Origin: Balanoglossus misakiensis
Lineage: Eukaryota > Animalia > Hemichordata
Length of the DNA: 64,000 nucleotides
Reading direction: 5' to 3'
NCBI GenBank assembly: GCA_040954595.2
Contig: CM082576.2
Span: 7,505,129-7,569,128, forward strand
The position numbers were made by a program, and so were the translations under genes. The notes beneath the pieces were generated by a model. That model worked only from the letters and a program-made list of their open reading frames with translations, made no database searches and was not told where the DNA came from. This document shows, in pieces, positions 1 through 64,000 of this stretch. Every line of letters starts with the position of its first letter. The stretch's first letter is position 1.

Positions 1-55
1 CCAAAATCATGAAACCTAAGTTAGTATTACAACTTTGTATTTGGTATATTTCCCA

Positions 56-250
56 CATTCATTCTTGCCTTCATTCATTCATTCATTCATTCATTCATTC
101 GTTCGTTCGTTCATTCATTCATTCATTCACTCACTCACTCACTCACTCACTCACTCACTCACTCACTCATTCATTCACTCATTCATTCACTCATTTATTC
201 ATCACTCACTCATTCATTCATTCATTCATTCATTCATTCATTCATTCATT
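56..250. repeat. Compound tetranucleotide microsatellite (TCAT)n/(TCGT)n/(TCAC)n
   Basis: Directly visible tandem cattcattcatt / cactcactcact arrays. They explain the HSFI/HSLT ORFs in the track. Confidence 0.97.
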
Positions 251-473
251 TATTCAAATTTTGTAGCACTGTTAGCCATCTTTTGCTAAGGATCACAGTG
301 ATATCATTATTTGCATTTTTTTCAAATATTCAGCATAATGTGCCAACAGTTTGATTAGAACAAAAGATACTGGTAACTAAAGGGAAAATTGGTAAAATTA
401 ACACACTCTGATCTCATTTATGTCTCTTCACTTATCAGAATGAAATGAAATTTGTTGGGTTTTTTATGCACAG

Positions 474-3115
474 ATTTCCGGAGCTTCCAGGGAAGTCCAG
501 TGATTCATATCAAGACCCAGGTAAAACAGTTAGCTTTTTGCAGATTTTGATTGAGTGGTGCGTTTCACAAAGTAATCGTATTGAGTCAGCAGAACGTGTT
601 GATGTAATGTAAACATTGGAAGAGTAATATTTCTAATGAATGGCGAACCATTCACCTTTGATCTGTATAAAATTGCCCAGTCATGACTCATGCGAAACTG
701 AAACTAAACAAAACAATAGAGAAGGGTTGAAGCTAGACCTCTGAATTAGAGGAAATGTTCAACGTCAAAGATCAGTCGTGGAAAATCCTGCTCGTGGGAA
801 TAATCATTTCAAATTCCACAGAAATGTTTGTGCATGAATTTTCATGGAAACTATTCTGTCATTTAGAGAAGCAGTGCAAAGCAATTAAAACAATGCAGTT
901 ACTTTTATGTTGTCATAGAATTAAGTCATCAAAAGCCATTTGATGAGGATGAGGATTTCATTTTTGCAAATTGTTCGCTGTTTTCTTAGAATAAATGCAT
1001 CAGATTTCTGATTGCAACACAAGTTTCTTACATCACTTCCCGCTGTGTTTTCAGTTCAGTTTAAGGCTGATGGCTCTGTACCTGAGAAGTGAAAGTGAAT
1101 GAATCTTGGGGTAATGTTCCCCTTTAATGCAGAAGTTTTCAGCTCTTATTCATAGACCTGTGTGAATATCTAGGATCTGTTTTTGTTAATCAAAATTTGA
1201 ATTTTTGTGTTCTTTGTTTTCAGTTGATAACCTGCTAAAGATGCTAAATCCGTCTTTGAACTTTGACCTCACCCTCCCACAGACTTTCAGGGCAGGAACA
1301 GTGTTGGTGAGTGTCAGATATCCTCAATCCCTCATTACATCTTTATAGTCAAATATTCTGTCGAATTTTGTTCATCAATTTGATTGCACACACTTTTGTT
1401 CAGCAATGCATGAACTGCAAGTTTCAGAGCATCACTGGAACCCTGCATGTTTTCAAAGGGAAGTTTGAAATGTTTTCTCACACAGGGTACTGCTGATGCA
1501 ACCGTCCGAGGCAGATTAACAGATGACAGTCACCTGCAGCATCATTACAACTGTGAGTGATATTTCATTTGCTCTTGTAGCTTGTTTTAAGAGAATTTCA
1601 CAAGTGTTTCGTGTATGAAATCAGTGTAACTGACATGGTTGTGGATATGTCGGTTATGTATTTTTTAAATTTGCATATTTTTTTCAATGCCAGGCAACAT
1701 CTACTGGCAGCCAGGAGAGATTCATCGTTTTCAGATTGGTCTGCTCAAGTATGGAAAACAGTTTGGAAACATTGCATCTTATGTGAGTGTTATAGCCCGA
1801 GTGATTGGTGACATTATTTGGCCATGCCACACAATCTAAGTTATCATTTTTGTGAAAATCATCTTTCCACGATGAATACACGTACATGTATACTAACAGC
1901 ACAAAGACATAAACAGACTAGTATGTGCTATTCAACAGGTGGTTTCTTTTGTATATGTAAATTTTCAGTTTGACGTTCCTTACCATTTACACACCTGCAG
2001 GTTGGAACAAAGTCTGTTTCGCAGTGTATGAACTTCTACAGTCTGCTGCAGAAATTGTCACCCAATTTGCAGAGCGGTGCTCGGGGCAGAAGTGCACAGG
2101 TATATTGGTTTTAAAATTACTGGTATATCTCATTCAGACATTTTGTGTCTCAAGTTTTTCTGAAAATCTGTTCCCAAGGTGTGTTACTAACTTACTATTC
2201 GTAGTACAGCGACCCCATGTATTTTTAGTATGGAAAGTGGAATCTGATGATGCACGATACAAAAAACTTTGCTGATCATACATTGATCTTTAACTCTTGT
2301 ATGACTTTGGTTTGTTATTGCTGTAGAAACCCAGAAATGTCCCCATGGATCAGACTGAACTGGGAGGAGAGAGCCTTGCTGGTAAAAGGTACGAGGGTTA
2401 CATTGGCAGTTATCACAACGGCGTCTTCAGAGCTGCCAGAGAAAATAAGAAGTCGGTCAACTGCACCAGGACTCGTGACGACGACCCTGGAGACAGAAAA
2501 CACAAGTCTGCACGAGCTGATACTGCACAACGGAAGAAGTGCAAGGTTGCCAAGGCAACGGGCAGTAATGAAGATATTGGGACGAGGAAGAATGCCAAAT
2601 GTCGAGAGAGAGTAGATGCAAGGGTTGATGCAAAGAGACGGAAAGTGAAAGGCACCAGCGATGGGGACAAAAGCTGTGACGTCAGAAGAGTGACAGATGA
2701 TGATGTGGATGGGAGTGCCAAGAAGACAATGATCCACAGGAACAAGAAAGGGCTAAAGGTCAAACTACCCATATTCTCGAAGAAAAGACGAAGAAACGGC
2801 CAAGCTAAAGAAGACACAGGTGCCTGCAGGGAGAAGTCTTCACAGAGTAACTGCAAGAGAAAGAAGCCGGGCTCGGACGCCAAGAGTCCCGTGACCAGAA
2901 TGCATGATGGGAAACGACACAAAGGCGCCGGGAGGGCCGATCGGAGATTAAGGAAATCGAGGAACTGCAAGAAGCAGGAAGTCTATTGCGCGTGTTGCAC
3001 TCAGCAGAAGTTGTCTTCTCAGGAAGAAAAGCCACCCGAGAAGAAGAAGCGAAGAGATGATGGCAAGAAGACGAGTGGCAAGACTCGCAAGGACTTGACA
3101 GCAAAGACACTTTAG
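474..3115 (+). CDS. SANT/Myb-domain nuclear protein with long Lys/Arg-rich C-terminal tail (5'-partial, spliced)
   Basis: Phase-consistent exons 474-520, 1224-1306, 1486-1552, 1694-1782, 2001-2099 and 2327-3115 (TAG), all with AG/GT ends. The joined translation includes HHYNCNIYWQPGEIHRFQIGLLKYGKQFGNIASYVGTKSVSQCMNFYSLLQK, which matches the SANT pattern W..E...F..GL..YGK.F..IA..V.TK...QC..FY seen in ELM2-SANT/NCoR-type proteins. The last exon is very basic and low in complexity. No start codon was found, so the start probably lies upstream. Confidence 0.85.
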
Positions 3116-3983
3116 TCGGAGTCTGCCCTCTAGTGGTAGGAACATAAGGAGCAAGCCAACTGGATGAATGGATTTTGAACGGCTAAAATGTCGTTTTCCA
3201 GAAGTAAAACAAATATATATTTATTGTATAAAAGAAATTCTAATATAACCATACACTATGAATAACATCCCTGTGAATAAGAAAATGTGGCTTGTAATGA
3301 AAAAAAAATGTCTTGGTTGTACACAAACCACAGAGGCAGTTCTCTCAGGAGTTTTTATTCACACAAAAATACTGCCAATAGAACAAAATTCTTGTTCATC
3401 TTTTTACGGAGGAAATTTATATAGACCTATTTAAATGTTATATCAATATTTGTATCTGTATTTATCTCAATAAATCTGATATGCATGGTAGTATCATGCA
3501 TATCAGATGCGAATACTGACACATCGGTGATAATCGTCTTTAAATTCTCTTAGCCATGAATCGAAAAAAAGTTATGATTTTATCTCGATCACACCTCTGC
3601 ACATTCCTCATGTGGTCTTTGCCTAAAGAAGCTGAAAACTGCAATAATAATCTTGCCGGTAACAAAAACTATGAAGTTACTCTTCCATACAAACAATAAA
3701 CACAAGCACACACTGCAGACTGTTACACATTTTTTAATGTACACTGTACAGTACAGATATAAAGGAAAGAAAAACGGGTCTGCCACAGCCAGACTGTTCA
3801 ATAAAATCCTAGAACAGTGGAAACCACAAAGACTAGCTTATGGTGCGCAAATGAATTGACATTCTCAGTGCCAGAGTAAAACTGATTTGTCCGTTGTGCG
3901 CCGATTCTGAAAAAAAGGAACAGGCGTTGCTCAATCTTTTCAGGTTGTTTCCTCCAATGAGGTTTTCACGTGCTTTATTGTAC

Positions 3984-4991
3984 TCAGCAACTCTCATTGC
4001 CTGCAGCTTCCTGCGTGCCAGCTTTGCCTTTGGGCATGAGGACCGGGTGGATGTGAGGTACAACACCACCACGCGATATGGTGACGGTGGACAACAGCTG
4101 GTCGAGTTCCATGTCGTTCCTCACTCCGAGCGCGATGTGACGGGGCGAGATGGTTTTCACCTTGAGTTCCCTGGCGGCGTTGCCGGCGATTTCCACAATT
4201 TCGGCCGTGAGATATTCCAACACGGCAGCCATGTACACTGCCGCCCCAATCCCTGTACGACGAGCATATCTGCCTGCAGTAGAATGCAAAATGGAGGGAA
4301 ATCAACTGAAAGTGAATAGTATAACATTTTCTTTGAAGCCGACTTCTGTAACGGCACTCGACAGGCATTGGGTGATATACGAAAGCCATGAGACGATTCA
4401 AATGATATTTTTCATTTTATCACCGAAAATATTCAACTAATGTCTTTGCTGTTTTTTGCCATGCATTTACTTTGTTCTTCATTTCGCTTCATGTTGGTTA
4501 AAAAGTCGAGAAACAGGGGGTGCGAGTAAGACTTCGAGAAATAAACTTTAAGCGTTCAAATACATTCTCAAAGTCCGCTCGCACGCACGGGTTGTTAGCT
4601 CGAAGAGCACATTGTGTATGCTTTGAGAAAACCTTACACGCCCAGAATTTCTCTGAAGCCGTGCATTGCATTTTCGACCACGTTTTGTTCATATGCCAAG
4701 TGGTTAGCTGTACCAATACACATCTTTTTGAAATATGCTGATAAATATATCGCTTTCTGTTGAGTAGGTACCGTGAAACGAGAACAAAAATCAGTTGAAA
4801 ATTGAAAGTGGAATAAAAAAGAAATCTGTAGCCACCGAGGCCAGTAACGCCGGAGAATTGTACAATGCTTTCAAGCGATTCTTACCCTTCCGAAGATATC
4901 TGTGTAACCTCGTCACTGGAAATAACACATTTGCACGAGCACTTTTCGTCTTTCGGTTTTTGACTTTGCGTTTGGTGCCCGTTTCTGCCAT
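3984..4991 (-). CDS. H2A: Divergent histone H2A variant, 131 aa, one intron
   Basis: Exon 1 is 4991-4886 ([35 protein letters not shown], donor GTAAG). Exon 2 is 4273-3984 ([96 protein letters not shown]). The H2A histone fold is clear. AATAAA lies at 3979-3974 on the - strand. Confidence 0.93.
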
Positions 4992-6199
<1,208 letters not shown>

Positions 6200-8396
6200 C
6201 CAACAGCGCAATGTGAGTGATCATAACCTGTCGTCCATGTAAATCCCCCACAATGAAGTGAAAACCTCGCCTCGACTTCCGAAGCCAACAGTTTGGAGTG
6301 AAACTCCTTGACGATGTAGACGGTAACATGAACTGGCGACGTCAGCTGCCATCACTCAGACTAATATTCGCACTTGAAAAAAAATGTCAAGCCTCCAAAT
6401 ATTTTTTACTTGAATGTTTGTATTTGATTAGTCACTTCTATTTTCCAGCTACTTGGCGGTGTAAATTCTTGTGTCTTGTAAATGTCAAATTATTTTTCAT
6501 AATAAAAGTGGTCCATTTTCTTACTTGATGTTTGGTTACTTGGGCTGTAAGTTATTAGACGAATTACTATAGCTGATTTTCAAAAATCGCAACAAATCCG
6601 GCACTTCAATGTCGGGCATGGAAGAGTACCCAGTCTATGGATATGTACACATTAACATTGGTACACGCTATCCCCAAAATATGGACTTTTATCCATTTAT
6701 TCTAGAGAAATGGCTAGAAAGTACCTTTGAAACGTATGTTCACCGTGCTCAATGTTGAGATACATGTAAACGTAATTGACTGTGTTCACCAGGTGTAAAA
6801 TTGTTGTGTCTGTGTGGCGGTTGGCTTGTGAACATGGTGAAAGTTAAATGAATGCATCTTGTAAACAGTGATTTTATCTGATATTTCTGTCCGAAGCTAT
6901 TTTCATTCATAAAAATACGGTTTCACGTTTTGTTGTGAAGTTAAAAATAGCCCATGAAAAAAGGCGCGTGTTCACCAGCGGGACTGATTTCCATGAAATG
7001 ATAGACGTATACGAATTGGATTGATATCATTGCTATGGCACCCATGCACGAGGAAGTATCCAATTTCCCAGACCAATGCAAAGATGGGCCACATGACCCG
7101 GATGTTGATCAGTTCAGTCGCTCTCGACTATGGACGTTCATTCGACAGTCATTAAAATAAACGATCAAAGATCCAATCTTATTATCTTTATAACGGTTGA
7201 AAATATACATCTCCACTATGAATTAATTGCAATAGCACTTTTTAAAATTGTGTAATGAGTAATACAGCCGCAGCTAGCACGTACTTGGCATGACAGAACA
7301 ACGTCCGATTCACTGATTTTGACTGAGCTTAGGGGATGCGTGACGACTGGAGGAAACCAGTAGTTGTTATATAAAACACAAAGACGGAATCATCGGTCTA
7401 TTTAGGTACCATTTCGATAACTTGAAAATTTCCACACGATAGAAACTATAGTCTCTTCACACTAGACTTTAATGTTCTCGCCGTGATGACGACGAACAAT
7501 TTGCACAATAAATCTAGAAAATAAGGAAAAGAGAGATTAATATATAGAGAGAACAGTTGATCAAGTTTTGTGAAAGACTGCAAAGTCACCAATGGAATAA
7601 ATATTGTCGACCCTTCCCTTCTGTGGTTTTTAATTCGTCCAGCTTATGTATGTATGCCAAAAGCTGAACAGTTTCGAAAGACACTGTCTTCAGAAATAAT
7701 TTGTACCACTTGTGTCTATTGCACAAGATAATCGCGATGGCCCAGTTTAACTAAGATGTAAGAAACCACAGTCGTGTCGAGCTTTAGGCCAACAGGGTGG
7801 TACCTTAAATACTCGCTGCGTGATCTTTCCCTATTTGGGCGTTGCGACAAATAATTTGAGCATGAAGCAATGTTGGCTTTATTTAGGAAACAAGCGCGTC
7901 AGTTCTCCTTAGCGACCATCCACCAGTTTTGTTCATGCATGTAATGTGATATAATTGTGACATTGAACATATTCATAATTAACATGATAAGTCTCAATTT
8001 AATATTTCAAATATTTTAATATTCGTAAATATATGTACATTCTACTATACAATTTTAGCAACCAGCCGCGGCAAGAAAGTTATATACCACGCATAACTTC
8101 ACGTAAAATATAAGAAAATAAGTCTTTGAAGTTTTATTAACATTTGGAAGAAAACACACTTCTCTTCAGAATGTGACAGACAAAATACCAGCAGACCCAC
8201 GTTATATATGACGGCCAGAAATAGACATGATCACGTGACCCTGACAAGCGTGGGCTCTCTCGTATCACTTCCTTGTCAAAATCTCAGATTATGAAAATTC
8301 ATCGTTGCTTTTTCCCTCCTCCCGGTCGATGATTATTGACTTCCTTCCGGGTGTGAGCGCTAAATTATGGAGCCAGTTATTTTTATTTAGACCCAC

Positions 8397-8476
8397 CACG
8401 TGACACTCAACCGGGACTTCGGGATTCCCCTTTGCATTACGGCTTAGATAACGCGGTGCAGTGAAAGTGTATAAAA
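8397..8476 (+). promoter_or_regulatory. IL-17 proximal promoter with NF-kB-like site, E-box and TATA
   Basis: GGGATTCCCC at 8421-8430 (kB consensus), CACGTG at 8397, and TATAAAA at 8470-8476, about 150 bp upstream of the ATG at 8626. Confidence 0.6.
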
Positions 8477-8625
8477 ACTTGGGGTTGAACCACCTCTCGA
8501 CAACACAACACAGTCCCAACCGAACGCCAACCCCCAAGGTCTACTACTCCTTAGTCTTTAATACGCACCAACACCTATCTATAGGCCTATACCGCGTATA
8601 AACGTCATACTGATTTTGGCCTACC

Positions 8626-9996
8626 ATGAACATTACATCTGTCTTTGAAATGGTGAGTTTTTCATGATAATTTTTTGGCATACTTTTGCCGTCTTTTCAT
8701 ATACATCTATTCCATTTATAAGTGTCAATAATTGTACATGTATTTGCGGTAAAAGAATGTCATTTTTTCTTGTTCGAAACGTGTCGTACCGGGCACTCGG
8801 AGGGGAAAGTGAAATTCGTCAACAGATGGCGCACTCCCTTACAAAACAATAACAGAAACGACCATGCGACTCCGGCAATAGATTACAATGCCAAAGTCCC
8901 GAACTATAAAAAAGAACTTAGTAAAATCTTTCATTTTAATAAGACCCACGGGAGGTACTGGTAACACATTTCATGATGTAATGATGGTGTGTGTTTTTTC
9001 TTTCTTTCAGGGTATACTAGTAATACTCTCATACATGGTCTCCATGACAGCATCTTCTCCAATATCACATCCTGAATCAAACTCGGCAGTGGATGTGGAC
9101 GAGAGTGACATTTGGCGACTGCACCTGGGTGACAGCGATCTCATCATTGGCCCCACTGCAGACGACGCCCTTAACAACCCGATGACGTCACTCCGTCAGT
9201 CAGCTGCCGTCCAGAACACCTCCCCGGAATCAGGTCGGCGGTCCAATCTGATGTCGGTACTCGATATTTACGACGAGGACGACGGAGAAGATGACGGCGA
9301 TGAAGGAATTTTTGACGAAGTGGAAATCGCGAAACGAAACACTGACACTCAGTCTCAAGCCGGGGCAACTTCACAGTGCAATTCAACTTTCAACGCGAAT
9401 ATCTCTTCATTCGGGACGACACCGGTGACCGGAGATGCGGACACGAGGATGCCGAGCACAACCATCGGCGGGCCTTGTATGGCCTTTCCCGAAGACTCGT
9501 ACGAATGCCCCGGTATTCTGCCGGTATACGGGGACGGCTACAATCTGCTGTCCACCTGCCCGTGGAAATACATCAACAATTACGACCCGAAACGGGAACC
9601 TATGCTGATCAAGAACGTCACCTGCCTGTGCGAAACGTGTCGATCGATTGACGTCACCCCGGAGGGCGAATTCTTGGCCCAAGAGATGATGATGTCTACG
9701 TGTGCAGCTATTCACTTTGACGTGGCTGTCTTAAGATGGGACGATTACACGAGAAGGTAAGAAAGCACTTGGAAAAATAGTAGATTTATTCATACGTGCC
9801 GTTTTGAAACTACATTTTTTCGGATACAAAGCATTTCGTTGATATTACATTATCGCTTTTAAAGCAAATGTACAATTATCACCCACTAAAATAACTTTTT
9901 CTCTCTCTCTCTCTCTTTGTTAGTGGGCCAGCAACACCGGGAACTGAACGAGTAAACGTCGGATGTACCTGTCTACGCACAAATTATAGAAGATGA
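8626..9996 (+). CDS. IL17: Interleukin-17 family cytokine precursor (~281 aa, 3 exons)
   Basis: Exons are 8626-8652 (MNITSVFEM), 9011-9756 and 9924-9996. The N-terminus is a hydrophobic signal peptide. The C-terminal cystine knot carries IL-17 hallmarks: STCPWKYINNYDPKREP, CLCETC, C...VAVLRW and ERVNVGCTC. Confidence 0.9.
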
Positions 9997-10055
9997 CCAG
10001 AAGGCACACGATAGAGGATGTCAACTAAAATCACTTATCAAGTTTCTTAAATCGA

Positions 10056-10070
10056 TATTTATTTATTTAT
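10056..10070 (+). promoter_or_regulatory. AU-rich element (overlapping ATTTA) in IL-17 3'UTR
   Basis: TATTTATTTATTTAT lies 60 nt after the stop codon. This is a typical cytokine mRNA instability element. Confidence 0.6.
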
Positions 10071-11202
10071 CAAACTTTGCACGATGCAACGGTCTTATGG
10101 GGAAAAGAAAAAACTTTCAGCGTCTTTTAAGATTTATAAAACCATATCCAAATGATTTTTATAATCGTTTTCTTGTCTGAAAACGTATAATTATTTTAGT
10201 AATGAATATTTTATTTAGACATACATACATGTACTACGCCATTTTAGCTTGAGTGTGACGGGGTGAACCCCACAAGTGACTTCGCCGGACCTAAGCCTCT
10301 GTCGACCGTGTCGTTGGGAGAAATACATTTGACGGAAAGTGTGTGAGTGATGTGACACGCGTCGTCGGTATTTCGTTTTTGGTTTCAAAGCCACAATTTT
10401 AAACGCGACTGCGGCAATTTTGAAGGTGGATTTTTTGTCGAACTTGTAAAACATAGGCCTACTGCACGCGTGGGCCAATCGTCTGTACTGTGGCATACTT
10501 GATTAGGACCTGACATGAAAAGTATAACCTGCCAGATGATTTGAGGTGTCTCCACACCCCGACTATCCCACAATTCCATGCGTTTCAGACAAACAGACGA
10601 AGCTGTCCACCGAACAACAAAAAAGGACGTTGCCACGCCCAACTGAATTCACCGCTGGCTGTATTGGTCCCAATGTCCAGTCTACATACAACCACGACAT
10701 CTCTTGCTCATCTCAGAACACTCAAGGCACAAATGCCGTTAAAAATTATTCAAATGTACCCTTTGAAAGGGACAAGATTTAAGTAATCTCTATGAGATTT
10801 TAAACATACACTTGCATTAATTATATCCATATTTAATCATTATTTAACTCAATCACTCTGTCACATGTGTCGTCATTTAAATTTAATAATTCTGCGATTA
10901 AAGACACGATGATCTATTTCTTGTCAATTTCATTTAAGTAAGTTCTTTTTCCAAAATGATGTCATAACCAATCAAATAATTTTAAGGGAATATGCAGATA
11001 CAGTGTAATTGGTTATCTTATTCAATGGCCTTATTAGTATGTAGAATATGAGAATATAATTAGCTGTGCTCCCACAACCATACATGGCCAACACCTATAT
11101 TAGCACGTTGACGTTGATTGTCCTTTGGGGAGAGGCAAAACAAACGACGCCAGCAAGAAATTTTCACTTTCCATTTTCATATTAAGTGTTCTAATTTCAC
11201 GG

Positions 11203-11400
11203 TCACCTTCGAGTATAATCATCCCACTTTAAGACGGTCAGATCAAAATGATTGGTTGCGCGTGCTGACACCTGCGCCACCCCAGGGAGAAACGTTCCCT
11301 CCCACGAGACAAGTTTCGCACAGGCAGGTGACAGACCGATTCCTGATCGAGTCCTTTTCCCGCTTCGGGTCGAAACTGTTGATGTATTTCCACGGCCATT
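11203..11400 (-). pseudogene. Degenerate inverted IL-17 paralogue
   Basis: The - strand reads WPWKYINSFDPKREKDSIRNRSVTCLCETC and then, in another frame, HFDLTVLKWDDYTRR followed by GT at the same donor position as the intact gene. The DNA clearly aligns to 9556-9758. It has a frameshift, a CPW to WPW change, and no clean VGCTC exon. Confidence 0.85.
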
Positions 11401-12856
11401 CAAGTTTTATATTTGTCAAACGCTCACACGCTCTCTCTCTCTTCCCCCTCCCCACCCCCTCTCTCCGTCAAACTTGCAAAGAAATGTGCCACATCATGTT
11501 TAATCGATTTATGAACCCCTGACGAAGCCAATGCTGAAAGATCATCCGTCAATATCACAATCGGTTAAGTTTTTGCTCTCTAAATTTGATACCTTAATTT
11601 TTGTTAAACCCTCGCGGGTAATTAGACTAGCCTAATCGTCCCATCATGCTGGCGCTTATCAATTATAAATGGCACATGACCCTGAAGTGGCCGTGGGTGT
11701 AGTGAATTGTTCAGTTCCAATTTGACACTCCCTGTGGTTGACTCACTGCCAATGTACACGGTCCGCTGGTCGTCAGTTGCCATTTCGTGCTGTGCTTCTA
11801 CTGAGTGAAAATGACAAAGAAGTGTCTGGGAAAAATATTCCATATTCGCCGTCACGTCATCTGATCCACGTTTGTCAGCGCATAATTGCTGCAAATACCG
11901 ATCAAGGAAATGTTCACACCGACTATTATACTCCAAGAAAACAGGAGTGCGACTTTACTTTTTTTATAAAAAAATAATTATTACATTTTTTTTCTGATAA
12001 CCAAAATAAGTTAAGTGGCCTTCAGCTAAATTACTCACCACGGAAATTAAATAAAACTAATGGGGCGTAATGTGGAACGATTTTTAAACAACGTAGCAGC
12101 TGCCTAAGTTCCTCGGGGACTCGGAAAATTTTGAACTTCGGTCTGGTTCAATTGACGCGCCCGTGCCCGGCGGCTGTATCACTCACTGTCGCAACGAGGG
12201 ACCGTCGTGTGAAATGGAAAGTATCGAATAGAAATTTGCCGCTTGGTCCACTAAGTCGAGGCATGGTCAGTCTGTGCGTGTGAATGCATTTTGCCGCCAT
12301 TATGATCCAAGACGAAAATATACAAATCTATAAGAGTAATTAATCATGCACTCATGATGGTGTTTATCGCATTATTTGATTTGTTTATCTGGAAATTTCC
12401 TTCCGATTCTCACAAAGGTTCACTCTCAGGTCGTAGCGATAGCGTTATCTTAAAGATGTACTACAACGATGCAGACCTGCTGACCTTTCCGGAAGAGTTT
12501 AGTACAATAGGCAGATAGTGATCCATCGTATTGCTCGTGGCTCCGGCCAAAAACAACAACACCGTGACTGGGGGCGGCGCAAGTTGATAGTAAAAAATAT
12601 TGGAACTGTTATGCTTGACTGACTTATCGACGATCGGCAATACCGGTAATTAGCGCGATAATAATCAACTATAGGAAATTAGCTCATCTGATATAGTTAG
12701 TTGTCCGTGATCTGTCACTCACGGTATCTCCACATTGTTTGGGCGATAATCTGGGACTGTTCAGTCCTATATATATACAGGCTGATCTCTCGCCACTAGA
12801 AGCAAACACCCGGAGCTGCCTGCATATTTGTTTCTCGCACCGTATAGCGCTTTCAG

Positions 12857-14752
12857 ATGGAGCTGCCGATTGTTCTCAGAGTCATTTACCTTGTGTTATG
12901 TCTGGATAGCGTGGTAAGCCATTCACTTTTCATCCTCTGTTCAAGATTTTTTTTCAATATCTCTGTATACATCTGTAGTGCACATAAACTTTCGAAAGTG
13001 CTTTCATCGCCAGTTAAACTTTGTCTGTTACATTTTTTCAAGAAAACTTTTTCTAAATCCGTCCTTTTAAGACTCAAAACAACAAACAAACACTTCCTAC
13101 ACTAAATGTAAGATCTCTATTTTGCGTTGAATTACAACACAGGTGAAGGCACGCCAGATGCTGCCACTTGGAGAGTCTATTCTATATGAGAGCCTTGAAC
13201 TTGAAAGTGAGTAACTATATAACCCCATTTATAGTTAAAAGTCTTTGGGCAGTAACTCTTTGTATTCAATATTCATCGGCATTGCTCTCACTGTTCAAGG
13301 AGACCTAGTCAACCAACATATATCATAATTATCAAAGTAAATTGGAAATACGATGTAGTGATAACACGTAATGACGCAATGTTTACCATGGTGTAAAGTA
13401 TAGTACAAAGTAACAACCATATTGTTTTCAAAGATGTACACTAAATTACACTTTGTGCCTAACTAACAGATCAGGGGGTATACCTTTGCCCTTTTCTTAT
13501 TAGTGACATCTGTCCAGCTGCGCCATCGGTCCCAATGACGCATGTGCCCTAGGATAGGGACAACTGGTACCAATCTATGTGCTGAACAAGTACTCTGAAA
13601 ATCAGAGTCGTCTATAAAAAAGCTTACAGTTTCTTTTACTTTTGCATGTTTTTGTGTTTGTCTTTGATTCTGCTGTCTTCTAATGCTAAGTTTTGTTCGT
13701 CATTATTTTAAGCGTGTGACGGTGGTCATGGTGTGGCGTGCAACAGAATATCCTTTTATCCTGAGGAGATGGCGTGCTCCGAGAACTTGAAAACTCTTCC
13801 CGCCTGTTTGCCGCTGACGACATGCCTTCGTGCCGTGTGCAGCGACATCGATCCCACTTGCGACTGGAATGAAACGCTTTCAATCTCGTACGAATATCAT
13901 CGACCGGATTACTGCCTTTACGCAAATGCCGTGCAATACATTTTGGATCAAGGCGGTGAGAAAAATAACTTCATTGCATATATGAAATATCCACCTTTGT
14001 GCCGACACTATTTTACTGACAAGCATGCCAACAAGAAAACCCCGAAAAAAATATTCGGAGTGAAACTCCCCAAAATTCTTGCTATATAGTCCAGCATTGC
14101 AGATGTTCATTGTGTATTATGCAAATTACCTACCCCGAGTTTAACACCCCCTGCCATTAGAACAAGAGCAAACCTGCCCTGGCTGTGTGTACTCAAATGA
14201 GGTTTCCTCGTGTTACAGGTGTCCCAAACTGGGGAATACCGCTCAAGCCACTTCTACGGTTGCTTGTCGAACTCCAGGCCGAATTTGGAATACGCTGTAA
14301 GTATGGTCGATGGAATTTATAAACATGCAGTCACTTGTTTATCCATTTTTTATATTTTCTTTCTGCCATGCTAACTACACGCTATTAACTAAGAAATGGC
14401 GTATGGGAGAGATGTGTTTCTAGGTATTCTTGCACTGCTTTGTTAGATCTCGGATTTTGTGACTATGATGACGTAAAATACACTCAGCTACTTGGGCCTT
14501 AGCGGTAGAATCGTGGCTCTTCGGGGAAACAAGGGTCTATGTTAAAACAGAATTTACAAAAGTGTAGTAACAATCGTGCTTTTTTCATTTCAGTTTGTAA
14601 CGGCTATGGGATTAGGTGTGGCCAATATCCAGGCGGCTGTGTGGCTTTGGATCAAATATGTCCACACAATCGATATACATCTTGTTACTGCAATTTAGGA
14701 TACATTGTTCAAGGCATACACGAAACTATTCATGCTGGCGTAAACAAAAACC
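12857..14752 (+). CDS. Secreted cysteine-rich protein of unknown family (3' end uncertain)
   Basis: A TATATATA run lies at about 12768. Phase-consistent exons are 12857-12913 (signal peptide MELPIVLRVIYLVLCLDSV), 13143-13206, 13713-13955 (Cys-rich), 14219-14296 and 14594-14752 (CNGYGIRCGQYPGGCVALDQICPHNRYTSCYCNLGY). All donors are GTAAG/GTGAG. Further exons near 15.0-15.8 kb are unresolved. Confidence 0.65.
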
Positions 14753-16468
14753 GTAAGTAACTCGATAGATTTTTAATTCTCAACAACCAATACGTCGTCT
14801 GAATTTCTCATTCCGCAACCGTTTATTTATAGGTGTTAGGACACGTTCTACTTCCTGACATACTGAACAGAGCATACTATCTTTGGTCTTCAAAAAATAC
14901 AAAACCTTATTATATACATGGGAATAATCGGTGTAAAAGTTTCCGTTGAAATTCTCGTAATTTCACCTAATTTGCAATATCATACTCATTATTCATTTTT
15001 TCCAGATGATATTACAATAATCCGCCTCTCATCTAAATTACGAAACCATTTCACAAGCTTTAATAGATGGGGTGTCATGTATGCTTGTGTGTGAAAATTG
15101 AATACAGTGCCTTGCAATTTACTGAGGGGAATTCTGCTACATTTGACGGAAATCTTCAAAATGCCGTTTGTAGAATCAATAGAATAAAAACAACAATATC
15201 TCCTGAGTAAATCAGTCGAATATCAGATGACGATCAACGTGTGTCGCTTCATACAAAGCGTTTGAACCATTCAAATTGCTAACAGTATATGTGTACAATT
15301 ATCTAGGTATAAGTAGGACCATGGTGAAGCTGACCATGTCGCATATTTTCCCTCAATTAAATGTAATGCTTTACCCACATGGCCTGCAAATACTTGTACT
15401 CAACATTTCACATTGCTATGTTTGACACTATACGGAGTTGCATGCAATTTTATTTGATATTTTCCTTTTTCGTTTAACAAAGTTATCAACAGGATTTTGG
15501 ACTTAATCGACAGTCTACTGATTACAGCTACAAGGTACATTATGTTTTATACAACAAGATGTTTTCTAATGACGATTCGTCCATTGACTGTCAGATTTTC
15601 CAAACGAATAAAAATATAGAATGATTTTCTTTCCAGTTCAATAAAATTCAGCGCGTACAAAAAAGTTACATTCCTTTTTTGACTTTGTTCGAACAACTTC
15701 GAAAATCATTGCGAGTTTATCCGTGTTTCCTTTTTTGCAGAGCTAAAAAGACAACACAGCTGAATTGGGTATTTAGTCGACTTGTCCGAAGATAAAACTT
15801 CACAAGCCAATTGCAACAAAGCCGTGGACGGATGACGTGTGACAAAATGAGCTCAGTCGAGAATTTGGACCTGTCGTCAAGATTAACACATCGAACGTAA
15901 TTAGTCGTCCTTTGACGTGATCTGTTTCCGCTGGTCGGTTTTTTTGAGTATTTGTGATAAGTATTAACTGTGCTAAAATATCAACAGTTTAATGTGAACT
16001 GTCATTAGTATGTCTAAAGACTGATAGATCGATAGTTGCATCTTTTTTTAAAGAAAATATCATTATTCATCATAATACTTAGGTGGGAAAGTGATTATGG
16101 AATTCAAATTGTCTTGCATTATCTTTTGGATTGAACGCGCGCGGTACCCATGCAGAAGACGTTCTGAGATGTTGGTGATGAGGCGTACGATACCTGGGGA
16201 AAACATCGCCCTGAAACGCCTATTCCGTTGACGCTGGATGAAATGTTTCACTTCTCGAAATCGGGGCTACTATGAAGGATGTGGGATGACACACAAGGCA
16301 TCGTTTGGACAACTCACTTCGTCTTTGAAATCCGCTCCGCTTTCTATAAAATAAGTGTCACTGACATCGGCTCGTACAAATCCAAATTTCTCCATACATA
16401 CATACATACAACGTGTCCAGGAGACCCGTTGTTCCTTTATTAAAAGAGTTATAAATATGTGTAACAGT

Positions 16469-17211
16469 TGTTACGTAGGAGAAGTTTGCTGTTGTTTTGT
16501 GACCATGTGTGTTTTCGCTTACTTTCGTAATTTGAATATTTGCGTGACCAGGTGTGGTGCATTCATTATTTTCCCCATATAAAAAGCCCGCACGTCGTGT
16601 TGCGGCGTAGCTACTAATTTGGACTTGCCCGTGTGAGCTGTTCTGTTCCTCGCCGGCTTGGAAGCTGTGCCTTATTTCCTGATACCCTGGTCTGGAAACC
16701 GCGCCCAGAAGCTGTGTTGTATTTCATGCTGTCCTGGTCTGGAAACCGCGCCCAGAAGCCGTGTTGTTTCATGATGTCCTGGTCTGGAAACCGCGCCCAG
16801 AAGTCGTGCTACCTCATGGGGAATTCGTCCGAAAGCCGTGCCGTCTACCGGGGAATTGTGCCAGAACGCTACTCGGACTGAACGTCGCTGTTGGGATTGC
16901 CGTGATGCTGGTCGCGTTCGTCGTGCACTACGGAAGCTTGGACTTTAGTTTTTCATTTCCCACACCTGGTCACATTTAAGGTAGTCATTTATTTTACTGT
17001 GTTTTTTCCTCAGTGTACAGTCATTTTATATTTACCAATGTTTAGTTGTAGTAATTAAAAGTTTCTATAAGCAAGGAAATAACGTGTGGTGTGCCTATTG
17101 TTGACCGTCTTTGTTGCGTGCTGCGCTGGTTGGTTCACCAAAGCGAGCCATTCAGTAAGTCTATTTGCTCACTGCCCTGTTTCGGAACTGAACGGCCAGC
17201 GTGTCGTAACA
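16469..17211 (+). mobile_element. Solo LTR (743 bp), probably Ty3/Gypsy-type
   Basis: The termini TGTTACG and CGTAACA form a 7-bp inverted repeat with TG..CA ends. A 4-bp direct repeat CAGT flanks it (16465-16468 and 17212-17215). It contains an internal TATAAAA at about 16578 and ATTAAA at about 17054. Confidence 0.85.
16686..16803 (+). repeat. Three-copy 45-47-bp tandem repeat inside the solo LTR
   Basis: The 26-bp core CCTGGTCTGGAAACCGCGCCCAGAAG occurs at 16686, 16733 and 16778. Confidence 0.92.
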
Positions 17212-17765
17212 CAGTGCAAAATCATAATTTATTAACCGTTTATGTGAAATGATCCCGAACTACATAGTTAAATACAGTTTAAATATCTTATGAAAATGAA
17301 AACGGAAAAGTACATTTGTACTCTTGTCACTCAGATTTTTTTCTTTAAAATTATATAAATGTTCATGAGATGTCTCAGTGATAAATATTGTTTTCGAAGG
17401 TCTATTGTAGGACACGAATGTATGAAAACGATTTACGATCATCTAATATTATTTTTTCGAGCAGATGAGAAAATAAGTCTACAGTTTACTTATAAATACT
17501 AGTAACCTTGCATGTTTTCTTTCTATCTCATAGAATGATTCATCTTTAATTTATTATGCCATTTTTCCCCTATACTGTAAATAGTATATTTGTGGTTGAT
17601 TCCACGATCATTAGTTCAAAGATCAGTCTTTCTACTGGCTAAACTCAGAGGTGTACTAATTTTTCATTGGGTGGACTGAAAAGGCTGCGTGCAACACATG
17701 CATATACATATCAATTACACAGCGCCTACGTATACAACGGTTCATATTAGGCACAGCCAGCAGAT

Positions 17766-20700
17766 CTAGCACCATCCCGATGTCCACACCCCTCCGAATC
17801 GCTCAGGGTCGGACGCGTCGGGGTCTAGATCCGGTCTTATCGCTGGAACTAGCTTCTTCTTCAGTTCCTGCAGTCTCGCATTCAGTTGCTTCACTTTGTC
17901 TGGCATTTCCGTGGCTAGATTATGATGTTCAGTGGGGTCGTCTGTGAAGACAAAAAATATCTTAAACAGAGTTGGTCTATGTTATGGACTGGCGTGTGTT
18001 TATGTGTGTCTGTCTGTAGGCTATGATTTATCGGACAGTCACAATGTGCATGATACATGTAATATACAGAGTAATAACCCAAACCTCTTATGTTAAACAG
18101 ATACGTCGCGTTCCACGGAGCCGGTCGAACTCCCGCCTTCTCTCCATGTTCATCCAAGGAGAAAATTTCTTCCCATGCACCGTCCGCTTTCGGAACGGGA
18201 ATCCAACCGTCTGTAGTATAAAAGAAATGCGCTGTTAATGAAAACGCCGGAAACAATGCCTCAAAATTTTGAGATTACATAAAAAGGGCTTGGTTACCTT
18301 ACCTGGATTACCGGCCTTGCCCACGATCAGCTTAAAGTCGCCAACCCTGTCATGAAACGCATAATAAAAGAAGCATAAGTTTGGTTGAATTCGTAGAGCT
18401 ATAGAGAAATATGATCCCAGTTCCTTGGGGTGTGAAATTATATTAGTCTATCTCCAACAGCAGCAAAATCTTCTGAATATGCAATGATCATTCACTGGTA
18501 TTTCATAAACATTTTGTAGTTTTGTTTTTGTTCGTCACTCGTCTGTCATGACAGAGAAGATCGGATCATCACCTTATAGCCGCACCCGGAGGGTCTACTT
18601 CGACGATGTTGTAGACAAACTCCTTTCTTGGTGAAGGACTGCCTCTTGAGAGAGTTTCCCAGACACTCATTCCATCCATGTCAGGGTCTACACGTTTAGA
18701 AAAAATTTAAAGTTTTGATTTTTTGTTTGGGGCTTTGGTAATGAAGAAATCTGATAATACTTTATAATGTTCCTTCCTTACTTGGTTTTCCGCCAGCAAG
18801 TTCCAGCAACGTTGGGTACCAGTCGACCGCGTGCATCATTCTGCGAAATGAAGATTGATAAAAACCGGGCAAACAACCACATGTTTACGAATTTCGCTTC
18901 ATTTCGAGACGAAAAGTTTTTTTTTTTTAAATGCCAACAAGTAAGATTTTGTCCAAAGGTCTATAAGGCGTACAACCGGATGGGTAACACTGGCAGCTGA
19001 TATACGACGACTAACATATAGTTCAACTTACTCTTCATTGACATAGGCAGTCTTTTGAAGGAGATTTCCACGGACGAAAGCCACACCACGTGTTCCACCT
19101 TCCCATAATGTTGTCTTTGAGCCTCTCAGGGGCCAGTTATTTCCGGCCACATCTTCTTCGGCTGGACCTCCGTTCTGTGTACACATAATATATTTGAACG
19201 CATTATGTAGTTAGCCAGTGTTCTGGTTGTTTTGGGGACGTACACAGACAATGTAATAAAGTGAGTTAAATTTTATGTTTTCGCTGACAGTGTGCACATA
19301 ATGCCTTAACTTGTATAAAATGAACTGGTCAGTTGCGAGAATTTACATGAAGTGAGAAAATGTACATGTATATACTAGCAATACTCACATCAGTTGTAAA
19401 TACAAACAGCGTATTATTCCATAGTCCGTGTTTCTGAAGATTTGTAACCACGTGTTTGACTGCGTCATCCATGGCTGTTATCATTCCTATTGGATGAAGT
19501 GAGAGGTTTTTTTCTTAATGCGCGGTCGTGTGTAGTGCGGAAGCACAGTCCCTCCACACTGTGGCTAAGTGATATATTCTGGGGTGTTTCCTTGAGTCGA
19601 TTCTATCTCCCCATATAAAATGTCTGTATGGTCGTCCCTCCCCCCTCTCTCTCTCCCTCCCTTCTCCTCCTTTCCATATCTCAGTCTATCTGTCTGTCTG
19701 TTCATGTATCCGTCTTAGTAAGTGAATTGAGTCGACGCGTTTCGTTCTCTGTAGACATCTTTAACATTCCGACACTTGCCTGATTTTATTCGCCTGTTTG
19801 TATCCGGTACGTTCGGATACATGTCCAAATACTTCTCTGGCACCTGTTTGGAACGATCACAAAACGGTCTGTAACACTTCTCATGATGCGTATTACAATG
19901 TAATTGTAATGAACATATAAACTTCCGAGAGATTGATTAATAAACCGATGAGGCATACCTGTACAGGACCGTGCACACTTTGAAATGAAAGATACATGTA
20001 CATCGGCTTATCTTTGTTGTGTTTTGCGATGTACTCTTCCGCTTTCTCTGTAAACACATACTGAAACAACACAAGAGGAAATGAAGTAATGAGTAAAATG
20101 AACGAAAACGTCCATTAAAAAATCATTCTACTTTATACCAAATTCACGGTGCCCTTTCAAAGATCATCATCTAAAAATAGTCCACATTTTTCTTTTAAAC
20201 GTTAACAACCAGAGAGTATGAAGTTTTTGTTGTTTCGTTGTTCGAAAAAAAAGTTTGCCTGGGACTGCAATTTTTTATAGCAGAGTGCATCAGAAAAGTG
20301 CATCAGAGGAGAGCGACTTACACTGGAGTAAGTGCCGTTTCTCGTCCAATCAGGGACTTTGTCTTCTCTTAGGTCCAGATATCCCTCTGAAAATGGCGAT
20401 ATTAGATTCATATTCCTGATTCCATTTTATTCTTCATCAGTTAAAAAAAGTTATCATCATTACTTCAGATTATTTATATCTGTTATCAAGTCACATGATT
20501 AATTTACATATTTTTTTTTCACATGAATCCTAAACGACAAATTCGGATCATCAATATAATGTACATTGCCGGGCACGGTCAACACAGGAAATTAAGACAT
20601 ACCGCATTCATGTGTGAAATAATCTTCAAGTCCATTGTAGTAACCGTAATAGTGGTCGAAGCCGCGTGCGTTCGGTGTGTAATCCCATTTGCAGAAGCCT

Positions 20701-22036
20701 AAATGCCACCTGTAATGGGTTGAAAATATTATGAGCTATCTTATAATAATTTTAAAATTGCGAAATTTTATGAATCTGTCAAATTACTAAATACGCCAGT
20801 GCAAAAGGGACAATTCACAAAAAATGAAAAAATGTACTAACTTTCCAATCATGTACGTTGTATAACCCTGCTCTCTCAGCTGATGCGGCAGAAGTGTGAA
20901 CTTGAGGGGAAGTCCCGCCGGTTCCTTTGCTGTCAAGACTTTATACTGGAAGTGGAAGAAATCGCATTGAAATATTTCCAGGAAACACACAAGAATCAAG
21001 TTGAATGTAGAATTTATATTAGAAAATGGTTTTATACAGGCAAAGGAGAAATGACACGATAACAAAGACACTCACTTGCAAACCGACTCGGTGCGGGTAG
21101 TATCCGCTCATAAACGCCGTCCTGGTTCTGAAATCAGCATGAAACGGGCATAAATGTTTTACATCCTGCATCACGTTGTCAATATTACATTATTTATGCT
21201 TTAAAATTTTGAAATATCTACAAAGACTCACGGCGTGCACATTGGAAGAACGTAGGATTGGCTGAGAATGACGCCCTCTTTGGCCAGTCCATCCAGAGTG
21301 GGAGTGATGATGTCATCGTTGTTGTAACCGATGTCATTCCAACCTGAAAAAAAGAATTACCTCAACGTCAATTAGGGTTTGGAACTGTGCGCAAATGCAG
21401 CAGTTCCTGACTGCAGAATGATTCCACCAGCTAATGTTTGGGACTGCTGTTTTGATATTGTATAATGTCAACAGCTGACTCCAACTAAAAATAAAATCAT
21501 AAAGTCTATATTGCGCAATTTACATTTCGGATTTTCTTTTTCAAGGCTTCGCTTGTTTTACAGTACCAGAAATATACTAGAGAACATTGCGTTAGTTGAA
21601 AATACACAAGATTTTATCAACGCCCTGAATTGCAGGTGTTACGCGATGCGTCATTAGTGTTTCACCTTTTAAAGAATATTTTTGATTATCTTCATGCAGC
21701 TAGTCTCTGAAGCAGCCTTCTATGCGCCTGACAAACATAAAGAAGCTGCCAACGTAAGTAACAGACTTTGCAAATTAAAATGTTTTTACCTAATTTGATA
21801 ACCAAAGATGACATGTTGCCAGAATGGTGTTCGACACGGTTTATGGCAAATGCTGCAAACATTTCACTCCGCTAACCAAGGTCAATCTGTCTACCTCATA
21901 GGGTCCAGGGGCTACAGGTATACTTACCCAAATCGTCGGCAACGACGAACACGATGTTTGGTTTCTCGACTTGACGTTCGGTGACATGCTGGCCGAATGT
22001 GAACTGAACAACCGCTAAAAAGACACACAGCTTCAT
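17766..22036 (-). CDS. ARSB: Arylsulfatase B-like sulfatase (15 coding exons)
   Basis: Exons (- strand): 22036-21928, 21343-21232, 21127-21076, 20945-20842, 20709-20603, 20386-20322, 20060-19959, 19843-19780, 19486-19389, 19174-19032, 18840-18782, 18687-18573, 18346-18303, 18210-18085, 17941-17766. Motifs: signal peptide, PNIVFVVADDLGWND, catalytic CTPTR (CxPxR formylglycine site), GKWHLGFC, TDNGG, NWPLRGSKTTLWEGG and C-terminal GVWTSGWC*. Exact orthology among ARSB/ARSI/ARSJ is not established. Confidence 0.93.
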
Positions 22037-22298
22037 TGTGTCACTGCTCGCAATAACCAGCAGACGAAACTTTATAACTAACTGGCCTGACGACAGAAAG
22101 TGTCTAATTAACGCGAGGTGTGTCGCAGTTACGGCCGTGAATAAACCCTCAATGACTCATTACACTGTGATTTCAATAGAAATTTTATTTTAAAAATTTT
22201 ACCAGCTGTTACTGCGCGCGTGATTTGATGCCCAGGGTAAACAAAAGCGTGTTGTGTGGTTTGATATAATAGCAATTGTTTATATTAAATCTTGCTCG

Positions 22299-23140
22299 AT
22301 GTTTGTTGCGGTATACCCCGATGACTGCGAACACAGAAAAGAAGGTAAATACTGATCAACTATGTGTGGCAAAGAATGAACTTGAAATTTCACTGAGCAC
22401 AGTAACCATCCTGATAGGCTTCCCCCAATCAGAAGTACCAGTATATTTTCATGAAAATATCCTGTATCTTAAATTAAAAAGTGAGCATTTTGCATAACTT
22501 CAGAAAAAAGGTTATATTTACAGGGAATTGACGATATGTATGACGATATTGCAAACAGCTATATAAAAGTTATATTATTAAAGTGGATTTTGTTAGGTAA
22601 GGATTACAATATACCGTATTTATACCATTTTTTTATGATTTCCTTTGATTTTGGTTTCTATCAACAGTGCTGCCAGATGCTGTTGTTGTTCGTAAGTATT
22701 ATTTTCACAATCACCAAGATCAACCCAAATCGAGATTTTCGTTGCTCTTTTCTGAATTTACATATTCAATTTGTATTTGACACTCAAAACATTCCAAAAC
22801 CATCTCATGTGTTTTTCTACCCTGTCACGTCCATAACAACACAGGCAAAGAAGTAGCTCAGGCAGTCGATATCGTCCGAGATAAGTTGAACCCAGAAAGA
22901 TGGAAATCCCTTGCTCCGCACCTTGGCATTCCGGACCACGCGGCGCGAGCGATCGATCTGGAGATCCCTGACCTGGACGGGAAACTCTGGCAGATGCTCG
23001 AACGATGGAAAGACAGGTTTCAGGTGGGAAAGGACGTCATCAAAGTACAACTGAGTAAGCTGGTCAAGGCACTGCAGGTGATCGGAGAGTCAGAACTTGC
23101 CGGCGAAGTCTCAAGGGTCAGTGTCGACAACACCGAGTGA
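22299..23140 (+). CDS. Small death-domain-only protein (~113 aa, 2 exons)
   Basis: Exon 22845-23140 encodes KEVAQAVDIVRDKLNPERWKSLAPHLGIPDHAARAIDLEIPDLDGKLWQMLERWKDRF...LSKLVKALQVIGESELAGEV, a death-domain pattern (WK.LA..LG, ML..W, L..AL..IG..ELA). A phase-compatible first exon is 22299-22344 (MFVAVYPDDCEHRKE, donor GTAAAT); this exon is less certain. Confidence 0.75.
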
Positions 23141-23494
23141 CTTTAACTCTCACGGGGGTGCGGAACACACCAGATCACTGATTTTGAAGTCATTTTACCA
23201 ATAGAGGGCGCCGTCTTTCTCGATTGGCCGAAGTTGACGAAGCAAACTAACTGGAATAACTGGAGCTTATGGTCTTTTCACTTACAGTGATACTAAAAAA
23301 CAAATAATTGTCATGAAGAAACAATGTATTCCGAGAAAATAACACACAAAAGAAAACAAAACATGATTTTTCTTTCTAATCTATGATACACTTATTTTAT
23401 TCGTCTCGATGAAAGAGTATGATTACGACAAATATGCACCTATAGTCTATAGGTAAAATTCCATTTCCCTGAGAGAGTGCCACCGCGGGGCAAG

Positions 23495-23581
<87 letters not shown>

Positions 23582-23604
23582 GGATAGATGGATAGATAGA
23601 TAGA
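23495..23604. repeat. (GACA)n(GATA)n microsatellite
   Basis: Directly visible tandem gaca/gata arrays. Confidence 0.97.
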
Positions 23605-26169
23605 TGGTGTTCTTGAGTACGAGTAGGTGAAAGGTTATTTTTATACAATGGCTTAAGGGGTCAAATTGAATCCAAGAGAACGAACTGGTTGAGCAACAGC
23701 TGAGCAACAAGTCGTTGTCACTGATGCGTGTGATGGGAAGACGGTGCTAAAAGATCTCGAAGTAGCACATTTTGATAGCATTTTGAAGTTTCGACGACGA
23801 ATGTACTTGAATGTTGTAATTAATTCAGGTAAGTTTAAGTGAACACTTTTGTAGGGGTGAATTCATCTTTCTGAAACATGTGAAAGCTGTAGACTTTCAA
23901 TATGCAGTGGCGACCTTGGCAAAGGTCAAACACTCAACTTTCACTGAAAAAACAACATATTGTTCTGAAATACCTAGACCAAAAAAATAGAACACCATGT
24001 TATGTGTATTTCGTGCAAGTTTCCTCTCGGTAACGTCTTTCGATGTCGGTGTTTATTGCAACCTATAACGTTTATGGGCCTTGGTCATGTTGGTGCAGGC
24101 AAAGTTCAACTTCCAGTTTGTGAAAGGGTTGAAAAACACACAAATAATTGAATTTTCTAAAGTCGAAATTGAACTGACGTACCACGTGCCAGTGGACTTT
24201 AGGTATCCTACATAACCTCCGGTTTACGTTCGTGGATGTAATATTACGCAATTCTGTTTACTTTACATCTAAATGCAAGGACTCTGCAAATGATCTGATA
24301 CGGATATAAGTTGTCATACGACAACACGTCAATAGATTTCTGTATCATTTTTTCGTTCGCAACGTATGGTCGAAGTCGAACAACCTGGCCTACCCTTCAG
24401 CTAGATATAAGAATAAAGAACCAGCAAACCGCGTTAAGATACTCAAAGTTGGCCAAAGCTTTCATCCGATTGTATATACCTGTCTCTAATCCCAATCCCT
24501 CACATGTCAAAACATTTCATGATTTTATCGAATTATCAAATGTGGAGCAAGTATTTATACTGAAGTGACCTGTTAGCAACTTTTGACAGATTTACGTATT
24601 TTCTTACATATTAAGCTAGCATTCGGGTTTATTATGGTAGTGTTCTGTGTTAATCGGTTTAACATTTATTTTTGAAAGGTAATGTTAAGTCACAGCTGTT
24701 GTCCTGGTGTATATCTGTATGACCATCAGTATTTTTTAAGCTTTTGTGAATTTATGATGTTTTTATGACAAATATAAAGCTGAGTATGCAACATGGATGC
24801 AAATATATTTTGTAGCACCTGCACGAAAGCTCTGATAAGAAAGGCAGTAAATTCAATGGCTGGCAAACACTTTTAGGGATGTTGGTCAACATTTTTCCTA
24901 ATAACAAATTTGCAGCCAAGAAGTGTGAAAGCACAACAATTACACACTGGATATTGGGACTTGGGAAGACTCGCTTTCTGTCTTTCAAAAGATGCAGACT
25001 TTTTGGACATGATGTGATTAAAAAATAACAGTTGGTTGATATGACTAAACACTGTTTGCAATGGCGATTTTATTACTGTGCTTATCAGTGCTTTGGCTGT
25101 GGTGCTATAAAAAGAGTGTATAAATGTGGCCTGGTATGTGGTAAGGTCAGCAGCATTTTCATGAATTATTACATTCGTAAGTGTGCAGAACACTAAATTT
25201 CTACAATGCTGTGAGCAATAATCATGATTAAACATTTAGAAATTATGGAAATTGCAAGTTTCTGGCATTGTATCAAAATAGCCATATACGATATGCAGTT
25301 GCTTAGCAACAATATGCTATGGGCTCAAGTGACCCTGAAGGCCGATAAAGCTGATTATTTACTGGTATATTGTTAATCGACAAATTGATTCATTTTATAA
25401 AATTCGACTTAAGTCATGTTTGCAGCCTTGATTTGGTTTGATTTCCAGGAATTTCTGTTATATTCTCTGATTTAATGTGACTTCTGGCCAACATTGGTAA
25501 ATGCTGCATACATCAAACCAAGCAGTGTGAACAAGTTTGGCAAAAAGATTATTATCAAAATTGCACATATCTGCAATACAATTTTTGTTTGTATAATAAA
25601 ATTTATGATAAAACTGAACTTGTTTATCCTGCTGTTTATATTGTTATACTTTTTTAGGACGGGTAGAGTTTCAAATCTGATTAAAGTTTGATAAATGGAG
25701 TAGCGTGTTTGGGTCTGTTTGCGTTTTGTTATGAACTACGAACGGCCTGAAGTATTTCTTCCATCTTTTATGTTCCTGCCGGCACACTACGTCACTTAAT
25801 TTGCAGCAAGTTAAGATTAAGTTGCAGTGAAGGCAAAGGAGCAAATCTAATTGCAACAAACTTTAATCAGACTGGCAAGTTTCAATTCAATTCAGTTATG
25901 TGAAATATTGGGTCGGCTTTACATGATGATTTATGTACTGATTATCAACTCATTTTTACACGAACAGCCAATTATCTGAACTGCTTGGGCGACCTTTTCT
26001 TGTTTGGATAGACTGATTGCCCAGATGATTGATCACAACTCAAATACACATGTAAAGTTGCATTGCAGTTGATTTTGGCCGAATTTTACACACAGAGACA
26101 ATTTTTTGGTCTTATACTGGCACTTATTACTGGTGTAGTAATTTTTATCTTGTTTTATTCAGGATCAAC

Positions 26170-29100
26170 ATGGGATTCTCCAATTTCTCAAAAGTTCCAA
26201 GGACAATAACTTTGTTGATGGTAGCATTTGCATTGCTTGCACCTCGTACTTGCCATACTGCTGTGCTCCTCAATGAACTCAACGCAGACAATCCTGGAAC
26301 AGATGCTGAAGAATATATCGAACTCTACAACACAGCAGACCAGGCAGTTTCATTAGAAAATTACATTGTGGTTCTCTACAATGGAAATGGTGAAACTGCC
26401 TATGAAGTCATCACTTTTAGCAGCAGTTCCAGTATATCTGCCAAGGGTTTCTACGTGATTGGATCGACCAATGTTGTTCCTCCACCAGATGTTCTTCTTG
26501 GCGACACAAACATCATACAGAATGGAATCGATGCAGTTGCTCTGTACTTTGGAGACACTTCTAAGTTCACCATTGGTATGAGTGTTACCAATGACAGTTT
26601 GGTGGATGCTATTGTTTATGACAATGGTGGTGACCATGACGACAGCAAACTCATCGATGTTCTTACCCCAGGACAGAGGACTTTGCATGAGGATTCCGGT
26701 GGGGATGACGTAGATGAATCTTTGAGTCGATGTGTTGGTACAGATCCATTGACTTTGTCTCAGTTCTTGTTAACTCCACACACACCAGGCTCTTCAAATG
26801 ACTGCGCTCCCACGACGATCATCTTGAACGAGTTGAATTCTGACAACCCAGGTACGGACCAGGCAGAGTTCATTGAACTCTATAACACAGCTGATTCAGT
26901 GATGAGTCTTGACAACTATGTGCTGGTGTTCTACAATGGAAATGATGACAATAAAGCTTACTTGGTAATAGCCCTGAATGGAAGTATCCCAGGCAACGGT
27001 TACTATGTGATTGGATCAGCATTGGTCGATCCAATGCCAGACCAAATTCTACCGGGTGATGAACACATCTTGCAGAATGGAGTTGATGCTGTGGCTTTAT
27101 ACTATGGGAGTCCGTCACTTTATACAGTTGGCATGATTGTGACAACAGACAATCTGGTAGATGCGATAGTTTATGACAAAAGTGGAGGTCATTCAGACAC
27201 CTTGACTAATATTCTTACCCCAGGTGAACTGACATTACATGAAGATGATGACATGTTTGATTTTCCTGATGAGTCTCTCGGCCGATGTACCGGGAATGAT
27301 CCCAGAATTCTTTCTCAGTACTGGGTGGGTCCAATAACACCTGGCTCTGACAACAACTGCAGTTTTCCCAATCCAACTGCGTTGCCAACTACTCCAAGAC
27401 CAGTCACCTCAGCAGCTGTGCTCCTCAATGAACTCAACGCAGACAATCCTGGAACAGATGGCGAAGAATATATCGAACTCTACAACACAGCAGATCAGGC
27501 AGTTTCATTAGAAAATTACGTCGTGGTTCTCTACAATGGAAATGGTGAAACTGCCTATGAAGTCATCACTTTTGGCAGCAGCTCCAGTATAGCTGCCAAA
27601 GGATTCTACGTGATTGGATCATCCAATGTTGTTCCTCCACCAGATGTTCTTCTTGGTGACACAAACATCATACAGAATGGAATCGATGCAGTAGCTCTGT
27701 ACTTTGGAGACACTTCTAAGTACACCATTGGTATGAGTGTTACCAATGACAGTTTGGTGGATGCTATTGTTTATGACAACGGTGGTGACCATGACGACAG
27801 CAAACTCATCGATGTTCTCACTCCGGGACAGAGGACTTTGCATGAGGATTCCGGTGGGGATGACGTAGATGAATCTTTGAGTCGATGTGTTGGTACAGAT
27901 CCATTGACTTTGTCTCAGTTCTTGTTAACTCCACACACACCAGGCTCTTCAAATGACTGCGCTCCCACGACAGTAATCTTGAACGAGTTGAATTCTGACA
28001 ACCCAGGTACGGACCAGGCAGAGTTCATTGAACTCTATAACACAGCTGATTCAGTGATGAGTCTTGACAACTATGTGCTGGTGTTCTACAATGGAAATGA
28101 TGACAATAAAGCTTACTTGGTAATAGCCCTGAATGGAAGTATCCCAGGCAACGGTTACTATGTGATTGGATCAGCATTAGTCGATCCAATGCCAGACCAA
28201 ATTCTACCGGGTGATGAACACATCTTGCAGAACGGAGTTGATGCTGTAGCTTTATACTATGGAAGTTCCTCACTTTATACAGTTGGCATGACGGTGACAA
28301 CAGATAATCTGGTTGATGCGATAGTGTATGATAAAAGTGGTGGTCATTCAGACACCTTGACAAATATTCTTACCCCAGGTGAACTGACATTACATGAAGA
28401 TGATGACATGTTCGATTTTCCAGATGAGTCTCTTGGCCGATGTACCGGAAATGATCCCAGAATTCTGTCTCAGTACTGGGTGGGTCCAATAACACCTGGC
28501 TCTGACAACAACTGCAGTTTTCCCAATCCAACTGCGGTACCAACAACTCCAAGACCAGTCACGTCAACTGTGCTCCTCAATGAACTCAATGCAGACAATC
28601 CTGGAACAGATGGCGAAGAATATATCGAACTCTACAACACAGCAGATCAGGCAGTTTCATTAGAAAATTATGTCGTGGTTCTCTACAATGGAAATGGTGA
28701 AACTGCCTATGAAGTCATCACTTTTGGCAGCAGCTCCAGTATATCTGCCAAAGGATTCTACGTGATTGGTTCGTCCAATGTTGTTCCTGCACCAGATGTT
28801 CTTCTTGGCGACACAAACATCATACAGAATGGAATCGATGCAGTTGCTCTGTACTTTGGAGACACTTCTAAGTACACCATTGGTATGAGTGTTACCAATG
28901 ACAGTTTGGTGGATGCTATTGTTTATGACAACGGTGGTGACCATGACGATAGCAAACTCATCGATGTTCTCACCCCAGGACAGAGGACTTTGCATGAGGA
29001 TTCTGGTGGGGATGACGTCGATGAATCTTTGAGTCGATGTGTTGGTACAGATCCATTGACTTTGTCTCAGTTCTTGTTAACTCCACACACACCAGGCTCT

Positions 29101-32100
29101 TCAAATGACTGTGCTCCCACGACAGTCATCTTGAACGAGTTGAATTCTGACAACCCAGGTACGGACCAGGCAGAGTTCATTGAACTCTATAACACAGCTG
29201 ATTCAGTGATGAGTCTTGACAACTATGTGCTGGTGTTCTACAACGGAAATGATGACAATAAAGCTTACTTGGTGATAGCCCTGAATGGAAGTATCCCAGG
29301 CAACGGTTACTACGTGATTGGGTCAGCATTAGTCGATCCAATGCCAGACCAAATTCTACCAGGTGATGAGCACATCTTGCAGAATGGAGTTGATGCTGTG
29401 GCTTTATACTATGGAAGTCCGTCACTCTTTACAGTCGGTATGACAGTGACAACAGATAATTTGGTTGACGCGATAGTGTATGACAACAATGGTGAACATT
29501 CGGACACCTTGACAAACATTCTTACCCCAGGAGAGCAGACGTTGCATGAAAATGACTTCTTTTATGACTTTCCTGATGAGTCACTCGGCCGATGTACTGG
29601 AAATGATCCAAGAATTCTTTCTCAGTATTGGTTGGGGCCAATAACACCTGGCTCTGAGAACAACTGCAGTTTCCCGAACCCAACACAGTTGATCCCAACT
29701 GTTTCTCAAATGAGTACTCTTCCTGAAACAAGTACCGAACAAACAACAGCACCAGGTCCAGTTTCTTCACCCGTCATCATCAACGAGCTTAATGCCGATA
29801 ATCCCGGAACTGACGACCAAGAGTTCGTCGAGTTATTCAACACGGGTGACAACCCTATCCAGCTGGACAACTACATCTTGGTTTTCTATACAGGCAGCAG
29901 TGACACAGCCTATGCCGTTGTCCAGTTGCCAAACGGTCAGTCTATTCCTGCAGGTGGTCACTTCGTCGTTGGATCGAGTAACGTGAATCCCACACCGGAT
30001 CTGATCCTGAGCGGCAGCATATCAGTTCAGAACGGAGAAGACGCAGTGGCGTTGTACTACGGCAATCCTTCGCGCTATTCTGTCGGCATGTACGTCACCA
30101 ACAGTGGGCTGGTTGACGCCATCGTCTACGATAACAGCGGTCAGCACGATGACACGCTGACGGATGTGCTAACACCTGGTGAAGAAACCCTCCACGAGGA
30201 CTCTAACCACCTGGCGAATGATGAGAGTCTGAGTCGCTGCGGCGGTACCGACCCTTTAAAGTTGTCCCAGTATGCCCTCACTGCGCCAACGCCGGGCACG
30301 GCCAATTTGTGTAACAGCACCCTTCCGTCCACTCCAACTGTGGTCGTGCCGACTCTTGATCCAGCACTGCAGCCGGACGTTGTCATTAACGAGTTTGACG
30401 TGGATGCTGCCAACCAGTTTATTGAGCTGTACGACGGTGGAGTTGGTGGGACTGCGTTAGATGGTTTGGTCCTGGTGCTGTACGATGGACTTTCCAGCAC
30501 TGTCTACTGGCATTACGACCTGAACGGCTACAAGACCGGTCCAGGCGGCTACTTCGGGGTCGGCACCAGCCAGCCCAACTGGACTCCAGACATCGCACTC
30601 ATGCCGGACATCATTAAGAGGGACGGTATCAATGCAATAGCTTTGTATTACACACCAGCATCTAATGTGTCACCGGGCACAGCGGTGACCAACCAAGACC
30701 TAGCCGATGCTCTGGTATACTCGTCAACAGAAGGTGATTTCAGTAACCACCCGCTCACCTCAACCCTCACACCAGGTCAGGATGTTCTCACGGAAGACGA
30801 AAGCATCTCTCAAGAGGAGGGCTCGTTCAGCCGTTGCCGGGGATGGCGTCTGCTGCTCATTTCATCCTTCATGCAAACCACTGCCACCCCCAGCTCGAGC
30901 AACAACTGCACCCTGCCGGCCGTCGTGTTGAACGAAGTCAACGTTGCTCAGTCTGGCCAGACCGTCCATAATTACGAGTTCATCGAACTTTACGATGGTG
31001 GAATAGGCCGTCAGAGCTTAGACGGTGTTTTGGTCGTCTTTTACAACGGAAACGGTGATGTGTCGTATCTTACAATAGACTGCACTGGATATAGCACTGA
31101 TGCTGATGGGTACCTCATAATAGCGGCTGATGTAGACAGCACCCTCGACCCGGACATCACAGTTCCGTATAACCCACAAGGATTTATCCAGAACGGTCCA
31201 GACGCAGTTGCTCTACACCTGGCCCCTCCGCAGCAGTTCCCTACAAGCACACCAGTCACTGACATCAACCTGATCGACGCAGTCGTCTACGGCACCAACG
31301 ACAACCCCGATCTGCAGCTGCTGGATGCACTGTTGCCCGGGCAACATCAAGTCAACGAAAACTCCAACTTCAAGCCGGAAGACCACAGCATCAGCCGGTG
31401 CGAATGCTGCCAGTCCCTCAATTCCTCCGCCTTCGGCTTGGGTCCGGTGACGCCTCGTGGTCTCAGCGTCAACTGCACCCGGAACAATGAGACGGTGACG
31501 GAGACCGTGCCCGTCTTGCAAGACCTGCTGCGGATCTACGAGGTGAATGCCGACCAGGAAGGTGATGACTTGCATGAATTTATAGAGCTTGGCAGTCCGT
31601 ACAAGTTTGTGTCATTAGATGGCATTGTGGTGGTTCTGTACAGTGGTGGAGATGACAGGTGAGATCAGAATTCAGCTACGTATATGGGAAAATGATCGGA
31701 AAGTGAATATTTGGGCAAACCCTATGATTTGCTCTTTTATGTTAGAAAAAATTCCAATCTCTTAAGGATTATAACTTTACAATGAGTTGGTGGAGTAATA
31801 TGGCAAACAGTAGCGTTTTGAAATAACTTTTGTTTTTCACACCTTCAGATATTTTCAACATATATGGAATGTCACAACTCACTAAATAAGTCTAAGCATT
31901 AATTGATAATGAAAATGATTGACTAATTTTGATACTCTTTGTGTTACAGATCATACAGGACTTTTGATTTGACTGGATACCAGACCAATGACAAGGGTTT
32001 ATTTGTAATAGGGTCTACAGCCATTACCCCAACACCAGATATAGTGGTCAGTCAGCAAGCTTGGATTCAAAATGGACCTGATGCTGTCGCCTTGTACAAG

Positions 32101-35100
32101 GTAATCTAACCAAGGCTTTTACATTGACATTTGTTACATAATTACTTCATGTTACTCCACAAATGGATGTGAAAGATAGTACCTTCTATTGTCAGAACAA
32201 TTAAGCTTTTGGACTATTGACAAGACCAAAATATTATTTCACAAAACTCTTGCCAATAGATACGTTTTATTAAAAAAAAATTTAATACCAAAAGCCCAAA
32301 ACTCCAAAGAAAACCTATACTTGACTCTTCTGGTATGTTGAGCTGCTTGACATAATTCAAAATGGATAACATGCTGAGTGTAATAATTGTCTTTATGTTT
32401 CTTATGTATGTGTATATTAGGGTGTGGCCACAGACTTCCCAATGGGCACGTATGTGACAGATGAAAACTTACTTGATGCAGTAGTGTATGGGACAAATGA
32501 TAAAATGGATCAAGAATTATTAGATGTGTTATCTCCTGGACAGGATCAAATCAATGAAGATTGGGATCATCATACAGGTACAGAGTACTTACGTATTCAG
32601 TGTCATTTTTGAACAGTATAGAAACTTGGCTCTTTCAGCAAAAATAAGAGAAATCCAACTGTTTCATGTACAAGTTATGGTAAATGAAGAATTTTAATTG
32701 GATTTTCCCAAATAATTGAAGACATTTTTGAAAACTCTTGTATGCTGTTATGTTGTTGTAATCATTAGCAATTGATGGTTTTGATTGATTGAACAGGTGA
32801 TGAATCCATCATTCGGTGCTATTCCAACAATGCCATAGATCTGATGGCTTTTACGCTGGGACACCCATCACCTGGTGCGCTGAACACTTGTCCATTGCCA
32901 CCACTTGTTGTCAATGAAATCAATGTAGATCAGGCTGGAGCTGATAAGGCTGAATATATTGAGCTACGCAGTCTTGACAGAGCTGGGTTTCCTCTCAACA
33001 ACCTTGTTGTGGTGAGTCTAATGGGTGTGGTTGTCAATCATAAAATGAAGTGGATGGATGCAGCCATATCTTTGTTGATAACAGTCATTCCTCAGAATGA
33101 AATATGATATCAGAATTTTAATAACAGTAGTTACTGTATTTTCTTACGGACTTGTAAGTTATGTCTGTTCACTGACCTACATGTACTGTACAAACACCAT
33201 GATACCAATTACCTGATTGGAAAATCATAACACTGTCAATTTGGTCTGGCAACTTGAACCTGCAAAGTTCATCTGACAGTTAATATTGACATTATGATTT
33301 TGTTTTTTTTTGTCGCTACTCATTATTATAGGTCCTTTACAATGGCAAAACTGACCTGTCCTATCGGTCAGTTGGTATTGATGGTCATCGCACGGACAAC
33401 AACGGACTCTTCCTAATCGGCTCCGACCAGGTGTCTGTAGTCCCCGATCTGATTATCAATGCGCCGGCCGATGGTTTCATCCAGAACGGCCCTGATGCAG
33501 TGGCTCTCTACTCGGGCACCGAAGCCGATTTCCCAGACGACACGTTCGCTACAAACGACAGTTTGATCGACGCTATCGTCTACGCCACTGACGGAGATCC
33601 GCCGGCCCAGTCGCTGGTCGATATATTGACTCCCGGTGGAGAGCAAGTGATCGAGGATGATCGGTTTCACTACGGCGACGAGTCCATCAATCGCTGCGAC
33701 GGGGACGCCGGTGACGTCAGAATCGTTGTGTCTCATTTGTCTCCCAAGATGAAGAACATCTGTCCGCTGAGTGGCAATGTCAGTCTCATCGTCAATGAAG
33801 CTGGAGTGGTGCAAAACAACAACTTTATTGAAATCTGGGACGATGGATATGGTGAAGCCCTACTTGGTAAGTCTGCAAGGGGCAACAAATGGATTGAAAT
33901 GTGGGAACACTTTTCTGACCAAAGAAAGTATTTGTGTGGTGTGTGAGCATTTACTGCATTTACCATAAATGAGTTTTTTTGTACATATTTTTTTTTACAG
34001 ATGGCTATGTCATTGTGGTTTACAATGACAATGATGAGTCCGTCATTACCTTCGATTTGACTGGGTACACAACGAACCAGCAAGGCTACTTTGTGGTGGG
34101 GTCAGACAGTGTCCAGCCAGGAATGGTGGTGGATCAAGGTAAGATGTCATGAAACCATGAAGAGTCTGTTTATTCAGGTATCACAATAAGAGTGCTCATA
34201 ATGAACCGATTGGTTTATGTGAAGAACCTCAAGGTCTGTTCTCATAGCTTAAAGCACGAGTGCACCTGGTGTGCACCTGTTTGAAGTGTTTGACGAAGCA
34301 ATTCATCTGTCAAAGACAACCCTGTGAAATTGCTTCTTGGGTGTACATTTATGTAAATAATAAAGATGTAATTATAATTAAATGCGGTTTTATAAGTATG
34401 CAAATAAAATTGTACTGTCCATCTGTTTGTATATCAAATTTGTCCAGACGACCATACTAGCCAATCACTACTGAATGTGCAATCTTCCTTTGGACTCTCA
34501 GATTTCCTACCAATGCTGAATGGTGGCATTGGCGTGTACAGAGCCCCAGCCTCACAGTTCCCCAATGGTACATCGGCTACTGCAGAGAATATCGTAGATG
34601 CACTTGTGTACAGTCAACAGGGTAACTCTGCTGATAGTCTGGCAGAAGTGTTACTCGGTACCCAAGCTGCTGAACAGGTGAGTCTATTATCTAAAAAAAA
34701 ACTGTGAGAAATGCATTAAGCTAAACTGAAATATTAAAAACATATATATGAGAAATTAAACAGTGATCAGGGCAACAGAGCAAAGTTTGGGAGATATTGT
34801 GAGCATACCTTGTAAAGTAAAATTTAAGTGCAGGTGCTATCTGATTGTTCCAAAATAAGGACCAGCTTGATCTGAAAATGAAACACTGAAAACTTAAGTG
34901 CAATTGTCTGTCACCACTCCCACCAACAGGTGAATTCTGATGCTGTACAGACTGGCAGCAACACCATCAGTAGATGTCTGTCAGGCAACACACGAGACTC
35001 AGCAGCTCATACTGCAGGTGTCAGCAGCCCAGCATCTCTCAACAAGTGTCCTGTGTACAACACTGACATCATCATCAGCGAACTCAATGCAGACCAGCCA

Positions 35101-38100
35101 GGAGATGACGACAGAGAGTTCATCGAACTCTATGACGGTGGCCGGGGCAACAGTTTGCTGTCCTATCTCACTCTGGTGATGTACAACGGTGGTGGGTTGG
35201 ATAGCTCGTACATGGCTGTGAATCTGGATGGGTACTCGACCAACTCTGATGGATATCTTGTCATTGGATCCAGTAATGTGCAGCCAGGTAAGAGAATCCA
35301 CTCGGAATTTGAGTGATGATTTGCGCACCAGTTTGAGTTAAGAGTAAGTGTATCACAAGAAAATCATCCCAATTTATAAAACAAACTTTCTAAATGAAAT
35401 AACTTCACCAGCCCACTGGGATTTCAATCTATTTCAGCTGCAGATATTGTACTCAGTTCAGAGAATGGTGGCTTTCTGCAGAATGGACCAGACGCCATCG
35501 CCATATACCGCGCTCCGACCACAGCATTTCCGTACGGCACACCAGTTACTGATGTCAGTCTCCTAGATGCTTTGGTTTACAGCACCAATGACCAGGTGGA
35601 TCAAGTTCTTCTCGACACACTCACACCAGGTCTGTGACAAGGGATGTTCATAATCATTCATCATCTCCATTTGCTAAGTTAAATTTAAGGCTTGGATGCA
35701 TTTTTCATATTGTATTCTGAAAGGCCACTTAAGAAAACTTGTTTAATTCAAGTAGTGGAAGAATTATATTTAGTGGAGGGCGTGTGTGCAGATATAAGAT
35801 GTATGTTTGTTGTGTCTGCCTTTCTTCACAGGGGGAAATCAAGTCAAAGAAACTGCAGATGCCACTGGTAATGATCAGAGTATCAGTCGTTGTTATGGCA
35901 ACACGAGGTTCGACACATCAAGCTATATACTGGCTGCTCCAACGCCAAAGGCCAACAACAGCTGTCCAAGCCCTCCTCCTCCAGCTGAAGGTGAATAACT
36001 TGCATCATTGTAGGCCCTATGCTTGTATTGAGAGATTGTATCTATTAATACTCTGTGTACATTGGAATTGGCCAATTAGGGTGCAAAGTTCATTTCATTT
36101 CTGAATTTGCCTACAAGCATCTATCTTATGTTTCCATAGTGTATCATCAGTACTGTTGAAAGGGTGAATCATCTTGAACAATCATCAGGCATTAGGGTGG
36201 GGTTCCATTTGTACAAGGATTAAACTACTCATCAAAGCAAACATCCTTAAGAATGTGTGAATACAAGAAAGAAGAGATAATGATATCACTTAATGTTTAA
36301 TATTTTGAGACGTACATCTCTGTATTGATCAAGAGATATGATTTGTTATCTGTTCTTGGCCAGACATTATCATCAACGAGTTGAACGCTGACAGCCCAGC
36401 TACAGACACGCATGAATTCATAGAACTCTACGACAAGGGCGTTGGCAATACTCCATTGGATGGACTCATTCTTGTATTCTTCAACGGTGCTGATGATGAT
36501 AAGTCATACTTTGAACTGGACCTCAATGGTTACAAGTAAGTTACCTTTGATTTTGCTAGTGAGAAAAGAAATAACTTTATTTTCAATGACAGATGCACGA
36601 CAGTTATAATGTATGGCAGATCAGTAAATTAAAAGAAATCGTTTATTATTTTTTTTTTCAGGACCAACAGCAATGGATACTTTGTCATCGGAAGTGACAA
36701 TGTTGTACCACAACCGGACATCATAGTTGACTTCAGCTTTCTTCAGAATGGCCCGGATGCAGCCGTCTTGTACAATGCCAACCTTGCAGACTTTCCTCGC
36801 GGCACCATGGCAACCAGTGACAACATGGTGGATTGTATCGTCTATGGCACCAATGATGACCAGGACGAAACTCTCATAGCGATCCTTGCCCCTGGACAGA
36901 TCCAAGTGAACGAGAATGACGGTCATCTCAGTCAAGATGAGTCTCTGTCCAGATGTCTGTCAGATGATGTGGTCAATTTGTTTGCATACATCGTCTCAGA
37001 GCCCACTCCAGGTAAATTCATGTCCTTTCCACAGGGTTCGTATTCTCCTGGAAACTCTTGGACTTTTGAATTACTCTGGGTGTATGTACTTTGATCTTAT
37101 AGCACATTTGTATTCGTGAAGACAAAAACAAAAAAACAAGAGGAAAACAGCAGCAGTTATTTCTATCACTGGGGGCGTTGCATGTGGGTATTTTGACTTT
37201 GAGGATCCACTAGATCAGGATACGTATTTCCACTTTAGCTTCAGGATCACTTGAGAAAAAGTCACAAACAAGAAAACCTCGTCAAGTCGTCAGGATGTAG
37301 GATTAAAACTATTTAGTCAAAAGGAATGTACACATGTTAATCTTTCCTTTCACAGGATCAGCAAACAACTGCACCCTGTCGACTATTGTGATCAATGAAC
37401 TGAATGTTGATCAGCCTGGCGTAGATGAGAAGGAGTTCATAGAGTTGTACGATGGTGGCAGAGGCTACACCTCCCTGGATTCGCTGATTGTGGTCTTGTT
37501 CAATGGACAGGACAATGACAAGTCCTACAGCACCATTCCACTGCAGAATTACAGAACCGATGGGTGAGGTTTTTTTGGCACGTGTGCCACTCACTAAAAA
37601 TTTGCAGTTGGCTATACTAACCAGTACATGTATTTAAATTTGCATAGGTAACCGTTTACACATGTACCTTGAAATGTACAATATGTATTCTATATACAAT
37701 TCTAATACAGTGGCCCTTGTGCTGTGGTCAACTTGCAGTGATGGTTACTTCGTCATTGGCGCTGAAGGAGTTACTGACTACGTTGACATCATAATCGATG
37801 CTGACAATGGGTTCCTGCAGAATGGGGCGGATGCCATCGCTGTCTATCGCGACGACCCCAGGAACTTTCCGGATGGCACCCTACCAACCCAGGAAAACTT
37901 GGTGGATGCCCTGGTCTATGGAACATCAGACAACAGGGACGACTCTCTGGTGGATGCTCTGTTGCCCGGGCAACACCAAGTTGACGAGAGTGCGGATTTC
38001 ATGGACGGAGACGAGAGCATAAGCCGCTGTATCTGTTGTGAGGCGTTACAGGCATCTGCGTTCGGACTGGGTCACCCTTCCCCCAGGGGTGCCAACAACT

Positions 38101-40950
38101 GCACTGCTGATGATGTCTACACCCCACCCCCGCCAGTGACGGTTAAAACCACTCCCCCGCCCAGCTTACCCCCGGTGGTCATCAACGAAGTCAACCCGGA
38201 CAACCCAAGCTACGACACCAGGGAGTTCATCGAACTCTACGGACCAGCGGGAACGGATCTCAGCAACCTGGTAGTGGTCTTGTACAACGGCAACTTGGAC
38301 CCTCCGACCTCTTACTACGCAGTTGGACTCGAAGGGCAGCAGCTAGATACTTTCGGCTTCCTGGTGATCGGCTCCGTCAACATGAGCCCCCCTCCGGACG
38401 TCTCGCTGCCGGATCAGGACTCCGGAATTATCCAGAACGGAGCTGATGCAGTTGCTCTGTACATGGCCACAGTGAAGGACTTCCCCAATGGTACTCCAGT
38501 CACCGACAAGAATCTGATAGATGCACTGGTTTATACAAACGACAGAACCAAAACGAGTCAGGCACTCTTGGATGTGTTGACACCAAACTATGACATATTT
38601 GTTGAAGATGACAGGTATGTGGATGTTCATTATTTCATTTTGTGTCTCATATTGCCCCTGATGGTTTAGTGATCATTTTACATTTTAATTTATTCTTTAG
38701 GGCAAATGGGAATAACTTGGCATAAAATTTACAGCTAGGACTTATCCATTTCATATTAATGATCATGATTGATATGCAGCCAATAATAGCGGTAGATGAA
38801 ACCCATAATTCAAACAAAAAGGGATAGGACAACACCTTACCCCGTTGTACATAAAATAGCCATAGAAATGTGCATATTCCTAACTTTGTGCTGCTACATG
38901 CATCATGTTTCTTCTCCATAGTGTACGATGTCCTCAGGACACTTACGGTTGTCAACAGGTGACATTCTATTCCAGAGTAGGTCTATTAGTATTAACTCAC
39001 TTTAAAACTGAGTCAATTATCTCACTGACTTTTAGTCTAGTACCTGGCCCTACATACGCCTTGGCATTAGACTAACTGACTCTCAACAGTAATATAATTA
39101 TTCATGACCTTTAAAAATACTGTAAGGATGACACAATATACTGTACATGTGCACTTAAGTCAATTTAGAGTCTTCTATGAAGTGGAAATGTCTGTAAATT
39201 TAGTGATAATTCCAGGGCTGGGTGTGTACTCATCACGCCCCTTGTTTTCACCCCACAGCTGGCACGGCACACAGGACGAATCCATCAGCAGATGCAGTTG
39301 CTGTGACAACAGGACCCCGGGGGTGTACGCCCTCTCCTTCCCCAGTCCCGGAACGCAGAACAACTGCCCGAGCGAGGATTACGCTCGGGACATCCAGATG
39401 AGACTCGTAGACGCTGACTGCGAGACGTGGCTGGCTGATGACAGGTACATGAATGCGTTGATCGATGAGATCGTTGCTGGCGTAGAGGAAGGATGCCAGT
39501 GTGGGTTTACTCCGGTCTACTTGCAAGGTGAGCTCATATCAATATGCGTCTTGTTTTGGTTGACATGTGTGATGATAGATGATAATTTCTGCTAACATTA
39601 TGAAGATTATACCCCAAAAACAGGTATCAATATAATTGTCTCCTTTGTAATTCACATGTATTGTTCAACCAACAGTATTTTTTCTAGAAGAATAGGTAAT
39701 TTACATAACAATTATCTTTTAATATTGCCATTGGGATTATTGATGATTGCTTTATATCAGACCAATAGTAATCTTGCAGGTGAAAGTCCCATATGACTGG
39801 GACGGGTAAATTGAATTTGGTATCAAATTTGGTAAGCCCTTATCAATTATCCTTGCATTGTTCCCATCCTCACTGTTCCTTCTTTCCTGGGAAGGTAGGA
39901 ATATGGAAAGGGAAAGTGACAGGGACTTGTCTGATTTTTCGGTTGTTGTGCAATCAGTGAAGTGTGTGTGAGGAATGAGAAGGACTGACAATTCTGTGTT
40001 GCTTCTGTTTTTAAGACTCCAAGGTGTTCTGTGGCAGTGTGGTGTACCAAGCCACCATGCTTGCCATGAACGAGGAACAGCGGGCGTACCTAGTCAACAA
40101 CTACACACGGTACATCACTGAGACAGAGGAAGTTGAGATACTGGGTGAAAGGTACGCAGTGGACAACCAGTGTGTTTGGGACTGTGTGCCTGATCCTGAG
40201 GCTGTATCTCAAGGTAAATAAAATCAATGTTGGTTATTGCACTTGTGGAAATACATTCAGTCATGAGTATTAAAGTCAGGAAAAATATCGAGATATTGTA
40301 CCGCAGTGAGAACAATTTTGCTCAGACAGGCACAAACTGGTTTCATATTTTTTTTTCCTGTCTCAGGTTTGTCTGGTGGGGCCATCGCAGGTATTGTGAT
40401 AGGTGTACTGGTGGCTGTGGTCCTGGTGCTAGCCATTGCGGTCTTTGTCATCAAGAGAAGGAAAGATGGGTCAGTTTGAGTTCATTTGAATAGGACACTT
40501 CTGTGAGACCTGAGTGACCTTCGTTCCGTCCTGGTGTTTTGTTGGTATGACATCAGACATTGAACAGCTTATTTCTCTCAAGAGTGATGGATACCCCATG
40601 AGAAAGCAATGCTTTGTGTGCATTTCTAAGCTCTGCTACCTGATGGATTTGCTGTTGAGTTGCATGTAGTTGTATGATCCTCGGGGGGTTTGAGTGAATC
40701 TAATATAAAGTCCACAGACCGTCGAGGATAATAAAACATCCTGGTAATTGCGGAGGGCCGTGACCTTGACTATTCATTCTTTTGTGCGCCATTAAGGAAG
40801 AATATTATCTTTATTTTCAGCTATGACAGGTATGCGTTTGACGACGGCTTCAAGATATCCAATGCCTGTGAGCTGGACAGCATAGCAGGAGGTGGAAACA
40901 TGCAAAGCTTTGACAATCCAGCCTATGAGTTTGGCAACTCCAAGTACTAG
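26170..40950 (+). CDS. ~3,291-aa type I transmembrane protein with 16 tandem lamin-tail-like (LTD) domains, a Cys-containing juxtamembrane domain, one TM helix and an FDNPAY-containing tail
   Basis: 18 phase-consistent coding exons totalling 9,876 nt: 26170-31658, 31950-32100, 32421-32577, 32797-33011, 33332-33866, 34001-34138, 34502-34677, 34930-35287, 35438-35629, 35832-35990, 36364-36535, 36662-37011, 37356-37563, 37739-38614, 39259-39527, 40016-40213, 40367-40469, 40821-40950. The protein has a signal peptide and 16 repeats of the pattern [VI]INE.N.D.PG.D..EFIELY...QNG.DAVALY...DA.VY...SRC...TPG..N.C. The TM is AIAGIVIGVLVAVVLVLAIAVFVI followed by KRRK. The tail ends QSFDNPAYEFGNSKY*. A probable 5'UTR exon ends at 23828 (GTAAGT), and the acceptor is at 26162. 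Confidence 0.9.
26263..29683 (+). repeat. Intragenic tandem triplication of a ~1.15-kb two-domain unit
   Basis: The unit starts (GTGCTCCTCAATGAACTC) at 26263, 27418 and 28570, giving periods of 1155 and 1152 bp. The DNA and protein are near-identical across the three copies. Confidence 0.95.
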
Positions 40951-43900
40951 AATGTTGTTATGGTGTGAAGACAATCCTGCAATCAAATATATGAGAGCTC
41001 AAGCTGCCATGGATACACTGTTCCTTCTGGGATTCTTGTCTCCGTAGGTGAAACCCAGAATATGAATGAACTCTGTGGTACAAAAACATCCATGTGGGTA
41101 AATGATTATTAAAAAAAAATAATGCTACCTCATCAATCTTTCAGACCCCCCTCCAGGATATCCAATGGTCCAACCCTTTGGAAAAAAAATATCAGGGTGG
41201 GGCATAAGTGTTCTCAATGCTGAATATAAGAATAAGTAAAATTACAAATGTGTTATAATCCCATATCTCAGCATTCTACACAGGTGATCTTTCATATTCA
41301 GATTGAGTCAGGGGTTCCTCTTCAAATTACCCAAAATCGAATGCTTGAGATTAGAGCGAAGATTCAATTAAATCACAGAGCACAGGAGCGGAAAGTAGAG
41401 ATTATATCTCTGGATTATGTTAATCTGTAGAAGTATGGCAGACCCTAGCGTAGTCTTACCTCGATAAAGTCATATGGTTACTTGATATCAGGGTAGCTCC
41501 CATTGTTGTCTAACACCCACTTTCTCAAACATTAACACTCACTTTCACGAAATCATGCAGTTGATGAGTAATTGCACTTTTCATGCTGGACCTCAACAAC
41601 TGCAACTTCAAGATCTATTGTTTCTTAGATTGTATATGTTTCGAACAACAATGGATTAGTGTGCAAAAATTTACAGAGAAAGTTTAACCTCAATACTGAA
41701 CAAGTTAACTTTCACATTCACCTCCACATATCGAACTTTGCAGGGAACACATTCATCACAATGTCTTCCTTGTCACACAAGATGATAAAGTTAATTAATG
41801 TTAGTTAGCAGTTTCATGAAAGCCGTCCATATGTCATGGCAGATCTTGATGAGCCCATCCATCATAAAATTCCACAGAGAAAGAAGTGAACCACAATGAT
41901 ACACATCATAACATTGCATAATTTACTTGGCAGGCATCCCTGGGTTAATTACTATGGTATATTTGTATTAATTGCAAGATGCAATTGCATATGTATTGTT
42001 CCAGGTAACCATGCAAACCATCCTCAAGCCTTGTGATTGACAACATTTCCGTTATGTCATTATGTGACATGTACTGGGCTTTGTTCATTGAATAATAGCA
42101 ATTCATAATATGCAATATCTTTCTTTCAATGCACGAAAAAGTAATCAATCCTCCCAAACTGTCAGGGAATCAGTTTATTTTCTCAGGTCAATATACAACA
42201 GCATTATGGGAGGGGGGGGGGGATAATGGCATAAGCATGTACTATAACATTGGAGTAAACTTAACAGAAATAACCACTGGTTACTAGGAGTAAATTGTAA
42301 AACAATTGAATTGATCCATGTTTTTATGTATCTGAACATGTTATTGTCGTTGTTATTTTAGTTAACATTTTAAAGCCAAATTTTTTAATAATTATTTTGA
42401 ATGATTGCACATACCTCTACAATCATGCATTTTTGTACCAGTAAGTTAATCTTTGTAGCTAGCTGTATGTGGGTTTTTTTTTTTAAATCCTGTTTTGTAA
42501 TTGCAAAATTGGTTTGCAGAGTATGGTAATATACCGGTATATAAGGTGCAATATTGATGTAATTTCAGGTGTAATTTCAGTACTATTTAACTAATAGAGT
42601 CTTCTAATATTTTTTACAACTGTAGCAACAATACACAAGATGATAAAGTTTTTACTCTGCGACCTACTGGCCTCTTTTTCACGTCATCTCGGAAGGGCGC
42701 CCTCTTTACAAAAAAAAGTGTATTCTCAGGGGTAAAAGGTTCTTTACATTAATTTTCTCAGCAGAAAAATAATGCATTAAACTTTTTCTTAAGAATTAGC
42801 ATACTTCAAACCTCCATTCCCATGGCATGCCTACCAGAAATGTGTAGTTCCTTACAAACACCCGTGCCCTCTTCCTTCCTGCATTTAACACAAACAGCAA
42901 AATAAAATCAGATGATATCAAGTTCTCAGATCCTGTGAATTCTTGTATCCTGTGGAAATAACTGAAACTGTTGAAGCTTGGTTCCTGGACTTTCTTATCT
43001 GAACGGAATTTATGTGATTTCAAAATTTTGTTAATATGTTCCATGATTCATGTAGGACATATCACATTATTTCATTAAATGAAAGTAAACTGATCGATTG
43101 AATGGTGCTCATTATTTTATTACAGAACACTTTTAGCGTATTATAAGTATATGTTGCTAGACAGTATTAATGGGAATGCAAATTACCTCAAATCCTGATA
43201 TGTTTGAAGTTCTGATGTGCAGTTTTCATACCTGTCATATTTGAGTTTTCGCCTTTTCCTTCCAAAAATACCATACTGCTATCAGAATCATTGTATCAGA
43301 ATAACCTACACAGTGTATACATTATTAATGTATAATAAGATTATATTGACTATAAATCTTTTTTTGATCAAGTGAATTTTACATACAGTACTATTTATAA
43401 TGTATTAGAGAAACTGCTTTAACAGTGCAATTTGAAATAAAATTTGATAATTTTACACTGCAGTGTACTGTGTGTTATGTTGGAACACTGCGGTATGGAA
43501 TATGCAGTATTTTGAGCCGGTTGACACTAAGGGGTGTGTCATTAAAAGTTTGTTTTGCAGTTGTTGCTTGGGTTTGTTCGAAAGTTTTGTTATACAAAAG
43601 CAAAGCAAAGAAGAAGACGAAGCAAATGAAATAAAGCATTTATAACACTGGCTTTTTTCAATTTATTTTATTCTATTTAAAAAAAATCTGTAATACATAA
43701 TAATTTATTTGATAACAATTCTTCTGGCAACAATGCTTCTATAACTGTGTAAACATGATCGGGGGCGGGGGAAACGTCATGCAATCCGCCCCTGAAATTG
43801 ACTTCCTTCTCAATGATACAAGTAATTAATCTTGAAAAAAATTGAACAAAACTGAACGCATGATAGTTGTACCACGAGTCGAGTCAGCTTCCGGGATCCA

Positions 43901-45302
43901 AGACTATTTTCGGGTAGGGGGTGTTGAGTAGGTGTATGCGTCCGGTTTTGATGTACGTCATCGACACGGTTTATCAACACCGGACTTGTTTTTATCGCTA
44001 TTTGCATTTAACTGTGACAAGTCACCTGTGGAGTCACCTGGTCGCAATCATCTGAGCAGACCAGGTGTTATTATCATAATTTATGTTGATTGAACTGCTC
44101 ATGCGCATTGCGATCATACGTTATTGTTACCGACAGCGGAGCGTTAGCTTGCTAACGGGATACCATCGTGGACTGATTTTATTTCGTTTTCTGCCGGTGG
44201 AACAAGATTTTCGGAATTCCGTCACCTCAGCGGACACTCGCACGCAAGGCAATTACTTGACACCTATCCTGTGACAAAAGACTGGGAGGCGTTGCCCTTT
44301 TACCGCGTAACAGTAACAAGTTTGATCGGCGTGCTGAGCAAGCCGAGTCGATACATATAACACACGGCTCCGTTCCAAGGCTATCATACACTCTTGATCA
44401 ACCAAATATTTAAAGAAATTCGTCCAAATCTGTTATTTTATACTTTTATTTAACGAACTCTCCGAAGGATCGAATTTTAGGAAACCCCGGTGGTAAGTAG
44501 TAAATATTTTTATTCGGTAGTATGTGAAAAATAAAACCATTTCCTGTCTCAAGTGCGTCTACATTTACGGGTTCTCTGCCCTCAGTGTGTGTCGGTTGCA
44601 TAGTCGGATACCGGTAGTCGCACGCGATGTGAGTCACCCTTACAAGGTTTCCCTCCATTCACACAGCTAGCAGCTTTCGATCGCGGCTAGTGTATCACAC
44701 TGTTCTGTCAGAATTGTAGCGTGATCGGACAAAGTTGAACCAGCCAAGAAATCATAATGGCGCGCGAGGTGCACGTACCGAGTGGTACTGGAATAGAGGC
44801 GGTGGATAAATGCTACATCACCGATCGGTGCAGGTAAGGGTGGGTTTAAAATCATATCTGATGATGTCATGCTACTGGTAATGGCTGTTATGGCCGAACT
44901 GGACTGAGTCAGTGGTAAATAGGTGCGTCCCAGACGCTGGACGGGACTATACACTACAGTGTTCGATCACGTCCTCCTTCACAACTGCGGGCAAGATGGA
45001 AACTCCCTGAGGAGGAAGATGCTGAGGACAGTCCATCTCTGACCGGACTACTACATCCTATGACTTCTTCATGAACTTCAACGCTTCACCTAGACGTAAT
45101 CAGGTGTTTCAACCCAACAGACAGAACGCCATAGGCGTGTCTGTGTGCTCTTGTTTGAACTCGTCGCTGAGTCACCACCAGTCTTCGATACATATTTAAT
45201 TCTGTGAACCCATCTATAGCACATAATTTGATTTTGTGTTTTCAGCTGGCCATCTGTTCCTAAGACGACCCTACCCCCTCCCGTTTTCTGGTTCTGATTT
45301 AA

Positions 45303-45394
45303 CCCTTTCACCCCCATGATTTCCCTATAGAGGTCCAACTTCACCATTGAAAATAATGGATTTGGACCGGGACCAAACCATGGCGGTGGAAGGG
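45303..45394. mobile_element. Tiny non-autonomous TIR element (MITE-like, piggyBac-like ends)
   Basis: The sequence is TTAA|CCCTTTCACCCCC ... GGCGGTGGAAGGG|TAAA, with imperfect terminal inverted repeats and a TTAA-like flank. A related decayed copy lies at 55201-55283. Confidence 0.55.
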
Positions 45395-48300
45395 TAAATA
45401 CAACGATCCATAGAATGTGTCAGGATTTGGGGCTGAGAATTATAGGAACTGTGGTTCAAGTTCTTTATATCCGATTTCACAGTTTCATATGACTGGCTGA
45501 TATTATGGCAGGAATTGGTTTCTATTTATACGGTGTGACCTCTGTCTTGTGATATGATACCCCTGCATTACATGTACATGTAAAATTGTCTTGAGGCGTG
45601 ACATCCCAATGATGTCTGTGGTACATCCATGGGTATCTCTTTACATGTTTGCAGCATAAGAAATTATCAATGTCTATATTTAGATTTTTTTTTTTTTTTT
45701 TTTTGGGGGGGGGGGGGTCGTGGATATCATGATCCAGGTAGTTGATTGGGGCCGATGGGAGGCCAATGTGGTATCATGTACATTGTAATTGTGACATTTA
45801 GTTGGAGTTCCAATTTTCATTCTTCATCAAACATTCTTCTTGAAACGTCTAATTTCATGCACAGATACATACACAAATATCTGAAACATGTCAATGTTGT
45901 GTCTGTAGGTCATTTGAAAACAGCAGTGCACATAAACATGTCACACATCCACAGAACTGAATTTATGATGTAGGGCTTCATGAACTTCAGGCTGGTGGTG
46001 TACAATGTATTTATTTACACTCTGTGTCTCTCAGTCTCAGACATATGTCTCTCATTTACAGACAGAGACTGTATGAATCTTGGCTAAATGCATGTACATA
46101 CATATATGGCGATAGTGCTATGGCATAAGAACATTAACTAAATTTAGCCATGAAATATATATTTTTTTATGATCTCATTACATTTTGTATCCAGCCAAAC
46201 TGAGATGTTGTCTGAAAACTGAAACAGTTTTAAATACGTGTATACACGTCCATGTCATGTATTGTATTGCTGTGACCTGACATAAACAGATTGTGGAATG
46301 TCTAGGTCACCTCAAAACAATAGGGTTCTTGTTAGTGCCAGAGTAATGCGCCATTAATCAATTTTACATGTAACTCATTAATATCCCCATTCATTTGAAC
46401 CATCAGATTCAGAGGAATGTTGTTGTTATAATGTGTCTTCCTGAAGGTGGCAGCATACCTTGACAATGTTCAAACACATTTGTCAGTGCGCAGTTATGTG
46501 TGCAATGATATGATATTCCAGATAACTTAATAAAGTTGACAGTAATAGATGTAAAAGTAAGTGCATCATAACAAAGAATGTGTTCACAATGCTTAATGTG
46601 TGTTCTGACCTGCTGGGAACATCATTGAAGAGATCTTGTGAGTAGCCTTGGCTGTGTCACGTTGAGTTAGTTTGACAGTATAATTAACCTACCTAAAACA
46701 CTGTCCCACGATTTACTGAGGTGTCTGATTTTATTGCTTGTGTGAAAGCAACTGGAAAATGTGTTTTGGATGGACAGGTTTTCAGATTATACAGAGCATT
46801 GTACATGTAACTACAGAGGAAATGACCCGGTAGTGTCATTTTTTCGTATATTGGACAGCCTTCTACCTCCATTACTGGTACAATGTAAAAATGAAGCAAA
46901 ATATTATAATTTTCTACTGGTTTTAATTTTATTTTTACAGACTTTACAAAGTTATTTGTGACATCTAAAACTTGTGGCAGTTAAATCACGACACATGTGC
47001 TGTTCATGTCTCTTGTCGAGTGATTCAAGAGGTCAGTGTGCTACATGTAGAGTGCCACTCATTTGCCAGTGAGATTAATTCTTCCCCTAGACCCGCAGAG
47101 ATGGAAACAGTGCTTTGCACGAAAATGTCAGCTGTCTGCAGCTGTTCGACTGCTAAAGATTATAACTTAATAAATGTGCATTGAGATGACACATGTAGTG
47201 GTATGTTTTATTTCAATGGTTGCACAAATGAAATGTCGAATGAAATGTACACATACCAAAGAAATTTCTGGGGTTACATGTAGACTTGGTTGCCTTGTGT
47301 TTGATGTGCCCCCAAAACAACCCCCACATCCACCCCACCCACCCCTAGTCACTGCCTAATGCAGTAGTCGGATTCTTGTGTATATATGTCAAATGTTATC
47401 TGCAGACGAGCAGGCCACGCAACCGAATCCTTCCTTCCAGCGTTTACATCCACTGTGGTCCCAAAATAGAAATGGGGAGCAAATTCTGATAACATTCAAG
47501 GCCACCCATTCTTCCTGACCCGTGCGAGTGTGTGTTATTTGTGAAAATCGTTCGATTTGTGCTACTGTTTGAGGTCTCATATCAGCCCCAGTCTTTGATA
47601 TCAAAATTTTGTTTTTGGATTTTTTTTGCTGCTTGTCTTATATAAAGAGGACTATCAGCTCAGTTCCTAAGCATAGCAGTTCATGGCAAAAGCCTGCACT
47701 ACTGTCATAATTTTGAAATGCACAAGGTGATGTCTTAAAACCTTCTCCACTCTTTGTCGTAGGATGTTGTGGGAAGTTTAAGTGGGATGTGTTTGTCAGA
47801 CACTGAGCTTTCAAAACAGTATTGTCAAGTAAATGTTCTGGGGGACAAAAAGAATTTCACGGTTGACCTCTGTTAAACTCAGAAGGCCACAGGAAAATAG
47901 AATGACCTTTAACCTTAGGGTCACAGGAAGAAGGCAGCAATGACATAGGGCCACACTGTATGAAGACTTTAATATAAATTAATGCAGGGGGTGTCGACAG
48001 TGGCCTTTCGTGATTTCACCCACATATTCACTGAACCAGTAAGGTACGTAATTTCACACTGTGTACATGAAACAACCCTTAACTCTCAGAGATTCTGCAA
48101 ATACAGCATCTATGTGTTGTGACAAATATTCAGGGGATTGGATTGGACCAAGCTGATTTTTTTTCCTTGAGCGGACAGGATTCCATTTCAAGGTTTTCTA
48201 AGTTATAACTATCTATTCATGAGAAGGGTACAGCAGGCATCATGTTTCTGTAATATCTTCCCTTTTTACCCGGCAGCTGGAGAAAGCCGAACTGCTGGGT

Positions 48301-50760
48301 AAAAAAACTGCATGTCCAGAATTCATTGTACAAAATGTTATGCAGGAGGAGTGACATCATAATTCATAATTTATTTAACATGATTGTAATCATCGATAAA
48401 TATTTTAGACATCCATTAATATTTCAGAGTATACATGTATGCACATTGGAAACCTGATAACTTGAAGGTTGATGTTTTAAATCCTTAACATAACCTCATG
48501 GCTTCATCACTCCGAAATTGGACAGGAGAGATGTGCGGAAATGACAAAAGAAGTTATTTGTGTATTAAAACATGGCCACTCTTTATGGAGTGACCATGGT
48601 TCATTGGATCTGTCTGTTTTGTGCAGTTAGTGTCCTTGATGCTGGCAGATACACCAGTTGTCATTTGTATTGCCCTGAAAAAATAGATGCCATTAAAATA
48701 ATTGGTTGTTTATGCCCGTACTGAATATTATAAGCTACATCCATGTACAATCGTTCTGTGCTTACCAGGGTCGGTATTGTCTGCACTATTTCTGGTATTT
48801 GCTTTTTAATCAGAAATATTGGCCTGAAAGCTTTCCGGTGATCGTGGAGGATCATCGTGATGGTTGAATCAATTACCATTTGTGAATCGGATGCTGGAAA
48901 TGCCAGAGACCCACATGGTGCAGCTGCTTAAAAAGGAATGGCTTCTTTATTGAAATTATCACCGCCGGGCCCAGAAATAATGAATTTATGTATTTATGTG
49001 TATAGTGTGTTTGGATTAACTGTGGTCTGTGGTGCAGCTGTAGACCAGGTTTCATGCCATCGCTGTGTGTGAACGGTGATCATGGGAAACCTGCGTGATC
49101 ACAGTGGATTGTGGGTACTGTCCCGCGTACATTGGATTGTTAAATCCCCACCCTCTAGTACTACTCATGTAGTCTCACATCCGCAACAGCCATGCATCAC
49201 CAAAAATGATGAATTGCAATGTGACATGCGTTTACGGAGCGGAAAAAAACACAGTGAGTGTACATTGCAGTTGAGCCATGACAAAAAAGATGAAAAAGCC
49301 CCTTTACTAATTTCCCCAAACCTCTTCTGTTTTTAGTTAAAAGAGTAAATTATACCAGTGCAGTTATGTAGTCTCAATTTCATAAACTCCGTGGAGTCGG
49401 TAATCAGCTCTGTGTCGACAACATGTCTGTGTGGTGGATATCTCGATTGCGAACATGAAAACCTGATCGCATTGCAGCGGCCAAGCAATTTGTGTTTATG
49501 ACGTGAATCGTAATCCAGACGAATGCTATACATCATAACATGATACGTCTCGTTGTATTACTAACTGTGTTTAACCACATTGTACCACTTTCCCTGTTTT
49601 GTGAGGTTTTTTAGTCGTCTTTTATTTCCACTCCCAGTGAACGCAATCCTGTGCGTTGATATGCAACAGTGCATCCCTTCTGGCTTGCTAGTACCTCCAA
49701 CAAATTTGGCCATCTTTGGACAAGTTTATCAGACAATTATCATCACTGTTTAGTTACTGTCACCTTTAGTTGAACTCTGGCATGTTGGTGGTGCAGTCAT
49801 ATTGACATTGTGTTATCAATTCTCATTTCCTTATTTTTGTCAAAATTCACTGTTATACACATATCTGATTTTACAACAGACTTCCTTGGATGCGCAAATA
49901 TGAGCGGACAGAAGTCCCACCAGGACTTCTCCAAACTAGAACTGAAAAAAGAAATGGTAAATTAGCTACATTGTAAACTGTGAGACCCAGTGTTTTCTGT
50001 ACGAAAAGTTTATATGCTGTGCATGCAGACAAGAAAACGTAATGAAATTGAAACAAATTGTGTAAGATACTGGAATTTATGAAAAATGACTGTAAATAGG
50101 ATGTATCTGTCTGATAGGCTACCGGTAGCTCGATAACACATTTGTAGTTTAGGCTAAAAGTAAAACCACCTCCTTTCAAGATGTGCTTGTAAGTGAAGGA
50201 ATTTTGTTTGTTTTGGGGGGATTTTTACAGATGCAACAAGTTTTCTAATTAATTCTCCACATTTAGGGCAAACGATATACAAACAGAAGTTGACAGAGAA
50301 AAATGCACAAGCCTTAATATGCTAATTAGCAAGTTAGTATGAACCCTGACCCCCTAGTGAACTATGGTACATGTATATGACATCGTATGAAAGAATCACA
50401 CTTTGTCACAGATATTTTAATGTGATGATGTGATTTCTGTCCCTTTGAACCCACAGATTCCTGTCTCAAACCCTCTCTGTTATAGTGCTTGGGACATGCA
50501 GTACATAATGACTTCCTGCAGTGTTAATACAAAGTCTGTGAAATCTCGTTTGTGTGTAATTTCTGCTCGAGGCCCACTCGAGCACGCCATGTACTGTAAA
50601 GTTACTGGGCTGCAGCTAATCTTCTCCGAGAGAAACACGTCCAGGTACGTGCATGATGATACAAGCAGATTGAGTGGGTTTTCTCTACAGTCGGACAATG
50701 TGAAGTCATGCGTATACCATGCTTGGTTAACATTCAATATATGCATAGCATCGAACACGC

Positions 50761-50774
50761 GTTGCCATGGAAAC
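50761..50774. promoter_or_regulatory. RFX X-box motif
   Basis: GTTGCCATGGAAAC matches the RFX consensus GTTGCCATGG(C/A)AAC. Confidence 0.45.
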
Positions 50775-53700
50775 TTAAGAAAATCAGCGTGATTATTTGC
50801 CTATCTGTGAGAGTGTTTATCCAATGGTTGTGACTGTTTCCTTTGTGTTTTTTCAGCTTCTGGGTTTGTTCAATAACTTGGCATGCTGCTTGATGGGAAA
50901 GATGATAAATGTTTATATATTTTGCGAAATTTCAGTGCTGACTCGCCAGTCTCTGATATTTTCACAGTGACATTTAAAAACGTTTACAAAAACAAAAGAA
51001 CTACATGTACTACTACTGTAATAATATTTATAACTTTACAAACATTTCTTTGCATATTTTAAGTAATTTCACACCATGTTCTGTACATGTAATGATGTAT
51101 GGAAGTGCATTTGTAAAAGTCAGAGTTTATCCTTTCTGTTATGACATACAATATATATACTGTAGCCATTGATGGATGCAACATTTGCTACATGTATATA
51201 AGGCAGTAAGTAATTAGTATAGACACATTGACAACCAACATTTCCTATCAGTATACTATGGGATATAACATAAATCTCGCAGCAGAGCTACAAATTACAT
51301 AAGAATTCAGACACAACAAACAAATGACCCCATCCTGTCCATGTTACATGTACCATCTGTTTTCTACATGTTCATCTGTCCAAAACCCTGAAGGCGGTTT
51401 CAAATTCAGTTCCAGTAAGGAGAGAGATTAGACTCTGTTCCTAGACCAGAGTGTAATCATGCATGAAATCACCAACATTATCACATTTCTCCTGGTAATT
51501 ATTAATAAGGGCCATTGCTTGGCTCAATGCCTCTCCCCATTTACTGTGAATATTTCCAAATGAGGTTACATTGTACATACTGTTACGAGCCTTGGCTGAG
51601 GCACATTTTCACCCAAGAGGTTTTTCGATGATTCACTAAATTATGGTTTTCCTGGTTTACCCCGTACATACATGTACATTGTAGCACCCGTTCCCGATCG
51701 AGACATATTGGGGGCACAGACCTGTGCAGGTTTTTATTTTTCGGAGAACAAAACTTTGGCGGGCGAAGATGGCTTTTGTCAATCAGAATCTCTGATGAAG
51801 TTTTAGATGGAAGAAACCTGGAATGCATCTGGATTTGATTTCTATCAGGAGCTGTTGAGTGAGCAGCATATGATGGCCGCTGTGAGCCGTGATTGAGATC
51901 TGTTAGGTGTTTGGTGGAATTGATGAATTGCCAGTAAGTTACGACCACCCAGATTAGAAGGTATGAGCTGTACACACGTGTCATGCATAGTTGCTTGCTT
52001 TCCACGTTGAACTCTGACCCTTCACCTCTGACCGCACACAGTGAGACCTGCTGCTAGTTAGAGGCAGCCACTTTCTGAGTTACAGCGTAACAGCGTGTGA
52101 CTGCAGATGGTGTGGTGCATTTTAGTCTATTTAGAAGGGAGGGACTGGCACTCCTGCTGAACAAATGGTATCAACCGCTAGGAAATTATAAGTTACATGT
52201 ACATGTAGTCCTGTCCACAAATGAATTTTGCCTGGGGCTAGCAGACTGCCGCCTGTGTCAAGCCCTGCTAATGGCATACCGTTTTTTTAAGTGCACACAT
52301 GTACATGATGTACAACATACGTCTAACATCAACATGCCACTGGTAACTTTGAAGGTGAGGTGACTGCCCTCTAACAGGACAGGGCAGCTTGTCATTGCCC
52401 ATGGCGATGTAAATCATCATCATCATCATCCAAGGGTATTGACCAGTCTACTTGCACATGTACTCGTGAGACCCCCAAGGCTTACGCAAAATAGGTCCAT
52501 GGACAACTCAGAAAACGTCTTCAAATCGCTCACTTTCTCTGTGTATATCCGATGAATGTGTTGAATAACTGAACAGCTTTCAATCACCCTCGCTGCCGCA
52601 TACGTAACGAGCACGCGAGGCTGAGACAACGAGAAATCCTGCAGGCTGCAGCGAGAAATTATTCCCTGTTACTGTCGAATGATTTGCCACAAACTGCATC
52701 ATGGGAAATGAGAATGTAATTTCTGGCAAATTGCATCGTTTGGAAACAAGTTAATTTTGTCGCCGGGTTTTATTTTATTCGTTCTGGGTGATCTTAAACA
52801 CCACTGTCGCAAGTCTGTTGATTTCCAAATGTTCAGGGGTTAATTGGGTTCACATTGAGAGGTCTGCATAGAATCTAGCCCCAGGTCACCTCCCTGGGGT
52901 CATATTGTATCAGCCTGGCTTTTCAATGCATTAAACGATCATAACATTGAGTCTGAGAGCAGTGAATGTCGCCCGACAATGTCCAGTTTTTTCTCATCGT
53001 CATTTAAATTTTCCTTTTAATGAAACGGTTCAATAAAATGTTACTATAGTACGCGATAAAAATGATTGCTTCCAGTTCAACTTCAACTCAGAAGTGCTGA
53101 TAAAATGATGTAGACTTGAGGCAAAACTATTAGAACACCCAGGTGGGCCTAGCCTGTCCCCTGTCTACATGTACAATGTATGTCTCACTTCTGACTTGCC
53201 ACAGACTTGTGTAGGCTTACCCTAGACCCTAACAGACAAGCCCATCAAAAGCTTACCACACAAGGAGAACTTACATGTTAATAACACAACTGCGTTGTGA
53301 ATATTAATTTTTTTTATGAACTGAAAAATGGTAACAATTATTAGTATGTAATACATCACCAAACAAGGTCAAATGGCTCACAGAAATATAAAAATAACAT
53401 ATGCTATGCAGATGTCCCAGTCTTTGATAGATGGCTAATCTGTTTTATTTTTTTAATGGTATGACATTTGCAAGGCTAGTGTAAATTGGGGACAAAAAGT
53501 AGGTCACCACTGGATGCTTGATAATCATCCTGATACAGTGTTAAGTTTTCATGTCAGGAAAATCTGCAGGGCATCGTTTTGTGGCAAATAAAAAATGATG
53601 TGAAACGTGCTGGGATCATCTGCGGATAGTAATATTGATGATCATTCACCAGGAAACAGAAAAAAACAGCACCTCTCATGATATATGTGTGTGTAACAGG

Positions 53701-55200
53701 TGGTTCTTTTAAAACTTGCAGCGAGGGCCCTTGTTGGTAATACACATGCCCCTGTGACTTTATCCGTCTTGTAACTGCCAAGAGTGAGTTATTAGTAATC
53801 CTGAAATGGAAAAGAGGAGTACACATCGCGTGATGACCTCTCATAATGTTGCCATGGAGACTGGCATACTATGTAAATACTGTTCCATTGGTTGAACTTT
53901 GACCTCTGTGGGTCTGTCATCCTTGCAGCGCAAATTCCGCAAAAGTGACCATACATCACGTGCAGACCCAGTGTTTATTTTCGCTCTTTTCTCCTGATGG
54001 GAAGCATGCTTGTGTAGACAATTTATTTGACCTTCCCAGCTATAACTGTCACTTGATTTATAGTCAACTGACATTTTAACGTTTTATATCGGACATGCAG
54101 TGTAACTGTCTGTGCAGCTGTATGGTGCATTGAAATCAAATGCAAAGAGCAACACTGCACATAAAATTGTGATGTTAGCAGAGTAAATATGCTGTGCTAT
54201 TTGTAATCATGAGCAAATATGCTCTACTGTTGGAATATTCAGATGTATGCAGTGTACCGTAAAATAGTTTAACTCTCTTATTTGAATTGTATTTTATGTT
54301 TAAATGTAGGTCATAATAATATACCAGATAGCAAATCTACAAATAAACATTTGCATGACTGACTGTATAATCAGTTTTGCATGTACGTTTGGATGTGTAA
54401 CTGTAAATATAACTTTATGTGTACCAGCTAAGCTTGACTTGTCCTAATTTTGCTAATTTTAAAATGTTGGCTTTTATTTAGACATGTGCCGGTACTGTCT
54501 ATTTTTTGCTGCCATCTTGTTATTTTTTACATGGAATGCATTGTGAAAACACTGACACAGAGACCTTGTGATGCATAATTGCAAGCACTGAACTATTCAC
54601 GTCTACCGCTGCTACATGGAAGCACACTTTGCGGACTGTTAACTTGGAAACAGGAACAATCGACTGACATAAACAGTTTTAATTTGTGCCATATATTTTT
54701 TATGTGTGTCCATAAAAAAGAAATCCTGGTAATAAAATATGTAGGGTAAAAATTGTCCGAATATGGGAAAGATGGATTTGGTAGCTAAAATATTCCATTG
54801 GTTTTAAAATTGATTATCTTTTAAACGCTGACTTGAATTTTATTGCCCCATTTTGGTGTGATCCTGTATAATACTGGTCCACTGGGAACTTCACATACAG
54901 TTGATCAGTTTCTTACCCAATGCATGACATGTATAAAATGGGTATAAATGTAAGGTACCGTTTGAATTGAAGAAAATTGGGGTTAATTCAATTTCTTCTA
55001 GACTTTCATAATCTGCCAGCTTCGTGACTGCTCTTGAATAGTCTAATACATTAAAAATATAGCTCTGACTTCGGAATCCGAGGTTGCCATGCCGACAATT
55101 GAATCCCGATTTCAATATCCCATGTGAGAGGACTTACATGTAATAATACCTCTTTCCGTTTCATTCTTTTCATGGGATTGCAAGGGGACTTCTTGATCAG

Positions 55201-55283
55201 TCACCCCCTATCCCTTTGTATATGTCCAAGTTTACCATATAGAAAACCACAGATTTGGACCGAACCATGCTGGTGACAGGTTA
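55201..55283. mobile_element. Decayed copy of the ~90-bp TIR element at 45303
   Basis: It shares colinear blocks with the first copy: tcaccccc, gtccaa.tt.acca, gatttggacc, aaccatg and ggtg..agg.ta. Confidence 0.5.
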
Positions 55284-56778
55284 TATGTACCTGTCCTATT
55301 GTCCCTTGCACTTCCCTGTTTCAATCTGAAGTACCTCAGTCTTTAGAGTTGAAAATGGCATTCAAGGAAAGTATGTGTATACATGTAGATAGATAATGAT
55401 GATGTCATGTGCTATTTCATTGTGCTTTCCTCAAGTGATGTTTGTTTGACTGTGGATGAACTTCAACTGGAATTTTTCCGACAAACGTTCTCCATGGCAA
55501 AACATGTTTTCCCCAGCGCAGTGTACGTGCATTTCTCACTGTTTCGTGACAACAGTATTAAAATCCAAATCGAACTCAGAGTGGATCGGAGGGCAGGCAA
55601 AGTGCATTTACATCGGTCCATGTTTGATTGAAGTGACAAGAATTGTCCAGATGCAAGGGAGCCATAAATATTTCAAATTGTGTTCTTGTTATATTACTTA
55701 CATACGTATGTACGTACCTGTTACATGTACATTGATTTGTACATGTACATGTGTATGCAGCCTTGCAAGTCATAAGTGTCCGCGAAACGGTTTGATAAGA
55801 GATTGAATCATGTGTGAAGTTCCCCTGTTAGACCGTTCTATTTGTGTAAATTACACAGAGCCAGTAAAGCAGCTCGGGACTGTTCGTAATCTAACAGCTT
55901 GCGTGATAATGTTTTCACACAATCCAAGTGGAAGTGGTGTGAGCGTGATAGCAATCGAAGAAATGGTAAATTAAGTCGGAGACTCATTACCACAGGGAGA
56001 AGTACATCTGCCTGTGTGGGTAATGATTCAATTGATGTACAATCATGTATACGTGGATGAGAGGAAACGCTGTTAAGTCCCTTCAACTTAATTTTCACCC
56101 CAAACACTTTCATGGAATATCATTTAGACTATAACTGACAGACTGGGAAATAGAGTTTGAAAGGGGTCAGTGTACCTCGATGTGACCTGACAGAAGTGAT
56201 GTCTGGAATGATACTTGTAAAATCCTGATTTAGAGGAGAAATACTGTCGCGATTTTATTTGCGAGTGTAAGTGAGTGCGACGGCTACAGTAGTTGAGAGG
56301 CTGTTTAATATTCCATGATGCTGTGTTGTTACTGCACTTTGACAAGTAGTCATCGATGTAAACACGCAAGCATGCTGACAATTTTATACACCGCCTGGTC
56401 AACCAAACCAGGAGTCTCTTGAAAATGCTCGAACATGGGTTCTCAGTTCGTGGTAAGCTCCTTTCATTCAGCATTTGCCCGGGAATTCTTTATCTGAAAA
56501 GAGGATTGTTTCTCAATCTGCAGTCCATAAGTGCATTTCAGTTAATCGTGAGATTACATGTTTTTGCACTGTAATTGATCATCCGAGATAAATTGAACAG
56601 AACCAGTGAGACAGAAACTACTTATCTACGGGTCATCAGTTTTTAATATTTACACTGTCTCTTCGTCATAATTATTTAAAGGACCGTAATTGTTTAGTTT
56701 AGTGATCAGGTTGTCAATCACTCTGAGGTAAAATTGGACCAAGTGGAATAGTGTCGGAGAAAGAAAGCCTGTCAACTT

Positions 56779-56817
56779 TCAGAGAGAGAGAGAGAGGGGG
56801 GGGGGGGGGGGGGGGGG
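56779..56817. repeat. (AG)n followed by poly-G run
   Basis: Directly visible. Confidence 0.85.
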
Positions 56818-57250
56818 TTATGTCTTGAACATCAGGAATAGGAAATTGCTACAGCATTCCAATATATGGAGATTTCAGTTTGCGCATGCCGTACTGTATG
56901 ACTCATGGAACATTCAAAGATAACTGCTCAGTGATGAAGTCTCGTCATAGGATTTCTTTGTATAATTAGTAGGTGTAAAATTTCTTGTCAAGTACATGCA
57001 GAATCCACAACAGAATTTAGAAAGCCGAGAATTTTCCGTCACCCGTGTTTTTGTGTGAAACGCCTAAGCCCAGGAAACACCGGAAATAAACTGCTGCCGA
57101 TACAGGAACGTACGTCACTGCAGTTCAATCGCCTTGTGTCATAGAAAAAAAAAGGAGATGAAGAATGAATAAAGTGACATGAAGGTTCTTGAGAGGCAAA
57201 AGTCATTAAGTCTTGATTTTCTCTGCTTGTAGTTGCGGTGTATATTGATA

Positions 57251-57264
57251 GTTGCCATAGCAAC
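57251..57264. promoter_or_regulatory. RFX X-box motif
   Basis: GTTGCCATAGCAAC is a near-perfect palindromic X-box. Confidence 0.45.
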
Positions 57265-59374
57265 AGCTGATGTCATTTTGGTCTGTGGATGTGAGCCAAT
57301 TGCAAGGATCAGGCAGCTCGCTGCATTGGGGGGTCGGTCTCAGTGGGTATTTGGGTGTCTAATCATTCTGACGACATCGTGATCAAAAATCATCTATAAA
57401 ATGTACTTTGATATGGTCATATATTTTCCACTGTAATGTGCCTGAATTTGGGATAAAGTAGATGACATTGGCCAGTAAGTACATTTCCAGATCAGCCAAA
57501 TTGACTGTAAAGGTCATTGAACAGAGACCGGCTACCGTGTCCAATCATGTACACAAGTGAATTACAAACAAAATGCACAGCAATTCTCAATTTGTATTGT
57601 AAATTATTCATAGTTTCATTTCGTTTGCCTTTTTGTGTTGACATTCTTTGATTCGGGTTAAGTGATAATAACAGGTAGGGCATCTCAGCGGGCGATCTTT
57701 TCTGGAAGTGTCTGAAATGATGACATGACCATCCTCATTTTCAGGTCTTATTTTTGTGAATGCGGTTTTCCACAGAAACTCATTAGGTTTACTTTTTCTC
57801 AAAGCTATTAATGGCGACAGCTGGTTGTTGGTGTGTGATTTGGTTACTCTATAGTCGCCATACTTACAATACTTGCCACCCACTACACATGCAGGATTAT
57901 GACTACGGTAGCAATTTCGTAGCAAAGGAAATGGCATTAGAATATTGGACTGGTATCCAGGGAAACTGGGATGTGATATTTTTCAAATTGCTGTGACATT
58001 CGGTCTGTACGTCTCAGAACGACTGGTTTTCCTACGACAGATTTAAATCTTACTTTGCTGTCAGTAAGAGAGAGAGAGAGAAAACATTTTCTCCCTTTCC
58101 TGTGGATTATTCCGAGATGAAGTCTGCATCTCCACGGTTCAAGGAAGTTGTCTGCTTCTGGGGGATTTTGTGTAGTGTTTAGTCTGATTGCTAAGTGACA
58201 GTTTCCTCTTGTTGCTAAGCAACCGACTTGCCGCATGCTGAGTGGGGCCCATCACTTCTCGGCACCACCCCATGTCTCTTCATTATCTGCTCGATGTGGC
58301 TGCTGTCGTCCTCACAAAGTGCGCGACAGCTTTGTTGATGTCGAGGCTCTTTCAAACATCATTACTTTTGTGATAAATATTTCTTGGGAAATGGAATACA
58401 TCAAGCAGAGAGCTTAATCCCTTTTGAATGCCAGGTATTTCTTCACAGTCAGGCTTGGTTGAAAAGCACATACATTGTATTTCGCTTTGCAGATGTGATG
58501 TTAGTTGTTTAATACTCATAGGTGTGTCTGTGCCAACAAGAATGCAAAGTGACCAAGTCAGGATGGTTATTGGAGGGCTTTTAATTACCCTGGCGAAGAA
58601 TAAATCCTCCAAACCCCTCTACCCCTCCCCCCTCAATTCACAGTCACCCCTAATATAGAAGGACTGCGTCCAATTACATCGATCAGCAGTCATTTTTGAA
58701 GGCCAAGCCTATAGACCCTTTTCTCAAGGCTGTTGACCGCTGATGTCTAAATTGAAAAATAAATGATTGATGTGTTACAGCACAGAAACATGATAAGGAT
58801 AACAGTGATAAATATAGCAGTGTTTGTGCCGATATCACTTTAACCAACAGCAGAAGCGTGATTGATGGGCGATCAATTTTTTTGAGCAGATTCCGTTTTA
58901 CAGAGCGAGGTATTCTGATCGATTGTTGGAACATGCTGGCATTGAGCGGAGATCAACACAACTGTTTGGCTGATAACGAATGTTGTCAAACTCCTGCAGA
59001 CATTGATTTTGCTCGACTCGCTCTTTGATGACATTTTGTGAGAGTTTATCATAATTGCGTTACCTCTCTGACGCCCTGAGCGCAGACAAATTCCACCTGA
59101 ACTGCCGTTTGTGTCAGTTTATGGATCACTTTACTTTTTAAACTCGCGTATACATGCATGACACAACAACCGACTGAGTTCTGCTGTATAATTCTCTCGC
59201 AGCAATCCAGAATGCGTCATTCTGTTGGTGTCTGTGGTTTTCAGTACAGTGCGGTTTTCACCAATCACAACATTGATTGATGTACTGGTCTGTTTCACAG
59301 ACAAGATGGCCAATTCTTTAACCTTTTTTCGAAGGAATGTGTATGTAGTGCATTCTAGGGATGTAACTTAACAC

Positions 59375-59400
59375 GGGGGGGGGGGGGGGGGGGGGGGGGG
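59375..59400. repeat. Poly-G homopolymer
   Basis: About 26 consecutive G. Confidence 0.9.
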
Positions 59401-62400
59401 AATTGTAGGTCTTCCCTAACGCAATTTACCTAATGCTGAAAATTAGCTAATCTACTTACAATGAATTCCACAGGGGTCAAACCGTGCCGGTTACCCACTG
59501 ATCAAGATTATGTGTAGTTTCAGATTGCACCAGACTCAAATCTGTTTGGTTTTTATCCCAGATTTTGCTTTCCCGGACTCTCTTTCCACCATGCCGAAGG
59601 TGCTTAGGTTAATTTTCTGGCGATGTTCGACGCCCACGTTGTCACGGCTACCCGGATAAAGAACGGATTCCCTTCCATCAATTTGTAATGTGAGCAAACA
59701 TGGAATCTCCAGTCGGAGTGACATTCTGTTAAGATTGAAAGAGGCTTGAGGTGTACAGTGTTAAGGTAGCCAATTACAGATGTCACCAGCAGCTGTCAAT
59801 AGAATGGCTTGTTGTGTACAACTCCTATCTGGTATTGTGTCAGGGATCAATAGCTGTGTGTCATTTAATGTGCTTTCGCGTCAGTATATTCTTGTTAGCC
59901 TTTTTTTTCACAAAGCAGTTTTTTGTTCATTGTGTCGACAGATATTATCGTGAGATGTGCAATTTTCTAATCAGCGTGCTTGTGTAAGTGGCTTTTCAAA
60001 TGATGTCTGTCGTACCGTAGCGTATCCGTGATCCAGCCACACAGTGGAAATCTATTTCTGTATTGTGTGAAGAAAGAGGATCATATCTTAGCACCAAATA
60101 TGGAGAGATATTGACTTTCTACCTTCAACAAACTCTCAAATGGTCTATTATTTATGTTTCAAGGTGAGTCTTATCAGTACTTATCAAGGATGAAGCCAAC
60201 CAAGCTTTTGCCACGCCCATGAATTCATTTTCCAAAATAAGAGATATTAAATTGCAATTCTTATCCCTCTCCAAGGCAACAAAAATCATATTTCTGATGG
60301 CCTTCATTTTGAGAAAATTAATGAAATTCATCTGTTGATAACTCTTCAAGGATACCAACATCACCATGTAATACAGAGAGCGTGAGAGAAGATTGGAATA
60401 TGTTTACTAGATTCAATCTTGATACGTCCATCAATATATTAGACACACCGGCGTATGTCGATCTTGAAACATTGATCAGTAAGAGTCCCTCGAGAATCTA
60501 TGGATGAAATTAGTAAAGTTCTGTGTACAATGTAGGAGCCCAGTTTCACCAGAATGTGGTGTTGTTGAAATTTAGTCTCAATCCATGTTTTGTGTGTCTT
60601 CGGTTTCGTAACTCATGTTTTTCCAATGTTGGAAATGGAGCAGCCCAAGGAAAGAAAAACTGTTTCCTTTGTATAAGAAATATGAAAGATTTTATGTACT
60701 CTTGAAATTTAATGGAAATTTTAGATATAGAAGTTGTATAGTACATTTATCTCCCTTGGAAACTCTTCATTTGTTTCCTTTTAGCTGCATAAAACGCAAA
60801 TTGACTGTTTCAAATATTGGTACATTATTGAAGATGGCTTTATAATAAATGGACACATCCGTTCTTCCTCATAGCCACATTTATAAGTAAGCTTTTTGCT
60901 GAGCAGATCAGCCGCTGGGCATTCACGAAACATCTACAAATGTACATTGCGGTAAAATGTCAAATTTTGCACTCGGAATACTCTGCAACCTATAAATTCA
61001 TTTGCTCAAAATGGGATTTATTGATGCAGAAATATGGTTCGTCTTATGTTCACTGTGGTTGTTTGCTTTGTCAGAGCACAAAGATTAATAAAAGAAATCT
61101 CAGAAAAAGAATGCTTGCAGGCAAATGGGACTGCAGTTGTTCGTTTTGTTATCAGTCGTTACTTGAAAGCCTTTCTGAGACACTATGAGGTTTTATGGAG
61201 TATCGTAAAACTGCCGAAGCCGTCTTTTTCTGGTTTGATTTTTAGTGTCTCAAATCTTGTCATATTTTGATCGCATTTTAATGAGAAAGGTTTGCATATT
61301 ACTGTAACATGGTTGCTGTTTTATCACTGAAGCTATAGCAGAGAGGATTTGATTGTCAGATCTTGGGTGTTTTTAAAAGTTGGCAGATTGGTGCATCACA
61401 GACAGACACTGACTGGCCCTTGAGGGCGCTTTCCTCACTGACTGATGGCAGACTGCAATCTCTCACTGAGGAAATTACAAATTTTCAAAACACCTTTAAT
61501 AACGATAATGCGCATGAAATTAATCTCTTTCAAAGCATGGCTTATAATTATATTGCTCGTCTATTTTTGGCATTTTTGATGTGTGTGTGCTTTGGCCACA
61601 CATCAAACTCTGCTGTACGTTGGATGTACATGCACGTATCTTCATATGGGAATGCATTTGGCCAAAGCCAAGATGGTTCTTCCATCGTCAATAGGCAAGC
61701 ATGTTTATTTGGGAGACTGTACCACTACCAGACTTCGCCGTTGTAGCCAAGTGGGCGAGATGGTTCGCATATTGAGATATTCTCCATGGCCGTCACATAG
61801 ATAAGTGCCAGAGTACACTGCCCTCACATGGTCAGAATGCTGAGGATACTGTCAGTGATGATATTCGATTACCAGTTCATTTTTCAGTTCACTACACAGT
61901 GATCCAAGTATTACTCATAATATATCACATTCATCTCAGCATTTAAAATATGGAGTGTGAGGATTACATACAGTCAAGTGACGCTGTGTGTAGTGAGAGT
62001 GAAATTCGTTAATGATAGTCAAGCTACGATTGGTTAGAAGTTGTAGGGATTTTTTTTACTGTTGTTGAATTAATAGCTCATGACATTTGAGTTGTGTTAG
62101 AATCCCCTTGGGAACAGCGCTTAGCATGTTGATGAGTTTGACATGCCTGTAGAAATTGAGTAGTCTTGTATGTTTTGTGTGCGGATTAGAAAGTTTTCAG
62201 TCCTGCAGGTACACGAAACAGTAGCACACAGGTCTGCAGGTGAGGATCGAAACTGCCTAATGGCTCTGGGAGACATGTTATCGTGACTTGTCTGCTGAAA
62301 TTAATAGTCAGAATAGGTTTCAGTAAGTGATTGCCAGATCGGGGCTTTTCATGCTCTCTAGACTGTCAGCTTCCATATTGAACCTGTAGATAAAAAAACC

Positions 62401-64000
62401 CAGCAAGCGACAGTGAGCGCCTGATTACTGTTGCATATCTTTCCACATTTTGTTGTTGGAAATTAACAATGGAATCACATCCTTCACTGTGACACTTGAA
62501 AACCCATACACTGCACTCCTGTACTGTCATGCAAATTTCGCAAAGAATTCCTTCAAGCGCAGTGTGCATTTTAAACACACCCTTTTTTAAACCACCGAGG
62601 TTTGTCTGGTCACAAAAATGCCAGGCATTTACAATTGGACAACAAAGACATATGGTGAAATGTACAACGGTGATAGATTTATTGGGTGTAGATTGTCGAC
62701 TGTGAATTTTGTCAATGCGTAGTGGCTCTCTTGAATCAGCTGTACCAGTTAGAAGTTGATGAGGTTTGTTTTTGCGTAGTGGACCGGTTTTTGGGAGGTT
62801 TACGTTATAGTTCTGTTCTCATCACCCTTTTTTGTCCCCCCGCAATTGGACTGGAAATTCTGAGGGCTTCTGTACGTTGCCGACCAATTGAAGCGCAAAA
62901 GGGGTGCTCCTCATTTGCATATTTTGAGGGGCAGTAAATTACAAGACAGTTACACCCTTTTCAGTGTTGTGTTCGTACAAGATTTGCAAAATGTGTAAAT
63001 TAAATTCATACACCACTGTCCAGTGCATCTTTTGTAGTCATTTCTTCAGTTTCTGCGATTACTGTACCTCTGATTATAATGACATGGTTTTCAGGACAAG
63101 CTGTGTACCCCATACAGCAGGACAGATACACAGTGAAAGTGCTGTATATGCAAATGTCTATAAGGCTTATTATCATATACCAGAGGCTTTTTTGTCATCA
63201 CCCATAATACCCAGCAGGGGCCTCTAGTTTTAACGCTATGGCGGTGATATGTCGGTAACAGTGAAAAGTTTTGCCGAAACTCTTCATGATACTGTGCTAG
63301 ACAGCCCACTTCACCTCGTCCGTCAACTGCACACACCGACAAAATGTGGAGGCTAAGGTAATTCAGTTGTCTCGTGTTGTTGTGTTAATACACGTTGTTA
63401 ATTGGGCGTCGATCTGATCTGGTGATCTGACTGTTTTGTTTGTGAAAAGGCAAAGTGAAGCAGGCATGAATTCACTGGAAGGTCTTTTAACAATAGTGTT
63501 GTGGTCATGAGTTCTGCTGTGTCTGGTTATACAAAGTGTGAGAGAGACACATTAATGAGAGTGGCGCGTGAAAAAGTTGTGGACAGAGAGATTTCCCAGT
63601 AGCATTTTTCTCTAATCTTGAGTTACTGTAAGTAGTATTAGGACACACGGACATCCTCTTTGGAAGTGGGGAACTTGTTGCTGTTATTAATCACACTTCG
63701 GTCTTGCGTTTTAAAATCAATCAATGGGCAACTGACCACATTTTAGGTTTTGGGACCACGTACAATTCCGGTGTGGTTGGTGCCCATGGAAGGCAGTTTG
63801 ACAAAACATTACAGTACACACATTGTTACAATCAATTGAACATGACTTGAAAAGAAACATCAACCATACCAGCAGAGTTGTCGACACCGATGATGTTTTT
63901 ATTGTCATCTGCCGATGTTGTGTATGTCAGATATTTTGTTCACCAAGAGAGCTCACACGGCCGGGCCATTAAAAGTGGTCTTGTTCCAGTTCAATTGATG

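Follow-up and report, generated by a model that had tools for sequence, protein, structure and literature searches.

The animal protein family represented by zebrafish si:ch211-183d21.1 is already annotated ('LTD domain-containing protein') yet uncharacterised. A literature search under family names other than LOC416755 found no functional study of it, and within the available parts of the sources the family appears in a single row of an expression table (PMC6423051) and in a genetic map, as a listing (PMC3098391). In the former (Table 2), the zebrafish orthologue is depleted ~1,000-fold (log2FC -10.3) in macrophages of the retina compared with the remaining retinal cells, which speaks against a role as a phagocyte scavenger. 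Mentions of the LTD (lamin-tail domain) in the accessible text of PMC9229212, PMC11083954 and PMC11431876 were unrelated or unidentifiable, and the main text and two of the four supplementary files of the hemichordate genome paper (PMC4729200) do not mention the family. For the bacterial nuclease ExeM, the available part of PMC6085458 reports that activity depends on the EEP and YhcR-like domains and does not require the LTD, which is also dispensable for DNA clearance on plates; ExeM without its LTD was slower in vitro, which fits a non-catalytic binding role. DUF4876/BT_1938, a Bacteroides surface lipoprotein, is proposed in the accessible portion of bioRxiv 2023.03.17.533168 to be a substrate-binding lid of TonB-dependent transporters, and BT_1938/DUF4876 loci are induced by iron depletion according to part of PMC10434189.

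An 18-exon gene (Table 1) was modelled in the window, the whole 64-kb stretch of Balanoglossus misakiensis DNA that was analysed, and tblastn within the window detected no second copy. All 17 introns are GT-AG, and the model has a single stop and encodes a 3,291-aa product, predicted to be a type I membrane protein with a signal peptide, 16 repeats, a stalk, one transmembrane (TM) helix and a 48-aa tail. Each of the 17 exon junctions was gap-free at the junction in an alignment with the Ptychodera flava RefSeq protein XP_070578841.1, which is 81% identical to the predicted product from repeat 7 onward (2,082 aligned residues). The spliced layout of ~3,291 aa proposed in a sequence-only reading was thus borne out, as were its single TM followed by KRRK and an FDNPAY tail, and its 16 repeats (16 full units of ~180 aa each were counted). 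Its Pro/Thr-rich linkers were recovered only in part, as six of the 15 inter-repeat linkers are at least 18 aa long, five of these being at least 50% Pro/Thr/Ser, but the other nine are only 4-9 aa. The protein is acidic (D+E 14.4%, K+R 3.4%).

Table 1. Features of the B. misakiensis gene and its predicted product, with positions in the window
Feature	Position	Strand	Basis
Whole coding span, 18 exons	26170..40950	+	GT-AG introns, open frame, colinear with P. flava RefSeq model
Exons 1-6	26170-31658, 31950-32100, 32421-32577, 32797-33011, 33332-33866, 34001-34138	+	
Exons 7-12	34502-34677, 34930-35287, 35438-35629, 35832-35990, 36364-36535, 36662-37011	+	
Exons 13-18	37356-37563, 37739-38614, 39259-39527, 40016-40213, 40367-40469, 40821-40950	+	
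Predicted signal peptide, aa 1-31	26170..26262	+	Hydropathy (peak 1.64); equivalent orthologue N-termini
Repeats 1-6, A-B repeat pair recently triplicated within exon 1	26263..29667	+	aa identity of 92-98% among A copies and among B copies
Repeats 7-16, extended (~180 aa) bacterial-type lamin-tail-domain modules	29773..39367	+	Profile, alignment, tree
Region between repeats and TM, containing stalk	39368..40191	+	Orthologue models, fold searches, alignment
GSVVY, stalk strand 2-3 turn, aa 3155-3159, candidate SEA autoproteolysis site	40033..40047	+	Imperfect match to GSxxV
Single TM helix, aa ~3221-3243, then KRRK	40384..40452	+	Hydropathy peak 3.49
FDNPAY (FxNPxY), aa 3279-3284, in 48-aa cytoplasmic tail	40909..40926	+	Sequence; conservation

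The protein is a member of the si:ch211-183d21.1 family, which combines 4-16 tandem LTD repeats carrying a Cys pair with a SEA-like stalk and a single TM. Members were found in sponges, a brachiopod, hemichordates, echinoderms, amphioxus and vertebrates up to monotremes (platypus); no therian orthologue was found, and the family seems to be absent from therian mammals. LDLa, EGF and YWTD modules were found neither in the scanned exons nor in the full P. flava orthologue, and no catalytic or death domain was found in the cytoplasmic tail. The ectodomain remains, as first suggested, unmatched to any characterised animal receptor, with no known animal receptor module found and annotated relatives that are themselves uncharacterised.

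It is likely, with modest confidence, that the gene product is a recycling endocytic receptor, predicted to be single-pass, in which FDNPAY would recruit PTB-domain clathrin adaptors. The conservation of NPxY among orthologues, which supports this reading, was found in 17 of 19 stalk-bearing non-vertebrate tails, 14 of them with FxNPxY, while the rest of the tail is divergent. The NPxY-bearing tails come from a sponge (FENPYY), a brachiopod (FNNPLY), hemichordates, echinoderms and amphioxus and, because several rows are close kin, the independent count is five phyla. NPxY is missing from the tails of the Strongylocentrotus purpuratus and crinoid members, and from all nine tails of stalk-less invertebrate paralogues, four of which have an FxNxxY-like motif. 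FxNPxY arose in 0.04% of 20,000 shuffles of the FDNPAY tail, and the per-tail shuffle chance was below 0.1%. FDNPAY differs at one free position from FANPAY, which sufficed for CD8 internalisation in an otherwise poly-alanine tail (PMC2882754). Vertebrate tails are short, mostly ~23-28 aa, and Yxx[IM]E was found at a fixed place in 95 of 97; YxxI/M would represent a second known type of endocytic motif in place of NPxY, although YxxPhi is weak evidence by itself because it is present in 47% of human type I tails (PMC2882754).

A different role, as an adhesion molecule or glycocalyx spacer resembling dystroglycan or a transmembrane mucin, would have the arm bind matrix or neighbouring cells, the SEA-like domain act as a cleavable or force-sensitive fuse and NPxY anchor a scaffold rather than clathrin. 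In integrin beta tails and APP, for example, NPxY serves to anchor PTB proteins of the cytoskeleton or of signalling pathways. The stalk bears on this alternative. The Cys-containing stalk of ~110 aa that had been noted is predicted, from orthologue models, to be a folded SEA-like domain, and in the window protein it has a G-S turn. Both structure models are of vertebrate orthologues, not the window protein, and folds were compared using VIA-align. The top stalk matches were SEA domains (Z 8.8-9.2), with unrelated ferredoxin-like folds reaching Z 7.7-8.2; they included MUC16 (Z 9.2, rmsd 5.0, 114 aligned; Z 9.0, rmsd 3.2, 105 aligned) and GPR126 (Z 8.9, rmsd 2.9, 97 aligned). Pfam SEA was not among the matches listed at a maximum E of 10 (9 + 8 proteins), where HMMER filters drop weak matches and a divergent SEA domain is expected to be missed, and an ESM Atlas search with an amphioxus stalk was uninformative (best score 0.75). 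GSVVY fits the first four positions of GSxxV (x = V/I), the fifth being Tyr.

SEA domains, Pro/Thr linkers and repeat numbers of 4-16 are equally typical of mucins and adhesins, which counts against the endocytic reading. The predicted fold similarity of the stalk to SEA domains of MUC16 and GPR126, the G-S at the stalk turn in 20/20 bilaterian invertebrate stalks, the five Pro/Thr/Ser-rich linkers, 27 N-glycosylation sequons, the recent triplication of a repeat pair and the enrichment of the zebrafish orthologue in non-macrophage retinal cells (PMC6423051) all suit adhesion. However, FxNPxY persists in full, upstream Phe included, across five phyla, and vertebrates have the other kind of endocytic motif in its place; at the fifth position of GSxxV, the canonical Val was seen in 0/24 invertebrate stalks, and the G-S motif is missing from all four sponge-type stalks and nearly all vertebrate stalks. 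The predicted protein also has no RGD, and nine of its 15 linkers are shorter than 10 aa. In favour of the endocytic reading, the endocytic co-receptor amnionless, as described in part of PMC6283879, also has a SEA domain directly before its TM. An adhesive role is considered somewhat unlikely.

A signalling co-receptor or decoy that clears a secreted factor or another receptor, as Kremen does, would make endocytosis regulatory rather than a route of nutrient uptake. In two Oscarella paralogues a Frizzled cysteine-rich domain is found N-terminally on repeats of this type, the zebrafish orthologue is expressed in retina (PMC6423051) and vertebrates have a small protein with a constant arrangement of four repeats, all of which fit such a role. 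However, no Fz or other ligand-specific module was found in the window protein or the stalk-bearing members scanned, and an array of 16 repeats that has recently expanded is better suited to avidity than to one ligand site. This role is considered distinctly improbable.

Pfam LTD (PF00932) matched nine stretches in exon 1 (287.6 bits, cut-off 34.3), as had been expected, but the match spans just the first ~100-125 aa of each ~180-aa repeat. The full 180-aa unit is also found in bacteria of many phyla, with 37-53% identity to prokaryotic repeats, whereas lamin tails match by structure over ~100 residues (Z 7-8, 15-17% identity), which upholds the assignment to bacterial-type LTD rather than animal lamins. 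A nuclear lamin or intermediate filament was rejected on the lack of a filament domain and the presence of a predicted signal peptide and TM. Matches to the extended LTD were found in 6,472 clusters at E<=0.001. Prokaryotic carriers are mostly secreted nucleases (67 of 93 presumed prokaryotic matches have a nuclease domain), and exon 1 matched the NCBIfam ExeM model over model positions 7-129 of 884 only, the LTD part (138.6 bits, cut-off 1300). Membership of the ExeM/NucH nucleases was rejected, as no EEP, YhcR-like or endonuclease I catalytic domain was found by nuclease queries of 33 animal proteins.

The repeats are predicted from the orthologue models to form an Ig-like beta-sandwich. The best fold match, ahead of lamin, was BT_1938/DUF4876 (Z 12.6, rmsd 4.5, 181 aligned; in a second comparison Z 10.9, rmsd 3.2, 162 aligned), a structural match at 13% identity that shows no function. 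DUF4876 was not among the Pfam matches listed; searching PDB sequences with the repeat profile yielded no match at E<=10, and Foldseek with a 1,103-aa model returned just spurious multi-domain matches (TM-score <=0.13). If the repeats were themselves catalytic, for example as a nuclease from the bacterial donor, the conservation of N4, E5, E20, D114, R154 and N177 in 85-100% of invertebrate and prokaryotic repeats and the predominance of nucleases among bacterial carriers would be explained. Against this, three bacterial nuclease-domain queries matched 0/33 animal proteins at E<=0.01, the ExeM activity reported in part of PMC6085458 does not need the LTD, and no enzyme exceeded Z 6.3 among matches to the sandwich fold. 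An ecto-enzyme is thus very improbable, in agreement with the earlier view that no catalytic domain is apparent, domain scans and nuclease queries both having found none.

Repeats 7-16 are acidic, each with a conserved Cys pair, and correspond one-to-one with P. flava repeats 3-12. The Cys pair is found in 96-100% of animal repeats and about one third of prokaryotic repeats. In unrooted trees, with SH-aLRT the only branch support, a branch with SH-aLRT 98 separated all 117 animal repeats from 58 prokaryotic repeats. With half-length repeats, 57 of the 58 prokaryotic rows were on one branch (SH-aLRT 96) and one grouped with a Sycon repeat. P0337 had no settled placement: of its two repeats, one fell among prokaryotes and the other, on a long branch, among animals. 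A single uptake from bacteria, ahead of the sponge-bilaterian split, is the probable origin of the module. An artefact of contaminating bacterial DNA, mis-splicing or mis-assembly, or a transfer made recently into this lineage, might be suggested by the intronless 5.5-kb exon 1, repeats up to 53% identical to bacterial ones and the P. flava model (one A-B pair, 12 repeats in total, not 16). Any of these has a negligible probability given 17 GT-AG introns that are colinear with a RefSeq model made independently, animal-type neighbouring genes in the window (histones, IL-17, death domain), orthologues from sponges to monotremes, the split in the repeat tree, and extra repeat pairs that differ mainly at synonymous sites (6/6 pairwise comparisons among repeats 1-6).

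As an endocytic receptor, the protein would present its repeats as a long multivalent arm, probably Ca2+-stiffened at the conserved acidic N-terminal loop, that captures basic or cation-bridged macromolecules. Binding of Dab2/ARH/Numb-type adaptors to FxNPxY would bring the receptor into coated pits, a step that AP-2 and YxxI/M would perform in vertebrates; cargo would be released in acidic endosomes and the receptor recycled, and cleavage at the stalk G-S may allow shedding of the arm in invertebrates. Given endocytosis, and by judgement rather than from data, soluble or yolk-type proteins are tentatively placed first as cargo. Extracellular DNA or nucleoprotein is a less probable cargo, and DNA binding would need cation bridges as the repeats are strongly acidic; iron-carrying ligands and microbial surfaces are equally unlikely, and any other cargo least likely.

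A broader proposal, itself rather doubtful, is an unrecognised class of endocytic receptors spread across animals and dating back to the common ancestor of sponges and bilaterians, in which a horizontally acquired bacterial surface-capture module was joined to a SEA-TM-NPxY base and harvests cargo of the type that the module handles in bacteria, extracellular DNA or iron-loaded ligands, with NPxY replaced by YxxPhi in vertebrates and the gene lost in live-bearing mammals, and hence unstudied. If the endocytic reading is correct, this would be a further architecture among large animal endocytic receptors, in addition to those of the LDLR family, of cubam and of lectin or scavenger receptors, would use a domain without an assigned function in bacteria or animals, and would be one of the rare animal receptor families to have arisen from a bacterial module. 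A ligand would also indicate what the extended LTD does in bacterial surface proteins, thousands of which carry it. Because the family seems to have been lost in therians but not in monotremes, it is a candidate egg-layer gene, a link that is only a lead. Annotated orthologues in zebrafish, Xenopus and chicken make the function directly testable.

Like LDLR and megalin/LRP2, the window protein has a large acidic repetitive ectodomain, a single TM and an FxNPxY tail, but it lacks their LDLa, EGF and YWTD modules and the ectodomains are not homologous. The tail signal of cubam (cubilin and amnionless) is FxNPxF. Cubam likewise has a long arm of beta-sandwich repeats, SEA directly before the TM, as described in part of PMC6283879, and a tail signal of the PTB-adaptor type (ARH/Dab2); the window protein differs in having arm, SEA-like domain and tail in one chain, with LTD-type rather than CUB repeats. 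MUC1, MUC16, IMPG2 and DAG1 share the predicted juxtamembrane SEA-like fold with a G-S turn and some Pro/Thr-rich linkers, whereas the window ectodomain consists mostly of folded domains, not PTS tracts, and has GSVVY, a candidate site, in place of canonical GSxxV. Bacterial ExeM/NucH and T9SS extracellular nucleases have the full 180-aa unit in common with it (37-53% identity), but the animal proteins lack the nuclease domain and have the Cys pair fixed; BT_1938 (DUF4876), the proposed TonB-transporter lid, matches its fold best when the entire unit is compared, at only 13% identity. Vertebrate members of the orthologous family (zebrafish si:ch211-183d21.1, Xenopus MGC145260 and chicken LOC416755) have four repeats, usually two stalk domains and YxxI/M, as against 16 repeats, a single stalk and FxNPxY in the window protein, and share with it the same repeat, stalk, single TM and short tail with a tyrosine motif.

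The receptor gene is a real feature of the Balanoglossus misakiensis sequence. Its 18 exons were read from the sequence; 17 of 17 introns are bounded by GT-AG and the spliced frame contains a single stop, giving the 3,291-aa product claimed in the sequence-only reading (D+E 14.4%, K+R 3.4%). The top homologue among the matches listed was a Ptychodera flava protein (RefSeq XP_070578841.1), with 81% identity over 2,082 aligned residues extending from repeat 7 to the C-terminal end, and the alignment was gap-free at all 17 exon junctions, those of the transmembrane (TM) and tail exons included. Full-length ORFs of 1,056-1,097 aa from turtle, frog-like and galliform orthologues were found on Logan contigs of 3.6-3.7 kb, suggesting that the orthologous transcripts are spliced and include the TM and tail.

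A profile built from the window repeats recovered 16 full units of ~180 aa, the number originally counted. The expected match to the lamin tail domain (LTD; PF00932) was obtained with exon 1 (E 6.6e-87), but it spans the first ~100-125 aa of the units there. The description of the linkers as Pro/Thr-rich holds for the longer ones, as five of the six of at least 18 aa are rich in Pro, Thr and Ser, but 9 of the 15 linkers are 4-9 aa long. Repeats 1-6 consist of an A-B pair present three times in the window and once in P. flava. The A-B copies differ at 15-48 bases, and synonymous exceeded non-synonymous codon changes in 6 of 6 comparisons; judged from this excess, the copies are genuine recent duplications.

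The genes around the receptor gene are animal genes, encoding histones H2A and H4, IL-17 and a death domain. The intron in the H4 gene suggests that it is a replication-independent copy. The H2A-like and H4 genes are arranged head-to-head, and base composition shifts within exon 1 of the receptor gene.

Features in the window, with base composition of two segments of receptor exon 1
Feature	Position	Strand	Details
Lys/Arg-rich open frame	2327-3112	+	262 aa; adjoins histone genes; no Pfam match
Divergent histone H2A-like gene	~3990-4870	-	Apparently intron-containing; Pfam Histone and H2A_C matches
Histone H4 gene	5602-5781 and 6068-6199	+	One GT-AG intron; canonical 103-aa product
IL-17-like gene	8882-9757	+	Pfam IL17, E 2.9e-07
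Second IL-17-like exon, convergent	11246-11467	-	Similar motif by eye; no Pfam match
Arylsulfatase-like gene exons	~17770-22160	-	Sulfatase and Sulfatase_C matches weak, below cut-off
Death-domain ORF	22781-23137	+	E 4.5e-08; ~3 kb upstream of receptor gene
Receptor gene	26170-40950	+	ATG at 26170, TAG at 40948-40950
Exon 1, repeats 1-6	26266-29775	+	GC3 ~0.40; CpG observed/expected ~0.5
Exon 1, repeats 7-9	29776-31530	+	GC3 ~0.63; CpG observed/expected 0.7-1.0

The whole ~180-aa unit is common to animals and prokaryotes. The 12 window repeats tested shared 37-53% identity with their best presumed-prokaryotic match and 40-56% with their best non-hemichordate animal match. A GTDB scan with one pattern gave 511 matching stretches; Bacteroidota, Chloroflexota, Acidobacteriota, Planctomycetota and Gammaproteobacteria are among the groups represented in the 79 loci retained. 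Among the matches listed, 67 of 93 presumed prokaryotic homologues matched a nuclease-domain query, and nuclease-domain queries matched 0 of 33 animal proteins.

A quick ML tree was built from 177 repeats (117 animal, 58 presumed prokaryotic thinned from 184 at 62% identity, and two unplaced), leaving out window repeats 3-6 and animal repeats below 90 bits. As one branch (SH-aLRT 98) of this tree parts the prokaryotic from all animal rows, a single origin of the module in animals before the sponge-bilaterian split would fit. The tree is unrooted, and its rows are animal, presumed prokaryotic or unplaced; judged from the breadth of the module in bacteria, transfer would probably have run from bacteria to animals. 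A 1,142-aa protein with divergent Cys-paired repeats (P0337) could be bacterial or could come from a eukaryote outside the animals, and would thereby inform where the module arose.

Among the matches listed, members were found in homoscleromorph (Corticium and Oscarella) and calcareous (Sycon) sponges, the brachiopod Lingula, Saccoglossus, Ptychodera, all five echinoderm classes and Branchiostoma, and none of those matches was named as a cnidarian, arthropod, nematode or mollusc. Vertebrate members occur in ray-finned fishes (si:ch211-183d21.1), coelacanth, lungfish, amphibians, reptiles, birds, platypus and echidna; a PANTHER family is named after the zebrafish gene. A platypus query (best 7,991 candidates scored, fragments left out) gave 105 proteins of 587-1,869 aa, none named as marsupial or placental. 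The platypus orthologue was nearest to echidna (86%) and then turtles (43-44%); three further vertebrate-like rows comprise two that group with birds and a third with a frog-type tail. Within the scope of this search, loss of the family in therians is likely. Two Oscarella proteins (P0019 and P0376) have a Frizzled cysteine-rich domain fused to repeats and TM without a stalk, and are possibly a Wnt-binding variant. Branchiostoma carries stalk-less paralogues (P0002-P0006, P0250, P0261) beside a stalk-bearing FDNPLY orthologue; the stalk-less Hypp7364, 7365 and 7367, placed on a contig of the same length, likely form a tandem cluster.

Folds were modelled on orthologues in place of the window protein, namely a coelacanth protein (P0031; 73 sequences, mean pLDDT 79.7) and a C-terminal fragment from a vertebrate (P0251; 82 sequences, pLDDT 84.0). 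In these predictions the repeat is a single beta-rich domain. Its top fold match among 48,161 chains was Bacteroides BT_1938 (DUF4876; Z 12.6, rmsd 4.5, 181 aligned; Z 10.9, rmsd 3.2, 162 aligned), ahead of lamin B1 (Z 7.9, rmsd 3.0, 103 aligned). DUF4876 proteins have been proposed to act as lids on TonB-dependent transporters (bioRxiv 10.1101/2023.03.17.533168), and iron depletion induces their loci 3.5- to 214-fold (PMC10434189); for the animal repeat, this is no more than a lead.

The stalk is predicted to be SEA-like from its fold, juxtamembrane position and G-S turn together. The turn was present in 20/20 bilaterian invertebrate and 0/4 sponge-type stalks, and a G-S motif occurred anywhere in 9/231 other, mostly vertebrate, stalks. 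As the window motif is GSVVY, whereas the canonical motif of cleaved SEA domains is GSxxV (PMC9478142), cleavage there is possible but not established.

The non-vertebrate tail set comprised 33 sequences, 23 with a stalk and 19 of those with a full tail. The proposed LDLR-like FDNPxY signal was reflected in the orthologues, as NPxY was conserved in 17 of these 19 tails (FxNPxY in 14), which are partly kin (several Branchiostoma, two Lingula) and share NPxY across five phyla. It was found in none of the nine stalk-less paralogues with a tail. Of 109 vertebrate sequences, 97 had a tail of at least 20 aa; Yxx[IM]E was present in 95 of these and NPxY in none. Hemichordates and echinoderms share a second conserved patch upstream of NPxY (Phe, then C-E/Q-L-D/E-D-L-like). 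Dab1, Dab2, ARH and Numb bind FxNPxY through their PTB domains, and FANPAY on its own internalises a CD8 reporter; YxxPhi is an AP-2 ligand but a common one, as 47% of type I tails in human contain it (PMC2882754).

The best-supported reading, somewhat favoured overall, is that the protein would be a recycling endocytic receptor, the strongest argument being that the family keeps each of two distinct, known internalisation signals under selection. That the protein would bind Ca2+, release cargo in response to pH and be shed is inferred, as is what the cargo may be. An adhesion molecule or mucin-like spacer, the main rival, is possible at considerably lower probability; it is favoured by the SEA-like stalk and by the single expression result found, in which the zebrafish orthologue ranks in the top 50 transcripts for depletion in retinal macrophages relative to other retinal cells (PMC6423051). 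A regulatory co-receptor is improbable. An ecto-enzyme is very unlikely; catalysis by ExeM resides outside its LTD, although the enzyme is slower in vitro without that domain (PMC6085458). DNA binding by LTDs is only proposed (PMC4486849).

In the literature searched, without subscription journals and most supplements, there was no functional study of the family and no description of the ectodomain module and its bacterial affinity, or of the NPxY-to-YxxPhi switch and apparent therian loss. The proteins are already in databases, annotated as uncharacterised, and the system is of a known type, a single-pass receptor with a repeat arm, a SEA domain and a tyrosine signal.

Follow-up and report, generated by a model that had tools for sequence, protein, structure and literature searches.

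The window analyzed here is a stretch of 64,000 nucleotides from the acorn worm Balanoglossus misakiensis, which harbors on its forward strand a gene whose predicted model encodes a product of 3291 aa in 18 exons (Table 1). The model is colinear with XP_070578841, an uncharacterized Ptychodera flava RefSeq protein (81.7% identity across 2496 columns). All 17 introns are GT-AG and the neighbors at the locus are animal genes (IL-17, Death domain), which excludes contamination, as a sequence-only reading of this DNA had already argued from the spliceosomal introns. The product is predicted from its sequence to be a type I single-pass cell-surface protein of the si:ch211-183d21.1 family, and 16 repeats plus a C-terminal domain account for the gene model. 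The span of 26260 to 39370 proposed previously captured the repeats, which run from 26254 to 39367, but the gene continues to 40950.

Table 1. Coordinates of the features of the gene within the window
Feature	Position	Strand	Basis or remark
Whole coding gene	26170..40950	+	18 exons; colinear with Ptychodera P0265 at 81.7%
Start codon and predicted signal peptide	26170..26253	+	hydrophobic N-terminal stretch, hydropathy only
Giant first coding exon: repeats 1-9 and start of repeat 10	26170..31658	+	open frame; 9 Pfam LTD stretches
Repeats 1-6	26254..29667	+	recent triplication of two-repeat unit; copies 93-98% aa identical
Repeats 7-9, intronless; R9 with RCxCC	29764..31476	+	R7 structure model pLDDT 84
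Repeats 10-16, with 14 GT-AG introns at 14 different positions	31519..39367	+	gene model, profile mapping
Intron 1	31659..31949	+	alignments of 4/6 tested relatives stop at window codon 1830
Cys-rich SEA-like (ferredoxin-fold) juxtamembrane domain, exons 15-16	39368..40213	+	family comparison and orthologue model
Phase-1 intron preceding membrane exon	40214..40366	+	gene model and Corticium comparison
Transmembrane exon	40367..40469	+	hydropathy 3.5
Cytoplasmic tail exon: FDNPAY (FxNPxY) at 40909-40926 and stop codon	40821..40950	+	tail motif scan

The repeats measure ∼183 aa each and are thus longer than the Pfam LTD model (PF00932, 109 positions), which the 5.5-kb exon housing R1-R9 matches in nine stretches with a score of 287.6 bits, against a curated cutoff of 34.3. 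The two-repeat unit behind repeats 1-6 is single in Ptychodera. As noticed before, every repeat (16/16) carries a pair of cysteines, one after a conserved R and one at the repeat end, presumably joined by a disulfide, and RCxCC occurs in three of them (R9, R15, and R16). N-glycosylation sequons, also noticed before, are found in 14 of the 16 repeats (R7 and R10 have none), but the 27 sequons of the whole protein are not above the 34.7 expected from its composition. Since this frequency is at chance level, the proposal that sequons represent an adaptation to animals does not hold. The chain is strongly acidic (14% D+E), with Thr/Pro-rich linkers within the long array and invariant polar residues common to the animal and bacterial copies. 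A search of PDB sequences with a repeat returned no match.

Downstream of the repeats, the juxtamembrane domain contains a GSVV motif (40033-40044). In the model of a sea-cucumber orthologue (residues 279-392), this region adopts a ferredoxin-like fold that matches the SEA domain of MUC16 with a Z of 8.2 (rmsd 3.2, 104 aligned), while unrelated ferredoxin folds score up to Z 7.2. Pfam scans gave no SEA sequence-profile match for the domain, and the Atlas gave no feature match, the structural neighbors lying below its naming threshold. The C-terminal domain was present in 73 of 517 proteins, each of which either comes from a named animal or belongs to the animal clade; Corticium and Lingula are among them. 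In the cytoplasmic tails, a tyrosine internalization motif recurs: NPxY in 12/20 invertebrate sequences (sponge, brachiopod, acorn worms, echinoderms, and amphioxus) and YxxI/M in 12/12 vertebrate ones, the rows being nonindependent. NPxY is missing from eight of the 20 invertebrate tails and from several paralogues.

Orthologues are named in calcareous and homoscleromorph sponges, Lingula, acorn worms, echinoderms, amphioxus, and vertebrates up to echidna, whereas no protist, cnidarian, ecdysozoan, or therian was named among the top-ranked matches listed (the best 120 of 172, 120 of 439, 120 of 556, and 150 of 6976). The si:ch211-183d21.1, MGC145260, and "LTD domain-containing protein" entries share with the acorn worm gene tandem extended LTD repeats that fall inside the animal clade, a Cys-rich SEA-like juxtamembrane domain, a membrane helix, and a short tail with a tyrosine motif. 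Within the family, the number of repeats varies from 3 to 16, with 16 in the acorn worm gene, 12 in Ptychodera, and 4 in tetrapods; the tetrapod relatives possess two SEA-like domains and a YxxI/M motif in place of FxNPxY. The family predates the sponge-bilaterian split, so its patchiness requires many losses whatever the origin of the repeat. We found no functional study of the si:ch211-183d21.1/MGC145260 family in the literature.

Judged by sequence, the closest relatives of the repeats found outside animals are domains of bacterial surface proteins. Bacterial domains from 14 named phyla match the animal repeats over their full length with 37 to 49% identity, whereas lamin tails show 16 to 19% identity and cover only the first ∼126 residues, in agreement with the earlier suggestion of a prokaryote-like domain. 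The search yielded 6976 cluster representatives at E<=1e-3, and the three Atlas clusters shown were bacterial or without recorded origin. The extended domain occurs in T9SS cargo, ExeM/NucH nucleases, and sortase-linked proteins, although in ExeM itself the match is limited to residues 15-102 (23 bits). Its occurrence in bacteria is patchy, a single-pattern scan of 185,579 genomes having returned 195 matching stretches. The Cys pair is present in 58/105 GTDB domain copies and in 83/160 named bacterial copies, and because it already exists in bacteria, disulfides cannot be viewed as an animal adaptation; only the extra CxCC is of animal type. Similarly, bacterial proteins already hold 3 to 6 tandem copies, and tandem LTDs in bacteria are also mentioned in the part of the literature consulted (PMC6085458), so that tandem expansion need not have followed a transfer. 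For each of the 16 repeats, a non-deuterostome animal outscored every GTDB bacterium. Viral contigs gave 53 pattern matches and no true relative. A first scan of metagenomes, for which a sponge-like protein served as query, was negative; a second scan gave 78 loci with 188 near-full domains. FastTree placed two of the latter and one weak P0105 domain in the animal clade, but we rejected them as true relatives and read them as long-branch artifacts, since they are weak or degenerate copies in proteins whose remaining copies match bacterial ones.

At the level of the fold, a lamin tail does match the repeat (Foldseek E 1.6e-4; VIA Z 9.6, 104 residues, 18%), and the lamin Ig-like tail domain shares with it the core fold and the Pfam label. 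The acorn worm protein is nevertheless no intermediate filament protein: it has neither rod nor CaaX, bears predicted signal and membrane helices instead, and would be extracellular rather than nuclear, and Pfam scans of exon 1 and of the Ptychodera orthologue found no filament family. The best full-length fold match is the DUF4876 lipoprotein BT_1938 of Bacteroides (PDB 4q1z; Z 13.8, 175 residues, rmsd 3.0), which was recovered in a second structure comparison (Z 10.4) but is only 12% identical to the repeat. BT_1938 is described, in the part of the preprint consulted, as a putative lid of a TonB-dependent transporter, itself a prediction (bioRxiv 10.1101/2023.03.17.533168).

In a tree of 69 rows, from which 20/40 animal and 19/59 bacterial rows had been left out as long branches or near-duplicates, the animal repeats formed one clade with a support of 100/97 (bootstrap not settled). 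The clade was recovered in a quick tree of 99 rows (support 99) and in a larger tree (0.912), where it comprised 227 named animal rows, 0/141 named bacterial rows, and 24 proteins without an organism name. With an outgroup of divergent bacterial LTDs picked by low score, animals and bacterial extended copies grouped together (97/99). The best tree nested the animals among bacteria, as did every one of the 200 bootstrap trees counted (unsettled), but the AU test did not reject monophyly of the bacteria with animals as sister (p 0.46; p 0.97 with the quick tree). The sister row, Verrucomicrobiales P0396, sits on a long branch, was obtained in 168/300 bootstrap trees, and differed between FastTree runs.

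The presence of the same gene from sponges to echidna implies that any borrowing from bacteria was likely single and very early. A single, very old gain of the repeat from bacteria is the origin we consider rather probable, with a nesting that is not significant and no donor resolved. The bacterial acquisition proposed earlier thus finds support in the bacterial-type domain, the single animal clade, the introns and animal neighbors of the locus, and the fact that no protist was named, but it would not be lineage specific, as it would predate the sponge-bilaterian split. Concerning the later gain of introns, the 14 intra-repeat introns all lie in R10-R16 and map to 14 different positions of the repeat profile, which confirms the scatter described before, and sponge relatives appear intron-poor, residues 1-1437 of the Corticium protein falling within one open frame. 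The position of intron 1 is likely common to echinoderm-like relatives, judging from the ends of open frames, and the phase-1 intron before the membrane exon is likely shared with Corticium. What fails in the scenario is the adaptation by disulfides and sequons, together with tandem expansion as a step after the transfer. Neither disulfides nor sequons nor a scatter of introns can, taken alone, be read as a sign of domestication.

Vertical inheritance, in which an extended LTD of prokaryotic or endosymbiotic origin was present in the opisthokont ancestor or an older eukaryote and was then lost or is unsampled in protists, seems unlikely to us, even though many losses within animals are needed anyway and the nesting in bacteria lacks significance. 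Non-lamin LTD-like domains are mentioned in "several eukaryotes" in the portion consulted of Koreny and Field (PMC5630835), and differential loss is argued to be underestimated in that of Ku and Martin (PMC5067920). Against this, no protist was named or EukProt flagged among the 360 rows listed or the 30 clusters looked up, with EukProt among the sources, and 37 to 49% identity to bacteria would be high for an extracellular domain separated since early eukaryotes. The reverse direction, with the extended domain born in early animals, passed to bacteria, and spread there, is in our opinion very improbable: the unrooted split gives the transfer no orientation, end branches are shorter in bacteria than in animals in two trees, and the bacterial occurrence is patchy, but the domain is found in 14 phyla and many architectures, the more divergent bacterial LTDs and DUF4876 point to a deeper bacterial history, and the bacterial rows were selected for their similarity to the animal query, a choice that makes their branches shorter. 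A recent transfer to acorn worms, several independent transfers, an origin from the lamins of the animal itself, and contamination, which the intronless first exon or the Pfam LTD label might evoke, are refuted by the single clade with its shared C-terminal domain, by the low and partial identity to lamin tails, and by the introns and neighbors of the gene.

Combining the ancient bacterial gain with the architecture, we give about even chances to the overall explanation that the gene encodes a bacterial-type 16-repeat endocytic (cargo-capturing) receptor, its repeat having come, in a single gain that preceded the sponge-bilaterian split, from a secreted protein of bacteria. The domain would have been gained with its Cys pair and, in an ancestral gene with few introns, fused to a signal peptide, a SEA-like domain, a membrane helix, and a sorting motif; the number of repeats would then have changed in each lineage, introns would have been added at scattered positions, and numerous losses would have followed. 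The repeats, with their conserved acidic residues, may bind a ligand outside the cell, and we can only guess that Ca2+ would be required for this; the tail, whose conserved motif suggests the endocytic role, may drive uptake of the clathrin type. With the same origin, the protein could instead be a structural adhesion or mucin-like spacer, a component of the glycocalyx or mucus shed at the SEA-like domain, as the long acidic array with its Thr/Pro-rich linkers, the proximity to MUC16, the GSVV motif, and the paralogues without NPxY may suggest. We regard this function as quite unlikely, because a tyrosine sorting motif is retained from sponge to vertebrates and the invariant polar residues common to bacteria suggest ligand binding. 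More tentative, and somewhat doubtful, is the extension of the endocytic receptor in which the ancestor of all animals captured a bacterial ligand-binding surface module and made of it a hitherto undescribed receptor, retained from sponges to egg-laying mammals and expanded in deuterostome filter feeders, with microbial or dissolved cargo resembling the bacterial ligand. For an unstudied and widely kept family of animal surface proteins, the analysis thus defines the architecture and the age and points to uptake as the likely role, and if the transfer is true, a bacterial surface module joined the founding cell-surface toolkit of animals. A ligand identified in zebrafish or frog would shed light on what the LTD does in bacteria as well as in animals.

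The genes shared by deuterostomes and microbes, as presented in the part consulted of Simakov et al. 2015 (PMC4729200), show the same pattern of microbial relatives, patchiness in animals, introns, and a normal locus, but our gene is not deuterostome specific, being found in sponges and Lingula, and the family was not found in the main-text and supplementary material examined. Bacterial secreted LTD proteins (ExeM/NucH, T9SS cargo, and Chloroflexota surface proteins) share with the animal protein full-length homology, the same invariant residues, a secreted context, and often the Cys pair and tandem copies; in ExeM, the LTD is reported to be dispensable in vivo and of unknown role (PMC6085458, consulted in part). 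The animal protein is devoid of the EEP nuclease, T9SS, or sortase parts, the Pfam scan of the Ptychodera orthologue having detected only LTD and a weak PARM match, and CxCC, the SEA-like domain, the membrane helix, and the tail are animal additions. The ferredoxin-fold juxtamembrane domain resembles that of SEA-domain membrane proteins such as MUC16, SorCS2, and Trop2. Finally, since Pfam scans of exon 1 and of the Ptychodera orthologue detected no LDL-A, EGF, or YWTD modules, the family does not belong to the LDL-receptor family, and the comparison with LDL-receptor-family and megalin-type receptors is one of how the proteins work: in both, an extended array of repeats forms the ectodomain, a single helix crosses the membrane, and the tail carries FxNPxY.

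The si:ch211-183d21.1-family gene is a real, unstudied and very old animal gene encoding a receptor-like protein with a bacterial-type repeat; we found no study of the function or origin of this family in the literature. Its 17 introns are all GT-AG, and the predicted protein opens with a hydrophobic stretch, continues with 16 repeats of 175-188 aa (R1 to R16, numbered from the N-terminus) and ends in a Cys-rich domain, a single membrane helix and a tail of ~48 aa. Colinearity with Ptychodera flava XP_070578841 (RefSeq; 81.7% over 2496 columns) provides an independent check on the splicing of the model and points to a ptychoderid acorn worm as the likely host. R1-R6 consist of a two-repeat unit in three copies (93-98% identity, 18-50 differences per 552 bases) where Ptychodera has one, a recent triplication. 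Between 26254 and 31476, inside a single exon, GC3 rises from 0.39-0.47 in R1-R6 to 0.63 in R7-R9. The flanking neighbours are an IL-17 exon and a Death-domain exon.

Features of the window (positions in nucleotides)
Feature	Position	Strand	Remarks
Lys/Arg-rich open frame, 262 aa	2327-3115	+	no Pfam match
Divergent histone H2A-like exon	3984-4301	-	putative, by its motif
Interleukin-17 family exon	8882-9760	+	Pfam PF06083, E 2.9e-7
Exon with signal-like stretch	21896-22156	-	no Pfam match; putative sulfatase-type N-terminal motif
Death-domain exon, ~3 kb upstream of the gene	22781-23140	+	PF00531, E 4.5e-8
Short tetranucleotide simple repeat	23447-23746		seen in translations
si:ch211-183d21.1-family gene	26170-40950	+	18 exons, 3291 aa; model from numeric splice candidates

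The repeats carry the Pfam label LTD, and the repeat unit is longer than the 109-position Pfam model. Across the full unit, sequence identity to bacterial copies is 37-49%; a search of cluster representatives counted 6976 proteins at E<=1e-3, the best 150 of them listed, and a GTDB scan gave 247 pattern matches, 195 of them related stretches, with 79 retained loci belonging to 14 named phyla. The bacterial host proteins are secreted (T9SS cargo, ExeM/NucH nucleases and sortase-linked proteins). Passages of PMC6085458 place bacterial LTDs in secreted proteins, with a role unknown, and describe tandem LTD repeats in bacteria as well, while passages of PMC5630835 report LTD-like domains in bacteria and non-lamin copies in several eukaryotes, and consider a prokaryotic origin of the lamin tail possible.

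The sequence-only reading had proposed that an intronless bacterial domain was acquired, expanded in tandem and adapted with disulfides and introns, and it had noted N-glycosylation sequons. A Cys pair (after a conserved Arg and at the repeat end) indeed closes 16 of 16 repeats, three of them showing the RCxCC variant, but the pair is already present in 58/105 GTDB copies and in 83/160 named bacterial copies, versus 425/454 animal-clade copies, which makes it an inherited, or at the least a shared, feature and not one new to animals; in none of the 160 named bacterial copies did the additional Cys of CxCC accompany the pair. Sequons occur in 14/16 repeats, yet they are ordinary, since 27 were seen against 34.7 expected, and bacterial proteins already hold 3-6 copies of the domain, some directly in tandem. 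Neither the disulfide nor the glycosylation argument survives.

A single origin within animals is well supported. All 140 named animal rows of a FastTree phylogeny formed one clade without named bacteria (support 0.994), as did 227/227 in a larger one (0.912); a quick IQ-TREE tree of 40 animal and 59 other rows gave the animal split a support of 99, and a careful 69-row IQ-TREE tree recovered the animal clade at 100/97 and joined animals with bacterial extended copies (97/99) against nine divergent bacterial LTDs. Nesting in bacteria and the identity of the donor are not well supported: the best tree nests the animals, but a tree that keeps the bacterial ingroup together is just 2.65 log units worse (AU p 0.46). 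The animals' sister, a long-branched Verrucomicrobiales row, appears in 168/300 bootstrap trees. For 16/16 repeats a sponge or Lingula copy scores above the best GTDB bacterium, so that an alien index would flag them only with all animals excluded. The proposed bacterial origin survives in a weaker form, and we consider an ancient single transfer somewhat more likely than not. Passages of Simakov et al. 2015 (PMC4729200) deal with deuterostome genes that microbes also carry; the window gene was not found in these passages or in two supplementary files, and Supplementary Note 10 may bear on it.

Named orthologues come from sponges (Sycon, Oscarella pearsei, O. lobularis, Corticium), other invertebrates (Lingula, Ptychodera, Saccoglossus, crinoid, sea star, brittle star, sea urchin, sea cucumber, Branchiostoma) and vertebrates (ray-finned fishes, with si:ch211-183d21.1 itself, coelacanth, lungfish, amphibians, reptiles, a bird and echidna). 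Among the matches listed (the best 120 of 172, 120 of 439, 120 of 556 and 150 of 6976, with 30 clusters looked up), no protist, ctenophore, demosponge, placozoan, cnidarian, mollusc, annelid, ecdysozoan, tunicate or therian was named, a weak blank, and 24 proteins without a species name in the animal clade limit claims of absence. Every domain of 25 compared proteins without a species name came out closest either to a named animal or to repeats of the window itself, with a few degenerate copies in a near tie with bacteria. The C-terminal domain occurs in 73/517 stored proteins, all animal or animal-clade; Corticium and Lingula are among them, so the repeat-SEA-membrane layout is older than the sponge-bilaterian split. 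An Oscarella pearsei homologue (P0012) has an N-terminal Frizzled cysteine-rich domain (PF01392, residues 33-128), which might connect it with Wnt or lipid binding.

Intron positions vary between repeats, as first noted from the sequence: the 14 within-repeat introns of R10-R16 occupy 14 different profile positions. In relatives the evidence is indirect: records without a species name that end at a departure from a RefSeq protein appear to be open frames entering introns. One such record (P0271) tracks Corticium residues 1-1437 at 98.9% and diverges just before the membrane helix, where the window has a phase-1 intron at the matching point; another (P0316) spans Sycon residues 28-975 within a single frame. 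Pieces from O. lobularis show one break in each three-repeat unit, near profile positions 103-106, and the site of intron 1 (window codon 1830) is an alignment end in 4/6 relatives tested. This pattern fits the earlier proposal that an intron-poor ancestral array would have gained introns later and by lineage. Scattered introns can also occur in old internal repeats of any origin, and hence the pattern is no proof of transfer.

In a model of the sea-cucumber orthologue, the juxtamembrane domain appears SEA-like, matching the MUC16 SEA domain at Z 8.2 and other ferredoxin folds at Z 7.2, and Foldseek on the domain model returned no match at E<=0.001; the window gene has a GSVV motif in this domain. 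The main rival to an endocytic receptor is an adhesion or mucin-like role. NPxY and YxxI/M are usual internalization signals; the window protein's tail carries FDNPAY, NPxY occurs in 12/20 invertebrate tails, from Corticium and Lingula through amphioxus, and YxxI/M in 12/12 vertebrate tails. Acidic and amide residues close to the repeat start and in a QNGxDA motif hardly vary in bacteria and are frequent in animals, which suggests a putative metal or ligand site. Taken with the tail motifs, these residues lead us to predict that the protein is likely an endocytic receptor; for a transfer and an endocytic role jointly, the chances seem about even.

Lamin tails match only residues 1-126 of an AlphaFold model of R7 (pLDDT 84; 16-19% identity, Z 9.6). 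In the parts of the literature covered, we found no mention of a link between DUF4876 and an extended lamin-tail fold. The R7 model aligns with the Bacteroides DUF4876 lipoprotein (PDB 4q1z) over 175 residues (12% identity, Z 13.8); the DUF4876 lipoproteins, putative transporter lids, share the extended lamin-tail fold with the repeats.
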